Below are positions 1 to 64,000 of a stretch of 64,000 bases of DNA, piece after piece. The position numbers and the translations under genes were made by a program. This DNA comes from Candidatus Melainabacteria bacterium GWF2_37_15 (GTDB lineage: Bacteria; Cyanobacteriota; Vampirovibrionia; Gastranaerophilales; UBA9971). The stretch is taken from the NCBI GenBank assembly GCA_001784565.1, contig MFRL01000027.1, positions 660-64,659 on the forward strand, written 5' to 3'. The notes beneath the pieces are model-generated. The model saw only the letters and a program-made list of their open reading frames with translations, searched no databases and had not been told where the DNA came from. How positions within the stretch are numbered: position 1 is the first letter of the stretch; each line of letters opens with the position of its first letter.

Positions 1-2
1 GG

Positions 3-635
3 GCGGTGAAGCTAAATCAGAACCAGTATGCTTCAAATATGTATCATGATTTGGTTTCAGCGGAAAAAGAGGACAAAATCCCAGAGATTTCTCCACTCGC
101 TACGCTCGGTCGAAATGACGGAGTAAAAACAATTGTTATCCATCCCGGAGTAAGCAAATTAAGCGTCCAGAAAAACATTATAAAATGCTGGGCAACTGAT
201 AATTGGGTAAAATTAATAGAAAAATTGTTATTCACCGGAAATTACAGGGTCCTTTTAACAGGTGGGCCTGATGATGCTGAGGTTATCGAAGTATTTAAGG
301 AGAAGTTTCCTGAAAATATTGCGGAAACCAGGAACATAAAAGATTTTGTGAATATTGTAAGTCAGTCCGATATGCTGGTATGCGTTGATTCTGCGCCAAT
401 GCATATTGGGGTGGGTTTGCGAAAGCCTGTTGTAGCCTTATTTGGGCCAACAGACGAGAAAAAGCTTTTACCAATGAATAATGAACTCTTTATCGCAATT
501 AAAAACGATAATCTGGATTGCAGGCCATGTTTATGGGACAAACGGCAAACTTCCTGTGAAAAGCAGGACTGTTTAAATATTTCACCTGATGAAGTTTTTG
601 CTAGGATTAGTGATTATTTTGTTCAGTTCAAGTAA
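3..635 (+). CDS. Glycosyltransferase family 9 (LPS heptosyltransferase-like), C-terminal part; 5' end lies outside the window
   Basis: The frame is open to the window edge. C-terminal GT9 signatures are present (LLTGGPDD, DSAPMHIGVGL, VALFGPTD). The GTG at 6 is probably internal, because GT9 enzymes are about 330-350 aa. Confidence 0.75.
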   Translation, partial: AVKLNQNQYASNMYHDLVSAEKEDKIPEISPLATLGRNDGVKTIVIHPGVSKLSVQKNIIKCWATDNWVKLIEKLLFTGNYRVLLTGGPDDAEVIEVFKEKFPENIAETRNIKDFVNIVSQSDMLVCVDSAPMHIGVGLRKPVVALFGPTDEKKLLPMNNELFIAIKNDNLDCRPCLWDKRQTSCEKQDCLNISPDEVFARISDYFVQFK

Positions 636-1943
636 GGCAGTATAAGTAGGAAGTACATAAAGCTTTTCATGTTCTTGCACATTATCCAGGGCATGTAAAA
701 AAGCTTTTTGGATATTTTCTTCGACAATTATATTTGTCGGGTTAATTCCTGCGTATTTCAGTCTGACCGCCATATCTGTTGCTCGCACTCCGCTTATTAT
801 TGCGGTTTTGCTGTAATTGGATAAAAGTTCAAAGTTCGCATCCCACAACCACGAAACATCCCTGCCATCAGCGTAGTTGTCATTAATCAGTATAAAAAGT
901 TTTCCATTTTCATCATTTTTTATTGTTCTTAATACTTCTGTCGCGCCTATGGGGTTTTTAATCAGCTGGATAAGTACTTTTTTGCCGTTTAATTCCAGGG
1001 ACTCCGCACGCCCGAAGATAGTTGAATAATTCTCAAATCCTTTTTTAATGGTGTTTATAGGGATTCCTGCACTCAGGGCTATAGTTATTGCGCATAAGGC
1101 GTTATAGCAGTTATACAGTCCGGGCAGATTAACTTTTACCTCAAATTCATCATTTATATATAAAGTCGATGAATTCACATCAACGGTGGCTTTTGCCCTG
1201 ACGTGCGGCTGTGGCCTTTTCACCCCGCATGTGCAGTGAAAATAACCAAGATGCCCGTAAAAAATTTTTGAATAGTTAAAGGTTTCTCCGCAGCTACAGT
1301 TTACTGACTCTTGCGGGGCCTTAATTTTTTCATCCTGGTTTAGAAGTGTTAGTTCTTCAAAGCCGAAAAATACTTTTTCAATTGCGCTGTTTTCCATAAT
1401 TCTTGAAACAATCGGGTCATCAGCGTTCAATATCAGCTTTAACGGCTTTTTGGCCAGAGTTTTTTCTATACCGGTTTCGATTTTTTTCGCTGTAGTGTTT
1501 AATTCCCCGTACCTGTCGAGCTGATCCCTGAACAGGTTTGTTACTGCAATGATGTCAGGGTTGAACTCATCAACTGCCCTTTGTAAAAATGCCTCATCAA
1601 TTTCAAAAACACAGTTATCGCTGTCCATTTTTCCGGTTATGCTGCTAGATTCAGCAACAGCTGTGGTTATGCCGGTAAGCATGTTTGCGCCCCGCTGGTT
1701 ATGGACTACTTTTCTGTTGTCCTGCCTGAGGATAGACGCAATTATGCCTGCTGTGGTGGTTTTTCCGTTTGTGCCGGTTATGGTGATTATTTCTTTTTTA
1801 TTCTGTTTTACAAGGTATGAAAGCAAATGTGGTGAGATTTTCAGGGCAATTTTGCCGGGCAGGTTTGTGCCTGAGCCGGTTTTTGTTAGTTTTATGGCGT
1901 GGATCAGAGTTTTTGCTGTTAAAATTGAGAGTAAGTTCCGCAT
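582..1943 (-). CDS. murT: MurT-like Mur ligase family protein (lipid II isoglutaminyl synthase subunit)
   Basis: It has the Mur-ligase P-loop TGTNGKTTT, a Cys4 ribbon (CSCG...CTCG) and a C-terminal DUF1727-like DGRDVSWLWD. The start was moved to the ATG at 1943 (MRNLL). Confidence 0.8.
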   Translation of the reverse strand: MRNLLSILTAKTLIHAIKLTKTGSGTNLPGKIALKISPHLLSYLVKQNKKEIITITGTNGKTTTAGIIASILRQDNRKVVHNQRGANMLTGITTAVAESSSITGKMDSDNCVFEIDEAFLQRAVDEFNPDIIAVTNLFRDQLDRYGELNTTAKKIETGIEKTLAKKPLKLILNADDPIVSRIMENSAIEKVFFGFEELTLLNQDEKIKAPQESVNCSCGETFNYSKIFYGHLGYFHCTCGVKRPQPHVRAKATVDVNSSTLYINDEFEVKVNLPGLYNCYNALCAITIALSAGIPINTIKKGFENYSTIFGRAESLELNGKKVLIQLIKNPIGATEVLRTIKNDENGKLFILINDNYADGRDVSWLWDANFELLSNYSKTAIISGVRATDMAVRLKYAGINPTNIIVEENIQKAFLHALDNVQEHEKLYVLPTYTALLELNKIITNPSKNFIR

Positions 1944-2055
1944 AATTCTATTATACTTAAAATGAATTATTAAGAAATTGTGGGAAATGTATATTTCCCA
2001 CTTGAAGGATTCCCACAAAATGATATAATATGATCATAAAGATGAGGATAAAAGT

Positions 2056-2328
2056 ATGGCAGTACCAGCAAAAAATTTAAAATTGGATTCTAAAAGAAGA
2101 ATAACACTCGGAAAATTAGCAGAGAATGACGTAACTTCATACGATGCTGAATTAAAAGATGATGGAACAATAATTTTGCATCCAAAAGTGGAGATACCGG
2201 CGCATGAGGCGTGGTTATACAAAAACCCTGAAGCTCTTGCTGGAGTATTAAAGGGGATGGAAGATATTAAAGCCGGAAGAGTAACATATATGGATTTTTC
2301 AGAATATGCGGATGATGAAATAGAATGA
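2056..2328 (+). CDS. Putative type II antitoxin (AbrB/SpoVT-like N-terminus)
   Basis: The product is 90 aa with an LDSKRRITLGK segment. Its stop overlaps the next ATG by 4 nt (ATGA), which is typical TA coupling. Confidence 0.55.
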   Translation: MAVPAKNLKLDSKRRITLGKLAENDVTSYDAELKDDGTIILHPKVEIPAHEAWLYKNPEALAGVLKGMEDIKAGRVTYMDFSEYADDEIE

Positions 2329-2624
2329 AAATTTTTAAACTCGCAGTATCAAGTATAGCTAAAAAACAATTAGAGAGCCTTGAAAAGGATAAAGGGCTTG
2401 AAAAAAGATTAAAAGCAGTAAGAAGAACCCTCGGAATACTGCAGAGAAACCCACGTCATCCCAGCCTAAAAACACATGAATATTCCGGTTTAACTAGAAA
2501 ATATGGCTGTAAAGTTTATGAAGCTTATGCGGAGAATAAAACTCCTGCTGCATATAGAATATTTTGGCATTACGGGCCGGAAGAAAATACAATATCGATT
2601 ATTGAAATAACACCTCATCCGTAG
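2325..2624 (+). CDS. Putative RelE/ParE-superfamily toxin
   Basis: The product is 99 aa and basic, with a C-terminal YRIFWHY...ISIIEITPHP pattern like RelE/ParE-type addiction toxins. It is coupled to the upstream small ORF. Confidence 0.55.
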   Translation: MKIFKLAVSSIAKKQLESLEKDKGLEKRLKAVRRTLGILQRNPRHPSLKTHEYSGLTRKYGCKVYEAYAENKTPAAYRIFWHYGPEENTISIIEITPHP

Positions 2625-2636
2625 GATAATTAAAAA

Positions 2637-3407
2637 ATGACAATAACAATCGCAGATAAAACCTTTAACTCACGCCTGATGGTGGGAACAGGAAAATTTA
2701 CTGACTTTGAAATAATGAAACAGGCGCATATAGCCAGCGGCGCTGATATCGTCACAGTCGCAATTAGAAGGGTTGACATCGGAGCACCGGGCCATGTCGG
2801 ACTTATGGATTATATTGATACGAATAGGTTTTGGATTCTGCCTAATACCGCCGGATGCCAGACAGTTGACGAGGCGGTGCGGGTTGCGCGGCTTGGCCGA
2901 GCTATGGGGATAAATAACTGGGTTAAGCTTGAAGTTATACCTGACCCTAAATACCTGCTACCTGACCCTGTTGCCACACTTGAAGCGGCGAAACAGCTTG
3001 TTGCAGAGGGCTTTGTGGTATTGCCATACATAAACGCTGACCCATTATTGGCAAAATATCTTGAAGAGGCGGGCTGCGCTACTGTTATGCCACTGGCTTC
3101 ACCTATCGGAAGCGGAAAAGGTATTAAAAACGAGGATAATATAAGAATTATAATAGAGCAGTCAAGCGTTCCTGTTGTAGTGGATGCAGGCTTGGGCGTG
3201 CCGTCAGAAGCAGCGCAGGCTATGGAAATGGGCGCGGATTGCGTGCTTGTGAACACAGCAATAGCTCAGGCTGAAAATCCTGCCCAAATGGCTGAGGCGT
3301 TTAAACTTGGGGTTGAGGCGGGAAGGATGGCGTATGAAGCCGGAAGGATTCCGGTTAAGGCGTATGCGAGTGCTTCTTCGCCGTTGACGGGCATTGTTGG
3401 AAAGTAA
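2637..3407 (+). CDS. thiG: Thiazole synthase
   Basis: Full-length ThiG pattern: [40 protein letters not shown]. Confidence 0.95.
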
Positions 3408-3415
3408 ATTTTAAC

Positions 3416-3448
3416 GAAAGAAAAGCGGGCTTGGCCCGCTTTTCTTTC
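3416..3448. terminator. Bidirectional intrinsic terminator between convergent thiG and the DUF561 gene
   Basis: Perfect 15-bp stem GAAAGAAAAGCGGGC / GCCCGCTTTTCTTTC with a 3-nt loop. The A/T tracts give a U-run in both orientations. Confidence 0.8.
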
Positions 3449-3473
3449 GTCATGCTGAACTTGTTTCAGCATC
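3448..3473. repeat. REP-like palindromic element, copy 1 (CGTCAT-GCTGAA-CTTGT-TTCAGC-ATC)
   Basis: 8-bp stem ATGCTGAA/TTCAGCAT with loop CTTGT. It belongs to the same family as the copies at 3526 and 20092. Confidence 0.7.
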
Positions 3474-3525
3474 TTGTAAATTATCAACGTAAAGCAAATT
3501 ATAGCTTAAAATTGTTAACTGGAAA

Positions 3526-3551
3526 GATCCCGAAACAAGTTCGGGATGACG
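3526..3551. repeat. REP-like palindromic element, copy 2 (inverted orientation)
   Basis: The sequence is GATCCCGAAACAAGTTCGGGATGACG, with stem ATCCCGAA/TTCGGGAT. Its reverse complement matches copy 1 apart from compensatory stem changes. Confidence 0.7.
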
Positions 3552-3555
3552 TTAT

Positions 3556-4266
3556 TTACACTTTTTCTTTAGCAGCTTCAACCGCTTCCACAATTGCCTT
3601 AACAGCAATAATCATTTCAAACTCGGATTCAAGCCTGTTTACGCAGGAACCAATACCTACTGCGCTTGCGCCTGCTGCAAATGCCATTGGTGCTGTGGTG
3701 GCTGTTATTCCGCTTGCTGTCATTAAAGGTGTTCTTACATTTTTAGAAAGCTCTACTGTGTTTGCTATTGATGCCAGCGCTTTTTCTATTAAACCCCTTG
3801 CACCTGCTGATTTAGCGTCAATTGTTGCTGCGCCTTCTGTCTGAATAAGATCAATGCCGATATCTTCCAAATCCTCGGCAAGGCTTACCTGCTCTGCTAT
3901 ATCAAGATGTCCGGGAACTGTAACGCATATTGGTGTATCATCTCCAACCAATTCGATTGTTCTGTAAGTGATTTCAAGTACTTCTTCGGCTGTTATTCTC
4001 ATGCCTTTTTTGTACATGGCATCAAAGTTACCTATTTCCAGGATGTCAGCGCCGCATTCTTTTGCCATTAAAAGCTTTTCAGGAACAACTGAAGAAACAA
4101 ACACCGGAAGGCTGCATGTTTCTTTAACGAGTTTTATAATATTTTCATCTGCTGCGATATCCACCGCGTCAGCTCCGCCAATTTCGGCTGCTTTAACTAT
4201 TTTAAGCACTTTTTCAATATCGTAATTATCAATACCTGCGATAATTTTAACTTTTAAACCTTCCAT
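3556..4266 (-). CDS. DUF561 / Ycf23-like TIM-barrel protein
   Basis: The product is about 236 aa with an alternating beta-alpha pattern (GADAVDIAAD, GADILEIGNFD, LIQTEGA, GASAVGIGS). The start is set at the ATG at 4266, preceded by GGAGG. Confidence 0.7.
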   Translation of the reverse strand: MEGLKVKIIAGIDNYDIEKVLKIVKAAEIGGADAVDIAADENIIKLVKETCSLPVFVSSVVPEKLLMAKECGADILEIGNFDAMYKKGMRITAEEVLEITYRTIELVGDDTPICVTVPGHLDIAEQVSLAEDLEDIGIDLIQTEGAATIDAKSAGARGLIEKALASIANTVELSKNVRTPLMTASGITATTAPMAFAAGASAVGIGSCVNRLESEFEMIIAVKAIVEAVEAAKEKV

Positions 4267-4453
4267 TATTTTTCCTCCCCATATTTTAAAATGAAACAAA
4301 GACAATTATATCATTATAGTATTTTAAAATTAATACTGTTAAAATTTTTTATAAAAATAATCAATAAAATTAATTTAACGTATCATTCTAGCCCTTTAAT
4401 TTATAATATGTTTTAATAGTTATAACAAATGATATTGTTTCGGGAATATACTT

Positions 4454-4903
4454 ATGAAATTAAACACCAGCAGATTCGGAGAAATTGAGGTTGATGACGG
4501 CCTCGTATTTAACTTTATTGAGCCGATTTTAGGTTACGATAACTTAAAAAAATATGTATTGATTGATAATTCGCCAGAATCACCTTTCAAGTGGCTTCAA
4601 TCTGTTGAAGATCCCAACATAGCTTTTCCAATAACATTTCCAGCTTATTTTGGCATTAATTACCAGTTTGTTATACCTGAAGAAAAAACAAAAAAACTTG
4701 AGGTTAAAGGATCTGAAAATGTACTTTCATTTAATATTGCTTGCATCCCTCAGGGGAAAGTGGAGGACTCTACTGTAAATCTTGTGGGGCCAATAGTAAT
4801 TAATGTTGAAAATAAAAATGCAATGCAGATCGTGCTAACAGATACAAAATTTAGCGTAAAACACAGACTTTTTGATAAGGATGTAGTAAAATGCTCGTCT
4901 TAA
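4454..4903 (+). CDS. fliW: Flagellar assembly factor FliW
   Basis: The N-terminus is FliW-like ([30 protein letters not shown]). The 3' end overlaps csrA, the conserved fliW-csrA pairing. Confidence 0.85.
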
Positions 4904-5196
4904 CCAGAAAAAAAGGACAAAAATTAATAATAAACGATAATATAGAAATCACTGTTCTGGAAACCAGGGGTGATTCAGTAAAAATCGGGATAAATGCTCC
5001 GCGTGAGGTTTCTGTTTTCCGTGAGGAAATCTATGAAGAAATTAAAAAAGCAAATGAGCAGGCACAAAGAGAAGTGATTATTGCAGATTTGGATCAAGTC
5101 CTCGCTATGCAAAATGTAAAAAAAGATGTTTCCAATGACTATATGAAAAAGATTCAATCTTTTACTAATAAGCTGAAAAGTAATGACAAAGAATGA
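4891..5196 (+). CDS. csrA: Carbon storage regulator CsrA (long C-terminal extension)
   Basis: [48 protein letters not shown] is a canonical CsrA fold sequence. The product is 101 aa, against about 60-75 aa typically. Confidence 0.9.
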
Positions 5197-5890
5197 TTTA
5201 TTAAATCAAGCAAGAAAAGAAGTTTTAGTAAATAAAAATTATAAAAAAGCAGTGGAAATCCTTAATAGTATTAAGGAAATTGAAGATATTGAAATTTTTT
5301 ATAATACCCTGGGTCTTGCATACCTTGAAAGCGGGGAATATGGCAAAGCTGCGGAAATTTACAAACAATCAGGAAAAAAATATCCTGCGGGTTTTTGTGA
5401 ATTGTTATCAGGAAACGAGGAAGCAGCCAAAAAACTCTGGGAAAGTGCGCCTGATTCTTCACCATGCCGCTGGGGAAAATGTGTACTCGATTTTATAAAA
5501 TTAAGAAAAGGGCCTGTGCCTACTTATTTACAAATAAGGAACCATCTTGAAACTGACCTTGGGTATTTTATTCAGGCTGATAAACTTCGATATGCTGAAA
5601 ATTTAATGAAAAACGATACTGTTTTTATTTCTGTTAATCTTGAATCGTACAAGTTAATAGGAAGGGTTTTGCTGAATTTTGGCTTTATGAACATGGCGAA
5701 AAAGTATTTTATAAAAAGCCTTGGAGTAGTGCCGGACGATGCAGAATCATATTATTATTTAGGCCAGTATTATTATAAAATCGGGGCTTATGGAGATAGT
5801 AAAAGTGCTATTGAAAAGAGTCTTGCATATAATCAGAGTCATACGCCTTCGAGAAAGCTGCTGGGCAAACTTGAATTGAAGCTAAGATAA
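5183..5890 (+). CDS. TPR-like repeat protein, third gene of the fliW-csrA operon
   Basis: It overlaps the csrA stop by 14 nt. TPR-like helices are present ([34 protein letters not shown]). Confidence 0.5.
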
Positions 5891-5915
5891 ACAGAGGATC
5901 TTTTGTATTTTTAAA

Positions 5916-5943
5916 TTGACTTTTATTCAGGCATAATTAAAAT
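5916..5943 (+). promoter_or_regulatory. Sigma-70-like promoter candidate (TTGACT-N16-TAAAAT)
   Basis: The hexamers were read directly. The site lies 24 nt upstream of the ATG at 5967. Confidence 0.35.
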
Positions 5944-5966
5944 TTTTATAGAGCTAGAGAGGGAAT

Positions 5967-6203
5967 ATGATTACACAATTATTAAACACTATGAACACAA
6001 TATTACAGGCTCCACATGTGAGTCAGATTCAATCCCAGCCTAAAAGTGCGGTAGAAAATCCTTTTGCGTCACCTTTTATTACTGTAAATGTTAAAAAAAC
6101 TACGTTCGGAAGCAAAAACCAGCCGGTTCCGGGCGGATATTTTGCCGGGTATCATAATGACAAGATAAATATTGTAGGTAAGAAACTTTTTATTGCTGTA
6201 TAA
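5967..6203 (+). CDS. Hypothetical small protein (Q-rich, TFG motif at residues 46-48)
   Basis: 78-aa ORF with a GAGAGGG RBS-like stretch upstream. No recognisable family. Confidence 0.4.
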   Translation: MITQLLNTMNTILQAPHVSQIQSQPKSAVENPFASPFITVNVKKTTFGSKNQPVPGGYFAGYHNDKINIVGKKLFIAV

Positions 6204-7050
6204 TCATACAATGCGGTATGCAAACACATTTAAAAACATTGTTAAATCAACTATAAAAGATGACTGCCTGGGGATGGCTTCAAGTATGGCATTTAATTTT
6301 ATGCTCGCCATATTTCCTTTTTTAATAGGAACAACCGCTCTCTTTGGTATCCTTGGAACAGAAGAAACAGTAAATGACATCATTGTGTCTATAAGGACAA
6401 TCGCCCCACCTGATGCACTTTCTGTTATTGAGCGTACGTTGAGGGAAACTATTACCAGTAATTCAAAAGGCGTGCTGACTTTAAGCTTTTTGGTCGGGAT
6501 TTTGTTTGCCTCAAACGCAATAAACATGCTTATGAAATTTTTAAACCGGGCGTATGGAGTGCCGGAAACAAGAAAAATCTGGAAAATACGTGCCCTGACT
6601 TTATGGATAATAATTCTGTTTTTCCTGGCTATATTTGTTATAACAAACATGATTATTATGGGAAGGGTAATCCTTGACTTCCTTGACCATTATATCGGCA
6701 TTCAGGATACTACAATCAATATAATTAACTTTGCTCGTTGGCCTGTAACGTTTTTAACGCTGTTTTTAATTGGTTTTATAATTTATTATTTTATGCCTAA
6801 TATATCCGCAACAGTTAAAAGTAAAATTTTAAGCTCATTACCCGGCACGTTGTTTTTTACAGCAGGTTGGTTGGGTGTTTCTAGGCTTTTTGGTTTATAT
6901 GTTGAAAATATTGCGCAGTTCAGCAGGGTTTATGGTGCGCTTGGAGCTGTGATTATATTGCTTTTGTGGCTTTATTATACTTCGCTTGTTATTTTAGTGG
7001 GTGGAGAGGTTAATTCTGAGTTTTACAGGTATTATAAGGCGCGGGAGTAA
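6193..7050 (+). CDS. YihY/BrkB family membrane protein
   Basis: It has the SSMAFNFMLAIFPFLI motif, multiple TM helices and the C-terminal GGEVNSE typical of YihY. The start is uncertain (6193 or 6211). Confidence 0.8.
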   Translation: MLYNHTMRYANTFKNIVKSTIKDDCLGMASSMAFNFMLAIFPFLIGTTALFGILGTEETVNDIIVSIRTIAPPDALSVIERTLRETITSNSKGVLTLSFLVGILFASNAINMLMKFLNRAYGVPETRKIWKIRALTLWIIILFFLAIFVITNMIIMGRVILDFLDHYIGIQDTTINIINFARWPVTFLTLFLIGFIIYYFMPNISATVKSKILSSLPGTLFFTAGWLGVSRLFGLYVENIAQFSRVYGALGAVIILLLWLYYTSLVILVGGEVNSEFYRYYKARE

Positions 7051-7072
7051 GGATATTTTAGCCAATAAATCA

Positions 7073-7094
7073 GGGCAGACACACAGGTCTGCCC
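7073..7094. terminator. Possible hairpin terminator between convergent genes
   Basis: 8-bp stem GGGCAGAC/GTCTGCCC with a 6-nt loop. The T-tracts are weak. Confidence 0.35.
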
Positions 7095-7116
7095 CTACAA
7101 TATTTGGTTATTCAAG

Positions 7117-7341
7117 TTAATTAACGTTGATATCCAGTTGTTTTGCTATTTGTCCCAGTGTTTCTTTTACTTTCATAGGTTTGTTACAATTATGATGAAG
7201 GTCTTTAAAATAAATTTCAGATAGTTCTTCTTCTTTATGCCCCGATATAAATTTTACAGTATCCATAGGGATTATTTGTGCTGGGCGATCGGTAGGTCTA
7301 ACAAAAATTGCACTTCCGCATCCAAATGATACATTTTTCAT
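7117..7341 (-). CDS. Hypothetical small protein (N-terminus MKNVSFG)
   Basis: 74-aa ORF with an AAGGA RBS-like sequence upstream. No recognisable family. Confidence 0.4.
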   Translation of the reverse strand: MKNVSFGCGSAIFVRPTDRPAQIIPMDTVKFISGHKEEELSEIYFKDLHHNCNKPMKVKETLGQIAKQLDINVN

Positions 7342-7509
7342 AGTTTTATCCTTTTCCTTAAATTATTAACAATAGGTTTAAAACACGTGAAAATAAAAGT
7401 TGATAGTATTGTTAATAAAAATTTACAAAAATGTTCGTTGTGTTATCAAGCTACACGACAGGGCTGCAACATTTAATTGCCGCGTGGGCTAAAGCCCACC
7501 CTATTTTAG

Positions 7510-8139
7510 CTAATTCCCGAGTGCCGTGAAACAGATCACCAACCCCGCAATGTTATTAATATTATTTTTCCGCAATTCGCTGATTAATTCTTCCATTGTA
7601 GCGCCTGTGGTGCATATATCATCAAACAGCACAAGCTTTTTGCCGGAATATTTCTCGGGGAAAATTTGGAACGCATCCTGAAGGTTATCTTTCCGCTCCT
7701 TTGAGGATAGGTGGTATTGCGCTTTAGTGTCTTTGACCCTTTTTATAAGGTTTGTGTTAACTTTAAGTCCAAGTTGCGAGGCAATAAGCTCAATGTGATT
7801 GTATTTTCTCTTTTTTTGCCTTTCATTGTGCATAGGGACAGGTATTATTTCTATATCTTCTTTTAAATCCATCGAGTCAGCGAGGATTTTTGCTATTGTC
7901 GCGGCGAGGTCACGTTTATCGTGGTATTTAATTCCCCGAATAAGCTTTTTAAGTTCTCCTTCATAGGAAAAATAGCCGTATATTGGAACTCCTTTTATAT
8001 TTTTCGTTTTCTTAAAACTTTTAGCTTTTATCTTTTCAAAACAGTTACCGCACAAAGAGCCAAATTCGGCTTTGTTGCCGCATAAATAGCACTTTTTATA
8101 GAAAAAATAATCGAGGATATTACCAAAGAAATCTAACAT
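7510..8139 (-). CDS. comF: ComF family protein (phosphoribosyltransferase domain)
   Basis: It has an N-terminal Cys4 (CYLCGN...CGNCF) and the C-terminal PRTase motif LVLFDDICTTGATM. Confidence 0.8.
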   Translation of the reverse strand: MLDFFGNILDYFFYKKCYLCGNKAEFGSLCGNCFEKIKAKSFKKTKNIKGVPIYGYFSYEGELKKLIRGIKYHDKRDLAATIAKILADSMDLKEDIEIIPVPMHNERQKKRKYNHIELIASQLGLKVNTNLIKRVKDTKAQYHLSSKERKDNLQDAFQIFPEKYSGKKLVLFDDICTTGATMEELISELRKNNINNIAGLVICFTALGN

Positions 8140-8203
8140 TTTTATTAAACTTATTAAACTAACGCAGGATTAACTATAAAAATAATATATGTAAAATAAA
8201 TTA

Positions 8204-9343
8204 ATGCCAGACAAAAGTAAAATACCGGAACTCCCTACAATAGACGAAATCTCTGAAACACTGCCCGCTGTTTCTGAGTACTGTCCTGCTTCGCGGCTGC
8301 CTGAACTTTTTAAGGAGTCACAGAGTGACACTTTGCCTGTTATTGATATGGAAGGAAAGCTTACAGGCATTATTTCAGAGTATGACCTGGCGAAAATCAT
8401 ACCTGACTGGAGTATGGATCAGGAAAGTTACCTTCATGAATACCTTGTAGCGTCACTTATGACAAGGGATGTATGGGCAGAAACCACAAATACCAATATT
8501 TCAGAGTTGTTATCCAATGTAAATAAGATGCACACACGGGTAGTCCCAATAGTTGAAAAAGATGAGACATATACAGGGAGTGTAATTACAAGATCATCAA
8601 TAATACATTACCTTACAAAGCTTGTTAAGCCCCGCTCATTGGGTGGGCTTGCGACTCCGCTTGGGGTTTATATCACAGATGGAAAACATCAGGCAGGGCC
8701 GGGCAACCTGGGTCTTTTTCTTACAGGTGTAGTTCTTGGCTTGATTATTTCTGTAATTGAGGTTATTACTGCGTTTGTAATTAACTGGTTTAATATTGAC
8801 TCGATAGGCGGGCCATATTTTCCACTTATAATTTTAGGACAAATAGTTCTTTTCCTGCTTATATTAAGGTTTACACCACTTGTAAAGATGCACGCTGCTG
8901 AACATCAGACAATAAATGCAATTGAAAAAGGGATGCCTCTTAGTCTTGAAACAGTAAAAATGCAGCCTAAAGAACATGTACGCTGTGGAACTAATTTAAT
9001 GGTGCTTATACTTGGCATACAGATTATTGTAATAATTTATGGGAGTTTTTTAACTCAGTTTGGGCCTTTATTTCAGTTTTTATTCCTTATATTAGGGTTT
9101 TCTTTTATTTTTTCATATTGGAAACGAGGTGGAATGCTTTTACAGAAGTATTTTACTACTGTTAAAGCTTCTGATAAATACATAAAATCAGGAATTAAAG
9201 CGGGAAACGAAATTCTAAAAAAATATAAGGAAGACACCGATCCCCGCTCCTCGTCTATCTTTACAAAAATTTGGAATAGCGGATTGATCCAGATAGTAGC
9301 CGGATTTATACTTGTTAATTTTATCTTTGATATAATTGTATAA
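8204..9343 (+). CDS. CBS-pair domain fused to a DUF1385 (YqhQ-like) membrane domain
   Basis: The N-terminus has two CBS-like units. The C-terminal KMHAAEHQTINAIEKGMPLSLETV...HVRCGT matches the YqhQ motif YHGAEHKVINCYE...HYRCGS. Confidence 0.6.
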   Translation: MPDKSKIPELPTIDEISETLPAVSEYCPASRLPELFKESQSDTLPVIDMEGKLTGIISEYDLAKIIPDWSMDQESYLHEYLVASLMTRDVWAETTNTNISELLSNVNKMHTRVVPIVEKDETYTGSVITRSSIIHYLTKLVKPRSLGGLATPLGVYITDGKHQAGPGNLGLFLTGVVLGLIISVIEVITAFVINWFNIDSIGGPYFPLIILGQIVLFLLILRFTPLVKMHAAEHQTINAIEKGMPLSLETVKMQPKEHVRCGTNLMVLILGIQIIVIIYGSFLTQFGPLFQFLFLILGFSFIFSYWKRGGMLLQKYFTTVKASDKYIKSGIKAGNEILKKYKEDTDPRSSSIFTKIWNSGLIQIVAGFILVNFIFDIIV

Positions 9344-9360
9344 AAGGAGAAATTAACTAA

Positions 9361-10728
9361 ATGCATATAATTACGATGTTAGCTCTTTTGAGCGTTTTAA
9401 TACTGGTTCACGAATTCGGGCATTTTATCGTAGCAAGATGGCTCGGAATAAGGGTAGAAAGGTTTGGTTTCGGCCTTCCGTTCGGCCCCACTCTATATGA
9501 AACAAAGTGGGGAGAAACCAAAATTTGTATCCACGCCTTTTTGTTGGGCGGGTATGTATCATTTCCCGATGATGATCCTGAAAGTAAAATCCCAAAAGAC
9601 AGCCCGGAGCGAATATCCAATAAATCTGTATGGGAAAGGTTTCTGGTTGTTTCAGCCGGGGTTATTGCAAATGCTATAATTGCTTATTTTATAGTTTTAC
9701 TGGTTGCAGGAGGCTCTGGTGGAGTTCCTTCAGGTAAATATAATGTGTTTATTGAAGGAATACAGGAAGGCAAAGATTTGCCTGCACAGGAAATCGGTGT
9801 ACAATCCGGTGATAAAGTAGTATCAGTTAACAGCATCCCTGTTGATACACTGTTCAAGTTTGTGGAAACAGTGCAGCGCAGCAAAAGATTTAATGATTTT
9901 GTTTCTTATGGAACATATAATTCACAGTTGCAAAAAATTCAGGAATTAAACCCTGATCTGCCTAAAGAAGGCGTCATCCCGGCCGGAACCATGGTAAAAC
10001 TGCCAGCTGCTTCCCCGGAAGAGCCGGTAGATGTTCCGAAAGACATTTTTTCCGGTTATCAAAAATATAAACCAAATGGTAAATATTTAAATGGAGAAGA
10101 AAAAGAACTCAGGAGCAGTCTTGAAAATAAGCAGGAATATATTTCAGACGGCAATATGACTGTTCAGAGTCTTGCTGCTGCAACAGGCGACACAGTTCAC
10201 GCTATGAATATTATGGTTGAGAGAAACGATGAATTAATCAAGTTATCTCCTGTTTATCCTACTAAAGAAGGCGTTATTGGAGTAAAGCTTTCCATAGAAG
10301 AAATTAATACAACTGTTCAATCACCCGGTGATGCTGTGGTGAAATCCTGGAATTATCTCCATAGAAACGCAGCCTATATGGTTAAAGGCTTATGGATGAT
10401 AGTAACAGGGCAAATCCCTTTAAATGACCTGCATGGGATTGTTGCGGTCACAAAAATCGGAAGCGATATTATTGAACAAAAAGGTATATGGGACGGGTTA
10501 TTGTTGACCGCACTAATAAGCATTGACCTTGCTATAGTGAATTTGTTGCCTATACCGGCCTTAGACGGTGGGCATATAATGTTCCTGATGATTGAAAAGT
10601 TAAGAGGCAGGCCGGTTGAGGAAAAGACACAGGAAGCTTTTGCAAAATATGGTTTTGCTTTCCTTATAGGGCTGATGGTAATAATTATTTTTAATGATAT
10701 TTTTGCGCTTATAACCGATAAACTGTAA
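9361..10728 (+). CDS. rseP: RIP metalloprotease RseP (M50 site-2 protease)
   Basis: It has the HEFGHF zinc motif, a PDZ-like middle region and the C-terminal NLLPIPALDGGH motif. Confidence 0.85.
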   Translation: MHIITMLALLSVLILVHEFGHFIVARWLGIRVERFGFGLPFGPTLYETKWGETKICIHAFLLGGYVSFPDDDPESKIPKDSPERISNKSVWERFLVVSAGVIANAIIAYFIVLLVAGGSGGVPSGKYNVFIEGIQEGKDLPAQEIGVQSGDKVVSVNSIPVDTLFKFVETVQRSKRFNDFVSYGTYNSQLQKIQELNPDLPKEGVIPAGTMVKLPAASPEEPVDVPKDIFSGYQKYKPNGKYLNGEEKELRSSLENKQEYISDGNMTVQSLAAATGDTVHAMNIMVERNDELIKLSPVYPTKEGVIGVKLSIEEINTTVQSPGDAVVKSWNYLHRNAAYMVKGLWMIVTGQIPLNDLHGIVAVTKIGSDIIEQKGIWDGLLLTALISIDLAIVNLLPIPALDGGHIMFLMIEKLRGRPVEEKTQEAFAKYGFAFLIGLMVIIIFNDIFALITDKL

Positions 10729-10864
10729 AAATACTGAGGTTAAGGGTGCAGGACAGTCATCTTCCTGTTGTAGTTGTGCAAAATCATCTTGTAGTGGCTG
10801 TATTTAGGATTTATGTTATTATATTATTGATAGCTAGGATAAAGATGCTTAAAAGGTTAAATTT

Positions 10865-11488
10865 ATGACTGTCCTTAAGATTCTGACATACGGAAATGAA
10901 GTCCTAAGAACTCCCTCAAAGGAAGTGCATAAGGTTTCTGTAAAAATACAAAAAATTGTGGATGATTTGTTTGACACTATGTATTCATACGACAATGGTA
11001 TAGGGCTTGCTGCTCCGCAAATTGGTTATAATTACAGGATTTTTGTACTTGACCTGGCAAAAGATGGTGAACCACCTAATCCTGCTGTCTTTATAAATCC
11101 GAAAATTATTAAGAAATGGGGAGCTTTAAGCAGTTTTGAAGGATGTTTAAGTTTTCCTGATGTTTATACATACGTCAGGCGCTATGAAAATATTATAGTT
11201 AAAGCCCAGAACCTGAAAGGAAGATCTTTTACTTTAGAAGCAAAGAACGGCTCGCTTCTTTCCCGAGCGATTCAGCACGAATATGACCACCTTGAGGGGA
11301 TATTATTTGTAGATCATGCAAGAAGCAGGTTTGAAACAGATAAACTTCTAGCAGAAAAGGGGTTGCCTCAAATTAATTCTGATTATTTAATGGAAGAAGA
11401 AGAATTGGAAAAAGAAATTTTAGAAAAAGGAAGTAATAGTATTCAAAATGAAGATAATATTCCTCGGGATACCCCAAATTGCTGTTAA
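10865..11488 (+). CDS. def: Peptide deformylase (with acidic C-terminal extension)
   Basis: All three Def motifs are present: GIGLAAPQIG, EGCLSFP and HEYDHLEG. Confidence 0.95.
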   Translation: MTVLKILTYGNEVLRTPSKEVHKVSVKIQKIVDDLFDTMYSYDNGIGLAAPQIGYNYRIFVLDLAKDGEPPNPAVFINPKIIKKWGALSSFEGCLSFPDVYTYVRRYENIIVKAQNLKGRSFTLEAKNGSLLSRAIQHEYDHLEGILFVDHARSRFETDKLLAEKGLPQINSDYLMEEEELEKEILEKGSNSIQNEDNIPRDTPNCC

Positions 11489-11492
11489 ATCA

Positions 11493-11906
11493 TTAATTTA
11501 ATATTATTTTATCTTCAGCTATTTCTTCAGCTAATACTTCGACCCAGTCTATTACATTATCAAACAATGTAGTATCTTTTGCATAACCGCGCATAGCTTC
11601 AATTCTTCTAATAGTATGCGTGTTACCTTTGTTATCAGTTATCACTACAGCATCTAAGATTGGCACATCTTTTGATCTTTCTGCCTTTATGTTAAGTTCT
11701 GGCAATATAACATGAGAAACTTTTTTATCCATATCACACGTTATAGAAGCAGAATAATCCTTAAATTTTTTTCTACCTACATCCAAAGTTTCAAACTTTT
11801 TAAGTGCTTTTTCAAGGGCTGGAATATTATCCCTGGAATGATCGGCTACTCTCGCTCCTGGCTTCCCATAATTATAAACTCCTGTAAAGGATAAAGAATT
11901 AATCAT
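11493..11906 (-). CDS. Hypothetical protein (N-terminus MINSLSFTG), antisense insert between def and fmt
   Basis: 137-aa ORF. It shares two sequence blocks with the ORF at 52223-52486. Confidence 0.5.
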   Translation of the reverse strand: MINSLSFTGVYNYGKPGARVADHSRDNIPALEKALKKFETLDVGRKKFKDYSASITCDMDKKVSHVILPELNIKAERSKDVPILDAVVITDNKGNTHTIRRIEAMRGYAKDTTLFDNVIDWVEVLAEEIAEDKIILN

Positions 11907-12037
11907 ACTTGTAAACCTTTAAAATTAATCTAATATACTGTTTAAAAACTGAACAAAAAAAAACTTGATAGACAATTAATCAAATATAAATATTTATTTA
12001 CAATGACAGGAAAAATAAATTTAAGTAGAATAAAAAT

Positions 12038-12985
12038 ATGAAAATAATATTTCTCGGAACACCGCAGATTGCTGTTAAATCACTTGAGTGTTTAATTAAT
12101 AAAGACGATGTTGAAGTTGTTGCAGTTATAACCCAGCCTGACAAGCCTGCAGGTCGTGGTAAACATCTATGCGCCCCTCCTATTAAGCAAAAAGCGCAAG
12201 AATATAATATTCCTGTGTATCAACCTGTATCAATCAGGAAAGATTTGGAATTAATAAGTATTTTAAAGGAATTAAAACCTGATTTTTTTGTAACTTTTGC
12301 GTTTGGACAGATTTTAAGCCAGGAAGTTATCGATATTCCTAAATACGGCTGTATAAACCTTCATGCCTCGCTTCTCCCTAAATACCGAGGTGCAAATCCA
12401 ATCCAATCTGCCATTATAAATGGAGAAAAAAAGACCGGTATAACAACAATGCTGACTGAGTTGTCGCTTGATACAGGCCCGATTGTATTGCAGGAGGAAA
12501 TTGAACTCACTGATTCAATGGTGACAGGTGACTTGTGCGGTATTATTGCGCAGAGAAGCCCTGAATTAATATATAAAAGTCTTAAGGGGTTAAAAGATGG
12601 CATAATAGTTCCAACCCCGCAGGATTCAAATCAGGCAACTTATACACCAAAGCTGAAAAAAGAAGATGGATTGATTGACTGGGCTGAGTCAGCGCAGTCA
12701 ATCCACAATAAAGTGCGGGGATTAAAGCCTTGGCCTGAGGCTTTCACTTATATAAAGAACACCTGCATTAAAATTACCGAAACAAAATTAAATTCTGAAA
12801 AAATTATTAAATCCGGGGCAGTTGGCGAAATATTATGTAAAATAAAAGATGGAATACTTGTTCAGACAGGCGAAGACTCAATAATAGTAACACGTGTGCA
12901 GCCTGCCTGTAAAAAAGAACAGGATGCAGTTTCCTGGTACAATGGGGCCAGATTGCAGGAAGGGGAAGGATTTAAAGGAGGTTAA
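12038..12985 (+). CDS. fmt: Methionyl-tRNA formyltransferase
   Basis: MKIIFLGTP, TQPDKPAGRG, INLHASLLPKYRGANP. Confidence 0.95.
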   Translation: MKIIFLGTPQIAVKSLECLINKDDVEVVAVITQPDKPAGRGKHLCAPPIKQKAQEYNIPVYQPVSIRKDLELISILKELKPDFFVTFAFGQILSQEVIDIPKYGCINLHASLLPKYRGANPIQSAIINGEKKTGITTMLTELSLDTGPIVLQEEIELTDSMVTGDLCGIIAQRSPELIYKSLKGLKDGIIVPTPQDSNQATYTPKLKKEDGLIDWAESAQSIHNKVRGLKPWPEAFTYIKNTCIKITETKLNSEKIIKSGAVGEILCKIKDGILVQTGEDSIIVTRVQPACKKEQDAVSWYNGARLQEGEGFKGG

Positions 12986-12991
12986 ACCATA

Positions 12992-13708
12992 ATGTTTTTC
13001 TATAGTCCTGAATACATGTTCATAGCTTTAATAGGAATGGTGATAGTTTTTATCCCACAAATGCTTGTTAAAAGCACATATTCGAAATATGCGCGCGTTA
13101 AAGCTTCCAGAAATATGACTGGCGCTGAAGTCGCAAAATCTATGTTAGAAAATGCAGGAGTGCACGACGTTCATGTTGAACCTGTAGGCGGTGAACTCAC
13201 AGACCACTATGACCCGACAAAAAAAATATTAAGACTCTCAGAAAACATATATCACGGCAATTCAATCTCTGCATACGGAATAGCAGCACATGAAGTCGGC
13301 CACGCTATACAGGATAACAAAGGTTATATGCCAATGCGGCTGAGGGCAGGAATTTTCCCTGCTGTGCAAACAGGTCAGGTACTCGGCCCATTGCTTATTA
13401 TGGCAGGCTTGGGTCTTAGATACGCAGCAGGCATGGGTGAATTTACCAATATGATAGCGCTTGCAGGTATTGCTCTGTATGGATCAGTCGTACTTTTCCA
13501 TATAGTTACCCTTCCTGTTGAGTTCAACGCCAGCTCCCGGGCTATTAGAGTACTTGCTGACGGAGGTTATCTTGTTGATAACAAGGAAGTCGACGGCGCT
13601 AAAAAGGTTTTTACAGCAGCTGCGCTGACTTATGTTGCGGTAGCCCTGTATGCACTTATAGAGCTCCTTTACTGGGTCTGGATATTTTTCGGACGCAGAA
13701 GGGATTAG
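12992..13708 (+). CDS. YugP-like zinc metallopeptidase (membrane)
   Basis: It has the HEVGHAIQ motif, and TM segments at both ends as in the Zn_peptidase_2 family. Confidence 0.8.
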   Translation: MFFYSPEYMFIALIGMVIVFIPQMLVKSTYSKYARVKASRNMTGAEVAKSMLENAGVHDVHVEPVGGELTDHYDPTKKILRLSENIYHGNSISAYGIAAHEVGHAIQDNKGYMPMRLRAGIFPAVQTGQVLGPLLIMAGLGLRYAAGMGEFTNMIALAGIALYGSVVLFHIVTLPVEFNASSRAIRVLADGGYLVDNKEVDGAKKVFTAAALTYVAVALYALIELLYWVWIFFGRRRD

Positions 13709-13718
13709 ATAAAAATTT

Positions 13719-14507
13719 TTAATATATATTGCATTTTCCGTTGCAAAAGGCCTGCTCAAGCTCTGGCATAATGCTTTTGTGTGTCATCTCAAACGTAATT
13801 GGGGTTATAGATATTTTATTGTTCCTGATTGCAGTTACATCAGAGGTTTCATCCTCTTCCGTGTCAGTTAATTCCCCTGCGAGCCAGTAATACACTTTAC
13901 CCCGCGGGTCAATACGTTTTTCATATTTGTCTGTGTACATACGTGTCCCGAGTTTGGTAATCTGGATTCCGGTAATTCCTTTTGAATTCACGGTCGGAAT
14001 ATTTATATTGAGGATAGTTTTCTTTGGGAAATTTATTTCGGCAATTTTTGGCACAAATTTTGCTATGAAATTCGCGCTATAAGCAAGATCTGTAGAATCA
14101 TAACCAATATCGCATAATGATACTGCTATACTTGGATAGCCAAGCACTGCTCCTTCCATTGCAGCGCTGACTGTGCCGGAATACAATATATCCGCCCCAA
14201 GGTTCGGGCCGTTATTAATACCTGAAATAAGCAGATCAGGCTTTTTATCCAGAATTGATGTGTTTAATGCTAATTTTACGCAGTCCCCTGGCGTACCATT
14301 GGTTGCCCAGGCTTTTATGTTTTTATCAAAGCCAATTTCTGTTTCCTCTAACCTCAAAGGATGGTGCAGAGTTAAGGAATGGCCGGCAGCACTTCTTTCC
14401 CTGTCAGGCGCCACCACATAAACTTCATGTTCATTAGCCAGTCTCTGGGCTAAAGTTCTTATTCCCAGAGATTGTATTCCGTCATCATTACAAAGCAATA
14501 TTCGCAT
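13719..14507 (-). CDS. surE: 5'/3'-nucleotidase SurE
   Basis: MRILLCNDDGI, SGINNGPNLG, YSGTVSAAMEG. Confidence 0.95.
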   Translation of the reverse strand: MRILLCNDDGIQSLGIRTLAQRLANEHEVYVVAPDRERSAAGHSLTLHHPLRLEETEIGFDKNIKAWATNGTPGDCVKLALNTSILDKKPDLLISGINNGPNLGADILYSGTVSAAMEGAVLGYPSIAVSLCDIGYDSTDLAYSANFIAKFVPKIAEINFPKKTILNINIPTVNSKGITGIQITKLGTRMYTDKYEKRIDPRGKVYYWLAGELTDTEEDETSDVTAIRNNKISITPITFEMTHKSIMPELEQAFCNGKCNIY

Positions 14508-14561
14508 ACTTTATTTTACCTTTTACATACTGAAATATCTTACAAATTATATTATCGGCAA

Positions 14562-15182
14562 TTAAGAAATTTTCTTTGCTTTTAAATACTTAATTTCTTC
14601 ATCAAAGCATAACTTAATTATCCTGTTCCTTTCTGTTTCGCTAATGTCTGTGAAAAGTATAACAGACGCAACATTCCTGCCCTGCAATAGGGTGTATAGA
14701 ACCCGTCCTATTCCTTTTATAACCATTCCATCAGGAAGAAACAGGGAAAATACCCACCTGTCTTCAGCTTTAAATTCCTCGTCCGCAAAGAATCTTATGC
14801 CGCCTCCACCTATGTTTATTGTCCTTGTTTCAAAGTTTACATCCCCTTTTTTTAAAGTTAATCTGAGGCTTATAGGAGCTCTTACATATTCTCTTCTTTG
14901 AATTTTCTTTTTTTCCACCGGTAGTTCAATCACAAAATCATGTTCCAAAGGAGAGTTTATAACTATTGAATCAAATGCAAAAATTCCTGAATCTGAGTAT
15001 ATTACAGCCTCGATTTCCCTGCCTTCAGGCAGGTCTCTTATAATATCCATCCTGTCCTGTGGGAAAACAAGGCCTATTCTGTCATTTTCTACCCATTTTA
15101 TAGTACAGGAAATGTTTTCCTCTTTAACAAAAGGCATAATAAATTTTATTTTCACTATGTTCCCGTTTTGCAGCTCTTTCAT
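14562..15182 (-). CDS. PilZ domain protein (YcgR-like, putative c-di-GMP receptor)
   Basis: PilZ motifs are present: RREYVR (RxxxR) and NIGGGGIRF (the D/NxSxxG variant). An N-terminal beta-rich domain is also present. Confidence 0.7.
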   Translation of the reverse strand: MKELQNGNIVKIKFIMPFVKEENISCTIKWVENDRIGLVFPQDRMDIIRDLPEGREIEAVIYSDSGIFAFDSIVINSPLEHDFVIELPVEKKKIQRREYVRAPISLRLTLKKGDVNFETRTINIGGGGIRFFADEEFKAEDRWVFSLFLPDGMVIKGIGRVLYTLLQGRNVASVILFTDISETERNRIIKLCFDEEIKYLKAKKIS

Positions 15183-15206
15183 TTCAGCCCTTTTATTTCA
15201 GCCTTT

Positions 15207-16214
15207 TTATTTCAGATTATAAGAGTCCTCTTTTTTTAGTTTTCTTGACATAATTTTTTGAACTATTTCATCAGGGGTTATATTAGTATAAACAGCCTCG
15301 TAAACAGCGCAGGAAAGCGGGGTTTCTATGCCAAGTTTTTTGGACAATTCGACAACTGCTTTTGAAGTTTTAACCCCTTCTGCTACTGTACCTATTTCTT
15401 TAAGGATGTCCTCAAGTTTTTTGCCCTTCCCGAGCATATAGCCAACCTGAAAATTCCTGCTTAAAGGGCTGGTACAGGTTGCGATAAGGTCGCCAACTCC
15501 TGCCAATCCGTATAGAGTACTTGGGTTAGCTCCTAAGGCAACACTTATCCTGACCATTTCAGCCAGTCCTCTGGTAAGAAGAGCTCCCTTGGCATTATCA
15601 CCAAACTGCATGGCTTCAATAAATCCTGATGCTATAGCTATAACGTTTTTCAGGCTGCCGCCGAGTTCAACGCCAATTATGTCTGAATTACTGTAAAGCC
15701 TGAATTTTTCAGAAACACTGAATTTTTCGCGAAGTAAATTTGCGATCTCCATTTTTTCACAGGCAATAGCGGCTGCTGTGGGTAGTCCTTTCAGTACTTC
15801 TTTTGCTAGTGTGGGCCCTGCAAGTGTTGCAACAGTGTTGTCAGGTAATTCCTGACTGATAACCTCACTCATTCTGTATGGCCCGGGCAAATCAAGCCCT
15901 TTCGATGCATTTACCAGTATTTGATCAGGAGTGAGGCCCACTTCTTTAAGCCGCTGGCATACTGACCTTAAGGCAGCAGAAGAAACAACACAAAGGATGA
16001 TTTCCGCGTCTTTTATTGCTTCCTGCAAGTTTGAGGTAATTTTTACTTTATCATCAAGCCGCACTTCTACAGGAAAAGTGACAGATTTTGTATTTATGAG
16101 TTCATCTGTTAAATCTTCTTCTCTTGACCAAAGGTAGACTTCGTCAAAATTTTCTGTTAAAAGCCAAGTGAGTGTTAATCCCCAGCTACCCGCACCTAGA
16201 ACCGCTAATTTCAT
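15207..16214 (-). CDS. gpsA: NAD(P)H-dependent glycerol-3-phosphate dehydrogenase
   Basis: It has the GAGSWG Rossmann motif, and GLAGVGDL plus TC.S..SRN motifs. Confidence 0.95.
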   Translation of the reverse strand: MKLAVLGAGSWGLTLTWLLTENFDEVYLWSREEDLTDELINTKSVTFPVEVRLDDKVKITSNLQEAIKDAEIILCVVSSAALRSVCQRLKEVGLTPDQILVNASKGLDLPGPYRMSEVISQELPDNTVATLAGPTLAKEVLKGLPTAAAIACEKMEIANLLREKFSVSEKFRLYSNSDIIGVELGGSLKNVIAIASGFIEAMQFGDNAKGALLTRGLAEMVRISVALGANPSTLYGLAGVGDLIATCTSPLSRNFQVGYMLGKGKKLEDILKEIGTVAEGVKTSKAVVELSKKLGIETPLSCAVYEAVYTNITPDEIVQKIMSRKLKKEDSYNLK

Positions 16215-17181
16215 TAAAAGTTTTCTCCACTTCCTCCAATGTAATACATCTTACCAGTTTAAACCTGTATTGACCAGCATTTCTAATATTTTTTACATAA
16301 TAAGCAAAAAATTTCCGCATATGCTTAATACCTGCTTCTTCACCCCTGTATTCAACTTCATTTTGGCAATGAATTAAGGCTGTTTTTAATCTTTTTTCCA
16401 GTTCAGGAGGAGGTTCGATCTTTCCAGCTTCAATGTAAGTTTCGATTCTGGCAATAAGCCCCGGATCGCCTAATATTCCCCGGCCTACAGCAATACCGTC
16501 ACAACCTGATATTTGCAGGCATTCGCCTGCTTTTTCAGGGGAATCTATGTCACCATTGCCGATAACAGGAATATTTACGGCCTGTTTTACCTGTGCAATA
16601 GCGTGCCAGTCAGCGTCTCCTGAATACATCTGAGATCGTGTCCTGCCATGTATAATTATTGCATCTGCGCCGCTGGATTCAGCCATTTTAGCGAATTCCA
16701 GGTAGTTTTTTGTGTTGCAATCCCAACCGAGCCTGCACTTTACAGTAACAGGTATTTTTACAGAATTCTTAACTGCTGTTATTATGTGTGAAGCTAGGGA
16801 TAAATCAGTCATTAACCTTACCCCGTCAAAGTTTTTTACGATTTTAGGAGCGGGACAGCCCATATTTATATCAATAAAAGTAGCCTTATCTTCTAATTTT
16901 TGTGCTGCTTCAGCCATAATTTCCGGTATGTGGCCTGAAATTTGGAAGGAAAGAGGAAATTCAGCTTCATTATAGTCAGTAATACCCTGCTGGTTGTTGT
17001 ATTTAAGGGACTGTGAGCTTACCATTTCGCTCATTAGCAGGCAATTTTTGCTTTCTTTTCTGACAAGACTGCGCAGCACAGTATCGGTAAAATCCGCCAT
17101 CGGCGCCAGAACCACTCGGCTGTTCAAATTTACAGTGCCAATTGTTAAGTTTCTTAATGTTTTTGCTTTTTCGGATTGCAT
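16186..17181 (-). CDS. dusB: tRNA-dihydrouridine synthase
   Basis: LAPMADFTD, IDINMGCP, HGRTR motifs. It overlaps the gpsA start by 29 nt. Confidence 0.85.
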   Translation of the reverse strand: MQSEKAKTLRNLTIGTVNLNSRVVLAPMADFTDTVLRSLVRKESKNCLLMSEMVSSQSLKYNNQQGITDYNEAEFPLSFQISGHIPEIMAEAAQKLEDKATFIDINMGCPAPKIVKNFDGVRLMTDLSLASHIITAVKNSVKIPVTVKCRLGWDCNTKNYLEFAKMAESSGADAIIIHGRTRSQMYSGDADWHAIAQVKQAVNIPVIGNGDIDSPEKAGECLQISGCDGIAVGRGILGDPGLIARIETYIEAGKIEPPPELEKRLKTALIHCQNEVEYRGEEAGIKHMRKFFAYYVKNIRNAGQYRFKLVRCITLEEVEKTFNEISGSRCG

Positions 17182-17237
17182 GGGGATTATATTTTGTCTA
17201 GTATATTAATAACTCCTTTCTATAATAATATAAAAAC

Positions 17238-17289
17238 AAATGAGGCAGACACAAAAAGGCTAAAAAGCCGTTAATGTTTTGCCTCATTT
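17238..17289 (-). terminator. Hairpin terminator candidate downstream of the TPR gene
   Basis: 10-bp stem AAATGAGGCA/TGCCTCATTT encloses an inner GGC/GCC hairpin. On the minus strand it is followed by GTTTTTA. Confidence 0.5.
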
Positions 17290-17318
17290 TGAATATTTTA
17301 TCAACAAAAAATTAGATT

Positions 17319-19520
17319 TTATAATTGGGAAACCCTCTCCCTTGCATACTTTACATATTCATCCTGCTGGTCCGGGGATTTTTCTATATACTTCCTGTAC
17401 CATTTTTTGGCTTCAGGATAATTTTTTAGCGTGTCATAATCCACTGCGAGCAAATAATATGCCATTACCAGTTCAGGATTGTATTTAACTGTAAGAGCAT
17501 AATCACTAATGGCGAGCGGATATTTTTTCATTGCATCATAAACCATGCCACGTTGGTAGTATGCCTCAGCATTTGTAGAATCTTTTATAAGCACTGTATT
17601 TATAGTTAAAAGTGCTTCTTTATATTTGCCCTGGTTATATTCAAGGATTCCTTTTTCAAGCAGGTTATTTGACGTAAGCTGATTTAGCGACGCAATTGCC
17701 TTTTTTATATCTTCGTTATTTGGGTCTAATGCGAGGGCTTGCTTGTAAGCTTTCAGGGCTTTTTCATAGTTTTCCTGTTGGGCATAAGCGGCTCCAAGAT
17801 AATGATAGGCAGTTGAGTTTTTAGCATTAATCTGAACAGCTTTTTGATACGCTTCTATAGCTTCCTGATTTTTATCTGAAGCCTGGTAAGCAGCCCCGAG
17901 ATTTACGTACAAATCACTATCCGGCTCACTTATCTCTATAATTTTCTTATATTCTTCTATTGCTTCGGTATATTTCCCATTAGTGTGCATTTCCAAGGCT
18001 TTTTGATACCTTACAGTCGCTGCTTCTGAGTCTATTATGGAAATCATATCATTAATTTTCTTGTTATCCGGCATAATTTTTTTGGCGTCTCTGAGCACGG
18101 CAACCCCTAGATCCGGCTGGTTCTTCTCTTTATATATCGTGGCTATGTTTAAATAGGCATCAGTATGTTTAGGGTCTATTTTTATGGTTCTTTGATAATA
18201 ATCTAATGCTTCATCCGGTCTGTTAACGGAGTGAAGATAATAGGCAAATTTATACTGCGCTACCGGGTCGTTAGGATTATTATTTGCAAACATTGATAAT
18301 GTACTGAGAATATCGTTTTTATTTGGGAAAAGCATGACAGTTTCAAAAAGCGCATTTTTGGCCATGGAATTCCCGCTGTCTTTTCTTAAAACAAGCTGGA
18401 ATTCATTTATTGCCTCGTCTAACCTGCCCATTTCTTTTAGTGCTGTGCCTTTATAATAATGGGCAAGAACATTATCCGGCAATACCTGAAGAATTGTATC
18501 ATATGCTCTTAATGCGGTTACATATTGTTTTTTCGCCTGGAATAAAGTACCAAGATTGAGTCGTGTAGTAACATCATTTGGGTTAATTGATTCGGAAATC
18601 CTGTATTCTCTTAAAGCTCCTTCAAGGTCGCCCTTTTTTTGGAGAACCACGCCCAAATTCATATGTGCAGAAGCATCACGAGGTTGAGCCTTAATTTTTT
18701 CTATCCAGATATATTCAAGGTCACGTAATATTTCATTTTTTTGGCTATCTTTACTGGTATTTAATGCTACGTTAAATTCCTTTACTGCTGCTTCATTGTT
18801 TCCTGAATCTTGCAGTGCCCTTGCATATTTTAAATGCAGTTCAGGCCGATTTTGTGCGTTCGGATTGTTTAAAAGAGCCTTTTTATAATAATCAACAGCT
18901 AATTTGCCTTTTTGAATCGCCACATAAATATCGCCGACAGATTCATAAATTTCAGGGTTATTTTCTTTTTTCAGTGCTTCGTTGTATTCCACAATTGCTT
19001 CGGTAAATTTACCTTGTCCGCGAAGGACTTTTGCTATTTTTAACCTGGAACTCGTCTTTGCTGTATCAATTGCACTGTTAAGATTGGTTTCTGCTATGTA
19101 TAAATTTTCTTCTTCGAGTTTGGATGCCAGTTTGTATCCATCATATTTAAGGTAATAAATGGCATTTCTATAATCATTTGCAGCTTGATCCAGGCTTGAT
19201 TTCTGGTTAAAAAAGTAGCTGCCTCTGTTTATATATGCAACTGCCAGGTTTATTCTTGTTGTAGACCTCTCAGGAGCAAGCTCCAGGGCTCTTTTTAGGG
19301 AGTCAATAGCTTTACTGAACTCGTTTGCTCTGTAGTATTCCATTCCTCTTTTATAATACACGTCACTTTCATCAAGATATTGAGTGTAATTTGCCTCATT
19401 GTTTGTAATATCCTCGAAAGATTCAGGATAAGGCAGGCTTGCTGCAAGTCCCATAGAATTAAAAGTTGAAAAAAGGATTATAATACCTGAAGCTTTGACA
19501 ATGAAATTCTTTTTTCTCAT
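17319..19520 (-). CDS. Secreted multi-TPR repeat protein
   Basis: It has an N-terminal signal-like segment, followed by more than 15 TPR-like 34-aa repeats (A..Y....L..P....A...LG). Confidence 0.7.
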   Translation of the reverse strand: MRKKNFIVKASGIIILFSTFNSMGLAASLPYPESFEDITNNEANYTQYLDESDVYYKRGMEYYRANEFSKAIDSLKRALELAPERSTTRINLAVAYINRGSYFFNQKSSLDQAANDYRNAIYYLKYDGYKLASKLEEENLYIAETNLNSAIDTAKTSSRLKIAKVLRGQGKFTEAIVEYNEALKKENNPEIYESVGDIYVAIQKGKLAVDYYKKALLNNPNAQNRPELHLKYARALQDSGNNEAAVKEFNVALNTSKDSQKNEILRDLEYIWIEKIKAQPRDASAHMNLGVVLQKKGDLEGALREYRISESINPNDVTTRLNLGTLFQAKKQYVTALRAYDTILQVLPDNVLAHYYKGTALKEMGRLDEAINEFQLVLRKDSGNSMAKNALFETVMLFPNKNDILSTLSMFANNNPNDPVAQYKFAYYLHSVNRPDEALDYYQRTIKIDPKHTDAYLNIATIYKEKNQPDLGVAVLRDAKKIMPDNKKINDMISIIDSEAATVRYQKALEMHTNGKYTEAIEEYKKIIEISEPDSDLYVNLGAAYQASDKNQEAIEAYQKAVQINAKNSTAYHYLGAAYAQQENYEKALKAYKQALALDPNNEDIKKAIASLNQLTSNNLLEKGILEYNQGKYKEALLTINTVLIKDSTNAEAYYQRGMVYDAMKKYPLAISDYALTVKYNPELVMAYYLLAVDYDTLKNYPEAKKWYRKYIEKSPDQQDEYVKYARERVSQL

Positions 19521-19670
19521 CTGGTCGTCCTCATAATGGATAAAGATATTTTAACACAATCCATCATTGTCATTCTGAGGACATTTTTTCAAAAAATGGA
19601 CACTGCAAAAAAAATCATTATTAATAATTTCAGGAAATGGGAAAATTTTTACATAACTTTACAAAAAACC

Positions 19671-19697
19671 TAAAGTATTACTTGAATTTGCCGATAA
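19671..19697 (+). promoter_or_regulatory. Sigma-28 (FliA) promoter, TAAAGTAT-N11-GCCGATAA
   Basis: 15 of 16 positions match the enterobacterial consensus TAAAGTTT-N11-GCCGATAA. The -10 box ends 38 nt upstream of the ATG at 19735. Confidence 0.75.
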
Positions 19698-19734
19698 ACA
19701 AATTAAGTACGCTCATAAACATGGAGAAAAGATA

Positions 19735-27164: not shown

Positions 27165-28818
27165 ATTATTTATAATTTTCTTTTTGATTTCCTGTCTTTT
27201 GACAGGGAACGTTTATGCTGAAGAAATAAAGCCTGAAATATTACCTGAAGAACCTCTAAAATGTGAAAAACCCGATGTCTGTGGTGAAATTATCTTTGAC
27301 CCTACAGTTGAGGAAATTCCAATCAGCCTTGCAGAAGCGGTTTCTATTGTGTTGGATAAAAATTTTGATGTAAAAATATTTGTGCAGAGAAAGCTCAGGG
27401 ATAAATGGAGATATTACCAGACAATTACCAATTGGTTTCCTGATTTGGGCTATCAGTTTAGAATTGCAAAAATACAGGGTACGTTCCTGGTTGATTTTGT
27501 TCTTCCGGATAGTGTTAGTGAAATCCCAATAGAATCAAATTTTTTACTTAACTACAATTTGAACATTAACAACTATTTTGCTTTAAAAGAAGCTTTTTAT
27601 AATTTTAATTCAGCTAAAAAAGAACTTGAATTTACAAAGGATGAAGCGCTTTTAGAGGCTTCAAGAAGGTATTATGACCTTTTAAGGGCAAAACTCACAA
27701 TAGAAATTCACAAACGACATGTACAACAAATCGAGGAACAGTTCAGGATAAATAAACAACGTGTGGAAGCCGGAACAGGGACACAGTTTGATGTACTAAG
27801 AGCGGAGGCAGACCGGAACAATGCAATACATGAACTGTTAGACCGTCAAAATGCGTACAGGCTGGCACAGGCGCAGCTTGCAAATCTGCTGGGCATCCCG
27901 GTTTTTATTCAACTTGTTCCTAATGAAAAGGATGTTTTTTTAAAGGATATTTTTTGTGATTGTTTTGAACTTGAAAAAGCTTGTAAAATTGCAATATACA
28001 ACAGGGACGACCTTGCTGCTTCAAGGTTTGATATAGAAGCAGCAAGGCAAAGAAAAAATTCAGGGTACTCAGTTTACTTCCCGACAATTAATATACGAGG
28101 GCAACTGGCAAGTCAGGGGACAGCAGATACAGGTTTATTTCCTAGTGAACGTATAGAACTGTTTGCACAGTGGAATGGACTTGCAGGCCTGGGATTAAGA
28201 GGCTATACAGAAGTTAAGGCACGAAAAGCAGAATTACAGGAACAGGAACTCTTATATATAACAAGGTCAAGAGATATCCAGGAAAACCTTGTAAGAACTT
28301 TTTCCAGTACTGTTACAGCAAGGAAACTTATAGAACCTACTTTTAAAGAATTGGAAGCAGCCAGAGTAAGCAGGGAACTTTCCTTAATCAGATTGCAGGA
28401 GGAAATAGGATCATTTATTGATGTTATTCAGACACAAGGTGTTTATACTTTGGCCAGGCTTCATAGTCTTGATGTACTTATAGATTATAATATTTCCCAG
28501 ATTGAATTATTATTTGAAATGGGAGCTATTTCGCCGGAAAATATTTTGTATGGATTTAGCAGCGGGGCATTAAAACCCAATACAAACAATGAAAAAACAA
28601 AAGAGTATAATAAAAAAATTATGGAAGAGCTTGAAAGACTAAAGAAAGATGAAGAAGCAGCAAACCAGCAAAGACAAGGAACGCTTAGACAATTACCTGG
28701 TGAGGATGGGATATTTCGAGACCAAGAACCAGGCCCAGGCAGCGATTCTGTCGGGCAAGGTGAAAGTGAACGGGGAAGTGATAACCAAAGCGGGCAGTCC
28801 GGTCAAGTCGGAGATTAA
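27130..28818 (+). CDS. TolC-family outer membrane efflux protein (C-terminal 56 codons overlap tlyA)
   Basis: It has a signal peptide and two TolC-like repeat halves with coiled-coil segments (RRYYDLLRAKL, QNAYRLAQAQLANLLG). The low-complexity tail is read out of frame over tlyA. Confidence 0.75.
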   Translation: MEYLRKLIKIFKLFIIFFLISCLLTGNVYAEEIKPEILPEEPLKCEKPDVCGEIIFDPTVEEIPISLAEAVSIVLDKNFDVKIFVQRKLRDKWRYYQTITNWFPDLGYQFRIAKIQGTFLVDFVLPDSVSEIPIESNFLLNYNLNINNYFALKEAFYNFNSAKKELEFTKDEALLEASRRYYDLLRAKLTIEIHKRHVQQIEEQFRINKQRVEAGTGTQFDVLRAEADRNNAIHELLDRQNAYRLAQAQLANLLGIPVFIQLVPNEKDVFLKDIFCDCFELEKACKIAIYNRDDLAASRFDIEAARQRKNSGYSVYFPTINIRGQLASQGTADTGLFPSERIELFAQWNGLAGLGLRGYTEVKARKAELQEQELLYITRSRDIQENLVRTFSSTVTARKLIEPTFKELEAARVSRELSLIRLQEEIGSFIDVIQTQGVYTLARLHSLDVLIDYNISQIELLFEMGAISPENILYGFSSGALKPNTNNEKTKEYNKKIMEELERLKKDEEAANQQRQGTLRQLPGEDGIFRDQEPGPGSDSVGQGESERGSDNQSGQSGQVGD

Positions 28819-29461
28819 CGTTGAAATAGAGCACATGCCTTATGTTAGTCGTGGCGGTTTTAAGCTGGAAAAAGCCGTCAGGGAATTTAATATTGACCTT
28901 AAAGACAGGATATGTCTTGATATCGGAGCATCTACGGGCGGGTTTACTGATTTTATGCTGCAAAATGGGGCGCAGAAGGTTTATGCAATTGATGTAGGGT
29001 ATGGACAATTAGCCTGGAAATTGCGAAATGATGACAGAGTGATTGTGCTAGAGCGGACAAATATAAAAAACCTTAAATCACTGGAAGATTTTGCGACCTT
29101 TGCCGCTGTTGATGTTTCTTTTATTTCAATAATAAAAGTACTTGAAAGTATTAAATCCCTTATGGACAGCACCCAACAGGAAATTGTCCTGCTTATTAAG
29201 CCTCAGTTTGAAGCTGGCAGGGAACAGGTGCCAAAAAGCGGGGTTATTAAGGATAAAGATGTTCATTTTGAGGTAATAAAAAAGGTTGCGGATTTTGCGC
29301 AAGGACTAAGCTTATTCCCTGTAAACCTAACCTACTCGCCAATTAAAGGCCCGGCAGGAAATATTGAATATCTTTTATATTTAAGTAATAAATGTGATTG
29401 CGGTAAAATAGATGAGTCCCAAATTACAGAAATAGTGAACAGCGCGCATGAAAATCTCTAA
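28649..29461 (+). CDS. tlyA: TlyA family rRNA (cytidine-2'-O)-methyltransferase
   Basis: It has an S4 domain (RLDNYLVRMGYFETKNQAQAAILSGKVKVNG) and the FtsJ-like SAM motif LDIGASTGGFTD. Confidence 0.9.
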   Translation: MKKQQTSKDKERLDNYLVRMGYFETKNQAQAAILSGKVKVNGEVITKAGSPVKSEINVEIEHMPYVSRGGFKLEKAVREFNIDLKDRICLDIGASTGGFTDFMLQNGAQKVYAIDVGYGQLAWKLRNDDRVIVLERTNIKNLKSLEDFATFAAVDVSFISIIKVLESIKSLMDSTQQEIVLLIKPQFEAGREQVPKSGVIKDKDVHFEVIKKVADFAQGLSLFPVNLTYSPIKGPAGNIEYLLYLSNKCDCGKIDESQITEIVNSAHENL

Positions 29462-30278
29462 AGCCGGCATAATTTATAACGTTGAACACGAACCAGCACA
29501 GACTGTTGCAACTGAGCTGGAAAATATGCTTGCTAAAAGGGGAATTCCCCAAATTACTCTGTATAAAATTAGTGGCAAAAAACAAAAACCTGAAATAGAA
29601 ACAGATATAGATATAGCCTTTATCGTAGGCGGAGATGGAACATTTCTTGGCAGCGCAAGATATCTTGCCCCGCATGGAATACCACTTCTCGGTATTAATA
29701 CCGGCAGGTTGGGCTTTCTTTCCCAGTTAAAACCTGCAGACATGGAAAAAGGCGTGGATAAAATTATAAATAATGACTATGAAATTGAAGAAAGGCTGAT
29801 GATAAAGTCGGAATACGGCACTGCGCTTAATGATATAGTAATTAAAGGCGGGGAAGTATCACGTACAGCACAGCTTTTTCTATACATAAACGGCAGGCAC
29901 GTGTGCGATTATTTGGCGGATGGTCTGATAATTTCTACCCCTACCGGCTCAACAGCTTATACCCTATCAGCAGGTGGGCCAGTGGTTGTACCCGAATTGG
30001 AGGCGTTTGTAATTGTGCCTATATGTCCGCATTCCCTTACTACCAGGCCTATTGTTATTCCGTCGGATGAAAAAATTGAAGTAAGAGTTAAAATAAATTC
30101 AGACTTTATATATATTACCCATGACGGGCAGGAAAATCTTGAAGCTGATAGCACAAAGACTATTTTAATAACAAAAAATGATTATAAAGCAAAATTGATT
30201 CATCTTAAGAACGACGATAATGGATTTTACAGCATTTTAAGAGAAAAATTGCATTGGGGAATTTCTCCGTTTAATTAA
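29448..30278 (+). CDS. nadK: NAD kinase
   Basis: GGDGTFL, GINTGRLGFL, STPTGSTAYTLSAGGP motifs. Confidence 0.9.
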   Translation: MKISKAGIIYNVEHEPAQTVATELENMLAKRGIPQITLYKISGKKQKPEIETDIDIAFIVGGDGTFLGSARYLAPHGIPLLGINTGRLGFLSQLKPADMEKGVDKIINNDYEIEERLMIKSEYGTALNDIVIKGGEVSRTAQLFLYINGRHVCDYLADGLIISTPTGSTAYTLSAGGPVVVPELEAFVIVPICPHSLTTRPIVIPSDEKIEVRVKINSDFIYITHDGQENLEADSTKTILITKNDYKAKLIHLKNDDNGFYSILREKLHWGISPFN

Positions 30279-30376
30279 GAAATGTTACGTTTTCTCTTAA
30301 ATTTTCCCAAAAAATAGAAATTTTTACCCGTCAGGTGTTTTATAAATGTAGTTCAATAAGAAATGGGGAAAGTAAA

Positions 30377-30814
30377 ATGTCTGAAGCTATAGCACCAGTA
30401 ATTAGCAAGCCCGTAGCCACTGCAGGTCTTGTATATGATTTAAAAAATGTAAACCTTGGCCCTTTAGTGCAGAATTCAGGACAAAACAATCCCGCAGCAA
30501 TGACCATGGAAGAAGCATTGGGAGAAAAGCCAAAAAGAAGCTACACAGCTTTAAAAATCGCAACCGGCCTTGCAGCCGCCGTAGGTATAGTCTATGGTTT
30601 AGCTCGAGCTGGCGCAGGAATGAAAATGTTTAAAACCGCTGAGTCCGGCGTGAAAAAAACAATTAAAGAATTCAGCGAAAAAACTTTAGAAAAATACAGA
30701 GCTGTTGGCAATTGGTTCAATAAAACCATCCTCAGGAGGGGCGCAAAAGAAACAGATCTTTCAACACCGCCTGCTCTGCCTGCAGCAGCAAAAGCAACCG
30801 AAGCAACTACTTAA
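30377..30814 (+). CDS. Hypothetical single-pass membrane protein
   Basis: About 145 aa from the ATG at 30377. It has a central Gly/Ala-rich TM helix (ALKIATGLAAAVGIVYGLA), an architecture like the ORF at 59074. Confidence 0.45.
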   Translation: MSEAIAPVISKPVATAGLVYDLKNVNLGPLVQNSGQNNPAAMTMEEALGEKPKRSYTALKIATGLAAAVGIVYGLARAGAGMKMFKTAESGVKKTIKEFSEKTLEKYRAVGNWFNKTILRRGAKETDLSTPPALPAAAKATEATT

Positions 30815-31643
30815 TAAACGACGACAACTTGCAATGCTCGTCAAAGCGTTTTTCGTGATCCTTGTACGCTGACGTTCTCCTTATGACTTCATCGAAGTCA
30901 ACCTTGTGAGCGTCAAAATCAGGACCATCCACACAGGCAAATTTAACCTTGCCGTCAACAGTTAGTCTGCATGACCCACACATCCCGGTTCCATCAACCA
31001 TGAGTGTGTTCATGCTTACAACTGTATATATACCTTTATCTCTTGTAAGCTCCGCAACCGCTTTCATCATTGGCACAGGGCCGATTGCCATAACATGATC
31101 TATCTTTTCAGTATTTATAAGCTCATCAAGCTGATGTGTAACAAATCCCTTTCTTCCAAGGGAACCGTCATCAGTCGTGATGAAATATTTATCACTCGCT
31201 GACTTCATCCTGTCCTGCCAGAAGACAAGCTGTGCTGTCCTTGCGCCAACTATCATATACACCTTGTTGCCTGCTTCTTTAAATGCTTTTGCAATTAGAT
31301 AAGCTGGCGCTGCACCATAACCGCCTGCTACGCACACTACTGTGCCGTAGTTTTTGATTTCTGTCGGTATGCCTAGCGGACCCGCAAGGTCTTGAATTTC
31401 TTCCCCTGCATTGAGTATGGCGAGTTTTTTTGTTGAATACCCAACCGCCATAAAAACCATGGTTAGTTCGTTTTTCTCTTTATCAATATCTGCTATAGTA
31501 AGCGGTACACGCTCGCCTTCCTCGTCAACCCGGAGAATGATGAACTGGCCTGCTGTGGCGTTTTTTACTACATAAGGTGCATAAACCTTTATTTCGTATA
31601 AATTTTCGCTTAATTCTGTTTTTGAAATTATTTTGTATCCCAT
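30807..31643 (-). CDS. PyrK/NfnA-like FAD/NAD(P)-binding oxidoreductase with C-terminal 2Fe-2S motif
   Basis: GQFIILR, RVPLTIAD, GPLG, VAGGYGAAP, and C-terminal CGSCR...FACVDGP. The start is set at the ATG at 31643. Confidence 0.8.
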   Translation of the reverse strand: MGYKIISKTELSENLYEIKVYAPYVVKNATAGQFIILRVDEEGERVPLTIADIDKEKNELTMVFMAVGYSTKKLAILNAGEEIQDLAGPLGIPTEIKNYGTVVCVAGGYGAAPAYLIAKAFKEAGNKVYMIVGARTAQLVFWQDRMKSASDKYFITTDDGSLGRKGFVTHQLDELINTEKIDHVMAIGPVPMMKAVAELTRDKGIYTVVSMNTLMVDGTGMCGSCRLTVDGKVKFACVDGPDFDAHKVDFDEVIRRTSAYKDHEKRFDEHCKLSSFIK

Positions 31644-31671
31644 AGTACTATTATTATAGAATGAAAACGTT

Positions 31672-32349
31672 ATGAGATACATTTCAATTTTTGACATAAT
31701 TGGCCCCATAATGATTGGCCCCTCAAGTTCTCACACTGCTGGCGCCATAAGAATTGGCTTGTTTGCAAGGAAAATTTTTGGAAAAAATCCTGAAAAAGTT
31801 TTATTCAGGCTTTATAACTCTTTTGCAAAAACAGGACTCGGCCACGGCACAGACAAAGGGCTGCTGGGCGGGGTTCTGGGCTTTAATGTTGATGATTCCA
31901 GAATAAAAAACTCTTTTTATTATGCGCGGGAACAGGGAGTTGCTTATAACTTTGAATACCTGGCTCGTGACGATAGGTATCCGAATTCTGTTGATATTAT
32001 TTTTATGGACACAAATAATAATGTACTTATGGAGATTTCCGGCAAGTCTGTAGGCGGTGGAGAAGTACAAATAGATAAAGTTGATGGATTTAATACCGAC
32101 ATACGAGGTGATTATCCGGTACTAATAATGGTTTATAAAGATCAAAAAGGTGTAATATCAAATATATCAAAATTAATTCAGGATCAAAATGTAAATATCG
32201 CTACGATTAACTGCGAAAGAAAAGAAAAAAACCAGGAAGCTGTGCTGACAATATGTCTTGATTCAGTATTAAGCATTGAAACCGTAGAGGAAATAAGGAA
32301 ACTTCCTGATATGTATATGGTTAGAAATATAGATAAGTTAGAAGAATGA
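31672..32349 (+). CDS. sdaAB: L-serine dehydratase, iron-sulfur type, beta subunit
   Basis: N-terminal IFDIIGPIMIGPSSSHTAG plus a C-terminal ACT-like domain. Confidence 0.9.
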   Translation: MRYISIFDIIGPIMIGPSSSHTAGAIRIGLFARKIFGKNPEKVLFRLYNSFAKTGLGHGTDKGLLGGVLGFNVDDSRIKNSFYYAREQGVAYNFEYLARDDRYPNSVDIIFMDTNNNVLMEISGKSVGGGEVQIDKVDGFNTDIRGDYPVLIMVYKDQKGVISNISKLIQDQNVNIATINCERKEKNQEAVLTICLDSVLSIETVEEIRKLPDMYMVRNIDKLEE

Positions 32350-33218
32350 AGAATATAGTTACATTTCAAAGACTTTTAGAAGAAACCCGCTCCTCAAATA
32401 AGCGTATATATGAGGTTTTTCAGGAACTCGAATCCTATATGCTGGAAAGAAGCATTGAAGATGTCCGACAGTTAATGAAAAGGAATCTAAACGTAATGGC
32501 AGCCTCCGTTCGGGATGGGTTGAGCCATTATGGCCCTTCTCCCAGCGGGATGTCAGGTGAACTTGCTCAAAAAATACTTCGCCGGTATCAAAACCCCAAC
32601 AAATCAGCATTCAATCCGCTTCTGGGGAAAATATTAACCTATGCCGTCGCGGTTTCTGAAGAGAACCAACGAATGGGGCGTGTTGTAGCCTGCCCTACAG
32701 CCGGAGCCTGCGGAATAATGCCATCTGTGTTAATTGCTTACGCTGAAGAATATGGTTTTAATGAAGAAGAACAGGTTAATGCCCTGATAACCGCCGGAGC
32801 AATAGGTAAAATAATAGCCCAGCAAATGGAACTCGCAGGCGCAGTTGGTGGTTGCCAAGCGGAATGCGGTGTTGCATCGGCTATGGCGGCAGGCGCGGTA
32901 GTGGAGTTAATGGGTGGGACAAATGAGCAGATTGTGCACGCTGCTACTTTGGCCTTGAAAAATATAATGGGGCTTGTTTGTGACCCTGTTGCCGGGCTTG
33001 TGGAGGTTCCGTGTATTAAAAGAAATGGATTTTTAGCTATACATGCGGTGACCGCCTCAGAGATGGCGCTTGCCGGTGTGGAAAGTTTTATCCCGCCGGA
33101 TGAGGTTGTTAAGGCTGTGAAGCAGGTTGGAGTATTGATGTCGCCATTGCTGAAAGAGAACAGTGAGGGCGGGTTGGCTATTACTGAGACAGCTAAGAAA
33201 GTAGTTCCTCAGCCATAA
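32346..33218 (+). CDS. sdaAA: L-serine dehydratase, iron-sulfur type, alpha subunit
   Basis: ACPTAGACGI, GGCQAECG, GLVCDPVAGLVEVPCIKRN motifs. It has a 4-nt overlap with sdaAB. Confidence 0.9.
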   Translation: MKNIVTFQRLLEETRSSNKRIYEVFQELESYMLERSIEDVRQLMKRNLNVMAASVRDGLSHYGPSPSGMSGELAQKILRRYQNPNKSAFNPLLGKILTYAVAVSEENQRMGRVVACPTAGACGIMPSVLIAYAEEYGFNEEEQVNALITAGAIGKIIAQQMELAGAVGGCQAECGVASAMAAGAVVELMGGTNEQIVHAATLALKNIMGLVCDPVAGLVEVPCIKRNGFLAIHAVTASEMALAGVESFIPPDEVVKAVKQVGVLMSPLLKENSEGGLAITETAKKVVPQP

Positions 33219-33810
33219 TCGGCACACTAAACCCGTGAGAAAGATTATATACAGTGTTTCTATGAAACCTCTCATTATACGTCGCAGTCCCGTCAATCAC
33301 AAAAAAGGAATTAAACCCCCGCACAAACGCCGACCTGGCCGTTGTTTCACAACAAAGGTGCGTCATAACGCCAGTAATAACAAGATTTTTTATGTTAAGA
33401 CTGTTTAGTATGTTTTCCAGTTCTGTATTATAAAACGCATCATACTGACTTTTTTCAATCACCACATGTCCGCTGGTATTGAAATCATTAATAATGCTAT
33501 CTTCTTTAATAATATCCCGCCACCATGTGCCCATTAAGCCGGCATTCTCTTCGGTATTAATATGCTTTGTGAATATAACAGGCAGGTTGTTTTTCTCAAA
33601 AGCCTGAATTAGCGTGGAAATTTCAGGCACTATTGCATTAAATGAGGGGATGTAAGCATGTGAGTCGGGGTTTGCAAAGAATTCCTGCATATCCAGCACC
33701 AATAAAGCAAAAGAATGACAGGGAAATTCAAGCTGTGGACGCTTAAAAAGCCCTGCCATTTCGTTTTTTATTGTTGTAGCCTTAGCTTTTGTCAGATAAT
33801 TTTCTTTCAT
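33193..33810 (-). CDS. Isochorismatase-family cysteine hydrolase
   Basis: LLVLDMQ, the catalytic-region VITGVMTHLCCETTAR, and a size of about 205 aa. Confidence 0.75.
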   Translation of the reverse strand: MKENYLTKAKATTIKNEMAGLFKRPQLEFPCHSFALLVLDMQEFFANPDSHAYIPSFNAIVPEISTLIQAFEKNNLPVIFTKHINTEENAGLMGTWWRDIIKEDSIINDFNTSGHVVIEKSQYDAFYNTELENILNSLNIKNLVITGVMTHLCCETTARSAFVRGFNSFFVIDGTATYNERFHRNTVYNLSHGFSVPIMAEELLS

Positions 33811-34123
33811 TTAACACATTGATGATGGAATCCATCTGTTGTTTTGCCTGTAAAATCTCTGCTTCCACATTTTTCTTGTTTTTCTCAGCCTGTTTTAACT
33901 GATCACCCATAGAATACAGCCTGGAAAATATACCTAAATCGTGTTCGGCAGATAGAAGATTTTGTCTTTTGTTGGAGATGGCGGATAGCTTATTTATAAG
34001 TACTGATAGCTGCTCCTTTTTGCATTCCAGATTGATATGGTGTGCAAAAACCTTCTTTTTTTTCTCTAACAACTCTTTAAAACTTAAACTTAACAAATTT
34101 AGATCCGAATTTCCCCTGTTCAA
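33782..34123 (-). CDS. Hypothetical coiled-coil protein
   Basis: 113-aa ORF that overlaps the downstream hydrolase start by 29 nt. No recognisable family. Confidence 0.4.
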   Translation of the reverse strand: MNRGNSDLNLLSLSFKELLEKKKKVFAHHINLECKKEQLSVLINKLSAISNKRQNLLSAEHDLGIFSRLYSMGDQLKQAEKNKKNVEAEILQAKQQMDSIINVLNERKLSDKS

Positions 34124-34211
34124 ACACTATCACTCCTCCTCAAAAGTTTGAAAGTAAACTTATATTTAACTCAACGACGTAATTAAATATTAATACATAA
34201 AACTCCTGCGG

Positions 34212-34264
34212 GTTTTGGATGAGCATGCCAAAACTGGCATGCCTGCCAAAATGGCATGCCAAAA
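34212..34264. repeat. Three tandem copies of a GCATGCC(TGCC)AAAA motif around the TGGCATGCCA palindrome
   Basis: The copies are at 34223-34233, 34237-34251 and 34253-34264. GTTTTGG (34212-34218) is inverted relative to CCAAAAC (34228-34234). The site lies in a 386-nt divergent intergenic region. Confidence 0.55.
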
Positions 34265-34509
34265 CCATGCTTAAAGCTAGTCATATACTTAAAATTTCAT
34301 GTCCGTTTAATATTTCAGCTAAATCGTTACAAACAGGAAATAACAAAAACCTTATTTTTATTGATGTTTGGCTGTTTTGGCAAAATGATATTCCAGATAA
34401 AATCTCATTTTAAATTTATTTTTGTTCCTAAAACTCTGAATATTATGTAACATTTCTTAATGTATTTCATGGTTTATAATTTTTATTATCAGAGGCCATA
34501 GGAGGTAGA

Positions 34510-35394
34510 ATGAAAAAATCTTTTAAAAAAACTTTTATTTTTATAGGAATTTTGTTTATTTTGCTGAAAATAGGCACAAGTATTGCACAAGAAAAAGAAA
34601 AGTTTAAAGAAATCTCATTAAAGCCATCCGGGGAAGTAAAACAGGGACAGACCGTTTTTATTAATATTAAATCCCCGGAAAAACTCGTAAACCCAGCATT
34701 TGTGTTTAACAATAAGAAATATAAGCTTTTTAATAGCGGAGAAAATCAATATTCCGGGCTTTTAGGAGTAGAAGCGCTGACAAACCCAGGTACATATACA
34801 ATTTCACTTACAGATGAAACTGGAAACCTTAAAGACCAGGCAATAATAAAGGTTAGCGAGAAGAAATTTCCAAGTCAGAATATTGCAGTATCAAAAGGAA
34901 CAGCTGGATTAACAGCCACTCAGCATGAAAATAACCAGATCAACAGGATGAAAACCACAGTTACAGATGATCTTCTCGGTGCTGTGCCTCCGTATAACAG
35001 TCCTACTGCCGGGTGTATTAACTCGGTATTTGGAGTAAAAAGATATTACAATGGCAAATTTTCCGGGAATTATCACAAAGGAATCGATATAAGAGCTAAT
35101 AAAGGTGTGCCTGTTAAGTCAATAACTGACGGGAAAATTCTTTTTGCTGAATTTTTCAGGCTTCACGGCGGTAGTGTGGCGGTTGACCATGGGCAGGGAC
35201 TTGTTTCCCTGTACATTCATTTATCAAAAATAGATGTAAAAGCAGGAGATAAGGTAACTTCCGGCCAGAAGGTCGGGGAAGTAGGATCTACAGGTTTTGC
35301 AACAGGCCCACATCTGCATTGGGGACTTTACGTTCACGGGACATCGATTGATCCAATGACGGACTGGATAAAACCTGTTACAATTTGTAAGTAA
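34510..35394 (+). CDS. M23 family metallopeptidase (peptidoglycan endopeptidase)
   Basis: It has a signal peptide and the HKGIDI and GSTGFATGPHLHW motifs. Confidence 0.85.
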   Translation: MKKSFKKTFIFIGILFILLKIGTSIAQEKEKFKEISLKPSGEVKQGQTVFINIKSPEKLVNPAFVFNNKKYKLFNSGENQYSGLLGVEALTNPGTYTISLTDETGNLKDQAIIKVSEKKFPSQNIAVSKGTAGLTATQHENNQINRMKTTVTDDLLGAVPPYNSPTAGCINSVFGVKRYYNGKFSGNYHKGIDIRANKGVPVKSITDGKILFAEFFRLHGGSVAVDHGQGLVSLYIHLSKIDVKAGDKVTSGQKVGEVGSTGFATGPHLHWGLYVHGTSIDPMTDWIKPVTICK

Positions 35395-35418
35395 TAAGGG
35401 TAGGTAGGGAATGCAACT

Positions 35419-35730
35419 ATGGAAGATAGAAATTTACTTGAAAACATAAAAAAATTGTCTGAACAGATTAAGATTGACGACATAGAAGAAAATCCCGAAT
35501 CTGCTTTTGAACAGTTTCAGTGTGATTGCTGCGGCGAAGTAAAGATGATGGCAGGGTCTTTACCTTATGCGGATTACAGGCTGTGTAATGATTGTGTTAC
35601 GCTTGCAGAGACCAGCTTTGCCCTGGATGAAACGTTTGATATTCAGGATTTAATTGACAGTATGGAAGATAAAAGATTCAGCGCGGTGTATGATTCGCTG
35701 TTTACTGTTGATGAAAACAGTATGAATTAG
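35419..35730 (+). CDS. Hypothetical small acidic protein with Cys4 motif
   Basis: CDCCG...CNDC spacing suggests a zinc ribbon. The product is 103 aa. Confidence 0.4.
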   Translation: MEDRNLLENIKKLSEQIKIDDIEENPESAFEQFQCDCCGEVKMMAGSLPYADYRLCNDCVTLAETSFALDETFDIQDLIDSMEDKRFSAVYDSLFTVDENSMN

Positions 35731-35738
35731 GATAAAAT

Positions 35739-36239
35739 TTATTGATCAGCCAAAATATGATACTTCTCTTCTATCTCATTAATTCTTCTATAGTTTTCAG
35801 CTTTTTCTCTTAACTCGCATATTTCTTCTTTTTGTCTGATTGGATTAAGGTCATCTGCAATAACATCCAGGGCTTTTGCGGCATATCTGCTGCCTAACCT
35901 TCGCCCGTTATTACAAAGAGTTTCTCCTAAAGGGCCTGTATCTGCTTCTGATTCAAACATTTTATCAGTATATTCAACGACTTTTTTATAGTGATCCAAT
36001 GCTGCTTTATAATGTGACCAGGATAATAGAGCAAAAGCCCTATGATATCTATTGTTTGGCGACAATTCCACAGCTTTTTCAAATTGAGAAATAGCATCAT
36101 CAAATTTTCTATTTCCGTAATGATTCAGTCCTTTTTCAAAAGGATTCCTGGGATCTTTTTTATCATAAGGATCCAGGGGAAAATCAATGTAATTAGATTG
36201 TCCGAATGAAATTGTATTTTTAATTGGAGCTATGTTCAT
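35739..36239 (-). CDS. Hypothetical TPR-like protein (N-terminus MNIAPIKNTISFG)
   Basis: 166-aa ORF with one clear TPR-like unit (FDDAISQFEKAVELSPNN). Confidence 0.45.
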   Translation of the reverse strand: MNIAPIKNTISFGQSNYIDFPLDPYDKKDPRNPFEKGLNHYGNRKFDDAISQFEKAVELSPNNRYHRAFALLSWSHYKAALDHYKKVVEYTDKMFESEADTGPLGETLCNNGRRLGSRYAAKALDVIADDLNPIRQKEEICELREKAENYRRINEIEEKYHILADQ

Positions 36240-36320
36240 AATAACCTTCCAGCTTTTTTTAATATAGTCAATATAATAAAACCCCTAAATGCAAAAAATT
36301 GTTATAGTAAATTAAGGTTA

Positions 36321-37013
36321 TTATTCCACACTACCTTTTAATACTTCTGCAGAACAGGCGTAGCCATTAGCATAACCTCCATCATCAACGGTGGAACAAG
36401 GACTGACTGTTCCAAGCCAATCCGTACTGCCAGAAGGTTTTATCCCATCTTTTGTTACAAAAATGAAATAAATATCAAGTCCAAGTTTATTAGGTGCTTT
36501 CGGTCCATTAACATCTACAATTAAACGAGCGCAAAAAGGCATACCTGCACCCAAAGAAATATCATTACAGGCCTCATTATAACCCGAAACATTAATTGTA
36601 CTTCCATCCATAAACCATAATATTATCCCTCCGCTTGTAAATCCTGCAATATCGTCTATCACATTTCCCTCATATCCATACCATTTATCAGACAGACACC
36701 CTGAGGCCTGTGCATCATTAGTATAACCGCAATCTCTATAAATTTTTAATCCGCTTCGATGAATATAAGCCTGTGCCATACAAGAACTTGTCACGCAAAT
36801 AGGAAGATTAGACATATTAGTACTATCATATGAAAGCATAAGAAGTTTATGAGCCTGTGCAAGAACAGTGTACTGTTTTTTCCAGGCTGTCCTCAGAGTT
36901 TTGTTTTGAAAATTTGTTACCAGCACTGGTATGGTTTCACTCGCTACGACGCCAAGTATTATAATGACAAGTAATACTTCTGCGAGTGAGAAACCTGCAA
37001 TTTTATTTTTCAT
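36321..37013 (-). CDS. Prepilin-type N-terminal cleavage/methylation domain protein (pseudopilin), Cys-rich
   Basis: The AG|FSLAEVLLVIIILGVV leader has Gly-1, Phe+1 and Glu+5. The C-terminal domain carries 8 Cys. Confidence 0.7.
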   Translation of the reverse strand: MKNKIAGFSLAEVLLVIIILGVVASETIPVLVTNFQNKTLRTAWKKQYTVLAQAHKLLMLSYDSTNMSNLPICVTSSCMAQAYIHRSGLKIYRDCGYTNDAQASGCLSDKWYGYEGNVIDDIAGFTSGGIILWFMDGSTINVSGYNEACNDISLGAGMPFCARLIVDVNGPKAPNKLGLDIYFIFVTKDGIKPSGSTDWLGTVSPCSTVDDGGYANGYACSAEVLKGSVE

Positions 37014-37032
37014 AAATATATTATGTATTATT

Positions 37033-38106
37033 TTATAAACTTTTTAAAGAGGCTAAAAACCTTTTATAAAAATCTTCCCAGTTGTATTGCAAGGCTGTTT
37101 CATAAGCGTTCCGGGATATTTTTTCATAATCAATTTTCTTATTTAACACTAATTCCATTTTTTCCGCAAGGTTATCATCAAATATAAAGCCGTTTTCTCC
37201 ATTCTTGATTATTTCTGATGCCCCGCAGTAATGGCTTACAATGGCTGGAATTTTGTTAGCCATCCCCTCCAGGGCAACAAGGCCGAATGTTTCAAGAAAA
37301 GATGGCATTACCACGCAGTTTATGGAATTATAAAATCCTTGCATATTCTCCTGGTATGGTAAAAACTTAATTCTATCTCGCAACCCATACTTATTAAGCA
37401 GGTATTGCAGTTTGAGATTTTTTTTGTATTTGGGATAAATTATTTTTGCCCGGAAAATGTAGTTTTTGTCTTTAAGGTCTTTAAGTGCTTTTAAAAAAAC
37501 ATATCCGCCTTTTTTTTCAAAACTTGGCGCTGACAGTCCGAAGGTAAAAATGCCGTTATGTTTTTTTGGGGCGGAATTTGGTACATCCACGCCCGGATAC
37601 ATCACAACAAACTTTTCATCTGGTATGTTAAAATTCTCCATTAACTCGGTTTTTAAAACCTCAGAAGGAACTATTATCTTGCGGTATTGGTTTTTTAACC
37701 ACTTTTTCTGTGCCTGAATATGTTTATATTTTAATAAGCCAAAGAAAAATCCTGATTTTTTCTTGTAATGGATGAGTGAATGCCCCTGTAGAATTCCTAT
37801 ATCCAGCGGTGGGGAAATATTTTCTGATATTACAAAGTCATAATTCTCTGCTTGCGTGAGATTTTTAACCTCATTATAAAACTTCTCAATTTTATGTGGA
37901 TATTTAAAGTCTTTTGGATGACCAAGAAAAACTATTTTATTCAGTTTATTTTTAAGTATATTTTGTTTGCTTAAATAGGTAGTGCAGTATAAATCAACAG
38001 CAAAACCGTCCTGAATAGCCCGATTCACCAACTCGTAAAAAAGCCGCTCCCCACCGCTGTGAAAGTCATCTTCTCTAAAAACATTAATTACAAAGGCCAG
38101 TTTCAT
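37033..38106 (-). CDS. Glycosyltransferase family 4 (GT-B)
   Basis: The C-terminal EX7E region ETFGLVALEGMANKIPAI and overall GT4 layout. Confidence 0.8.
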   Translation of the reverse strand: MKLAFVINVFREDDFHSGGERLFYELVNRAIQDGFAVDLYCTTYLSKQNILKNKLNKIVFLGHPKDFKYPHKIEKFYNEVKNLTQAENYDFVISENISPPLDIGILQGHSLIHYKKKSGFFFGLLKYKHIQAQKKWLKNQYRKIIVPSEVLKTELMENFNIPDEKFVVMYPGVDVPNSAPKKHNGIFTFGLSAPSFEKKGGYVFLKALKDLKDKNYIFRAKIIYPKYKKNLKLQYLLNKYGLRDRIKFLPYQENMQGFYNSINCVVMPSFLETFGLVALEGMANKIPAIVSHYCGASEIIKNGENGFIFDDNLAEKMELVLNKKIDYEKISRNAYETALQYNWEDFYKRFLASLKSL

Positions 38107-38111
38107 TGTAT

Positions 38112-38825
38112 CTACTGAGCAGTCATTAAGCCCTTCCTGCCTTCAATAGATATCTCATTAAAGCTGTATAGTCTTGCAGGACGCTTGGATGATTCTTTGG
38201 TAAACTCTTCATGCTCATTTAAAATGTCTAAAGACACAATCTTTTTCCTGAAATTCCTTTTATCCAGGTCATGATTTAAAATAGATTCGTATGTTTTTTG
38301 AAGCTCAGTTAAGGTGAACTTTTTAGGCAGTAACTGGAACGCAATAGGCGTGTATTCCAGTCTTGCTTTTAATCTTTTTAAAGCATAAGAAACAATAGCC
38401 TGGTGGTCGAAAGCAAGTGCGGGAAGTTTATATACTGGATGCCAGCTAATCTGCTGGATGTTTAAACCTTCTTCTGATGAAAGAATCAAATCATCAGACC
38501 TTATAAGTGCCACATAACTAACAGTTATAACCCTTGCGCTCGGATATCTGTGTGGATCACCAAAAGTGTAAAGCTGTTCCAGATAAACATCCTTAACGTG
38601 TGTTTTTTCATAAAGAACTCTCTTGGCAGCTTCTTCAAGGTTTTCTGATAATCTTACGAATCCTCCGGGAATCGCCCACTTGTTCTTAAAGGGTTCATGA
38701 CCTCTTTGTACAAGCAGAACATCAAGACTACCGTTTCGAATGGTGAAAATAACTATGTCAACTGTAACTTCGTGTGTTTTTTGTTCAATCATTCGCTTTG
38801 CACTTGTTAATTGTAAAATTTGCAC
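38112..38825 (-). CDS. NrtR-like protein: degenerate Nudix domain plus C-terminal winged helix
   Basis: The Nudix box reads GGFVRLSENLEEAAKRVLYEKTHV, so the REUXEEXGU core is degenerate (RVLYEKTHV). The C-terminal third resembles the NrtR wHTH. The start is uncertain. Confidence 0.7.
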   Translation of the reverse strand: MQILQLTSAKRMIEQKTHEVTVDIVIFTIRNGSLDVLLVQRGHEPFKNKWAIPGGFVRLSENLEEAAKRVLYEKTHVKDVYLEQLYTFGDPHRYPSARVITVSYVALIRSDDLILSSEEGLNIQQISWHPVYKLPALAFDHQAIVSYALKRLKARLEYTPIAFQLLPKKFTLTELQKTYESILNHDLDKRNFRKKIVSLDILNEHEEFTKESSKRPARLYSFNEISIEGRKGLMTAQ

Positions 38826-38863
38826 TTTATTTCCATTAAAATTATACTCTTTAATGACAGAAA

Positions 38864-40018
38864 TTGTTAATACATTTTATGAACGAAAATTTTTGTATAA
38901 GAGAAATTATACCGGATAGCGCTAAAACAGTTATAGAAAGCATAGGGTTCGATAAATCCTATGTACATGCATCTGTTAAAAAATATAATTTTAAACTCAT
39001 AAAAATATGCAACCTGAGCTGCCCTCAGGCGAACATAATAAAACAGGTAGCACTCTCAGCAGGAGCAGATGCTGCTGTGCACAGGGAAGTAATAACGTGC
39101 AAAGTGGAAAAGACTGATTTGCTGCTTGGCGGAACAATAGCGCAACTCGAAAACATCTGCCAAAAACTGAAAAATCAGCCGTTTAAATTATCCGAACTTT
39201 CTGATCACTTATTAAAACAGTTAACAGTCAAAAAGCATACATGGTCTGATAAAACGTATATCATGGGTATTTTAAATGTTACCCCGGATTCGTTTTCCGA
39301 TGGGGGGAAATACTTTGATCCTGAAAAGGCGGCCGAACATGCTAAAGAAATAATTAAAGCAGGCGCAGATATTATAGATATAGGTGGCGAATCCACAAGG
39401 CCCCATTCAAAAGAAGTTAATATTGATGAAGAACTTAAAAGAGTGTTGCCGGTAATTGAAAAAATCAGGAGTTTTAATACTACAATTCCGCTAAGTATTG
39501 ATACACGGCATGCAGAAGTGGCGAAACAGGCAGTGCAAGCTGGAGCTAACATTATAAATGATGTTTCAGGGCTGGAATGGGATGGCAATATGGTTAATAT
39601 TGCAGCAGAATTGCAGGTGCCCGTTGTAATTATGCATAGCGTAGGCTCTTCAGAAACCAGGTATGATTATAAGGAAAACATAGTTGATGCTGTTTACAAA
39701 GACCTTTGCCGTAAAACACAAAAAGCGCTTTCTTTAGGTTTAAAGCCCGAAAACATAATAATTGATCCGGGTATCGGCTTTGGTAAGACAGTTGAACATA
39801 ACCTGGAGCTGGTAAAAAGAATTGGTGAATTTAAATCACTGGGTTATCCGGTTTTAATTGGAATATCCAGGAAGTCATTTATTTCCGGCGATGAAGATGT
39901 TACCCTTGCTCTAAATACCTATGCTGCAACAAATGGTGCAGATATTATCCGTGTTCATAATGTTGATAAGCACGTTAAAGCTATGAAAGTATTACAAACC
40001 CTTAATAATATTTCCTAA
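38864..40018 (+). CDS. folP: Dihydropteroate synthase with ~125-aa N-terminal extension
   Basis: IMGILNVTPDSFSDGG, DIGGESTRP, IIDPGIGFGK motifs. Confidence 0.9.
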   Translation: MLIHFMNENFCIREIIPDSAKTVIESIGFDKSYVHASVKKYNFKLIKICNLSCPQANIIKQVALSAGADAAVHREVITCKVEKTDLLLGGTIAQLENICQKLKNQPFKLSELSDHLLKQLTVKKHTWSDKTYIMGILNVTPDSFSDGGKYFDPEKAAEHAKEIIKAGADIIDIGGESTRPHSKEVNIDEELKRVLPVIEKIRSFNTTIPLSIDTRHAEVAKQAVQAGANIINDVSGLEWDGNMVNIAAELQVPVVIMHSVGSSETRYDYKENIVDAVYKDLCRKTQKALSLGLKPENIIIDPGIGFGKTVEHNLELVKRIGEFKSLGYPVLIGISRKSFISGDEDVTLALNTYAATNGADIIRVHNVDKHVKAMKVLQTLNNIS

Positions 40019-40070
40019 ATTCAAATATTTGTATTATATACTGCAAGAAATATGTTACAATATTATTTAT

Positions 40071-40322
40071 ATGAAAAAGATAATTATACTTCTGAGTTTA
40101 TTCTGCGTTCCAATGACAGCCAGTGCTGGCGATGATCAGTACTATACGGTTTACGATGAACAATCTGACACTACCAAAACTCGCAATGAATTGAGCGAGG
40201 ACAAGATAGAAACCCGCTCTGAATCAATTATAAAAAGCGAATTAGGTAATTTAAAGAACGAAATAAAAACATTAAAAAATCAAATGTATAATGAAATACG
40301 CAAATTGAGGCAAAGCTTTTAA
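40071..40322 (+). CDS. Hypothetical small secreted protein
   Basis: Signal peptide [19 protein letters not shown], followed by a charged coiled-coil-like tail. Confidence 0.4.
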
Positions 40323-41320
40323 ATTAATGCCTGCTTGGGTTTAACCCCTTCTTCCTGCATATCAGCATCCACCATAATTTTCACAAGTTCTTTAAAAGTA
40401 ACTTTAGGCTGCCAACCGAGTTTTTGTTTTGCTTTTGTTGCATCGCCGATTAATAAATCAACTTCGGCCGGTCTGAAGTACCTTGGGTCAATTTCCACGT
40501 ATTTTTGCCAGTCCAAACCAACATAACTAAATGCTTCATCAAGGAACTCCCTGATTGAATGCGTTTCTCCGGTTGCGATAACGTAATCATCAGGCTCGTT
40601 TTGCTGGAGCATTAACCACATGGCTTCAACGTAATCCTTAGCGTAGCCCCAGTCACGTTTGGCATCAAGGTTTCCAAGATAAAGTTTGTCTTGTTTCCCG
40701 GCAACTATTTTTGCAAGGGCTTTTGTGATTTTCCTTGTTACAAAGGTTTCGCCTCTACGTGGGGATTCGTGGTTGAATAAAATGCCGTTACATGCGTATA
40801 AATTATAGCTTTCCCTGTAATTCACGGTCATCCAGTAGGCATACAGCTTAGCTACGGCATATGGACTACGGGGATAAAAAGGTGTAGTTTCCCTTTGCGG
40901 TATTTCCTGAACTTTTCCGTACAATTCGCTAGAGGATGCCTGGTAAAACTTTGTTTTAATCTGGGTTTCTTTGATAGCGTCCAGTAATCTTATTGCTCCC
41001 AGTCCTGTCACATCCCCGGTATATTCCGGTATGTCAAAACTTACCCTTACGTGGCTTTGCGCGCCGAGATGGTATATTTCATCAGGGCCTACTTTTTCGA
41101 GCAGTCTTGAGATATTGGAAGAATCTGACAAGTCGCCGTAATGCAGGAATAGCCTGGTTCCTTTTAAGTGCGGGTCACTGTATAAATGGTCGATTCTGTC
41201 AGTGTTAAAAGAGCTTGACCTTCTTATTATTCCGTGAACTTCATACCCTTTTTCAAGCAGCAGCTCTGTTAAATATGACCCATCCTGTCCTGTAATTCCG
41301 GTGATTAGTGCTTTTTTCAT
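40319..41320 (-). CDS. gmd: GDP-mannose 4,6-dehydratase
   Basis: [20 protein letters not shown], and [10 protein letters not shown] catalytic YxxxK. Confidence 0.95.
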
Positions 41321-41407
41321 TTCAACAAAATCCTTTTATATAATTATTTATGGTTAATATTTTACTACGAATAAGCCATAACGATAATTTTATAGTATAA
41401 ATTAATA

Positions 41408-41998
41408 ATGAAGGATATTGTCTGGCATTCTGCTAAAATAAGCAAGGAAAATAAAGAAACCCTTCTGAATCAGAAGGCCTGCGTACTCTGGTTTACTGGC
41501 CTGTCCGGCTCCGGAAAGTCCACCATAGCTGTGGAACTCGAAAAAAATTTTTATGAAAAAGGTAAATATACAGTAATGCTCGATGGCGATAATATCAGGC
41601 ATAGTTTGTGTTCGGATTTAGGATTCTCTGTAGAAGACAGGCAGGAAAATTTAAGAAGAATAAGGGAAACAGCAAAATTATTCTACGAAAACGGAGCCAT
41701 AACCATAGTTTCCTTTATTTCACCGTTTAAACAGGACAGGGAATTAGCAAGAAACTTAATAGGGAAAGACTTCATAGAAATCTTCATTGAGTGTAAGATT
41801 GAAATATGTGAAAAAAGAGACCCCAAAGGGTTGTATAAAAAGGCTAGAGCTGGTGAAATAAAGGGATTTACCGGAATAGACCAGGAATACGAAAAGCCTG
41901 ATAAGCCTGAAATTACTATAAATTCAGATAAAATAACGGTAGAAGAAGCTGTTAATAAGATAATCGGGTATTTATATGGATCATCTGGAAGCAATTGA
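41408..41998 (+). CDS. cysC: Adenylyl-sulfate (APS) kinase
   Basis: All catalytic motifs are intact: [19 protein letters not shown] and SFISPF. Confidence 0.9.
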
Positions 41999-42776
41999 AG
42001 CACAAAGTATCTACATTTTAAGGGAAGCATACAAACATTTCGGAAAGCTGGGTATGCTCTGGTCAATAGGCAAGGATTCCACTGTAATGCTTTGGCTGGC
42101 GCAGAAAGCGTTTTTCGGGCATTGCCCTTTCCCATTAATTCACGTTGATACAAGCTATAAAATTCCTGAAATGATTGAATTCAGGGATAAGCTGATTAAG
42201 GAACTGAATCTTAATTTAATAGTTCATCAGAACAAGGAAGCTCTTGAACAGGGCATGAACCCGAAAAAAGGAAGGCTTGTATGCTGTGAACATTTAAAAA
42301 CAAAACCATTGCAGGAAGTAGTAAAGAAATTCGGGTTTGAAGGTCTAATCCTCGGTGTTCGTAGGGACGAAGAGGGCTCACGCTCAAAAGAGCGTTTTTT
42401 CAGCGAGAGAGACAGCGAATCAAACTGGGATTACACTGACCAGCCGCCCGAGTTATGGGACCAGTTCAAGACAGACTTTAAAAAAGGCAACCATATTAGG
42501 ATCCATCCGCTTCTCCAGTGGCGAGAGATTGACATCTGGAAATACATTCAAAGGGAAAATATTCCTGTAGTTGACTTATACTTTGCTAAAAACGGGAAAA
42601 GATACAGAAGCCTTGGGTGTTACCCCTGTACATTCCCGATTGATTCTAATGTAACTGATGTTGAGGGAATTGTCGAGGAACTCCAACACACCACCCAGGC
42701 CGAACGCTCAGGCAGGGCGCAAGACCAGGAAGACGCTTACGCAATGCAGAAATTAAGAAGCAAAGGGTATATGTAA
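41976..42776 (+). CDS. cysD: Sulfate adenylyltransferase subunit 2
   Basis: [35 protein letters not shown]; close to the E. coli CysD pattern. Confidence 0.9.
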
Positions 42777-44611
42777 TGACTGAATTGGCTGTAAAAATAA
42801 GGGAAAAGCTTAATATAGTTGTAGTCGGCCACGTTGACCACGGAAAATCCACCCTCATAGGCAGGCTTCTGTTTGATACAAATTCGCTCTCTTCTGGTGC
42901 CATTGAAAAAGTTAAAAAAATATCTGCACAAAACGGAAAACCTTTTGAATATGCGTATTTACTTGATGCTTTTGAGGAAGAACAGAAGCAGGGTATTACC
43001 ATAGACACCACGAACATTAATTTTTCCACTGAAAAAAGGGATTATGTCATTATTGACGCGCCAGGCCACAAGGAATTCTTAAAAAATATGATTTCAGGAG
43101 CCTCAAGTGCAGAAGCAGCACTATTAATGATAGACGCAAATGAAGGGATTCAGGAGCAGTCAAGAAGACATGGCTATATCCTCTCACTTCTTGGGATCAA
43201 AAAAGTTTTTGTAATAGTAAATAAAATGGACTTAATCGGCTATTCCGAGGCTGTTTATAATGATATAATGCGGAATTTCAACAAATTCCTAAGCAATTTA
43301 AACATTTATCCTATAGAATACATACCCGTATCTGCTTTTAACGGGGAAAACATAACTATACGATCAGATAATCTTGCGTGGTACAAGGGAGTTACAGTAA
43401 TTGAGGCATTGGATTTAATACAAAAAGACCCGGAAGCTGAAGATAAACCCCTGAGATTTTCAATTCAGGACGTTTACAAATTTGATACCAGAAGAATTAT
43501 TGCTGGCAGAATAGAAGCCGGAACCCTGAAAGTTGGGGATGAGATCACCATAAGCCCTTCAGGCAAAACCACAAAAGTGAAAACAATTGAGAACTGGCCG
43601 CATGAACACGATAAAAATTATGTTTCAGCGGGCATGTCGGTTGGTATAACAGTCGAGGACGAGTTTTTCAACAAAAGAGGCGAGGTCATATCCCATAACC
43701 ACAATAAACCCCAGAAAAGTAACCTGTTTAACGCAAATATATTCTGGATGGGGAAAAATCCCCTGGTTAAAGGCAAGACCTACAAACTAAAATTAACCAC
43801 TCAGGAAGTGGAATGTGAAGTATTTTCTATAAACAGGGTTATAGATTCATCTAATCTCACAGCTGCTGAGGATTTTACTGCTGTAAACAGGAACGAAGTT
43901 GCAGAAGTAACAATTAAAACACGTGAAGTAGTTTGTTTTGACGAATTTGCAGAATACAGAGGCACAGGAAGGTTTGTAATTGTTGAAGATTATAATGTTT
44001 CAGGCGGCGGCATTGTTCTTAAAACCGACGATACATTGAAAAACAGGATTCTTGAACCAAAAAGCAAAAGCCTCAAACCCCGCACACGATTGGTTACAAG
44101 AGAACAAAAAGAAAAAAAACTAGGCCAAAAAGCAAAAGTTATCTGGTTAACAGGTTTAACTGGTTGCGGCAAGAATGAAATAGCCGTGAAGCTGGAGAAA
44201 AAACTGTTTGAACTGGGTAAAACCCTGTGCTATCTTGATTCTGCAAACCTAAGGTTTAGTATAAGCTCTGATCTTGAATTTAACGAGTCAGGAGTATATG
44301 AACAAACGAGAAGGATAGCTGAAATCGCTAACCAGTTCATGAATAACGGTATAATAACTATCGTTACCTCAATTAGTAGGTATAAAAAGGCCAGGGAGTC
44401 AGCAAAAGAGATTATTGGCACTGATGATTATCTGGAATTCCACATTGAAGTCACAGAAGCAGTCCTTAAAAAACGCTGGGATTCTAGTCAGGAATGTTAT
44501 TATGAAAAATCAGATTACCCTGTACGTTCTATGTACATTGACGATCCAAACTTTAATGCGGACGAAAAAGTGGATTTAATAATGGAAAGTATAAAAGATA
44601 TTTTACAATAA
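42776..44611 (+). CDS. cysN: Sulfate adenylyltransferase subunit 1 (GTPase) fused to a degenerate APS-kinase-like domain
   Basis: It has the GTPase motifs GHVDHGKST, DAPGH and NKMD. The C-terminal 163 aa are APS-kinase-like but with altered motifs (see findings). Confidence 0.9.
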   Translation: MTELAVKIREKLNIVVVGHVDHGKSTLIGRLLFDTNSLSSGAIEKVKKISAQNGKPFEYAYLLDAFEEEQKQGITIDTTNINFSTEKRDYVIIDAPGHKEFLKNMISGASSAEAALLMIDANEGIQEQSRRHGYILSLLGIKKVFVIVNKMDLIGYSEAVYNDIMRNFNKFLSNLNIYPIEYIPVSAFNGENITIRSDNLAWYKGVTVIEALDLIQKDPEAEDKPLRFSIQDVYKFDTRRIIAGRIEAGTLKVGDEITISPSGKTTKVKTIENWPHEHDKNYVSAGMSVGITVEDEFFNKRGEVISHNHNKPQKSNLFNANIFWMGKNPLVKGKTYKLKLTTQEVECEVFSINRVIDSSNLTAAEDFTAVNRNEVAEVTIKTREVVCFDEFAEYRGTGRFVIVEDYNVSGGGIVLKTDDTLKNRILEPKSKSLKPRTRLVTREQKEKKLGQKAKVIWLTGLTGCGKNEIAVKLEKKLFELGKTLCYLDSANLRFSISSDLEFNESGVYEQTRRIAEIANQFMNNGIITIVTSISRYKKARESAKEIIGTDDYLEFHIEVTEAVLKKRWDSSQECYYEKSDYPVRSMYIDDPNFNADEKVDLIMESIKDILQ

Positions 44612-46323
44612 TGGACATTTTTATATTAATTTGCTTGTTTATAGTAATTATTTTACTTGTTAAAAGCCTGATAGAGCCGACTTTAGCTTTTTTGGGACTT
44701 TTAATTTTTTATTTCCTGCTTGATTTAATTACTGTGAACGACTTATTGGGCAGTTTTGTTAATACATCAATAATAACCCTGATGTTGCTTATCATTATTG
44801 CTGATGTACTGGCGAGAACGCAGATCACATCGCTCACAAACCGCGTAGTAGGAACAAAAAAAAGGAATGTTTTAGGCTTGGGAGTGTTGGTGAGCTTTTT
44901 ATCCAGCTTTTTGAGCAACACCCTCGTAGTCCAAATGTTCATTAATATGCTTAATAAAAAGGAATTCAAGTCCAGGCTACTTTTGCCCGTTTCATACCTT
45001 GCTATCTTGGGCGGCACAACAACCCTGATCGGGACCTCCACAAACTTGATTGCACAGGGATTTATGATTCAAATGGGTTTGCAACCTTTTAAATTTCTTG
45101 ATTTTGCATATGTTGGGATTCCCCTTGTATTCGCAGGTATTATTTATTTAACATTTTTCAGTCCCATAATCCTTAAGCATAAGCCAAATGAAGCAGTTCA
45201 GGAATGTGAAAATTATTTTCTTGAAGCCAGAGTTCTGGAAGGCTCATCATTAAACGGTAAAACCATTATGGAAAATGGACTTAGAAACCTTCATAGTCTC
45301 TTTCTGGCAGAAATAATAAGGCATAATAAACTAATTTCTCCTGTAAAACCAGATGAATTGGTACTTGAAGGGGATATTTTAGTATTTACAGGCGATATAG
45401 AAAATATTAATGAGCTTCAAAAATTTAACAAGCTTGAAATATTTGAGCAAAAGAACGATGTGTTATGCAGAAATCTTGTATGGGCTGTTCTTTCGCATAA
45501 TTCTTCGCTGGTTAACCAAAAAATAAAAGAGTGTAACTTCAGAAGGAAGTTCGATGCAGCAATAGTAGCGATTAAAAGGGAAGGTGAAAGCCTGAGAGGA
45601 AAAATCGGTGAAATTACGCTAAAAGCAGGCGATCATTTAATCCTGGCGGTTGGTGAAAACTTTCTGCCTACCAGGGAGGTCAAAAGTAATTTTTACCTGC
45701 TGAATGACCTTGAAACTGTTAAAAAATTCGACATCAAAAATTCAATGTTTATCTATTTTTCTTTCCTCCTGCTCATTGTCCTGTCTGCGCTTAATTTGAT
45801 AGACCTGCTCAAAGGCCTGTTTGTGCTTTTATTTTTATACATGATTTTAAAATTCATAACGTTTAAGGATGTAATTAAAAACATAAATGTAAACCTGCTA
45901 ATCCTGCTGGGATCAGCCCTGGGAATCTCTAAGGTGCTTGTGTCTAACGGTGCGTCAGAACTTATATCAAATTTTATATTATATATAAGCCAGAATATAG
46001 GTGTTTACGGCACATTCATAGCTATATACTTTCTTTCAATTGTACTTACTGAATTCACATTAAACGCATGTGCTGTGGCAATTGCGTTTCCAATTGCATA
46101 CCTGACTGCAATTAGCCTGGGAGTTAGCCCGACTCCATTTATATTTGCTGTAACTTACGGCGCCAGCGCAAGTTTCCTTACAAAATTTGGTTACCAGACT
46201 AATATGATGGTTTCCGCAGCAGGAAATTATAAAGCAGGAGATTTTATAAGGCTTGGCCTTCCCTTATCCATAATTTACGCAATAATAGTGTTGACTCTGG
46301 TACCTGTATTCTTTAAATTTTAA
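44611..46323 (+). CDS. SLC13/DASS-type anion permease with two central TrkA-C domains (putative sulfate transporter)
   Basis: Polytopic N- and C-terminal halves flank two RCK_C-like units (LEGSSLNGKTI..., SSLVNQKIKECNF...). The sulfate assignment rests on its position inside the cys cluster. Confidence 0.75.
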   Translation: MDIFILICLFIVIILLVKSLIEPTLAFLGLLIFYFLLDLITVNDLLGSFVNTSIITLMLLIIIADVLARTQITSLTNRVVGTKKRNVLGLGVLVSFLSSFLSNTLVVQMFINMLNKKEFKSRLLLPVSYLAILGGTTTLIGTSTNLIAQGFMIQMGLQPFKFLDFAYVGIPLVFAGIIYLTFFSPIILKHKPNEAVQECENYFLEARVLEGSSLNGKTIMENGLRNLHSLFLAEIIRHNKLISPVKPDELVLEGDILVFTGDIENINELQKFNKLEIFEQKNDVLCRNLVWAVLSHNSSLVNQKIKECNFRRKFDAAIVAIKREGESLRGKIGEITLKAGDHLILAVGENFLPTREVKSNFYLLNDLETVKKFDIKNSMFIYFSFLLLIVLSALNLIDLLKGLFVLLFLYMILKFITFKDVIKNINVNLLILLGSALGISKVLVSNGASELISNFILYISQNIGVYGTFIAIYFLSIVLTEFTLNACAVAIAFPIAYLTAISLGVSPTPFIFAVTYGASASFLTKFGYQTNMMVSAAGNYKAGDFIRLGLPLSIIYAIIVLTLVPVFFKF

Positions 46324-46335
46324 AGGACGTTGATA

Positions 46336-47076
46336 ATGATTGAACAAGTAATAAAAATAGCAAACCAGGCCGCAGAAGCCATCATGGAAATATATAAAAG
46401 TGTTGATCCTGAGGTTAAGTACAAGAAGGACGATTCACCGGTCACGCAAGCTGACATATTATCAAATGAACTAATAATTAAAGAGTTAAAACAGATTTCT
46501 GATCTGCCTATCCTCACAGAAGAAACCCAGGTTCTTTATGAACAAAGGAAAACCTGGAATAAATTCTGGCTGGTTGATCCATTGGATGGAACAAAGGACT
46601 TCCTTGTCAAAAACGACCAATTTACGGTTAATATTGCGCTGGTAGAAAATAGGAAACCTATATTAGGAGCGGTTCTAATCCCGGCTGAAGGACTCTGCTA
46701 TTGGGCAGAAAAAGATAAAGGCGCTTTTAAAAATGGGGAAAAAATTTATAATAATTCCAAAAGAACTGACTTAATCGGAAGCGACAGTAATTTCCATTCG
46801 ACTGAAGAAACCCAGGCTTTCTATGCAAAGCATAACGTGCAGCATATTCAAAGATACGGTTCTGCCTTAAAGTTCTGCAAACTGGCAGAAGGAGAAATCG
46901 ACCTGTACGCTAGGCTAAACGGCACCATGGAATGGGATACAGCCGCTGGCCATATTATTATGAATGAAGCAGGATGTAAAATTATTGATGTAAAAACAAA
47001 AAGCGAGCTTATTTACAACAAGGAAACCCTGCTAAATAATCATTTCATCGCTTGCAGGAATGATTTAAGTTTTTAA
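46336..47076 (+). CDS. cysQ: 3'(2'),5'-bisphosphate nucleotidase
   Basis: ILTEE, WLVDPLDGTKDF and WDTAAG motifs. The ATG at 46336 is preferred over the TTG at 46330. Confidence 0.85.
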   Translation: MIEQVIKIANQAAEAIMEIYKSVDPEVKYKKDDSPVTQADILSNELIIKELKQISDLPILTEETQVLYEQRKTWNKFWLVDPLDGTKDFLVKNDQFTVNIALVENRKPILGAVLIPAEGLCYWAEKDKGAFKNGEKIYNNSKRTDLIGSDSNFHSTEETQAFYAKHNVQHIQRYGSALKFCKLAEGEIDLYARLNGTMEWDTAAGHIIMNEAGCKIIDVKTKSELIYNKETLLNNHFIACRNDLSF

Positions 47077-47678
47077 AAGCTTATAACTAAACCTTTTCCA
47101 TCTTCAATTTTGTGCATAAATTCGTCTGTTGTCACTATTCCATCGTTATCGGCATCAGCGGCTTTTATCGCTTCCAGCATAGCTTTTTCGCGTTTTTGTG
47201 CCAGAGAATCGGTTCCGCTTAGAGCATTTAGCTCCCCGTCGATACCGCGAACGTGAAATTTATTATTATCACCTTTCTCATACTGCATTTTATTAAAGAA
47301 TTCAAAGGCAAAATCTTCATCCACATATTCTGTGCCTTCTGATTCACTAAAAAATTTATCTTCGTTATTATTTACAAGTTCTTCACCTAATTGAGCTTTA
47401 TTCGTAAAAAATTCACCCCAGTGGTCTGTTGTGTGTGTATGGTGATGATGGTGCTCAACAGGTTCACTGTCTACAACAGGTTCACTTACAGTCACAGGTT
47501 CGCTAACCTCTGCAGGTTTCTGTGCTACTGTTGGTGCATTAAACGCTGCAAATAAATTCATAAATGCGTTCAAGAATGAATTTGTATTATTTGTATAATT
47601 ATTTGTATATACCGGCGTAAAAAATGAGGTTCTAGGTCTATACATACTTTGCACTGCTAGTAAACTATAAATACTCAT
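47073..47678 (-). CDS. Hypothetical N/Y-rich protein with SEPV repeats, His run and a canonical EF-hand loop
   Basis: DADNDGIVTTDE fits the 12-residue EF-hand loop. The N-terminal architecture parallels the ORF at 54237. Confidence 0.55.
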   Translation of the reverse strand: MSIYSLLAVQSMYRPRTSFFTPVYTNNYTNNTNSFLNAFMNLFAAFNAPTVAQKPAEVSEPVTVSEPVVDSEPVEHHHHHTHTTDHWGEFFTNKAQLGEELVNNNEDKFFSESEGTEYVDEDFAFEFFNKMQYEKGDNNKFHVRGIDGELNALSGTDSLAQKREKAMLEAIKAADADNDGIVTTDEFMHKIEDGKGLVISF

Positions 47679-47791
47679 TTTAAACCTCCAGTTGAGCCAC
47701 TGTTTTTTTGATTCTCCACTTATATAAAAAATATATATATCGTAGTATTTCAGTATATATTAAAACTGTTACAAAATTTTACATGCATGTT

Positions 47792-48229
47792 TCATTTTCT
47801 TAAAATAAACGTGACAGGCCCGTCATTAATGAGGCCTACATCCATCATTGCGCCAAACTGGCCGGTTTTTACAGGGATACCCTGCTTTTTAACAAATTCT
47901 ATAAACTTTTCATAAAGCGGTATTGCAAGTTCCGGCCTCGCCGCATTATCAAATCCCGGCCTCTTGCCTTTCTTGCAATCCCCGGCAAGTGTGAATTGTG
48001 ACACAACAAGCATCTCACCATTAACATCAGCCAGTGAAAGGTTCATTTTACCTGCATCATCTTCAAATATGCGCAGATTCACGATTTTATCAGCGAGAAA
48101 TTTGGCTTGCTCCTCGGTATCTTCCTTTTCAACTCCCAATAATACAAGAATCCCCTTATCAATTCGGGAATAAAGCTCATTATCTATTGTTACAGAAGCC
48201 TGCTTAACTCTTTGTATTACTGCTATCAT
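47792..48229 (-). CDS. dtd: D-aminoacyl-tRNA deacylase
   Basis: [13 protein letters not shown] and NDGPVT motifs. Confidence 0.95.
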
Positions 48230-48981
48230 AGTCTTTGTGTCAATATAACCGGTTCATCGTCGGTAACAAGTACTGTATGTTCAAAATGTGCGGAATGCTT
48301 TTTGTCATTAGTAACTACAGTCCATTTATCGGACAATACGTGCACGTCACCCGTGCCTAAATTAAACATCGGCTCAATTGCTATAACCATACCCGGCCGC
48401 AATTCCGGCCCCGGCTGTCCCGGATGAAAATTATACACAAAAGGTTCTTCATGCATATTTCTTCCCACTCCATGCCCGCCGTACTGCTTTACTATGCCAT
48501 AGCCATAAGGTTTAGCGCAGTTTTCAATAGCAGCCGATACTGTTTCATATAGTTTATTTCCCGGGAGCATTTGCTTTATCCCGTCATATAATGCCTGCTC
48601 AGTGACTTCAAGCAGTTTTTTCAATTCGTCGCTTATTTCGCCGACCGGGAGGGTGATTGCAGAATCTCCCACCAGTCCTTTATAGACAGAGCCAACATCC
48701 ACGCTGATTATGTCACCTTCTTTTAAGATTACGTTTTTGCTTGGAATTCCATGAACAACCTGCTCGTTTATTGAGGCGCATATTGTGCCCGGAAAACCGT
48801 GATATCCTTTAAAAGCAGGTACAGCGTTATGGCTTAGTATTATTTGTTCAGCCTTTTCATCTAACTCTAAGGTGGAAACGCCCGGTTGAACCATTTCTTT
48901 CATTGTTTCCAACACCTCAGCAACAATGCTGCCGGCTGTTTTCATAAGGCTGATTTCGTATTTTGATTTACGGGTAATCAT
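48226..48981 (-). CDS. map: Type I methionine aminopeptidase
   Basis: VVHGIP, DVG, GHGVG and EPM motifs. Confidence 0.95.
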
Positions 48982-49038
48982 ATAAATAATATACTTTAAA
49001 AGTTATTTTCTCGGAATACTGGGAATAATATAAATATA

Positions 49039-49323
49039 ATGATAGAAGGTATAAGCAGTTCACAACATATATATAGTCCGCAATACTCCGCTTCGTCGCG
49101 GCCTGCGGTCAATAGTCTGCTGAATTTCGACACTGAGGATCAGGCAATAATCAGTGCTCAGGCGAAAATCCTTAATGAGCTGGACAGGTTCAATGCCGGT
49201 GAGGGAAATGAAATTGAGCTTGCCCTGGCGACAATAACTGGTGAAATCCAAGTCAAAGCCGCCGTCCACGTCATTAAAACAAAGAATGAGATGATGGATT
49301 CTATTATGAAGATTATGGATTAA
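49039..49323 (+). CDS. Hypothetical small protein (weak FlgM/YjfB-like segments)
   Basis: 94 aa. AIISAQAKIL resembles the xLSxxAKxL segment of FlgM proteins. The C-terminal IQVKAAVHVIKTKNEMMDSIM resembles YjfB-type motility proteins. Both resemblances are weak. Confidence 0.4.
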   Translation: MIEGISSSQHIYSPQYSASSRPAVNSLLNFDTEDQAIISAQAKILNELDRFNAGEGNEIELALATITGEIQVKAAVHVIKTKNEMMDSIMKIMD

Positions 49324-49335
49324 GGAATAAACCGT

Positions 49336-49509
49336 TTAAAATTTATACTCAGTTGCCAATTCCCCGTTAGGCAGGGCATAAACAACTTTGCCATTAATTG
49401 AATATACATTTGGCAAGCCTTTGCACCAATTTTCCTGCTGAGCTTTTTTAACTGCCCTGTTGAATAATTTTGCTATTTCAAATACTTCCTCAAGTTCTTT
49501 CTTAATCAT
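49336..49509 (-). CDS. Unannotated 57-aa ORF coupled to the zeta-like ATPase (candidate partner/antitoxin)
   Basis: I translated it by hand: MIKKELEEVFEIAKLFNRAVKKAQQENWCKGLPNVYSINGKVVYALPNGELATEYKF. Its ATG overlaps the upstream stop within ATGATTAA. It is below the 60-aa cutoff of the ORF track. Confidence 0.4.
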   Translation of the reverse strand: MIKKELEEVFEIAKLFNRAVKKAQQENWCKGLPNVYSINGKVVYALPNGELATEYKF

Positions 49510-50074
49510 TTTTTATATCCTTTAAAAACAACTCAAAAGAGCTTTCATCAAGTAAATTATAATCTCCCTTTATTCCACTTGCAACCAGCTCAATTTTTTC
49601 TATACCATTATAGAATAACATCCATTTATCTACTATATCCCTATATTTATACCATAAATTACTTTTGCTTCTGTAAAATCGGCGTATTACATCCTCATCA
49701 GGTACAAAATGCCCGCCACGCTTAACTCGAACTTTTATTCGCTCTATACAGATATTAGGATTATCAACAAAACAATATATTAACGCTGTATTATATCCCT
49801 GTTGCCTGGCCTGTTTTATTGTTTTAACAAGAAAATTTCCCGAAAGCGTTGTTTCAATCGCAAAAGATATGCCCTGTAAAAGCAGTTCGTTTATCTTTTT
49901 AAGCACTAATTTTCCTGCCTGAATCCTAACAGCCTGTAAATCATCAGGATTAATTTCCCTTGCAACCTCATCTGCATTGATAAATTTAAGCCCAAATTCC
50001 GGTAATAACTCCTTTGCAAGAGTAGTTTTACCGCTTCCATTCGCTCCGGCAATTATAAACAGTTGTTTAGACAA
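49502..50074 (-). CDS. Zeta-toxin-like P-loop ATPase/kinase (COG4185 type)
   Basis: Walker A GANGSGKTT, NADE, ETTLSG, and the RVKRGGHFVP pattern typical of this family. Confidence 0.7.
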   Translation of the reverse strand: MSKQLFIIAGANGSGKTTLAKELLPEFGLKFINADEVAREINPDDLQAVRIQAGKLVLKKINELLLQGISFAIETTLSGNFLVKTIKQARQQGYNTALIYCFVDNPNICIERIKVRVKRGGHFVPDEDVIRRFYRSKSNLWYKYRDIVDKWMLFYNGIEKIELVASGIKGDYNLLDESSFELFLKDIKND

Positions 50075-50076
50075 GC

Positions 50077-50733
50077 TTACGCTTTAACCTTAACAATCTT
50101 CATAATATCGCCGAAGATATCGTCAATCGCTCTGTTTCCATCGATGTCTTTAACAAGTTTTTTCTTTCTGTAGTACTCGATTACCGGCTCGGTTTCAGCT
50201 TTGTAGGTTTGAATTCTTTTGGTAGCTGTTTCTATATTATCGTCAGCACGCTGAACTAAAATACCGCCGCATACAAAGCATATCCCGTCTTTTTCAGAAG
50301 GGTTAAATTTAAGGTTATACTTCTGTCCGCAGTTTTTGCAGGATCTTCTGTAAGCCATACGGTCAATGAGCACGTTTTCATCGAGGTCAATGTTTATTAC
50401 ATAGTCAATTTTTTCATCAATCTCAGCTAAAATCTTGTCCAGCTCCTCAGCCTGCTCTACACTTCTTGGGAAACCATCAAGTATAAAGCCGTTTTTAGCG
50501 TCAGGTTTCAATAACCTGTTTCTGATTATTTTTACTACCAGCTCCATAGGAACCAGTTGCCCTTCGCTCATGTATTTTTCAGCTATTTTGCCTTCTTCTG
50601 AGCCGGATGCTCTTTCTTCCCTGAGCATACTGCCGGTGTCTATGTGCGGCAGATACATTTCCCTGGCTAATTTTTCGGCCTGTGTGCCTTTACCGCTACC
50701 TGGTGCGCCTAAAAAAATCACTCTCGTCTTCAT
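50077..50733 (-). CDS. adk: Adenylate kinase (zinc-lid type)
   Basis: GAPGSGKGTQ, and a lid with CKNCG...CFVCGG. Confidence 0.95.
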   Translation of the reverse strand: MKTRVIFLGAPGSGKGTQAEKLAREMYLPHIDTGSMLREERASGSEEGKIAEKYMSEGQLVPMELVVKIIRNRLLKPDAKNGFILDGFPRSVEQAEELDKILAEIDEKIDYVINIDLDENVLIDRMAYRRSCKNCGQKYNLKFNPSEKDGICFVCGGILVQRADDNIETATKRIQTYKAETEPVIEYYRKKKLVKDIDGNRAIDDIFGDIMKIVKVKA

Positions 50734-52073
50734 TGTTTTAAAAATCCCTCATATTGCCTTGCTAATAAATGTGTCTTTATTTGATTTATGAAATCCAGCG
50801 CCACACCGACCATAATGATCAGCGCTGTGGCCCCAATCCCCTGTAATGGGGTTATTTTTGTTAAACTCGTTGCAAGTCCCGGTATAAGCGCAATAAGCCC
50901 AAGTCCCAATGCGCCTATAAATGTTGTCCTGGTAAGTATTTTGTCAAGGGCATCTGCTGTTGGCTTGCCAGGCTTAATTCCCGGGATGGAACTGCCGTAT
51001 TTTTTCAGGTTTTGCGCAATTTCTTTGGGCTGCATATTGGGCATTATAGAAGCATAAAAGAATGTTAATGCCACAATAAGCACGAAATACAGTAAGTAAT
51101 ACGTTAAACCGCCCGGGTCAAACACTGTATTGCTTAAAAACGTAATAATATCTTTGAATATTCCTGGTGGAATATTAGCTTGGCCTGCCACGCTCAGGAT
51201 GGTTGTCGGGAAAAGCAGGATAGCTACAGCAAAAATGATTGGCATAACGCCGCCCGGGTTGAGTTTAAAAGGTATGTGAGTGTTTACTCCGCCATAAACC
51301 TTGTTTCCTACCTGGCGCCTTGCATTTACAATAATTACTTTTCTCATTGCTTCCTGCATTATAACGATCATAACAATGGTAGCAAAGAAAATCACAAGTA
51401 ATAAAAGCAGCGCAAGCTGCATTCCAGCCTGACCCGCTACAAGAGCACCTGTCCTTTGGGCATAGAACGGTATACCTGCAATAATACCAACAAATATTAA
51501 AATGGAACCGCCGTTGCCTATGCCTCTTTCAGTAATAAGTTCCGCCAGCCACATAATAAATACAGCGCCGGCAGTAAGCGTTACAACAGCTCCGATAAAC
51601 GTTAAGGACATAAATCCGTCAGCCGCAAGGGCATTAATCCTTTTAAGGTAGGTCATCAATACAAATGACTGGAACAATGCCAGGCCAACAGTAAATCTTC
51701 TTGTATACTGCGACAGTTTTCTGCGGCCTTCTTCCCCTTCTTCTTTCTGGAGTTTTTCAAGTGCGGGGATAGCTGCTGCCAAAAGTTGCATAATAATTGA
51801 CGCTGTAATATAAGGCCCGATTCCCAGTGCAAATATTGAAACCCTGCCTAATGCACCGCCGGAAAACAAGTCCAGAAAGCCTATAATATTTCCACCAGCT
51901 CCGCTTTGCAGGATCTGCTGGAACATTTCGGAATTAATACCGGATAAAGCGATATGAGAGCCGAAGCGGAACAGTGCAATTGCCAGAAAAGTAAATATAA
52001 GTTTTTCCTTTAAGCCTGATACCTGCCACATCCCCATTAATTCATCAGGCGTAGGAACTTTCATTTTTGCCAT
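50730..52073 (-). CDS. secY: Preprotein translocase subunit SecY
   Basis: Full-length SecY pattern (FALGIGPYITASII, GGSILIF, and others). It has a 4-nt overlap with adk. Confidence 0.95.
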   Translation of the reverse strand: MAKMKVPTPDELMGMWQVSGLKEKLIFTFLAIALFRFGSHIALSGINSEMFQQILQSGAGGNIIGFLDLFSGGALGRVSIFALGIGPYITASIIMQLLAAAIPALEKLQKEEGEEGRRKLSQYTRRFTVGLALFQSFVLMTYLKRINALAADGFMSLTFIGAVVTLTAGAVFIMWLAELITERGIGNGGSILIFVGIIAGIPFYAQRTGALVAGQAGMQLALLLLLVIFFATIVMIVIMQEAMRKVIIVNARRQVGNKVYGGVNTHIPFKLNPGGVMPIIFAVAILLFPTTILSVAGQANIPPGIFKDIITFLSNTVFDPGGLTYYLLYFVLIVALTFFYASIMPNMQPKEIAQNLKKYGSSIPGIKPGKPTADALDKILTRTTFIGALGLGLIALIPGLATSLTKITPLQGIGATALIIMVGVALDFINQIKTHLLARQYEGFLKQ

Positions 52074-52119
52074 TTTAATCTCCTCAGAAATCCATTTATA
52101 TATAATTTTACCTGCTGAT

Positions 52120-52178
52120 TATTTCTTTACAATTGTAAAATTTTGTTAAGGTTAATAAAAAGAAGGCAATTATTTTTT
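52120..52178 (+). promoter_or_regulatory. Duplicated upstream block A with palindrome TTACAATTGTAA (52127-52138)
   Basis: It is roughly 80% identical by eye to block B. The palindrome lies 96 nt upstream of the ATG at 52223. Confidence 0.6.
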
Positions 52179-52222
52179 ATCACGGGTATTAAAAGAGTAT
52201 AAGTAATAGAGGAAGTGAGAAT

Positions 52223-52486
52223 ATGGTTACAAATGTAGGTTTTGGCGGTATAAGGTATCTTGGTAGGAAAGAAAATCCCAGGATGGTTGCTGAAGAATTA
52301 TCCAAAACGAATGATAGTGTTGGATATTTCGTTGAACTTGATAAAACAAAAAAAAATATATTTATGAAAGATGCGGTTGTCACTGATGACAGTGATGGAA
52401 ATGACCTTACGGCCGCATTAGAACGAGAAAAAAATGGTGAATTAGATGAAGTTGTGGTCATAACCAGACATAAACCTAAATCCTAA
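52223..52486 (+). CDS. Hypothetical small protein (N-terminus MVTNVGFGG), paralog-like of 11493-11906
   Basis: 87-aa ORF with a GAGGAAG RBS. It shares the xFxGxxxxG[KR] and DAVV.TD..G blocks with the other ORF. Confidence 0.45.
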   Translation: MVTNVGFGGIRYLGRKENPRMVAEELSKTNDSVGYFVELDKTKKNIFMKDAVVTDDSDGNDLTAALEREKNGELDEVVVITRHKPKS

Positions 52487-52511
52487 CCAGCTCGTAAACC
52501 CAGTTGTTGGC

Positions 52512-52568
52512 TATTTCATTACAATTGTAAATTTTTTTTGTTGTTTTAATAAAAAAACAGCAATTTTT
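52512..52568 (+). promoter_or_regulatory. Duplicated upstream block B with palindrome TTACAATTGTAA (52519-52530)
   Basis: Same 12-bp palindrome and flanks as block A. It lies 97 nt upstream of the ATG at 52616. Confidence 0.6.
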
Positions 52569-52615
52569 GATATTTGGTGGTGTTATAAAATTATAAGGAA
52601 TTTGGGAGATTAAAT

Positions 52616-52858
52616 ATGTCAGTAGAATTTACACCACAAACTATCAGCAACACAGTTCAGCCAAGCCAGCCTATACAGCAAAGCACTCAAGGCAGTGTTC
52701 CTATGCCGCAAATTCAGGATCAGGTCAGCTTTGGCGCAAGGATTAAAAAACCAGAAAAGATAGGCACTAAAATTTTAAATTTAATTAAAAAGTTACTTCC
52801 ACGCAGTGAAGATGTGGACAATATGCTGAAATCTCAGGTTCAAATGTTTAAACCTTAA
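52616..52858 (+). CDS. Hypothetical small Q/P-rich protein (VSFG at residues 37-40)
   Basis: 80-aa ORF with a GGGAG RBS. Confidence 0.4.
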   Translation: MSVEFTPQTISNTVQPSQPIQQSTQGSVPMPQIQDQVSFGARIKKPEKIGTKILNLIKKLLPRSEDVDNMLKSQVQMFKP

Positions 52859-54150
52859 ATCCCCATTCTCTCGTAAATCTTATTAATATTAACAAGATAT
52901 TCACCGGGATCAAAGCATCTTTCTATTTCTTCAGAAGATAATTTTTCCGTAATGCGAGGGTCTCTGTACAAATTCGCCTTGAAATCGCCTTCAAGGTTGT
53001 TCCATGCCTGATGCGCATTTTCCTGCACCAGTCGGTAAGCATCTTCTCTCAACATACCTTTATTGCACAAAGCCAGCATCACTTTCTGGGAATAAATCAC
53101 CCCGCCGTACAGGTGTGTGTTGCGTTTCATATTTTCTGGATAAACCTGTAAGTTATCAATCAAGGTTTTAAACCTGTTTAGCATGTAATCCATCAATATT
53201 GTGCTATCCGGGAAAATAACCCGTTCAACCGAACTGTGGCTTATATCCCGTTCATGCCAGAGAGGTATGTTTTCCAGTGCTGCAAAGGAATTCGACCTTG
53301 CCAGCCGCGCCAGCCCGGTTAAATTCTCGGCGCTGATTGGGTTTTTCTTATGCGGCATGGCAGAAGAGCCTTTTTGCCCCTTGGAAAAACCTTCCTCAAC
53401 TTCCAGTACTTCTGTCCTCTGTAGATGCCTCAACTCCACACAAAACTGTTCAATCGTTGTAGCTATGAGGGCAAGAGCTTGCATATAGTTTGCGTGGATG
53501 TCCCGCTGTATAACCTGCGTAGAAACCCTGGCAGGCTTTAAGCCAAGATCTTTGCATGCCATTTCTTCTATTTCTGGGGAAATATTACTGTAAGTCCCGA
53601 CCGGCCCGCTTATCATGCCCACACGTATTTCTTCAGCAGCAGTCCTGAACCTTTGCTGGTTCCTTTGCATAATATCCAGCCACAGGCACATTTTATGGCC
53701 GAACGTTGTGGGTTCAGCGTGGATGCCGTGGGAGCGGCCTATACATACAGTGTTTTTATGTTCAATCGCTTTTTGCCTGATAGAACCAATTACAGCTTCG
53801 ATATCTTTGTCTATAATTGTGTTTGTCTGTTTTAACTGGAGCGACAACGCTGTATCCAGTACATCCGAGCTGGTCATTCCCATGTGGATATAGCGGGAAG
53901 GTTCGCCCACATACTCAGCAACAGAGGTCAGAAAGGCAATAATGTCGTGCTTAACTTCTTCTTCTATTTCATCAATGCGTTTTATGTTGAAATTGGCTTT
54001 TTCTTCTATTGTTTTCAGGGCTTGATCAGGTATATTGCCAAGTTTGTTATGTGCGCGACAGACTGCCAGCTCAACTTCCAGCCAGCAGTGGTATTTATTC
54101 TCAAGTTCCCATATATTGGCCATTTCCGGCCGTGAATAACGTTCGATCAT
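52855..54150 (-). CDS. purB: Adenylosuccinate lyase
   Basis: MIERYSRPEM, the signature GSSAMPHKKNP, 431 aa. Confidence 0.95.
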   Translation of the reverse strand: MIERYSRPEMANIWELENKYHCWLEVELAVCRAHNKLGNIPDQALKTIEEKANFNIKRIDEIEEEVKHDIIAFLTSVAEYVGEPSRYIHMGMTSSDVLDTALSLQLKQTNTIIDKDIEAVIGSIRQKAIEHKNTVCIGRSHGIHAEPTTFGHKMCLWLDIMQRNQQRFRTAAEEIRVGMISGPVGTYSNISPEIEEMACKDLGLKPARVSTQVIQRDIHANYMQALALIATTIEQFCVELRHLQRTEVLEVEEGFSKGQKGSSAMPHKKNPISAENLTGLARLARSNSFAALENIPLWHERDISHSSVERVIFPDSTILMDYMLNRFKTLIDNLQVYPENMKRNTHLYGGVIYSQKVMLALCNKGMLREDAYRLVQENAHQAWNNLEGDFKANLYRDPRITEKLSSEEIERCFDPGEYLVNINKIYERMGI

Positions 54151-54183
54151 AACATTCTCCTCAGTAATTATTTATTATTATAT

Positions 54184-54216
54184 AAAAAAAGCCCGTGAAA
54201 TTATCACAGGCTTTTT
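54184..54216 (-). terminator. Intrinsic terminator downstream of the 502-aa EF-hand gene
   Basis: 8-bp stem GCCCGTGA/TCACAGGC with one mismatch, flanked by A7 and T5. This gives a T-run on the minus strand. Confidence 0.65.
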
Positions 54217-54236
54217 AAAAATTTATTTAAACTTAA

Positions 54237-55745
54237 TTAACCGATATACTGCAATAAAGCGTCAATCATAGTGCCTTTAGAGCCATCAGCTCTTTCAAAT
54301 CCGCCAACGAGTCCTACTGTATTACCGTGCTGGTCTTCTTTTAGCTTACCGGTTTGATCATATTCCTGGTTAAAGCTTGTTGATACTGATTTAATATTTG
54401 TTTCAAGCAATGATTTTAATTCATCATCATCAACCTGTCCGTTATGGTTTAAATCCTGCCAAGTCTGAAGCTTTTCAAACACTTCATCATTAATATCAAC
54501 TTTTCCGTCTTTATTTACATCATATTTTGCCAGTTCAAAGAACCCATTTTCAGCGCCGTTTTGTGCACCGAAGAGTTCCTTGCCTGAATCAATCTGTCCA
54601 TTACCGTCTTTATCAAGTACAAGGAATGCATCATCGCTTTCAGCTTTAGTCCAGGCTGTCTGGTCAATTTTACCATCACCGTTTAAATCAAAGTTTACAC
54701 CGTCTTTTTGTGATGTTAAATCTATTCCATTTCCGGCCAGGTCAAGGATTAACGGAGTTTCTTTTCTTGCAAGCGTTGTTATAACATTGTATTCAGTTCC
54801 GTCAAGCTGAATTTTACCGCCCACGCCTTCTTCATGTTCTGATATGCCTACGTTTTCAACGTGGGTGTTTATGTTTAAGCTGTCCGATGTAACATTAAAA
54901 TCTTTATTAAAAACAGCATCACCGGTTCTATTCAATGGATTTCTGCCACTGCCTCCATCCCAGTCAGAATCCGGGTCTATCTGGTAGTTAGCAGCTACAC
55001 CTAATATCTCGCCTGACTTAGAAATTATATAAGCCTGACCCTTATCGAATTTAAGATCTTTAGTTTCCTGATCAAGCTTAGAGTATAAGCTTAATAATGC
55101 CTCGTCATTGGCAGTAACACTGTTATGGCGGGTATAATTCCAGGCTTCACCGTTTCCGCTATCTGCTCCTGCAAAATCGAGGATTGATTTGCCAAGATTT
55201 ACCTGCTCATTATTATTCGCATATGACGATATAACAAACACATCTTCAGGTTCTTCGCTGCTTTCAACCGCAACTTCTTCACTGACAGGTGTTTGGGTGT
55301 TAATAAAGTAATTATTCCAGATATTGATTGCATTGGAGCTTCCAGTTGTGTTATTTGTAAAATTTGATTGCTGGCTTGTCATGGATTGGGAAATAATTTG
55401 AGTGGTTATAGGAGCCAGAGTTTGGAAATTTTGCCACGTTTGCGAAGTTTGAAAACTCTGCAAACTTTGACTCTGCAAGCTTTGAGCTTGAGGCGCTATT
55501 GTAGGTGTGACTATAGGTTCAGTTATAGGCTCAGTCTGAGGTTGAAATAAACTTTGTAAAGTTTCAGGGGAACGCTCTAACATTGCCATAAAAAGCATGG
55601 CAAAAATACTGTTAAAATATGAATTTTGATAGGAATTCTGGTAAGGACTTTGTCCATATTGTCCGAAATTTTGTCCGTAATTCCCAAAGGAATTGAAATT
55701 GCTTTGATAAGCGTTCTGGTTCACATAACCTGCAAATATACCCAT
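54237..55745 (-). CDS. Hypothetical N/Q/Y-rich protein with four EF-hand-like calcium-binding loops
   Basis: The loops are DLNGDGKIDQTA, DKDGNGQIDSGK, DVNKDGKVDIND and DLNHNGQVDDDE. GGAGGAG RBS. Confidence 0.6.
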   Translation of the reverse strand: MGIFAGYVNQNAYQSNFNSFGNYGQNFGQYGQSPYQNSYQNSYFNSIFAMLFMAMLERSPETLQSLFQPQTEPITEPIVTPTIAPQAQSLQSQSLQSFQTSQTWQNFQTLAPITTQIISQSMTSQQSNFTNNTTGSSNAINIWNNYFINTQTPVSEEVAVESSEEPEDVFVISSYANNNEQVNLGKSILDFAGADSGNGEAWNYTRHNSVTANDEALLSLYSKLDQETKDLKFDKGQAYIISKSGEILGVAANYQIDPDSDWDGGSGRNPLNRTGDAVFNKDFNVTSDSLNINTHVENVGISEHEEGVGGKIQLDGTEYNVITTLARKETPLILDLAGNGIDLTSQKDGVNFDLNGDGKIDQTAWTKAESDDAFLVLDKDGNGQIDSGKELFGAQNGAENGFFELAKYDVNKDGKVDINDEVFEKLQTWQDLNHNGQVDDDELKSLLETNIKSVSTSFNQEYDQTGKLKEDQHGNTVGLVGGFERADGSKGTMIDALLQYIG

Positions 55746-55885
55746 TATTGTCTCCTCCTCGGCGCACGTTAAAATTTTATTCTAAATACTCTCCATGAAT
55801 ATAAAAACAATCGTTAAACTGTATATATTATTAAATAAATTTTTTTTTACATTTGTTAATATTTTTTTGATACTCTTTTCATATT

Positions 55886-56806
55886 ATGAAAGCAGCAGTA
55901 CTTAGAGAAGGTAATAAAAATCTTGTAATAGAAGACATCCCCATCCCCGAACCCGGAGCTGGCGAGGTGCTGGTAAAAGTGGCGGCCTGCGGTGTATGCC
56001 AGACAGACCTTCACTATATTGACCACGGAATACCAACCCAGAAAAAGCCGCCTATGATCCTTGGCCACGAAATATCAGGCATTGTAACAGCTACAGGCCA
56101 GAGGGTTTTACTGCTGCCGATATTCTGCGATAACAGAATAATGCTGGGTAATACAATTGACGGGGGGTTTGCCGAATATGTTAAAGTCCCGGAAGAAGCC
56201 GTTATACCCCTGCCTGATGAAATCCCGCTGGAAGAAGGCTGCATAATAGCTGATGCCGTTTCAACCCCTTACCATGCGGTTATGAACCGGGCAAAAGTAA
56301 AGCCTACGGATAAAGTAATTGTATTTGGATGCGGAGGCGTTGGGATGAACGTTGTGCAGATCTCTGCAATGCTAGGCGCGGAAGTCACAGCCTGCGACAT
56401 TGATGAAAATAAACTGGAAATTGCAAAGGAGCTCGGTGCTGCATACACAGTAAAACCTGACCAGATTAATACGAAGTATGATGTTGCCTTTGAAGTAATT
56501 GGTAAGCCGGAAACAATCGAAGCAGCGTTTAAGACCCTCGGCAAAGCGGGGAGGTTGTGTGTCATAGGCTACACAAATCAGAATATAACCATAAACCCCG
56601 CCAAGATTATGTTTTTTGAGCAGGAAATAATCGGTTCTATCGGGTGCAGGATTGGCGATTACTCGAAAATTTTTAAACTTGTTATTGATGGTAAAATAAA
56701 GCTTGATAAGTTAATTGCGAATAAATATAGGCTTGAGGGTATTAACAAAGCCCTGGATGAATTAAGAAAATCAAAAGTATTGAGGAATATAATATTACTC
56801 AGCTAA
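55886..56806 (+). CDS. Zinc-type (MDR) alcohol dehydrogenase family protein lacking the structural-zinc lobe
   Basis: ACGVCQTDLH, GHEISG, and the GCGGVG Rossmann motif. Only 26 aa separate GHEISG from DGGFAEY. Confidence 0.75.
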   Translation: MKAAVLREGNKNLVIEDIPIPEPGAGEVLVKVAACGVCQTDLHYIDHGIPTQKKPPMILGHEISGIVTATGQRVLLLPIFCDNRIMLGNTIDGGFAEYVKVPEEAVIPLPDEIPLEEGCIIADAVSTPYHAVMNRAKVKPTDKVIVFGCGGVGMNVVQISAMLGAEVTACDIDENKLEIAKELGAAYTVKPDQINTKYDVAFEVIGKPETIEAAFKTLGKAGRLCVIGYTNQNITINPAKIMFFEQEIIGSIGCRIGDYSKIFKLVIDGKIKLDKLIANKYRLEGINKALDELRKSKVLRNIILLS

Positions 56807-57184
56807 CTGCTTTATAACTTTTATAAATTCTTCTGTATCGTGAATATCACTAATAAGAGCTTGCTTATCAGGTTGGAATGTAATTGTATAATCGCTTCTT
56901 TGTCTATTATCAAATGTTTTTATGTATAGTTTACCGTATTTTTCTTCTACTTTGTTGGTTTTAATGAATTCCCTGTTAAACCATCCTAATAATTGTCCAT
57001 GTTTTGATGTAGCAAAACCATATTTTTGGGCTAATGCTGATATTGCGTAGAAGATCGCATAGTATAACCTGTTCTGTGTTGTTGATAAACGGTTATTTCC
57101 TACTGCAATCTTTGCATCGTCCATAGCTTCATCTGATTTTAACAACCAGTTTTTTATCAATAATTCTTTATCTCTACCTTGCAT
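56795..57184 (-). CDS. HEPN domain protein (UPF0332-like), toxin of a HEPN/MNT pair
   Basis: NRLYYAIFYAISAL...SKHGQL...RQRSDY matches the UPF0332/HEPN pattern. The start is at the ATG at 57184, overlapping the MNT stop. Confidence 0.7.
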   Translation of the reverse strand: MQGRDKELLIKNWLLKSDEAMDDAKIAVGNNRLSTTQNRLYYAIFYAISALAQKYGFATSKHGQLLGWFNREFIKTNKVEEKYGKLYIKTFDNRQRSDYTITFQPDKQALISDIHDTEEFIKVIKQLAE

Positions 57185-57473
57185 AGTAAAACCCTTTTTT
57201 AACTTCATCAAAATAAATCCAGTTAAAATTAAGTTCCTCAAGGGTCATAGGCTGAAAATCAATTATGGCATCATATTTTATCATTAAATCTAATGTTTCC
57301 CCGTGAACCTCTGTTGATTGTTCCCGACGTGTTTTAAACACTCCAACAATATCAATATCACTGTCAAGTGTTGCTGTCCCCTTTGCGTATGAGCCATATA
57401 AATATAAACCCATAAAGTCATCATATTTTCGCAATTTATCGCATAATTCCTGCGCAATTTTTTTTGCGTTCAT
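57174..57473 (-). CDS. Minimal nucleotidyltransferase (MNT), antitoxin-type partner of HEPN
   Basis: It has the GSYAKG...DSDIDI NTase motif. The product is 99 aa. Confidence 0.75.
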   Translation of the reverse strand: MNAKKIAQELCDKLRKYDDFMGLYLYGSYAKGTATLDSDIDIVGVFKTRREQSTEVHGETLDLMIKYDAIIDFQPMTLEELNFNWIYFDEVKKGFYYAR

Positions 57474-57510
57474 AGCAACCTCTTTATTTTTGGTTTATTA
57501 TAACATAATA

Positions 57511-57867
57511 ATGTTTGAACTAAGCGTAGAATCACATTTTTCATCAGCACACCGCCTACTTAACTACGAAGGCAAGTGCGAAAACGTCCACGGCCATAAC
57601 TGGAAGGTGGAAATCACAATCGCAGGCGAAACCCTGGATAAATCAGGAATGCTGATTGACTTTAAAATCCTTAAATCCACGCTTGATGAAGTATTGGATA
57701 AACTTGACCATAAAGACCTGAACAGCCTCGAGGAATTAAAAGGCATCAGCCCGAGCAGTGAAAATATAGCAAAATTTATTTATGACGAGTTAAAACAGCA
57801 GCTTCCACAGCTTACACAGGTAGCTGTATGGGAAACTGAAAAGGCAAAAGCTGTTTATAGATCCTGA
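57511..57867 (+). CDS. queD: 6-carboxy-5,6,7,8-tetrahydropterin synthase
   Basis: FSSAHRL, CENVHGHNW, and a size of about 118 aa from the ATG at 57511. Confidence 0.9.
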   Translation: MFELSVESHFSSAHRLLNYEGKCENVHGHNWKVEITIAGETLDKSGMLIDFKILKSTLDEVLDKLDHKDLNSLEELKGISPSSENIAKFIYDELKQQLPQLTQVAVWETEKAKAVYRS

Positions 57868-58370
57868 GCCTCGCTTATAACACCAATAACTGTATTAATG
57901 GGTTCTATGGCCGTGCTAGCATTACTTTCTCCCACTTGTTTCAAATAATTATTCAAAAATACAAGCTGCTTATAGGATTCATAATGTTTTTCAGGGCTGT
58001 CTTCGTACTTTTCCTTAAATCTATCTACGTACAAACCCAACAAAAAGGTTTTTGCATTAAATAACTGGATTTTATTTTTTGGATTTTTTTCCTGTTCGAG
58101 GATGCTTTTTATTTCTTTTAATAAGTACTCAACTTCTTTAATATCTGCAATGTAGTCACTATATTTATTGACACTGTAGCCGGTGCTGACCCGTGGTGCA
58201 ATTATTGAAACAGGAGTTTCAGGAGAGGGTTTACGCTTTTCTATGGTTGCTTCCTGTCTTTGAGCCCCTTCGTTGGTGGTTTCACCTAATTTGGGGAGTT
58301 CTCCCATGTATCCAAAACCTGAAATAAAAAGAGGGAAAGTTAAAAGCAATGCAAGTTTAACGATTTTCAT
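57855..58370 (-). CDS. Hypothetical secreted protein
   Basis: Signal-like MKIVKLALLLTFPLFISGFG. No recognisable domain. Confidence 0.45.
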   Translation of the reverse strand: MKIVKLALLLTFPLFISGFGYMGELPKLGETTNEGAQRQEATIEKRKPSPETPVSIIAPRVSTGYSVNKYSDYIADIKEVEYLLKEIKSILEQEKNPKNKIQLFNAKTFLLGLYVDRFKEKYEDSPEKHYESYKQLVFLNNYLKQVGESNASTAIEPINTVIGVISEAQDL

Positions 58371-58506
58371 AAACGACCAGCCTCTCGTTTTTTTAAAGTT
58401 AAGACACTTTTGTTATTTTAGTGATTTTTTATGAGTTTGACAAGGTAGTAAAAGTTGAATTTTGAGTTACTTTGTAAACATTTTGTAACGTTTTTTGAAG
58501 TTTGCA

Positions 58507-58533
58507 TAAAGTTAAACCTAAAAATACCGATTT
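58507..58533 (+). promoter_or_regulatory. Sigma-28 (FliA) promoter, TAAAGTTA-N11-ACCGATTT
   Basis: The -35 matches TAAAGTTT at 7 of 8 positions, the -10 keeps the CCGAT core, and the spacer is exactly 11 nt. It lies about 125 nt upstream of the ATG at 58658. Confidence 0.6.
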
Positions 58534-58657
58534 ATATAGTAAGAAACCTCCTCACCTTACCTCAAACGTTTATCTTACCTTTTTTCTACTACATTAACTT
58601 ACCCCTATTCAGGGGAAATCCGAATGCAACTAATTAAAAAATAACAGGAGAAGATAT

Positions 58658-59029
58658 ATGAGCGAAATTCGTATCAACAAACTTAACAACTACCAGCCGC
58701 CAAAAACATCAGGTCAGCCTAAAAAAGAGGAAACAACCCAACAGGAAATAAAACAAGAGCCTACATTGAGCCAAAAAGCCCCGGATGAAGTATTAGGGTT
58801 CATGGCTAATCAGGCAATGCTCGGAAAAGCTGGCATAACCGGAAAAAAAGCCGTTGATGTAAATAAATACGTTGATACAGAGAGCAAAGAAAGAATTGAA
58901 AAAATAATGGTTGCTTTTGAAGCAAACATTCTTAAAACCGCAGAAACAGCGATAAAAGAGTTTGGGATATCAGAAAGAGCTGCATCTGATGCTGCTATAA
59001 TCGGATTTAACCGAAAATTCCTTGTTTAA
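58658..59029 (+). CDS. Hypothetical protein under a sigma-28 promoter (weak FlgM-like candidate)
   Basis: 123 aa with an AGGAG RBS, a polar disordered-looking N-terminal half and a helical C-terminal half. A terminator follows. Confidence 0.5.
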   Translation: MSEIRINKLNNYQPPKTSGQPKKEETTQQEIKQEPTLSQKAPDEVLGFMANQAMLGKAGITGKKAVDVNKYVDTESKERIEKIMVAFEANILKTAETAIKEFGISERAASDAAIIGFNRKFLV

Positions 59030-59050
59030 ATTCTTTTGTCGATAACCCAC

Positions 59051-59075
59051 AAAAAGCCCCTCTAGGGGGCTTTTT
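59051..59075. terminator. Bidirectional terminator between convergent genes
   Basis: The sequence is A5-GCCCC-TCTAG-GGGGC-T5. It overlaps the stop of the minus-strand gene at 59074. Confidence 0.75.
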
Positions 59076-59595
59076 AATTGGGATTAATTACTCTACATTC
59101 TTCGTGAATTTTAGCTAAGGTATTATCATGGATATCTGAGAGGGGTTTAAACGAGTTATAACTCTTCGTAAAAACATCTCCGAGAGACTTTTCTATAATT
59201 TCTTTTCCATTTTTACTTACTTTTACCTCCCCTGTTTTACAGTTAGCGTTAACTATAACCCCGTTATCAAATTCCAGTTTTAAGTTATCCTCTTGCTTTG
59301 AAATTTTTGTATCTTTATTAATTTTAGCTCCCGTTTTATCAAGACTATGTCCTATTGCTATTATATCCCGTCGGGTTTGTTCAACTTCTATAGCACGATT
59401 TGCACCAAGACCAAATCCTGTAAGACATGCTATAAATACAGTGCCTGCTGTGAGCGCTTTAAGTGACATATTTTTATTTTTTGCTTCGGAATGTTGGGAT
59501 TTTTTCCCGCCAAAACAAACCCCACTCCGCTGCATTGAGACGGGCCTTCTTTGTACCGGCTTATTTTGTAGGTTTATAAAATTAATATTTAGCAT
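59074..59595 (-). CDS. Hypothetical single-pass membrane protein (VCFGG motif)
   Basis: 173 aa with a basic stretch, then the TM helix ALTAGTVFIACLTGFGLG. The architecture resembles the ORF at 30377. Confidence 0.45.
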   Translation of the reverse strand: MLNINFINLQNKPVQRRPVSMQRSGVCFGGKKSQHSEAKNKNMSLKALTAGTVFIACLTGFGLGANRAIEVEQTRRDIIAIGHSLDKTGAKINKDTKISKQEDNLKLEFDNGVIVNANCKTGEVKVSKNGKEIIEKSLGDVFTKSYNSFKPLSDIHDNTLAKIHEECRVINPN

Positions 59596-59660
59596 AGCTT
59601 TACAAAGAAGCTAAAAATATATAATTGCTTTGTTTATAAACTTTTTTTACAAAATTTAAT

Positions 59661-60299
59661 CTAAACGTGATCTTTTTCTATTAAATATTCCCGAATCTTA
59701 TTTAGCGCAGATTGAACAATCCTCGTAACCCTGGACGGAGAAAGCCCCATGTAAGTAGCAACGTCCTTTACCTGCAAATTTCTGTAAAACCTGTACTCAA
59801 CTATTGTTCTCTCTTTAGGAGGTAGAGAAGCAATTGCCTTTTTAATGCCTTTGCTAAGTTCAATTAATTCCAGCCGCTCCTCAGGCAGGGCAGCACTGTC
59901 TTTTAAGAAATCAAACGGGGTATCATTTTCAGAAGCATCAGACATGCTGTCTATAGAAAGGATGGTTTCATAAATGCCTTCACGCAGTTTTTCCGGGGAA
60001 ACGTCAAGACTACTACCTTCTTCGCCTTCTTCCTCAGGTTTTCCGCCCTGTTTATAGGAATACCATTTATAACGGTTTCTTAATTCATTCCTGATAGCCC
60101 ACCTTACTGCAGTACCTATGTATGATTTATTATACTTTTCCAGTTCTTCGCCGCTTTTTCCTTTAATAAGAGATTGCACGGCAATTATTCCAATACTTAC
60201 CAGCTCTTCATGATCAACCATGTGAGATGGAATGCGCCTCTGCTCTATGCGTGCGACCTTTTCAACTATTTCTAAGTAATCTTTTACTTTACTATGCAT
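59661..60299 (-). CDS. fliA: Sigma-70 family factor, FliA/sigma-28 type
   Basis: It has region 2 (YIGTAVRWAIRNELRN) and region 4 HTH (VKDVATYMGLSPSRVTRIVQSALNKIR). It overlaps the flhB stop by 8 nt, and sigma-28 consensus promoters are present in the window. Confidence 0.7.
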   Translation of the reverse strand: MHSKVKDYLEIVEKVARIEQRRIPSHMVDHEELVSIGIIAVQSLIKGKSGEELEKYNKSYIGTAVRWAIRNELRNRYKWYSYKQGGKPEEEGEEGSSLDVSPEKLREGIYETILSIDSMSDASENDTPFDFLKDSAALPEERLELIELSKGIKKAIASLPPKERTIVEYRFYRNLQVKDVATYMGLSPSRVTRIVQSALNKIREYLIEKDHV

Positions 60300-61374
60300 T
60301 ATTTGTATTTACTTTGGTATCTTTACGTAAATTATAAACAAATAATAGAATTTCGGCTACAGCTTTATATAATTCAGGTGGAATTTCTCTGTTTATTTCC
60401 ACAAATCTAAATATGGCCCGTGCAACCGGAGGGTTCTCTATCACTGGAATATTGTGCTCTTTAGCTATTTGAATAATTTTTTTTGCAAATAATTCTGTTC
60501 CTTTTGCGAGAAGTCTGGGAGCTTCCATTTTTTCTGAATCATATTTTAATGCAACTGCAATATGTGTAGGATTTGTTATAACAAAGTCAGAATCAGGAAC
60601 AGAATCCTGCATAGTTTTATGTAACATTTGCATACGTTTCTGTCTGAGGGCTGCTTTAACATGAGGATCGCCTTCCGAGTTTTTATATTCATCCCTTATT
60701 TCTTTAAAAGACATTTTCTGGTCCTTGAGAAATTTCCAGCGTGTAAAAGCATAGTCAGCTCCTGCAATGACAAGAAATATAATCCCGGCTTTTATAACGA
60801 AGTCAATTATCATTTGGCCGAATGCGTAAAGAATTGCAAAGGTATTTTCCATTGCGCATAAAGAAAGAAGGGCAGGAATGTGGGCTTTAAAAACAAAAAA
60901 GGCTACTAACCCAAGCACAATAACTTTAACTACGTTTTTAGCAAGTTCAAAGTATGTTTTCAAACTAAAAAAGATATTCTTAAATCCTGAAACAGGATTT
61001 AGTTTGTCAAACTTTGGCTCTATGGATTTAGTGGCAAAAAGAGGCCCTACCTGCATAAAATCCCCGGCTATGGCCACCAGGCATGATAAAAAAAGTATAG
61101 GAACAATAATCAGTATCGTTGGAAATACCGCAAGAAATAATACATATGTATATCCTATTTTATCCAAATTTGCATTAGGAATCTGTTCATAAAGAAGAAT
61201 AAAAAGCTTGGAAATCTGATTCCATAGAAGAGGAGCAAGAGCATTTAAGGCAAGAAACATAACCAGAAGTGATAAAGCAGTGGATAAATCCTTGCTTTTA
61301 ACTACCTGTCCTTCTTTCCTTACTTTTCGCAGTTTTTGAGCCGTTGCCTCAAATGGTTTATCTTCGTCAGCCAT
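60292..61374 (-). CDS. flhB: Flagellar biosynthesis protein FlhB
   Basis: N-terminal EKPFEATAQKLRKVRKEGQV, four TM helices, EGDPHVKA, and the autocleavage site NPTH. Confidence 0.9.
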   Translation of the reverse strand: MADEDKPFEATAQKLRKVRKEGQVVKSKDLSTALSLLVMFLALNALAPLLWNQISKLFILLYEQIPNANLDKIGYTYVLFLAVFPTILIIVPILFLSCLVAIAGDFMQVGPLFATKSIEPKFDKLNPVSGFKNIFFSLKTYFELAKNVVKVIVLGLVAFFVFKAHIPALLSLCAMENTFAILYAFGQMIIDFVIKAGIIFLVIAGADYAFTRWKFLKDQKMSFKEIRDEYKNSEGDPHVKAALRQKRMQMLHKTMQDSVPDSDFVITNPTHIAVALKYDSEKMEAPRLLAKGTELFAKKIIQIAKEHNIPVIENPPVARAIFRFVEINREIPPELYKAVAEILLFVYNLRKDTKVNTNNA

Positions 61375-61394
61375 TTACTGTTTCCTTTATAGGT

Positions 61395-61664
61395 TTATAA
61401 ATCCCTATAAACTTCCCTTCGATGATTTATTTTAAGAAATTTTATAATAATATTATTAGTTGTTTCAATTTTTTCAAAAATAATTCTATAATCACCGCTT
61501 CTTATTCTATAATAATTTTTAAATCCTTTTAGTTTTATCCAGTCACATAAAAATGGATTAATAATAAATTTATCCACACTGAATTTAATTTGTTTTATTG
61601 TCTGTTTATCAAGTTTTTCAACATCTTTTTGAAATTTCTTCGAAAATTCGAATTTATAGGTCAT
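61395..61664 (-). CDS. RelE/ParE-family toxin
   Basis: 89 aa from the ATG at 61664. The FSKKFQKDVEKLDK...YRIRSGDYRIIF pattern is typical of RelE/ParE. Confidence 0.65.
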   Translation of the reverse strand: MTYKFEFSKKFQKDVEKLDKQTIKQIKFSVDKFIINPFLCDWIKLKGFKNYYRIRSGDYRIIFEKIETTNNIIIKFLKINHRREVYRDL

Positions 61665-61896
61665 TATTGCCCCACATTTCAGTATAAGAAATGGATTTTG
61701 AGGAGCTTGACTCGTGAAGGTCCTTGATTTCCTGTTCACTCAAAGTTTCTGATTCTTCTTTAACTGTTTTAAAAGCTTCATCGAAAACTTTTTTTCTTCT
61801 TTCATTGATAAACTGAGCAAAATCAATAACTTCCGCAAGTTCTATTTCATTAAGATTTTCAATTATTTTATTCAACTTATCTTTAGATGTAGCCAT
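61654..61896 (-). CDS. Putative antitoxin of the RelE/ParE pair
   Basis: 80-aa acidic product. Its stop overlaps the toxin start by 11 nt. Confidence 0.5.
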   Translation of the reverse strand: MATSKDKLNKIIENLNEIELAEVIDFAQFINERRKKVFDEAFKTVKEESETLSEQEIKDLHESSSSKSISYTEMWGNNDL

Positions 61897-61950
61897 AGTT
61901 TAACCTTTATTCTTTTTATTTATTATAGCATAAAGAGGGTTAATTTATGT

Positions 61951-62397
61951 TTATGTTAACCCCCTACATTTTTCACACAAACCGAATATCTTAAACTGAT
62001 AATCCCGTATTTCGAAACTATTATTGCGCTTTGCTATCTTAATAGCGTAGTCATACAGGTTTTTATCTTCAAATTCCACAGTCAGTCCGCAGGAATTACA
62101 TATTAGGTGTTGATGTTGTTTGTTATCAGGACCTTTCAGTTCATAATGCTTATGGTCCTCACCAAAATCCAGCTCCCTTATAAACCCGTTTATCACAAGA
62201 AATTTCAGGCTTCTGTATAATGTAGCAAGACTTATTTTAATCCCTTTCTCCGTAAGCTTTTTGTGCATTTCTTCTGCGCTTAGATGTTCCCCATCAGGCA
62301 AGTTATAAAAGAATTCCAGCAATTGCTCCCGCTGAGAGGTAATCCTGTAGCCTTCTTCCCTTAGTTTATTAAACTTTTCTTTTGCTTCATGCGTCAT
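61951..62397 (-). CDS. fur: Fur family transcriptional regulator
   Basis: It has a wHTH (SLATLYRSLKFL), HHEL/HQHLIC and paired CxxC motifs (CNSCG, CEKC). Confidence 0.85.
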   Translation of the reverse strand: MTHEAKEKFNKLREEGYRITSQREQLLEFFYNLPDGEHLSAEEMHKKLTEKGIKISLATLYRSLKFLVINGFIRELDFGEDHKHYELKGPDNKQHQHLICNSCGLTVEFEDKNLYDYAIKIAKRNNSFEIRDYQFKIFGLCEKCRGLT

Positions 62398-62409
62398 AAT
62401 TATAATTAT
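62396..62409. promoter_or_regulatory. Perfect 14-bp AT palindrome ATAATTATAATTAT (candidate Fur-family operator)
   Basis: It is self-complementary as read. It overlaps the fur start codon and a TATAAT box on the minus strand. It resembles the AT-rich 7-1-7 Fur/PerR operator class. Confidence 0.35.
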
Positions 62410-62411
62410 AC

Positions 62412-62439
62412 TTGAAAATAAATGTTGACATGGTATAAA
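62412..62439 (+). promoter_or_regulatory. Sigma-70-like promoter TTGAAA-N16-TGgTATAAA (extended -10)
   Basis: The hexamers were read directly. The -10 ends 6 nt before the ATG at 62446. Confidence 0.4.
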
Positions 62440-62445
62440 ACCCCT

Positions 62446-63345
62446 ATGACCACCGCTATTAATTATGAAAAAGATATAAAACTGGCAAAACTTGCAGGGT
62501 TCTGTTATGGGGTAAAAAGAGCAGTAGAAGAATCAATCAGGATTAAAAAGGAGAATCCTGAAACACCGGTCTACATCTTAGGTAAACTTATCCATAATAA
62601 CCAGGTATCGGAACACCTCGAAAGCCTTGGAATTCATACACTTACGGAAATCCCTGAAATTCTAGAAGGAATTTGTATTATAAGGACACATGGAGCAACC
62701 CCTCAAACTAAAGAAGAACTTGAGAAAAAAGGGTGTAAAGTTGTAGATTTAACCTGCCCGGATGTAAAAAGGGTTCAGGATAAAGCCAAAGCGCTGGCAA
62801 AAGATGGATATAAAGTCATAGTAATAGGTAAAGCCGATCATCCGGAAGTAATGGCAATAAAAGCGCATGCTGACCAGTATTCAGAAAGTCTTGTTATTTC
62901 TTCAATGCAGGAAGTTGAGAAAAATATTGAAAAAATAAGAACATTCAAGAAAATTGGAGTGGTGATTCAGACCACGCAATTGGTAGATAACTTTAAACAG
63001 ATAATTCCCCTGATAGGAGAACACTCAAAAGAACTTAAAGTTTATAATACTATATGTGATGCTACTTTCGAGAGACAAAAAGCCGCACAGGAACTTGCAA
63101 GTACAGTAGATTTGATGATAGTGGTGGGAAGCAAGGAAAGCGCGAATACAACACATCTGACAGAAATACTTAAACCTGTGAAGAATACACTGCATATTGA
63201 AAGTAAGGAAGAATTGAAAAAATATAGGGATTTAATCATAAATACACATAAAATCGGAATAACAGCCGGTGCTTCAACGCCGGATTTTGTAATTAGGGAA
63301 GTAATTAATGAGATAGGAAAAATAGGAGAAAAGACTCGTGAATGA
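62446..63345 (+). CDS. ispH: 4-hydroxy-3-methylbut-2-enyl diphosphate reductase
   Basis: AGFCYGVKRAV, RTHG and ICDAT motifs. An alternative upstream ATG at 62422 would lie inside the putative promoter. Confidence 0.9.
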   Translation: MTTAINYEKDIKLAKLAGFCYGVKRAVEESIRIKKENPETPVYILGKLIHNNQVSEHLESLGIHTLTEIPEILEGICIIRTHGATPQTKEELEKKGCKVVDLTCPDVKRVQDKAKALAKDGYKVIVIGKADHPEVMAIKAHADQYSESLVISSMQEVEKNIEKIRTFKKIGVVIQTTQLVDNFKQIIPLIGEHSKELKVYNTICDATFERQKAAQELASTVDLMIVVGSKESANTTHLTEILKPVKNTLHIESKEELKKYRDLIINTHKIGITAGASTPDFVIREVINEIGKIGEKTRE

Positions 63346-64000
63346 GGCAACTTTAAACATTGTAGACACATGGGATTTTGAGAAATTATTGGAGCAGTCA
63401 TTTGAAAAAAAGTATAAAGTGGCTGATTTGGTTCAAGGAACCGTTCTTAAAATAGAAAAATCCGGAATACTTGTAGACGTCGGAGGAAAAACAGAGGCAA
63501 ATCTTCCTTTAAGAGAGCTGTCAAACTTACCTTGTGATAACCCTGAAACTATAATTTCAGTTGGCGATAAAAAGAAATTTTATGTACTTAGAGAGGAAAA
63601 TGACGAAGGTCAGATAACAATATCACTAAAAAGGGTTCATCTGGCTGAAAATTGGGGCAAACTTGACGAAGCTCGCAAAGATGAAGAAACAGTAGAAGTA
63701 AAAGTGATTGCCCTTGTTAAAGGTGGAGTAATTGTAGAAATATATGACTTAAGAGGGTTCATTCCCGCAAGCCAGTTAAGAACAGGCACTCCTCATGACA
63801 ACCTTATCAATCAAACCCTTTGTGTTAAAGTTCTTGAGGCTGATCCTCAAAGAAATAAATTAATACTAAGTGAAAGAGTGTGTCTCCAGGAAGAGCGGAA
63901 AAAAATAGCTGAAGAAGTTATTTCAAATCTTGATGAAGACCAGATTATTGAAGGAGAAATAGTAAGACTTGCCGATTTTGGCGCATTTATTGATGTTAAT
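63338..64000 (+). CDS. rpsA: 30S ribosomal protein S1, N-terminal part (3' end outside the window)
   Basis: It starts at a GTG after a GGAG RBS. Hand translation gives S1-domain repeats (VQGTVLKIEKSGILVDVGGKTEANLP, GGVIVEIYDLRGFIPASQL, GEIVRLADFGAFIDV). It was not in the ORF track because the frame runs off the window. Confidence 0.85.
   Translation, partial: MNEATLNIVDTWDFEKLLEQSFEKKYKVADLVQGTVLKIEKSGILVDVGGKTEANLPLRELSNLPCDNPETIISVGDKKKFYVLREENDEGQITISLKRVHLAENWGKLDEARKDEETVEVKVIALVKGGVIVEIYDLRGFIPASQLRTGTPHDNLINQTLCVKVLEADPQRNKLILSERVCLQEERKKIAEEVISNLDEDQIIEGEIVRLADFGAFIDVN

Follow-up and report, generated by a model that had tools for sequence, protein, structure and literature searches.

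A putative five-gene operon for PAPS supply in the uncultured Candidatus Melainabacteria bacterium GWF2_37_15

The window analyzed here, a 64 kb (64,000-nucleotide) stretch of DNA from Candidatus Melainabacteria bacterium GWF2_37_15, carried five overlapping or abutting genes on the plus strand at positions 41408 to 47076: cysC, cysD, a cysN with an APS-kinase-like domain that is predicted to be dead, a permease gene, and cysQ. We read these genes as one translationally coupled operon for PAPS supply and, with modest confidence, regard sulfotransferases encoded elsewhere as the likeliest consumers of PAPS in GWF2_37_15. The five enzymes are ordinary, standard, and annotated before; the arrangement of the operon is derived and occurs in a clade of Melainabacteria related to Gastranaerophilales. 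In GWF2_37_15, PAPS may be used for sulfating sugars or for making cysteine. A protein match at 100% identity (P0001) and the protein record OGI03494.1 both gave GWF2_37_15 as the source. GWF2_37_15 is an uncultured relative of the cyanobacteria, and its assembly is a 2.27 Mb draft metagenome-assembled genome (MAG) of 102 scaffolds that may be incomplete. The sequence that we examined comprised the window and 9 kb past its right end.

Results

The initial annotation had described cysC, cysD, cysN, the permease gene, and cysQ as contiguous, and this description held for all five genes. The cysC and cysD genes overlapped by 23 nt, cysD and cysN by 1 nt, and cysN and the permease gene by 1 nt. 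The gap between the permease gene and cysQ was 6 to 12 nt, depending on which cysQ start was chosen; the ATG at 46336 was likelier than the alternative TTG at 46330, with an AGGA located 8 nt ahead of the ATG.

The first gene, cysC (41408 to 41998, plus strand), encoded a 196-aa APS kinase that is predicted to be active, as it exceeded the curated cutoff of TIGR00455 (262 bits; cutoff, 138.7), matched PF01583 (E = 1.3e-66), and had an intact P-loop and an intact FISPF motif. The second gene, cysD (41976 to 42776, plus strand), encoded the 266-aa small subunit of a GTP-dependent ATP sulfurylase. The product scored 375 bits against NF003587 (cutoff, 195) and contained the PP-loop SIGKDS, and it was assigned to CysD rather than to CysH because its score against the cysH model NF002537 was 88 bits, which is under the cutoff of 154. 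The CysD homologs in related loci were also 266 aa long, with the exception of a 272-aa protein in one locus (L093). The partner subunit was encoded by the cysN ORF (42776 to 44611, plus strand). Its GTPase part (residues 1 to about 428; 42776 to 44059) contained the G1, G3, and G4 motifs GHVDHGKST, DAPGH, and NKMD, and the best match among solved structures was 1zun_B, the CysN of P. syringae, at 278 bits. CysN scored 359 bits against TIGR02034 (cutoff, 336); the CysD model match and the CysN motifs and score together identified the pair as a CysDN-type GTP-dependent ATP sulfurylase. The last gene, cysQ (46336 to 47076, plus strand), is predicted to encode a 3'(2'),5'-bisphosphate nucleotidase (PAP phosphatase), based on an equivalog score of 247.6 bits against TIGR01331 (cutoff, 228.8) and on DPLDGT and WDTAAG, the metal motifs of the inositol monophosphatase fold.

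The C-terminal part of CysN (44060 to 44611, plus strand) resembled an APS kinase, and we predict that it lacks kinase activity. The APS_kinase match covered only profile positions 2 to 117 of 152, and the alignment to the Arabidopsis thaliana APS kinase 3uie covered residues 12 to 139 only, with the lid region missing. In addition, GLSGSGKST was replaced by GLTGCGKNE, LDGDNVR by LDSANLR, and LISPY by SISRY. Thus, none of the features of a NodQ-type CysN/CysC fusion (an intact P-loop, DGD, FISP, and a lid) was present, and CysN scored 504.7 bits against the bifunctional CysN/CysC model NF004035, which is under the cutoff of 715. Similar substitutions were found in the tails of most members of the CysN family, including those of Clostridium species. 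The PDB matches of the tail included 1i2d and 1m8p from Penicillium chrysogenum and 3cr8 from Thiobacillus denitrificans, at 31 to 37 bits. The APS-kinase-like domains of these ATP sulfurylases are regulatory or structural and are not kinases, but their fusion partners are homomeric Sat-type sulfurylases, whereas the tail in the window is fused to the CysN GTPase. The tail may serve as a scaffold or as a nucleotide-sensing domain.

The permease (44611 to 46323, plus strand; 570 aa) was of the CitMHS/SLC13 type and contained two central TrkA_C domains (PF02080). It scored 137 bits against CitMHS (PF03600; cutoff, 31.9) and also matched Na_sulph_symp (PF00939), but its score against the DASS/SLC13 model TIGR00785 (80 bits) was under the cutoff of 198.6. 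The protein is therefore not a DASS symporter by this measure, and the most fitting description is an SLC13-related permease of the IT superfamily; we infer from the gene context that it imports sulfate. Two related loci (L003 and L101) lacked the permease gene and contained a divergent CysPTWA sulfate ABC transporter (NF008022, 488 bits). In the ACD20-type cluster, the transporter role was occupied by a plain DASS transporter, and the TrkA_C permease was found in none of 79 AprA-type loci.

The initial annotation had also pointed to glycan genes next to the cluster. A gmd gene (40319 to 41320), a GT4 glycosyltransferase gene (37033 to 38106), and an N_methyl pseudopilin gene (36321 to 37013) were indeed located near the operon, but all three were on the minus strand, opposite to the operon, and folP and an NrtR-like regulator separated gmd from the GT4 gene. 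The neighborhood was not conserved, either. The core of the operon was kept in each of about nine lineages (CysN identity, 71 to 94%), whereas the flanks were different in each, and sugar genes were near the operon only in the window and in one relative. Because the flanks varied by lineage, the gmd, GT4, and pseudopilin neighbors carried little weight.

Only 87 bp separated the divergent gmd and cysC genes. This gap contained a promoter-like site on the plus strand (TTTACT-16-GATAAT, 41361 to 41388) with 9 of 12 consensus matches, which is weak evidence, as the frequency of such sites in the region was about that expected by chance; the counts in a promoter and terminator scan of the region were likewise near chance. 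The gap was too short to hold a riboswitch or T-box, and an Rfam search of the 34 to 50 kb part of the window for such an element, which would have linked the operon to cysteine or SAM, found none. Near the sulfur genes of eight related loci, the only Rfam match was a 23S rRNA fragment (L016). Because the ACD20-type locus, which is assimilatory, was among these and also lacked such an element, the RNA regulator test was uninformative with respect to assimilation.

As the initial annotation had reported, no gene that would consume PAPS was visible in the window. Every ORF of at least 90 aa was compared to Pfam, and five sulfotransferases as well as Sir, AprA, and AprB were used as tblastn queries against the window. 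Neither the 64 kb window nor the 9 kb past its right end contained a gene for a PAPS/APS reductase, a sulfite reductase, or a sulfotransferase, and no sulfotransferase-type P-loop was found among window ORFs of at least 80 aa. The sulfotransferase gene that adjoins or is co-regulated with the PAPS genes in clusters of the NodPQ-NodH and Bt_0411-0416 type thus had no counterpart in the window or the right flank. Three candidates were considered and rejected. The product of 30807 to 31709, which has DHODB Fe-S and NAD binding domains, scored 63.6 bits against the AsrB model (cutoff, 288.6) and 396 bits as NF004862, a sulfide/dihydroorotate-dehydrogenase-like protein. A 201-aa ORF convergent with cysQ was His rich and had only a weak EF-hand match, and an AAA_33 protein (49502 to 50074) had the kinase-like Walker A motif GANGSGKTT; neither was retained as a hidden sulfotransferase.

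The operon differed from its relatives in its separation from aprAB. The window-type CysN proteins were monophyletic and formed the sole branch of their family without aprA-aprB directly upstream of cysD-cysN. Specifically, the 6 kb upstream of cysD-cysN contained aprA-aprB in 51 of the 56 other relatives, which were retrieved by CysN alone, and in 0 of about nine window-type lineages. Neither the window nor any of the window-type loci had the ACD20-type arrangement, in which aprA-aprB stand beside cysD-cysN with sir nearby. These comparisons supported the idea that the activation genes in the window-type clade have lost their link to aprAB and gained one to cysQ and the permease gene. A metagenome scan with CysN yielded only one new window-type locus (L101).

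Two relatives pointed to opposite fates for PAPS. On contig SRR31444213_1095 (CysN 75% identical), the same five genes were contiguous with a glycan locus that contained sulfotransferase genes, so the sulfotransferase adjacency seen in PAPS donor clusters was present there. Three of the sulfotransferases exceeded the Pfam gathering thresholds (two PF17784 matches at 77 and 82 bits and one PF00685 match at 33.5 bits), two more were paralogs, and the locus also contained GT2, GT4, DegT, WbqC, ACP, and methyltransferase genes. A 351-aa ORF on locus L006 had no Pfam match and no PDB sequence match; we kept it as sulfotransferase-like based on family links to PF00685 and PF13469 members. In the case of the MAG PL23a_bin.110, the same operon was located on JANQEB010000128 (CysN 81% identical), and a second contig, JANQEB010000212, carried a sir-aprA-aprB-hemA-hemC/sirohaem synthase-cobA/hemD-hemB operon. 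The tetranucleotide composition of the two contigs was correlated (r = 0.973), which supported the binning. The initial annotation had taken the missing reductase as an argument against cysteine synthesis, and PL23a_bin.110 removes that argument: since this MAG has both the operon and a distal sir-aprAB, a 64 kb window cannot exclude assimilation, and a reductase missing from the window is no evidence of absence from the genome.

PL23a_bin.110 speaks in favor of ordinary assimilation, in which the operon would activate sulfate, and enzymes encoded elsewhere (an AprAB-like PAPS reductase or CysH, and a sirohaem sulfite reductase) would turn PAPS into sulfide for cysteine synthesis. We consider this explanation rather unlikely for GWF2_37_15, although several other observations agree with it. 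Outside the window-type clade, the CysDN family is linked to aprAB, and AprAB-like enzymes can be PAPS specific and need a PAP phosphatase (PMC10322725). The neighbors of the operon in one lineage (L003) included the CysPTWA transporter and an Rrf2 regulator weakly similar to CymR (84 bits; cutoff, 195), which hints at control linked to cysteine. Some Clostridium assimilatory clusters contain cysQ, and for this reason cysQ cannot tell sulfation from assimilation.

Searches for reductive genes in GWF2_37_15 argued against assimilation. An AprA ortholog in this genome would be expected at about 75 to 80% identity, and none from GWF2_37_15 was found among the best 120 matches, which extended to 63% identity; the GWF2_37_15 proteome was present in the protein database. 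The AprA of a close relative matched 3 protein clusters at at least 78% identity versus 21 CysN clusters in the clade. Weak evidence came from a search of GTDB genomes with a chimeric AprA and Sir query, in which the best 80 of 299 loci did not include GWF2_37_15, and from a trait table that scored it 0 for both sulfate-to-sulfite and sulfite-to-sulfide reduction, with dissimilatory markers (PMC5079060). On the side of the sulfotransferases, no named GWF2_37_15 member was found among 43 matches to the P0121/P0122 sulfotransferase family, and we found nothing specific in the literature on the sulfur metabolism of Melainabacteria.

A third explanation is dual use, in which the operon would be a general PAPS supply for a reductase and for sulfotransferases in one cell, as in E. 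coli-type or mycobacterial systems. Within one monophyletic clade, the operon was accompanied by a reductive operon on another contig in one case and abutted a locus with several sulfotransferase genes in another, so the module is compatible with either sink; no single contig or MAG that we examined had both, and we judge dual use to be improbable. A role outside sulfur supply, as a decaying assimilatory remnant or in acting on analogues such as selenate or molybdate, seems highly improbable. Signs of decay were present in relatives, as cysN was broken into two ORFs in one of them (L011/L012) and the operon of another (L093) lacked cysC. In the window, however, all five ORFs were intact with conserved catalytic motifs, and the operon proteins were 62 to 93% identical across lineages with different flanks, which indicates purifying selection.

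Overall, the initial proposal that the cluster makes a sulfuryl donor for sulfated glycans or lipids was supported in part. It was strengthened by the uncoupling from aprAB, the sulfotransferase locus on SRR31444213_1095, and the AprA search, and it was weakened by the sir-aprAB operon of PL23a_bin.110, by the changing flanks, by the failure to find a sulfotransferase gene in the window or its right flank, and by the uninformative cysQ.

Discussion

Our preferred reading, PAPS supply for sulfotransferases, would proceed as follows. Sulfate would enter through the TrkA_C-gated permease, CysD and CysN would make APS from ATP and GTP, and the separate CysC would convert APS to PAPS. The PAPS would most likely go to sulfotransferases that are encoded elsewhere in GWF2_37_15 and act on glycans or other acceptors. 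PAP, the toxic by-product of sulfuryl transfer, would then be hydrolyzed by CysQ, yielding AMP and phosphate.

On this reading, the window operon would belong with clusters of the Bacteroides Bt_0411-0416 and NodPQ kind. Rhizobial NodP and NodQ are a paralog pair of CysD and CysN-CysC that duplicates the housekeeping cysDNC set and makes PAPS for the Nod factor sulfotransferase NodH. Both systems combine a CysD/CysN-type GTP-dependent ATP sulfurylase with an APS kinase, and NodPQ is dedicated to a sulfuryl donor for glycans. The fused APS kinase domain of NodQ is an active kinase, whereas that of the window is degenerate, with a separate cysC in its place. The window also adds a permease gene and cysQ, and to our knowledge the NodPQ unit has neither. 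In Bacteroides thetaiotaomicron, the PAPS genes Bt_0411-Bt_0415 adjoin the sulfotransferase gene BT_0416 (PMC9417993). The likeness would lie in a sulfate importer and PAPS genes clustered for a sulfotransferase rather than for cysteine synthesis, a layout that SRR31444213_1095 repeats with several sulfotransferases. Unlike the Bacteroides cluster, the window has no adjacent sulfotransferase and its CysN has a dead APS-kinase-like tail, and the acceptor in SRR31444213_1095 looks glycan-like rather than sterol.

The closest sequence family was the Clostridium/ACD20 type (sir, DASS transporter, cysC, aprA, aprB, cysD, and cysN with an APS-kinase-like tail), with CysN 62 to 65% and CysD 71 to 79% identical. 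The dead tail and separate cysC are shared, but the window lacks aprAB and sir, its TrkA_C permease replaces the DASS transporter, and cysQ is added. In Methanothermococcus thermolithotrophicus, a PAPS route with PAP recycling serves assimilation via an AprAB-like PAPS reductase (PMC10322725). As in the window, the genes for ATP sulfurylase, APS kinase, and PAP phosphatase are grouped there. [quoted passage not shown]

More speculatively, and at somewhat less than even chance, a Gastranaerophilales-like clade of non-photosynthetic Melainabacteria may have converted a Clostridium-type assimilatory operon into an independent source of PAPS, losing aprAB and sir and gaining cysQ and a gated permease. 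Such a source would feed sulfotransferase-rich glycan loci that make sulfated surface polysaccharides or glycolipids, and the conserved dead CysN tail would be an APS/PAPS sensor or a dock for CysC.

For annotation, these comparisons suggest a rule: cysDN beside aprAB points to assimilation, and a union of cysDN with cysQ and a TrkA_C permease gene points to a PAPS supply that stands alone. Should sulfotransferases be the consumers of the PAPS, then sulfated glycans or lipids are made by uncultured relatives of the cyanobacteria from groundwater and the gut. This trait is rare among bacteria, with Bacteroides and cyanobacterial exopolysaccharides as known cases. Such sulfation bears on surface chemistry and on interactions with hosts or phages.

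Gene content and organization of the operon

The initial annotation had claimed a five-gene PAPS cluster, and ORF calls and curated models confirmed it at 41408-47076, with all five ORFs on the plus strand. Four of the genes were identified with curated models that have defined cutoffs, namely cysC (41408-41998; TIGR00455, 262 bits, cutoff 138.7), cysD (41976-42776; NF003587, 375 bits, cutoff 195), cysN (42776-44611; TIGR02034, 359 bits, cutoff 336), and cysQ (46330 or 46336 to 47076; TIGR01331, 247.6 bits, cutoff 228.8). The fourth gene in the series (44611-46323) encoded a permease with a CitMHS match, two TrkA_C domains, and a weak Na_sulph_symp match. Motif inspection indicated that the catalytic motifs of CysC, CysD, the CysN GTPase, and CysQ were intact. 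Successive ORFs overlapped by 23, 1, and 1 nt, and the gap between the permease gene and cysQ was 6 to 12 nt; therefore, the five genes make up a single operon with translational coupling. The 87-bp gap between cysC and the divergent gmd gene contained a weak promoter-like site, and an Rfam search detected no element at the operon. Sequence provides good support for the predicted role of the operon in sulfate uptake, PAPS synthesis, and PAP recycling.

The window CysN was 100% identical to OGI03494.1 of GWF2_37_15, a 2.27-Mb MAG in 102 scaffolds from the Rifle aquifer (PMC5079060). A close homolog carried the name Candidatus Gastranaerophilales.

The C-terminal tail of CysN

The C-terminal tail of CysN (44060-44611, plus strand) produced a partial APS_kinase match (profile positions 2-117 of 152) and could be aligned to solved APS kinases over its first ~130 residues only. 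Its P-loop read GLTGCGKNE in place of GLSGSGKST, LDSANLR replaced LDGDNVR, SISRY replaced LISPY, and the lid region was absent. The same or similar substitutions (GKNE, LDSxNLR, SxSR[FY], and no lid) were found in most members of the CysN family (homologs P0001-P0120), including the CysN proteins of Clostridium species. A separate cysC was present in most related clusters that were sampled. Degraded motifs across most of the family, together with the separate cysC, argue that the tail is not a kinase but a conserved non-catalytic domain. Because fungal and Thiobacillus sulfurylase domains were among its PDB matches, we infer that the tail may act as a scaffold or sensor.

Comparison of the operon with related loci

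CysN proteins with 71-94% identity were found on contigs of about nine lineages. The core cysC-cysD-cysN-[permease]-cysQ arrangement was kept, and the flanking genes were different in every lineage. Two of the related loci (L003 and L101) had no permease gene and carried a divergent CysPTWA sulfate ABC transporter and an Rrf2 regulator beside cysQ, which supports the prediction that the substrate of the permease is sulfate.

In a phylogenetic tree, the CysN proteins of these operons formed one clade that was sister to Clostridium/ACD20 proteins. The sister groups had the order cysC-aprA-aprB-cysD-cysN, and sir and a DASS transporter gene often accompanied it. Among other relatives that were retrieved by CysN alone and had enough upstream sequence, 51 of 56 had aprA no more than 6 kb upstream, whereas aprA was found within 6 kb upstream in none of the loci that share the window operon. 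The TrkA_C permease was absent from all 79 AprA-type loci, and a cysQ-like gene was present in a few of them. The distribution of aprA and of the permease shows that the window operon has a derived layout, with the activation of sulfate uncoupled from its reduction.

Several other features of the related loci were recorded. In L011 (9690-11548) and L012 (5584-7442), cysN was split into 92-aa and 515-aa ORFs by a frameshift or an assembly error, and L093 (4832-10472) carried an operon without cysC and with a MerR regulator gene ahead of cysD. A gene for a B12-binding, DUF4070-containing radical SAM protein recurred upstream of the operon, at a distance of a few kb in two relatives (L011 2409-3872 and L093 473-1957) and of 15 kb in the window (25139-26617, plus strand); its recurrence may indicate a functional connection or be a trace of older synteny. 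Between sir and the DASS transporter gene, the ACD20 locus encoded a conserved protein of 208 aa that matched no Pfam family (L007 3840-4466). Homologs with 41-48% identity were encoded in L014, L015, L022, L023, L028, L034, and L107. The protein, which is uncharacterised, is a component of assimilatory clusters of the ACD20 type and of several from Firmicutes.

Sulfur and glycan genes in the window

The initial annotation had also stated that the window lacked a reductase and a visible sulfotransferase. This was upheld. A Pfam scan of all window ORFs of at least 90 aa, done directly or via precomputed hits, detected no PAPS/APS reductase, sulfite reductase, or sulfotransferase; tblastn of the window with Sir, AprA, AprB, and five sulfotransferases produced no match; and no sulfotransferase-type P-loop was found in ORFs of at least 80 aa. 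The ~9 kb past the right end of the window were equally without these three types of genes. The sole look-alike in the window, a candidate AsrB at 30807-31709, was rejected as an NfnA/GltD-partner-type flavoprotein.

The proposed glycan neighborhood stood only in part. The gmd, GT4, and pseudopilin genes were indeed close to the operon, but all three were on the opposite strand, and folP and a regulator gene lay between gmd and the GT4 gene. Because the neighborhood was not conserved, it is weak evidence on the use of PAPS. Most neighbors of the operon were housekeeping genes (folP, an NrtR-like regulator gene, dtd, map, adk, secY, purB, ispH, fmt, def, flagellar genes, and others).

The NrtR-like Nudix/winged-helix regulator gene (169 bits, cutoff 400) was divergent from folP in the 38112-40018 region, and the 384-aa folP product had ~130 extra N-terminal residues ahead of the pterin-binding domain. 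A 201-aa ORF (47073-47678, minus strand) was convergent with cysQ and overlapped its stop by 4 nt; the product belonged to no family, contained acidic repeats and a run of five histidines (HHHHH), and had a C-terminus with weak similarity to an EF-hand. A larger EF-hand/SPM protein was encoded at 54237-55745 (minus strand). Motility genes were fliW and the overlapping csrA (4454-5196), a PilZ protein gene (14562-15182), and flhB beside a gene for a sigma-70 region-4 factor (59661-61374), which fit a flagellated melainabacterium. Likely toxin-antitoxin and stress modules, all on the minus strand, were a HEPN-nucleotidyltransferase pair (56795-57473), a ParE-like toxin gene preceded by a small ORF (61395-61739; recognized through L095), and a gene for a Fic-domain protein (23169-24008).

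Possible uses of PAPS

The rhizobial NodPQ system, to which the operon had been likened, is likewise a PAPS supply cluster. Clusters of this kind are also known from Bacteroides (PMC9417993). Although the window itself had no sulfotransferase gene, the proposed PAPS-for-glycan layout was present in a relative. On contig SRR31444213_1095 (CysN 75% identical), all five operon genes were contiguous with a glycan locus that encoded two PF17784 sulfotransferases (77 and 82 bits) and one PF00685 sulfotransferase (33.5 bits), which had two further paralogs on the contig. Other genes there encoded GT2, GT4, DegT, WbqC, an acyl carrier protein, an AMP-ligase, and methyltransferases. The sulfotransferase family P0121/P0122 had no named GWF2_37_15 member among its matches. 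On balance, we lean slightly toward sulfation as the use of PAPS in GWF2_37_15.

A second possibility is that PAPS is used for assimilation through distal reductive genes. The Gastranaerophilales MAG PL23a_bin.110 (GCA_028278605.1) carried the operon on JANQEB010000128 (CysN 81% identical) and a compact operon on JANQEB010000212 (L027 8264-16375) with sir, aprA, an aprB-like ferredoxin gene, hemA, hemC fused to a sirohaem synthase N-domain, cobA/hemD, and hemB. The latter operon couples an AprAB-type reductase and sulfite reductase to the synthesis of their sirohaem cofactor. The two contigs matched in composition, with a tetranucleotide correlation of r = 0.973, compared to 0.84-0.91 for clostridial loci. 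An AprAB-like enzyme can function as a PAPS reductase and then needs PAP to be removed (PMC10322725). Thus, the same operon can serve assimilation with reductive genes elsewhere in the genome. The sir-aprAB contig of another MAG, PL23a_bin.35, terminated in a 23S rRNA fragment (L016 1-655, minus strand).

When the PL23a_bin.110 AprA was used as a query against a protein database containing the GWF2_37_15 proteome, the best 120 matches (at least 63% identity) included no GWF2_37_15 protein. Among these matches, only three protein clusters, all from PL23 MAGs, had at least 78% identity, and the next had at most 70%. The clade had 21 CysN clusters compared to three AprA clusters, so only a minority of its members seem to carry the reductive set. 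GWF2_37_15 was also absent from the best 80 of 299 AprA/Sir loci in GTDB genomes. The original study scored it 0 for sulfate and sulfite reduction (PMC5079060), which is weak evidence because the trait table uses dissimilatory markers. We consider assimilation unlikely to be the use of PAPS in GWF2_37_15, and a dual use in sulfation and assimilation is less likely still.

Two points are of modest interest beyond the use of PAPS in this genome. One is that cysDN is uncoupled from aprAB throughout the clade, and the other is the dead kinase tail of CysN, whose conservation suggests an undescribed non-catalytic role.

What the first reader, a model, noticed from the sequence alone, without database searches (positions are those of the whole stretch)
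44120..44608. CysN carries a degenerate APS-kinase domain while an intact stand-alone CysC sits two genes upstream
I compared the two kinase-like sequences in the window.

| Motif | CysC (41408-41998) | CysN C-terminal domain |
|---|---|---|
| P-loop | [11 protein letters not shown] | GLTGCGKNEIA (Ser/Thr replaced by Asn) |
| APS site | LDGDNIRH | LDSANLRF |
| FISP | SFISPF | TSISRY |

All three motifs are altered, yet the fold-length domain (163 aa) is retained. The domain is therefore probably catalytically dead and kept for another role. By analogy, the APS-kinase-like C-terminal domain of fungal ATP sulfurylase acts as an allosteric PAPS sensor.
Basis: partly seen in the sequence, partly recalled or inferred. 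Interest (0 to 1): 0.55.

Follow-up and report, generated by a model that had tools for sequence, protein, structure and literature searches.

The report
Dead APS-kinase domain on CysN
The GTPase subunit of this bacterium's sulfate-activating enzyme carries a conserved copy of the next pathway enzyme (APS kinase) that has lost its catalytic residues, while a normal stand-alone kinase in the same operon does the work. The same arrangement is found across Clostridia and Melainabacteria and is routinely mis-annotated as a "bifunctional" enzyme.

Summary
CysN (42776-44611) ends in an APS-kinase-fold domain (aa ~437-611). AlphaFold2 gives pLDDT 90.7, and the model matches the plant APS kinase 3uie at TM 0.84.

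The domain has lost the Mg-ligand Ser (GKS to GKN), the catalytic Asp (DGD to DSA), one of two APS-binding Arg residues, and the lid with its catalytic Lys and stacking Phe. A canonical cysC (41408-41998) begins the same operon.

This is a conserved family rather than private decay:
- G-x-x-G-C-G-K-N-E and LDS[AS][NH]xR are nearly invariant in Melainabacteria and many Clostridium relatives.
- The domain diverges no faster than the real CysC of the same genomes.
- A canonical cysC lies nearby in 27 of 30 species-representative loci. Two of the other three cannot be judged, and one lacks it.
- Some proteins are CysN-deadKinase-realKinase fusions.
- Sister lineages lose even the P-loop but keep the fold.

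The domain is therefore almost certainly not a kinase, yet it is functional. I favour a non-catalytic nucleotide- or anion-binding (APS/PAPS) and dimerising regulatory module. A purely structural assembly or CysC-docking role is a close rival. I found no paper describing it.

It is a new variant of a known kind: the analogue on the CysDN-type enzyme of the fungal ATP-sulfurylase allosteric domain. Interest is moderate.

The parts
41408..41998 (+). cysC, a canonical stand-alone APS kinase (196 aa)
   Evidence: PF01583 at 223.7 bits over the full profile, and TIGR00455 at 262 bits against a cut-off of 138.7. The key-residue string KSDGDNRFRNSPKF is identical to the canonical consensus. Best PDB match is 3uie, E 8.6e-62.
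41976..42776 (+). cysD, the catalytic subunit of the ATP sulfurylase (266 aa)
   Evidence: PF01507 and NF003587 CysD at 375 bits. It overlaps cysC by 23 nt and cysN by 1 nt.
42776..44020 (+). CysN GTPase core (aa 1-415; EF-Tu/EF-1alpha-like domains 1-3)
   Evidence: TIGR02034 CysN at 359.3 bits against a cut-off of 336.1. G1 GHVDHGKST is at aa 18-26, G3 DAPGH at aa 94-98 and G4 NKMD at aa 149-152. PF00009, PF03144 and PF22594 also match.
44021..44083 (+). Linker between the CysN core and the kinase-like domain (aa 416-436)
   Evidence: No secondary structure in the full-length model, and low conservation of 0.49.
44084..44608 (+). Pseudo-APS-kinase domain (aa 437-611)
   Evidence: PF01583 at 93.8 bits over profile positions 2-117 only, and TIGR00455 at 100.3 bits, below the cut-off of 138.7. 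AlphaFold2 gives pLDDT 90.7. Foldseek top hits are all APS kinases, TM 0.84. Key-residue string is KNDSANRFVQSR--.
44153..44179 (+). Variant P-loop GLTGCGKNE (aa 460-468). The glycines and Lys are kept; the Mg-ligand Ser/Thr is replaced by Asn and followed by an invariant Glu.
   Evidence: G36, G39, G41, K42, N43 and E44 (domain numbering) are invariant in 20 clade members. Segment conservation is 0.92, against 0.79 for the CysN core.
44234..44254 (+). LDSANLR (aa 487-493), which replaces LDGDNIR. The first Asp and the APS-phosphate Arg are kept; the catalytic-base Asp is replaced by Ala.
   Evidence: Residue roles come from PMC4373884.
44369..44380 (+). SISR (aa 532-535), which replaces FISP. 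A new, clade-conserved Arg sits at the phosphosulfate-binding loop.
44453..44524 (+). Lid remnant (aa 560-583). The KGLYKKAR...GFTGID lid is reduced from 23 to 8 residues between the conserved Arg and YE, so the catalytic Lys and stacking Phe are absent.
   Evidence: The lid's role is described in PMC4373884.
44611..46323 (+). DASS/CitMHS-type anion transporter with two TrkA_C domains, a probable sulfate importer. It is translationally coupled to cysN.
   Evidence: PF03600, PF02080 (two copies) and PF00939; TIGR00785.
46330..47076 (+). cysQ, the 3'(2'),5'-bisphosphate nucleotidase (PAP phosphatase)
   Evidence: TIGR01331 at 247.6 bits against a cut-off of 228.8.

Best explanation
The C-terminal 175 residues of CysN form a pseudo-kinase. 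This is an APS-kinase fold that cannot phosphorylate APS but is kept under purifying selection as a non-catalytic module of the CysD-CysN sulfate-activating enzyme. In this operon CysD-CysN makes APS, the separate canonical CysC makes PAPS, and CysQ removes PAP.

Shown here:
- The fold is intact.
- The catalytic base, Mg ligand, lid Lys, lid Phe and one APS-binding Arg are gone.
- The remodelled motifs are conserved across Melainabacteria and Clostridia.
- The domain evolves as slowly as the real CysC.
- A real CysC almost always accompanies it and is sometimes fused behind it.

Inferred:
- This clade keeps an invariant glycine-rich loop with its Lys, the APS-phosphate Arg and the adenine-stacking Phe. 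It has also gained a conserved Arg and Gln at the old APS site.
- The pocket therefore most likely still binds an adenosine phosphosulfate nucleotide (PAPS or APS) or another anion without turning it over.
- The domain probably dimerises through the usual APS-kinase alpha2/alpha3 interface.
- The likely result is feedback control, or product hand-off, of APS synthesis and GTP hydrolysis. That would be functionally convergent with the PAPS-binding kinase-like domain of fungal ATP sulfurylase.
For: Fold:
- AlphaFold2 pLDDT 90.7, pTM 0.87.
- The top 50 Foldseek PDB hits are all APS kinases, e.g. 3uie_A at TM 0.84, rmsd 2.1 A.

Loss of catalytic residues:
- Key-residue string KNDSANRFVQSR-- against KSDGDNRFRNSPKF in 125 canonical domains.
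- Residue roles in M. tuberculosis CysC (PMC4373884): Ser457 is the Mg ligand, Asp480 the essential base, Lys562 the lid transition-state stabiliser, Arg483 and Arg497 bind the phosphosulfate, and Phe492 and Phe576 stack the adenine.

Conservation of the variant motifs:
- Seen in 120 homologues and in the 20-sequence clade alignment.
- P-loop segment conservation is 0.92, against 0.79 for the CysN core.
- Divergence equals that of the real CysC in the same genome pairs: 0.52-0.59 against mostly 0.53-0.60 (one locus 0.44) in Clostridia, and 0.74-0.80 against 0.68-0.73 in Melainabacteria.

Companion kinase:
- A canonical cysC is in the operon in L001-L005, L007 and L008.
- It is present in 27 of 30 GTDB loci.
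- The tri-domain proteins P0118 and P0120 carry the dead domain followed by a real kinase.
- Loci with a canonical CysNC fusion have no extra cysC.

Family thresholds:
- Below the TIGR00455 and NF004035 cut-offs, above the TIGR02034 CysN cut-off.

Precedent:
- The fungal kinase-like domain lacks activity and acts allosterically, and kinase-like domains dimerise through the kinase interface (PMC13213808 / bioRxiv 10.64898/2026.04.02.716029).
Against: - There is no biochemical evidence of any kind.
- One of the two phosphosulfate-binding Arg residues and the lid Phe are missing, so APS/PAPS affinity could be low or absent.
- Sister lineages keep the domain after losing the P-loop, the DGD loop and the APS loop entirely. 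Examples are P0104, P0086, P0077 and P0114, and loci L004 and L005. The role shared by the whole family therefore cannot depend on nucleotide binding.
- The full-length model (pTM 0.75) says nothing firm about how the domain contacts CysN or CysD.
Confidence: 0.45

Rival explanations
1. Pure assembly module. The dead domain binds no ligand. It survives because APS-kinase folds are obligate dimers, and the domain either holds two CysD-CysN heterodimers together or heterodimerises with the stand-alone CysC. In the second case APS would be passed directly to the real kinase in a pseudo-kinase:kinase sulfate-activating complex.
For: - The fold is retained in lineages that have lost every nucleotide-binding motif but still have cysC in the operon.
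- Beta1, alpha1 and beta2 stay conserved (0.82-0.93) in those lineages, while the P-loop, DGD loop and APS loop fall to 0.25-0.52.
- The dimer-interface helix alpha2 (EQTRRIAEVANLF) is close to the canonical ENIRRIGEVAKLF and is highly conserved in this clade. The interface is assigned to alpha2/alpha3 in PMC4373884.
- Kinase-like domains of ATP sulfurylases dimerise through the same interface.
- The tri-domain CysN-dead-real fusions and the overlapping or adjacent cysN-cysC genes in L007 and L041 are Rosetta-stone hints of physical association.
Against: - It does not explain why this clade keeps G-x-x-G-x-G-K-N-E invariant and more conserved than the GTPase core.
- It does not explain the retained Arg and Phe of the APS site, or the new conserved Arg and Gln there.
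- Alpha2 conservation falls to 0.47 in the heterogeneous 'other' group.
- No multimer prediction or co-evolution analysis could be run.
Confidence: 0.35
2. The domain has acquired a different catalytic activity that uses the retained P-loop Lys and the new Asn-Glu pair, for example nucleotide hydrolysis or another phosphotransfer.
For: - N43 and E44 after the P-loop Lys are invariant, and a newly fixed Arg appears.
- The strength of purifying selection equals that of a real enzyme.
Against: - No known family has this motif combination.
- The lid that closes the site is deleted.
- Sister clades lose the P-loop altogether.
- Searches found nothing but APS kinases as relatives.
Confidence: 0.08
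3. The domain is still a working APS kinase, redundant with CysC, and uses substitute residues.
For: - The P-loop Lys, the first Asp of the DGD motif, the APS-phosphate Arg and one stacking Phe are retained.
- Public annotation calls the protein 'adenylyl-sulfate kinase' or 'bifunctional CysN/CysC'.
Against: - The catalytic-base Asp is Ala; the equivalent residue is essential in the mouse enzyme, as cited in PMC4373884.
- The Mg-ligand Ser is Asn, and the lid Lys and Phe are deleted.
- In M. tuberculosis CysC even a Cys-to-Ser change that disturbs lid packing abolishes activity.
- None of the 125 canonical domains carries these substitutions.
- A canonical cysC is kept beside it in 27 of 30 loci, but is not kept beside true CysNC fusions.
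- The domain scores below the TIGR00455 cut-off.
Confidence: 0.04
4. The domain is a functionless remnant of an ancestral CysNC fusion, decaying neutrally after a stand-alone CysC took over.
For: - The NJ tree shows a nested series running from DGE and DAS variants to forms without a P-loop.
- The window's copy has a further 9-residue deletion in the lid.
Against: - The domain is 52-59% identical between Melainabacteria and Clostridia, the same as the real CysC.
- It has a confident fold.
- The reading frame is uninterrupted in nearly all of the homologues and loci examined; one locus (L033) carries only a fragment.
- Motif conservation is above the core average.
Confidence: 0.03

Closest known systems
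APS-kinase-like allosteric domain of filamentous-fungal ATP sulfurylase (Penicillium chrysogenum, PDB 1I2D/1M8P)
   Same: - An APS-kinase fold fused to the C-terminus of the sulfate-activating enzyme.
- No kinase activity, with a separate true APS kinase in the same organism.
- It dimerises through the kinase interface and binds PAPS as a feedback effector (PMC13213808; MacRae et al. 2001, from my own knowledge).
- It is among the last of the 24 matches to the window's domain (E 2e-6), but the only PDB sequence match whose matched range covers almost the whole domain, residues 14-179.
   Different: - The host enzyme is the homo-oligomeric Sat-type ATP sulfurylase, which is unrelated to the CysD (PAPS-reductase fold) plus CysN (EF-Tu-like GTPase) enzyme here. 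The recruitment is therefore independent.
- PAPS binding and allostery are demonstrated for the fungal domain but not tested here.
- Sequence identity is low, and the residue-by-residue alignment was not shown by the tool, so the motif states could not be compared.
Bifunctional CysNC / NodQ (M. tuberculosis Rv1286, Rhizobium NodQ; NCBIfam NF004035)
   Same: - The same architecture: a CysN GTPase core followed by an APS-kinase-fold domain, encoded after cysD.
- Probably the evolutionary source. The NJ tree nests the dead clade within kinase domains, with fused and fragmentary variant (DGE/EGE) forms as its nearest relatives.
   Different: - CysNC kinase domains are canonical (KSDGDNRFRNSPKF, e.g. 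the Nisaea loci L043-L055) and active (structures 4BZP, 4BZQ and 4BZX).
- No extra cysC is needed beside them.
- The window protein scores 504.7 bits against the family cut-off of 715 and lacks the catalytic residues.
E. coli-type split system: CysD, CysN and a stand-alone CysC
   Same: The chemistry is divided the same way: the CysDN complex makes APS and a separate 196-aa CysC makes PAPS. All genes are in one operon, together with cysQ.
   Different: E. coli CysN ends after the EF-Tu-like domains, whereas here about 175 extra residues of dead kinase are appended.
Thiobacillus denitrificans APS kinase with an inactive ATP-sulfurylase-like domain (PDB 3CR8), and the S. cerevisiae Met3 vestigial kinase-like domain
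   Same: These are further examples in the sulfate-activation pathway of a neighbouring enzyme's fold being kept as a non-catalytic oligomerisation or regulatory domain (from my own knowledge; 3CR8 appears among the hits).
   Different: - In T. denitrificans the sulfurylase part, not the kinase part, is the dead one.
- In yeast the host is again a Sat-type enzyme, and the domain is thought to serve hexamer assembly only.

Membership tests
APS kinase (EC 2.7.1.25; Pfam PF01583, TIGR00455) | APS-kinase alpha/beta P-loop fold | tested here: met
   PF01583 at 93.8 bits against a cut-off of 21.1. AlphaFold2 model at pLDDT 90.7. Foldseek TM 0.84 to 3uie_A.
APS kinase (EC 2.7.1.25; Pfam PF01583, TIGR00455) | Walker A motif G-x-x-G-x-G-K-[ST], whose Ser/Thr ligates Mg2+ | tested here: not met
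   The motif is GLTGCGKN. The Ser equivalent to M. tuberculosis Ser457 is Asn (role).
APS kinase (EC 2.7.1.25; Pfam PF01583, TIGR00455) | LDGD motif, whose second Asp is the catalytic base | tested here: not met
   The motif is LDSA, so the base Asp is Ala. In the clade this position is always Ala, Ser or Thr.
APS kinase (EC 2.7.1.25; Pfam PF01583, TIGR00455) | Mobile lid carrying the catalytic Lys (KGLY) and the adenine-stacking Phe (FTGID) | tested here: not met
   The lid is cut from 23 to 8 residues and both residues are absent. The Pfam match stops at profile position 117 of 152.
APS kinase (EC 2.7.1.25; Pfam PF01583, TIGR00455) | Two conserved Arg residues binding the APS phosphosulfate | tested here: not met
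   The first Arg (R64 in CysC numbering) is kept. The second (R78) is Val here, and Ala or Val in the clade.
APS kinase (EC 2.7.1.25; Pfam PF01583, TIGR00455) | Curated equivalog-domain score (TIGR00455 cut-off 138.7 bits) | tested here: not met
   100.3 bits.
APS kinase (EC 2.7.1.25; Pfam PF01583, TIGR00455) | Formation of PAPS from APS and ATP | not testable with these tools
   This needs an enzyme assay or complementation of a cysC mutant.
CysN, sulfate adenylyltransferase large (GTPase) subunit (TIGR02034) | Curated family score, GTPase motifs G1/G3/G4, and a position directly after cysD | tested here: met
   359.3 bits against a cut-off of 336.1. GHVDHGKST, DAPGH and NKMD are present. cysD ends at 42776, which is the first base of the cysN start codon, a 1-nt overlap.
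Bifunctional CysNC / NodQ (NF004035) | Curated score cut-off (715 bits) and a catalytically competent kinase domain | tested here: not met
   504.7 bits. The kinase motifs are lost. The architecture alone matches.
Fungal-type allosteric kinase-like domain of ATP sulfurylase | Kinase-like fold fused C-terminally to the sulfate-activating enzyme, without kinase residues | tested here: met
   A weak but nearly full-length sequence match to 1i2d/1m8p, E 2e-6.
Fungal-type allosteric kinase-like domain of ATP sulfurylase | The host is a Sat-type (PF01747) ATP sulfurylase | tested here: not met
   The host is the EF-Tu-like GTPase CysN, partnered with CysD.
Fungal-type allosteric kinase-like domain of ATP sulfurylase | Binds PAPS and inhibits the sulfurylase cooperatively | not testable with these tools
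   This needs binding and kinetic experiments.

The most novel reading that the evidence does not exclude
The GTPase-coupled bacterial ATP sulfurylase (CysDN) of Clostridia, Melainabacteria and some archaea is controlled by a built-in pseudo-kinase. The pseudo-kinase either senses PAPS or APS, or pairs with the real CysC in a pseudo-kinase:kinase heterodimer. Either way it would form a previously unrecognised fourth type of sulfate-activating complex, with product feedback or channelling, that arose independently of the fungal solution.
Probability: 0.35. Interest if true: 0.65.

Novelty: new variant of a known kind. Interest (0 to 1): 0.5.

Why it matters
- Annotation: public databases name this protein 'adenylyl-sulfate kinase' (NCBI) and name relatives 'bifunctional enzyme CysN/CysC' (JGI). 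Metabolic reconstructions would then infer PAPS synthesis from this gene alone. The kinase step really depends on the separate cysC, so genomes that carry only the fusion would be mis-scored.
- Enzymology: sulfate-activating complexes are usually sorted into split CysD/CysN/CysC systems, CysD/CysNC fusions and Sat-APSK fusions. This adds a widespread CysD/CysN-pseudoC plus CysC form. It offers a clean system for asking how APS, a strongly inhibitory and thermodynamically unfavourable product, is handed on or sensed.
- Evolution: the family shows a graded series, from active kinase, through loss of the catalytic base and then the lid, to loss of the P-loop, with the fold always kept. That makes it a good natural example of how a fused enzyme becomes a pseudoenzyme.

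Tried and rejected
- Residue-level comparison with the fungal allosteric domain. The PDB sequence search prints only the five best alignments, which were all true kinases. A query with the C-terminal 69 residues alone gave only chance hits such as uL30 and IL-1Ra, E >= 0.019. This comparison could not be made.
- Literature. Five full-text searches found no paper that notes a dead kinase domain on CysN. I read the M. tuberculosis CysC, translational-GTPase, saccharomicin, ANME sulfur and Entamoeba APSK papers. The 2007 GTPase survey simply used PF01583 to call such proteins NodQ.
- Riboswitch or leader RNA upstream of cysC. There is no Rfam hit anywhere in the window, and the 87-nt AT-rich intergenic region was not analysed further.
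- Fate of PAPS. I scanned 36 ORFs between about 22 and 61 kb for PAPS/APS reductase, sulfite reductase or sulfotransferase and found none. The window does not show whether PAPS feeds cysteine synthesis or sulfation.
- Pocket geometry and domain docking. The structure tool returns no coordinates or PAE, so neither the P-loop pocket nor the contact between the domain and CysN could be inspected.
- Mapping the published Entamoeba dimer-interface residues onto this domain.
- Neutral decay and 'still active' were considered and rejected for the reasons given under rival explanations.
Full report
**1. What is there**

The window matches Candidatus Melainabacteria bacterium GWF2_37_15: protein P0001 is 100% identical to the window's CysN. 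On the + strand lies a tightly packed operon:

| Gene | Coordinates |
|---|---|
| cysC | 41408-41998 |
| cysD | 41976-42776 |
| cysN | 42776-44611 |
| DASS/CitMHS anion transporter with two TrkA_C domains | 44611-46323 |
| cysQ | 46330-47076 |

Three junctions overlap by 23, 1 and 1 nt, which suggests translational coupling. Family assignments are unambiguous:
- CysC is a full-length canonical APS kinase (PF01583 223.7 bits; TIGR00455 262 bits against a cut-off of 138.7).
- CysD scores 375 bits on NF003587.
- CysQ passes TIGR01331.
- CysN passes TIGR02034 (359.3 against 336.1).

The 611-aa CysN also matches PF01583 at aa 453-567. That match is only 93.8 bits and covers profile positions 2-117 of 152. 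The protein falls below the curated cut-offs for an APS-kinase domain (TIGR00455, 100.3 against 138.7) and for bifunctional CysNC (NF004035, 504.7 against 715).

**2. The observation**

The kinase-like domain is real homology, not chance (E 1.4e-26; E 1.3e-20 to Arabidopsis APK1).

Modelled with a 78-sequence alignment, it folds confidently (pLDDT 90.7, pTM 0.87). All top-50 Foldseek PDB hits are APS kinases, for example 3uie_A at TM 0.84 and rmsd 2.1 A.

Two refinements:
- It is not quite complete. The mobile lid is cut from 23 to 8 residues between the conserved Arg and the YE motif.

**3. Is it catalytically dead?**

I built an HMM from canonical kinases and read 14 functionally assigned positions in 273 kinase-like domains. 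The 125 canonical domains almost all read K-[ST]-D-G-D-N-R-F-R-N-S-P at the first twelve positions, with the lid K and F wherever the lid is present. The window's CysC reads KSDGDNRFRNSPKF. The window's CysN domain reads K N D S A N R F V Q S R - -.

The M. tuberculosis CysC structures assign the roles (PMC4373884):

| Residue in Mtb CysC | Role | State in the window's domain |
|---|---|---|
| Ser457 (P-loop) | ligates Mg2+ | Asn |
| Asp480 | catalytic base, essential by mutagenesis of the mouse enzyme | Ala |
| Lys562 (lid) | stabilises the transition state | deleted |
| Phe576 (lid) | stacks the APS adenine | deleted |
| Arg497 | binds the phosphosulfate and adenine N1 | Val |
| Lys456 (P-loop) | phosphate binding | kept |
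| Asp478 | first Asp of the DGD motif | kept |
| Arg483 | binds the APS phosphate | kept |
| Phe492 | second stacking Phe | kept |

In that enzyme even a Cys-to-Ser change that disturbs lid packing abolishes activity. None of the canonical domains carries the substitutions, so they are not tolerated variants of active kinases. APS-kinase activity is therefore very unlikely. I estimate under 5%, but it has not been tested experimentally.

**4. It is a conserved family, not private decay**

Among the 120 best homologues, the ~70 closest repeat the altered motifs: G[LVK][PTS]G[CS]GKNEIA and LDS[AST][NH]xR. These occur in Melainabacteria/Gastranaerophilales and, at about 65% overall identity, in many Clostridium species, Natranaerovirga, Sarcina and other Bacillota. 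More distant homologues carry further-degraded motifs (section 5).

In a 20-sequence clade alignment, G36, G39, G41, K42, N43, E44, S65, R69, F78, E85, R88, R89, R116 and others (domain numbering) are invariant.

Mean column conservation:

| Segment | Conservation |
|---|---|
| Variant P-loop | 0.92 |
| Alpha2 | 0.86 |
| SxSR loop | 0.84 |
| CysN GTPase core | 0.79 |

Comparing the window with 30-odd other genomes, the dead domain diverges no faster than the real CysC of the same genomes:

| Comparison | Dead domain | Real CysC |
|---|---|---|
| Window vs Clostridia | 0.52-0.59 | mostly 0.53-0.60 (one locus 0.44) |
| Window vs Melainabacteria | 0.74-0.80 | 0.68-0.73 |

The domain is therefore under purifying selection as strong as that on a working enzyme.

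**5. Evolutionary series**

A rough NJ tree places the clade as monophyletic (midpoint-rooted, no bootstrap). It sits inside a nested series of progressively altered domains, those from full-length proteins being fused to CysN:
- DGE or EGE with the lid Lys replaced by His (P0143, P0214, P0127).
- DAS or DAA (P0110, P0125, P0111, and the first kinase-like domain of P0118/P0120).
- DSA plus lid deletion (this clade).
- Forms with a 9-residue deletion of the APS loop (Gottschalkia, P0084).
- Forms with no P-loop at all (P0104 'GLDDEVNSKIA', P0086 'GSNREAKLDLA', P0077, P0114).

In these last groups the core strands and alpha1 remain conserved (0.82-0.93), while the old active-site segments do not (0.25-0.52).

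**6. A real kinase always travels with it**

A canonical cysC lies in the same operon in every context I looked up by protein:
- Clostridium: cysC, an aprA-like FAD protein, a ferredoxin, cysD, cysN.
- Natranaerovirga.
- Gottschalkia acidurici.
- The P-loop-less P0104 locus.
- A melainabacterial relative: cysC, cysD, cysN, cysQ and a sulfate ABC transporter.
- The intermediate-type P0111 locus: cysQ, cysD, cysN, cysC, a sulfotransferase and glycosyltransferases.

A pattern scan of GTDB species representatives returned 30 loci of this clade:
- 27 carry a canonical cysC upstream on the same strand. One of these is cut by the contig end.
- One has CysN truncated by the contig end, so it cannot be judged.
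- One (L033) holds only a fragment gene.
- Only L031 truly lacks cysC within the sequence held.

By contrast, loci with a canonical CysNC fusion (Nisaea and relatives, L043-L055) have no extra cysC.

Two metagenomic proteins, P0118 (837 aa) and P0120 (832 aa), are CysN-deadKinase-realKinase fusions. The P0118 contig appears to be archaeal. The dead domain thus never substitutes for the kinase, and it can sit between CysN and the kinase.

**7. How it most likely works**

Shown:
- The domain has an intact fold without the catalytic machinery.
- It is conserved, and it is coupled to CysD-CysN and to a separate CysC.

Inferred:
- This clade keeps an invariant glycine-rich loop with its Lys, the APS-phosphate Arg and a stacking Phe.
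- It has fixed new polar residues at the old APS site (Asn-Glu after the Lys, Gln for Asn81, Arg for Pro106).
- The pocket therefore looks remodelled rather than abandoned.
- The most economical reading is a non-catalytic nucleotide or anion site (PAPS or APS) on a dimerising module that feeds back on, or takes product from, APS synthesis.

The precedent is the kinase-like domain of Penicillium ATP sulfurylase. It lacks kinase activity, dimerises through the kinase interface and mediates PAPS inhibition. I give this reading 0.45.

The close rival, at 0.35, is a purely structural role: homodimerisation of CysD-CysN, or docking of CysC through the alpha2/alpha3 interface. It is supported by the lineages that keep the fold after losing every binding motif, and by the tri-domain fusions. 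The two readings are not exclusive. The ancestral, family-wide role may be assembly, with ligand sensing retained only in this clade.

I rate the remaining readings as follows:

| Reading | Probability |
|---|---|
| A new catalytic activity | 0.08 |
| Residual kinase activity | 0.04 |
| Neutral decay | 0.03 |

**8. Comparison with what is known**

Architecturally this is a CysNC/NodQ-type protein, but it fails the family's curated score and all catalytic criteria.

Functionally it resembles the fungal allosteric domain, but it sits on a non-homologous sulfurylase. It is therefore an independent, convergent case.

Five literature searches and seven papers read gave no description of it. Public annotation calls it 'adenylyl-sulfate kinase' or 'bifunctional CysN/CysC'.

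**9. Verdict**

The specific sensor mechanism remains open.

It is a new variant of a known kind. Interest is moderate (0.5): a widespread, mis-annotated pseudoenzyme module with a clear experimental path, but not a new principle.

Noticed in passing
L006 10001-12514 (protein P0118, 837 aa; also P0120, 832 aa): These are tri-domain proteins: a CysN core, a dead kinase-like domain (GLPGCGKEE / LDAATMR) and a canonical APS kinase (GLSGSGKSS / IDGDNLR / KGMY). The L006 contig (P0118) also encodes an archaeal/eukaryotic-type uS15 (PF08069 + PF00312), so its host is probably an archaeon.
   Followed up: partly
L033 9473-10555 (Clostridium sp. Marseille-Q2269): A 361-aa ORF carries only the dead kinase-like domain (aa 176-349). 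There is no CysN core, cysD or cysC within the 20 kb held. It is either a gene remnant or a free-standing version of the module.
   Followed up: no
L031 6192-8829 (Gastranaerophilales bin PL24a_bin.9): This is the only complete cysD-cysN(dead domain) locus without a canonical cysC, within 6.9 kb upstream and 10 kb downstream. cysC may lie elsewhere in the genome.
   Followed up: partly
window 44453-44524: The window's protein has a further 9-residue deletion in the lid remnant compared with all 19 aligned relatives (RWDSS---------QECYYEKS against RSSKSMYELDGHNDSELYYEKS).
   Followed up: yes
proteins P0149 and P0163 (646 aa), plus P0219, P0152, P0213 and P0231: This is a separate clade of proteins, some annotated 'bifunctional CysN/CysC'. 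The catalytic-base Asp is Glu, Gln or Arg and the lid Lys is lost, but the lid Phe and the P-loop Ser/Thr are kept. It may be a second, independent pseudo-kinase lineage.
   Followed up: no
window 44611-46323: A DASS/CitMHS transporter with two cytoplasmic TrkA_C domains is translationally coupled to cysN. A close melainabacterial relative (L008) instead has a CysPTWA-type sulfate ABC transporter. The uptake system has been swapped within an otherwise conserved operon.
   Followed up: partly
window about 22000-61400; L001, L003-L005; L007: No PAPS/APS reductase, sulfite reductase or sulfotransferase was found among the window ORFs scanned, so the fate of PAPS is not visible here. Clostridial relatives insert an AprA-like flavoprotein and a ferredoxin between cysC and cysD. 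Relative L007 places a sulfotransferase and glycosyltransferases next to cysC, which points to polysaccharide sulfation.
   Followed up: partly
window 47073-47678 (-) and 54237-55745 (-): Two ORFs look like calcium-binding proteins. The first is a 201-aa protein with a His-rich stretch (HHHHHTHTTDH) and a DADNDGIVTTDEF loop, and has no Pfam hit. The second is a 502-aa protein with EF-hand matches.
   Followed up: no
window 23169-24008 (-) and 49502-50074 (-): A Fic/DOC-domain protein, and a zeta-toxin/AAA_33-like small kinase directly downstream of adk-secY. Neither is related to the finding.
   Followed up: no
protein P0001 (identical to window 42776-44611) and clusters of P0149 and P0214: Public names are 'adenylyl-sulfate kinase' (NCBI) and 'bifunctional enzyme CysN/CysC' (JGI) for proteins whose kinase domain lacks catalytic residues. 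This is probably systematic over-annotation.
   Followed up: partly

Follow-up and report, generated by a model that had tools for sequence, protein, structure and literature searches.

A conserved composite of an HLR1-type box and a sigma-28-type promoter precedes an unannotated, Melainabacteria-restricted gene family

Introduction

Class-3 flagellar promoters, those of the sigma-28 (FliA/SigD) type, follow the consensus TAAA-N15-GCCGATAA. In Campylobacter jejuni, the Feds and FspA, small proteins that are specific to the lineage and have no known biochemical function, are encoded outside the flagellar operons by genes with sigma-28 promoters. In Bacillus subtilis, the established target of CsrA and FliW is the flagellin mRNA. 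Another regulatory element, HLR1, is known from Cyanobacteria as (G/T)TTACA(T/A)(T/A)-N2-repeat and is bound by the OmpR-family regulator RpaB; in Synechocystis, the activating position of HLR1 is about -51 (PMC6525291). Di Rienzi et al. (2013) described the Melainabacteria as flagellated, and reported that the non-photosynthetic Melainabacteria keep homologues of RpaA, RpaB and NblS, which, they suggested, may serve another function (PMC3787301). Our literature search on the sigma-28 regulon, FlgM and CsrA of Melainabacteria returned nothing.

Here we describe a gene family found through a 64-kb stretch of DNA from Candidatus Melainabacteria bacterium GWF2_37_15, referred to throughout as the window. 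The original prediction for this locus comprised a sigma-28 promoter, a leader with two GGA motifs, a small open reading frame (ORF), a sigma factor gene and a fliW-csrA pair, all of which lie where it had placed them. The focal gene matches the class-3 norm in the sequence and spacing of its promoter elements and in having a FliA-family sigma factor encoded nearby, but departs from it in two respects: at 212 aa the sigma factor is short, stays below the FliA_WhiG cut-off and is labelled hypothetical, and the promoter has an HLR1-type box upstream of it, a coupling of which we know no earlier description. Like the Feds and FspA of C. jejuni, the members of the family are small, lineage-specific, preceded by a sigma-28 promoter and scattered outside flagellar operons, although the two groups have no sequence relationship. 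Of all the results, the conserved pairing of an HLR1 box with a sigma-28 promoter is the most interesting.

Results and Discussion

The gene and its protein family

The focal ORF encodes 123 aa on the plus strand (58658–59029 from ATG to stop) and is 100% identical to NCBI A2Y25_11000, a protein labelled hypothetical that belongs to an unannotated, Melainabacteria-specific family. From its stop to the 3' end of the sigma gene (59661–60299, minus strand) we measured 632 nt, in agreement with the predicted distance of about 0.6 kb. This interval holds a 173-aa ORF on the minus strand (59074–59595) that the original prediction did not mention. Downstream of the focal ORF lies a bidirectional intrinsic terminator, AAAAAGCCCCUCUAGGGGGCUUUUU (59051–59075, acting in both directions), which is absent from the list of our pattern scanner and is strong by folding energy (-21.3 kcal/mol, z=-3.45), so that the 123-aa gene forms a monocistronic unit. 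Neither this terminator nor the direct repeat at 58473–58489, which is described below, figured in the original prediction.

An exhaustive HMMER search returned family representatives in 33 clusters, and a profile search in about 112. All clusters that carry a taxonomic label belong to Melainabacteria/Gastranaerophilales, including ACD20 and RIFOXYA12, the remainder being unlabelled metagenome-assembled genomes from the gut. A scan of GTDB species genomes yielded 56 family loci, almost all labelled Gastranaerophilales. The family is thus restricted to this lineage, and none of its 112 clusters bears a functional name or a Pfam domain; likewise, Pfam and NCBIfam scans of the 123-aa ORF and 35 family members gave no family match. 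Each locus examined harbours a single copy. The genomic setting differs among clades. In the window clade the gene sits next to fliA-flhB, and in one further locus (L003) it is directly adjacent to the sigma gene and convergent with it. Outside these, the neighbours are variable and non-flagellar, and a conserved-neighbour analysis of 64 loci found neither flagellar neighbours nor any universal neighbour. Given the clean terminator and the variable neighbours, the gene is a stand-alone unit: the 123-aa ORF is a real gene encoding a small, half-disordered protein.

The disorder is seen in the AlphaFold2 model of the window protein (calculated with an alignment of 107 sequences), which has a mean pLDDT of 64. 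Residues 1–34 fall below 50, and helices are predicted at residues 42–57, 74–102 and 106–121, in keeping with the polar, disordered N-terminal half and helical C-terminal half anticipated from sequence. A Foldseek search against the PDB gave nothing at E<=0.001. Three blocks are conserved in the family, DVLxFMAxQA, KYVTPEQAQRIAGFVxxFE and EFG..LS..A. The extreme N-terminus, MTNNINxIGIN, is likewise kept in most members, its place being taken in the window clade by KYVDTESKERIEKIM.

A sigma-28-type promoter conserved throughout the family

The focal promoter occupies 58507–58533 on the plus strand and consists of TAAAGTTA (58507–58514), an N11 spacer and ACCGATTT (58526–58533). It reads TAAA-N15-aCCGATtt, compared with the sigma-28 consensus given above. 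Within the 64-kb window the pattern TAAA-N16-CCGAT occurs three times against 0.78 expected, and 5 of 100 shuffled sequences also reach three matches; from the window alone, therefore, the pattern stands only weakly above chance. Of the three sites, those at 19671 and 58507 lie between genes and point in the same direction as an ORF.

Comparison across the family is decisive. A sigma-28-type promoter lies directly upstream of the family gene in all 66 loci compared (the window, L001–L009 and L010–L065), the background rate being 0.016 per 300 nt. Its family-wide form is (C)TAAAGTTy-N11-12-(G/A/T)(C/T)CGATAA, usually starting 60–75 nt before the ATG, and the extended -35 element, TAAAGTT, is the same as in E. 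coli. Loci that share this promoter encode proteins only 25–35% identical to the window protein, and its retention across such divergence argues that the promoter is under selection. The promoter called in the original prediction is in this way borne out by every homologous locus. Given its presence in 66 of 66 loci over so low a background, membership of the sigma-28 regulon is strongly supported, and the family would constitute a core, new and lineage-restricted part of that regulon.

The sigma factor presumed to read the focal promoter is encoded within the window by the 212-aa gene at 59661–60299 (minus strand), a divergent FliA/WhiG-family protein in which Pfam recognises Sigma70_r4. Among NCBIfam models FliA_WhiG fits it best, with 78 bits against a cut-off of 189.6, and its best match in the PDB is Aquifex aeolicus FliA (1RP3, E=8.9e-11), to which it aligns in full length, over residues 6–206; WhiG follows. 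The start of the gene overlaps the stop of flhB (60292–61374). In NCBI the protein is labelled hypothetical and is shorter, at 186 aa. Judged by these sequence matches, it is a divergent FliA.

An HLR1-type box upstream of the promoter

Upstream of the focal promoter, a direct repeat, TGTAAACATTTTGTAAC (58473–58489, plus strand), ends 17 nt before the -35 element. Its reverse complement, GTTACA-N5-TTTACA, is a box of the RpaB/OmpR-family type, with no mismatch in the 10 core positions and a period of 11. The general pattern TGTAAM-N4-5-TGTAAM, whose reverse complement (G/T)TTACA-N4-5-(G/T)TTACA is the HLR1 motif, matches three times in the 64 kb against 0.14 expected, a number reached in none of 100 shuffles.

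A second composite promoter (19649–19698, plus strand) is present in the window upstream of a 117-aa ORF (19735–20088, plus strand) that is unrelated to the 123-aa family. Here a perfect HLR1 box of period 10, TTTACATAACTTTACA (19649–19663, plus strand), is followed on its 3' side by a consensus sigma-28 promoter, TAAAGTAT-N11-GCCGATAA (19671–19697, plus strand). Another perfect box of period 10 (47769–47783, within a match to the general pattern at 47768–47783) lies upstream of a 201-aa ORF with a degenerate sigma-28-like motif, TTAA-N15-TACGATAT.

Allowing at most one core mismatch, we found that 50 of 62 non-redundant family loci have an HLR1 box at a fixed offset, where the background is 0.02 per 70 nt. 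Relative to TAAAG, the box lies at -44/-43 in 42 loci and at -34/-33 in 10, two positions one helical turn apart and in one orientation; most of the remaining loci retain the half-site TGTWAC at -34/-33. Among metagenomic relatives of the 117-aa ORF, a sigma-28 motif precedes 40 of 71 loci, and 14 of these 40 have an HLR1-like box no more than 70 nt upstream of the motif, most at -33/-34. The recurrence of the box at relatives of an unrelated ORF indicates that the composite is a feature of the regulon rather than a quirk of one gene.

The boxes share with cyanobacterial HLR1 the two octamers with a TTACA core, the period of 10–11 bp and the fixed, helically phased positions upstream of a promoter. 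The box at 19649 has its centre some 50 nt before the inferred start, a location comparable to the activating position of about -51 in Synechocystis. They differ from their cyanobacterial counterparts in preceding flagellar sigma-28 promoters in a non-photosynthetic lineage, and the focal box differs further in being inverted, with its centre at about -60 to -70. A scan of 20 ORFs of the window detected no RpaB homologue.

From the position and conservation of the boxes we infer that an RpaB-type regulator may co-control late flagellar promoters. Such control would give the orphan RpaB homologues of the non-photosynthetic Melainabacteria a role, and it offers a testable answer to what they do: the RpaB/NblS homologues may gate the expression of late flagellar genes. 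If true, this would be relevant to the functions that the RpaB regulon served in the cyanobacterial lineage before photosynthesis arose there.

Role of the protein

In the mechanism that we propose, RNA polymerase carrying the FliA-like sigma-28, whose gene lies 0.6 kb away, would start transcription at TAAAGTTA-N11-ACCGATTT, probably with help or gating from a response regulator of the OmpR/RpaB type on the HLR1-type repeat, whose centre is about 60 nt before the start, and the transcript would end at the hairpin at 59051–59075. The predicted product, of about 125 aa, would combine a polar, disordered N-terminus of about 40 residues with a three-helix C-terminal domain carrying the signature DVLxFMA ... 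KYVTPEQAQRIAGFVxxFE ... EFG.LS. We envisage a late function in building or controlling the flagellum, the most plausible being that of a flagellar export substrate with a regulatory role, for which a non-homologous anti-sigma-28, or FlgM analogue, would be the leading specific candidate. FliA dependence in vivo, binding of the regulator, export and the activity of the protein are parts of this scheme that we infer, the function of the protein being proposed because of its regulon and its shape only. As a whole, a late-class flagellar gene with a product found only in Melainabacteria, plausibly an exported regulator, is the best explanation of the data, and one that we consider on balance probable. 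An unannotated family would thereby be recognised as belonging universally to the sigma-28 regulon of flagellated Melainabacteria, and on that ground its proteins are concrete candidates for a late flagellar regulator or an export substrate peculiar to the lineage.

The regulatory part of this proposal has to be weighed against the possibility that the protein is co-expressed with the flagellum without regulating anything, as a lineage-specific export chaperone, a structural accessory or a protein secreted through the flagellum. A small, orphan, lineage-restricted sigma-28 gene away from the core flagellar operons would suit an accessory of this sort by analogy with the Feds and FspA of C. jejuni, as would a disordered N-terminus with a conserved tip. 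The chaperone variant fits less well: to our knowledge, FliS, FliT and FlgN have no disordered N-terminus of 40 residues, and in this they differ from the family. We regard a non-regulatory accessory, against which nothing specific speaks, as possible, if doubtful.

The anti-sigma-28 candidate, in turn, comes in two forms, a very diverged FlgM or a non-homologous analogue, either of which would bind FliA and be exported through the hook-basal body. The family shares with FlgM (PF04316) a sigma-28 promoter, here a motif conserved in 66 of 66 loci that would provide the autoregulatory logic typical of flgM, a length of about 100–130 aa, and a predicted disordered N-terminal half followed by C-terminal helices (residues 1–40 with pLDDT below 50, then three helices), which is a generic property. 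It is further like FlgM in lying beside fliA in two lineages, an adjacency that is missing in more than 60 loci. The single copy per locus examined also suits such a role.

At the level of sequence the likeness does not hold, and the resemblance to FlgM put forward in the original prediction finds no backing as family membership. The profile search that it called for gave zero matches of PF04316 at E<=1, for the window protein and for 35 family members alike. As controls, seven FlgM sequences were scanned as well, and every one exceeded the Pfam cut-off, which validates them. A family profile run against all PDB sequences missed the FlgM chains 1RP3 and 1SC5, the best match being only to CopG (E=0.055), and hhalign returned probabilities of 0.27% against a seven-species FlgM profile and 0.58% against a Bacillus FlgM profile. 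When family and FlgM were forced into a global alignment, the result was collinear, pairing the N-terminal IN...SVNPY segments and placing tYDVS...RIAGFVxxF opposite GsYkVD...IAknmInF; its score of 9.3, compared with 4.9+/-2.7 for block-shuffled decoys, was reached by 10 of 120 decoys and so lies inside their range. The N-terminal likeness to Bacillus FlgM (INxxxSVNPY) is not significant, and the segment is missing in the window protein. An FlgM HMM run over all ORFs in 0.5 Mb of Melainabacteria DNA detected no canonical FlgM; the top sub-threshold matches there were the N-termini of the family itself. The family also carries about 40 additional C-terminal residues compared with FlgM and has a different signature, KYVTPEQAQRIAGFVxxFE / EFG.LS; similarity to FlgM is not detectable by sequence or by profile. 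Membership of the FlgM family thus finds no support from Pfam, the PDB profile search, hhalign, the decoy test or Foldseek.

Since the AlphaFold2 model retains the general traits of FlgM, a non-homologous analogue is possible, and the collinear, if weak, resemblance speaks for an anti-sigma-28 function in general. With the profile searches, the decoy scores, the extra C-terminal residues and the usual lack of a neighbouring fliA set against it, an anti-sigma-28 function in either form seems unlikely to us. The label FlgM would accordingly describe at best a functional analogy, itself rather doubtful. Bolder still is the combined scheme in which the family is a non-homologous anti-sigma-28 and the composite sigma-28/HLR1 late promoters place motility under the orphan NblS-RpaB pair, which we judge improbable.

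The leader and CsrA

The leader of the window gene extends over 124 nt on the plus strand, from the -10 element to the ATG (58534–58657), close to the roughly 125 nt first estimated. It comprises a pyrimidine-rich block (58569–58594) that is nearly invariant in the window clade, a hairpin, CCCCU/AUUC/AGGGG (58602–58615), and the Shine-Dalgarno (SD) sequence AGGAG (58646–58650), 7 nt before the ATG. A further motif, AGGGGA, is at 58611–58616. Upstream in the window, Pfam confirms the fliW (4454–4903, plus strand, 1.1e-36) and csrA (101 aa, 4891–5196, plus strand, 6.3e-26) genes that had been noted there.

On this basis the mRNA had been proposed as a CsrA target of the hag type, in which a CsrA dimer would bridge the GGA at 58613–58615 and that of the SD, blocking translation until FliW sequesters CsrA. 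Several features of the locus are those of the B. subtilis hag leader: fliW-csrA is in the genome, and there are two GGAs (58613–58615 and 58647–58649), one of them in the SD and the other upstream at a compatible spacing of 33 nt. Moreover, the upstream GGA is retained in four window-clade sequences, and the other clade with a long leader (L008/L065) has two extra GGAs. Both GGAs of the prediction are indeed present, but the arrangement attributed to them is not conserved. The upstream GGA of the window belongs to the 3' arm of the hairpin, whereas a hag-type site would present it in a loop, and the SD holds the only GGA in 33 of 66 leaders, a GGA inside an SD being trivial in any case. The median family leader measures 38 nt, lengths of 124–132 nt being confined to the window clade and L008/L065. 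The gut clade, where a second GGA is frequent, carries it within a conserved ATGTGGAAACA element close to the inferred start site, for which sister clades have TGTGTAAC, TGTGAAT, TGTGAGC or TGTGGCA, replacing GGA by GTA, GAA, GAG or GGC; the conserved part of this TGTG(G/T)AA element is TGTG, not GGA.

The leader RNA itself gave no sign of a dedicated structure. It folds no better than shuffled sequences (z=-0.5), the SD is no more sequestered than in shuffled leaders, RNAalifold detected no compensatory pairs among four window-clade leaders, and an Rfam search with the leader returned no family. The expected target of CsrA and FliW is, in addition, the flagellin mRNA, and the product here is not flagellin. 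With the GGA in a hairpin arm and the leaders of the family short or poor in GGA, CsrA control is not supported by conservation, and hag-type regulation of this gene strikes us as improbable, though conceivable in the clades with long leaders.

The weakest alternative, that the C-terminal helices form an HTH or ribbon-helix-helix-like DNA-binding module and the protein is a late-stage transcriptional regulator, appears very improbable, since the family-profile match to helix A-turn-helix B of CopG (E=0.055) and the HTH_40 matches in 4 of 35 members (best E=0.0027) are below significance, and the resemblance of ...EFG-LS..A... to a helix-Gly-turn-helix is countered by the lack of any predicted beta-strand, a putative recognition helix that is not basic and the empty Foldseek search. 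A typical gut-clade member modelled with AlphaFold2 showed the same architecture as the window protein, the two models being of modest confidence (pLDDT 62–64). At the DNA level, the leader is conserved in the window clade: the promoter and leader of the window are 72% identical to those of L003, and the coding sequences 65%.

HLR1-type repeats upstream of sigma-28 promoters

A direct repeat of the HLR1 type (kTTACA-N4-5-kTTACA), recognized in Cyanobacteria by the OmpR-family regulator RpaB, occupies fixed, helically phased positions 5' of sigma-28 promoters at 50 of 62 Melainabacteria loci. Where it occurs among L004-L065, loci with homologues of the focal 123-aa gene (58658-59029, + strand), the box lies at an offset of -44/-34 relative to the TAAAG of the -35 region. 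In the window the perfect match occurs three times (58473-58489, 19649-19663 and 47768-47783), each time 5' of a sigma-28 promoter, which at the last site is a degenerate sigma-28-like motif. This arrangement suggests a role for the orphan homologues of RpaB and its two-component partner NblS in the non-photosynthetic Melainabacteria.

A further conserved element is found in L010-L064, 8-15 nt 3' of the -10 and near the inferred transcription start, in the variants ATGTGGAAACA, TGTGTAACAAACA or TGTGAAT. In some clades it holds the HLR1-like half-site TGTAAC. This element could be a second regulator site, repressing in effect, or else a conserved mRNA 5' end.

Other candidate members of the regulon

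The box at 19649-19663 and a consensus sigma-28 promoter precede a 117-aa ORF (19735-20088, + strand; MGLAASQARFLQLTARKSDLE...), which has no Pfam match and is labelled hypothetical by NCBI, and which has more than 372 relatives in metagenomes, many with sigma-28 promoters. A 112-aa ORF (21696-22034) has a similar beginning (MGLFSGIIGLVHLQQRQLDLE) and may be its paralogue. Between the two lies a 282-aa ORF (20146-20994) rich in Gly, Ser, Ala and Pro, for which no family was found. A 201-aa ORF (47073-47678, - strand) contains the histidine stretch EHHHHHTH and weakly matches an EF-hand. In its upstream region (47679-47790) the perfect HLR1 box is accompanied by the degenerate motif TTAA-N15-TACGATAT, and the ORF may thus far be counted as a possible third member of this regulon.

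Leader, domain architecture and neighbourhood of the focal gene

Between the window clade and the syntenic locus L003, the promoter-plus-leader stretch is more conserved than the coding sequence (72% against 65% identity). A pyrimidine-rich leader block at 58569-58594 (TTTATCTTACCTTTTTTCTACTACAT) is nearly invariant, although the two proteins are only 53% identical; neither structure nor a known RNA family accounts for this block. In one family member, P0012 (206 aa, from an ENA contig of 732 nt), the C-terminal module KYVTPEQAxRIxGF...ELG is tandemly duplicated, which shows the module to be a separable domain.

The FliA-like sigma factor gene (59661-60299, - strand; a hypothetical protein with a shorter start, 186 aa, in NCBI) has, in its 212-aa reading, an 8-nt overlap with the flhB stop, which suggests co-transcription with flhB. 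Inserted between it and the focal gene is a 173-aa ORF (153 aa in NCBI; 59074-59595, - strand), whose product probably carries a signal peptide or membrane anchor. L003 lacks a counterpart of this ORF, and there the focal gene adjoins the sigma gene.

fliW-csrA and other motility genes

The 101-aa CsrA (4891-5196, + strand) matches the Pfam domain over residues 1-52 only and continues into a long C-terminal extension, as expected for FliW-regulated CsrA proteins. Flagellin and flgK/L genes are absent from the immediate neighbourhood, and thiG is located slightly upstream of fliW. Among the motility-related genes scattered over the window is also one for a PilZ/YcgR-like protein (PilZNR + PilZ; 14562-15182, - strand), a candidate c-di-GMP flagellar brake.
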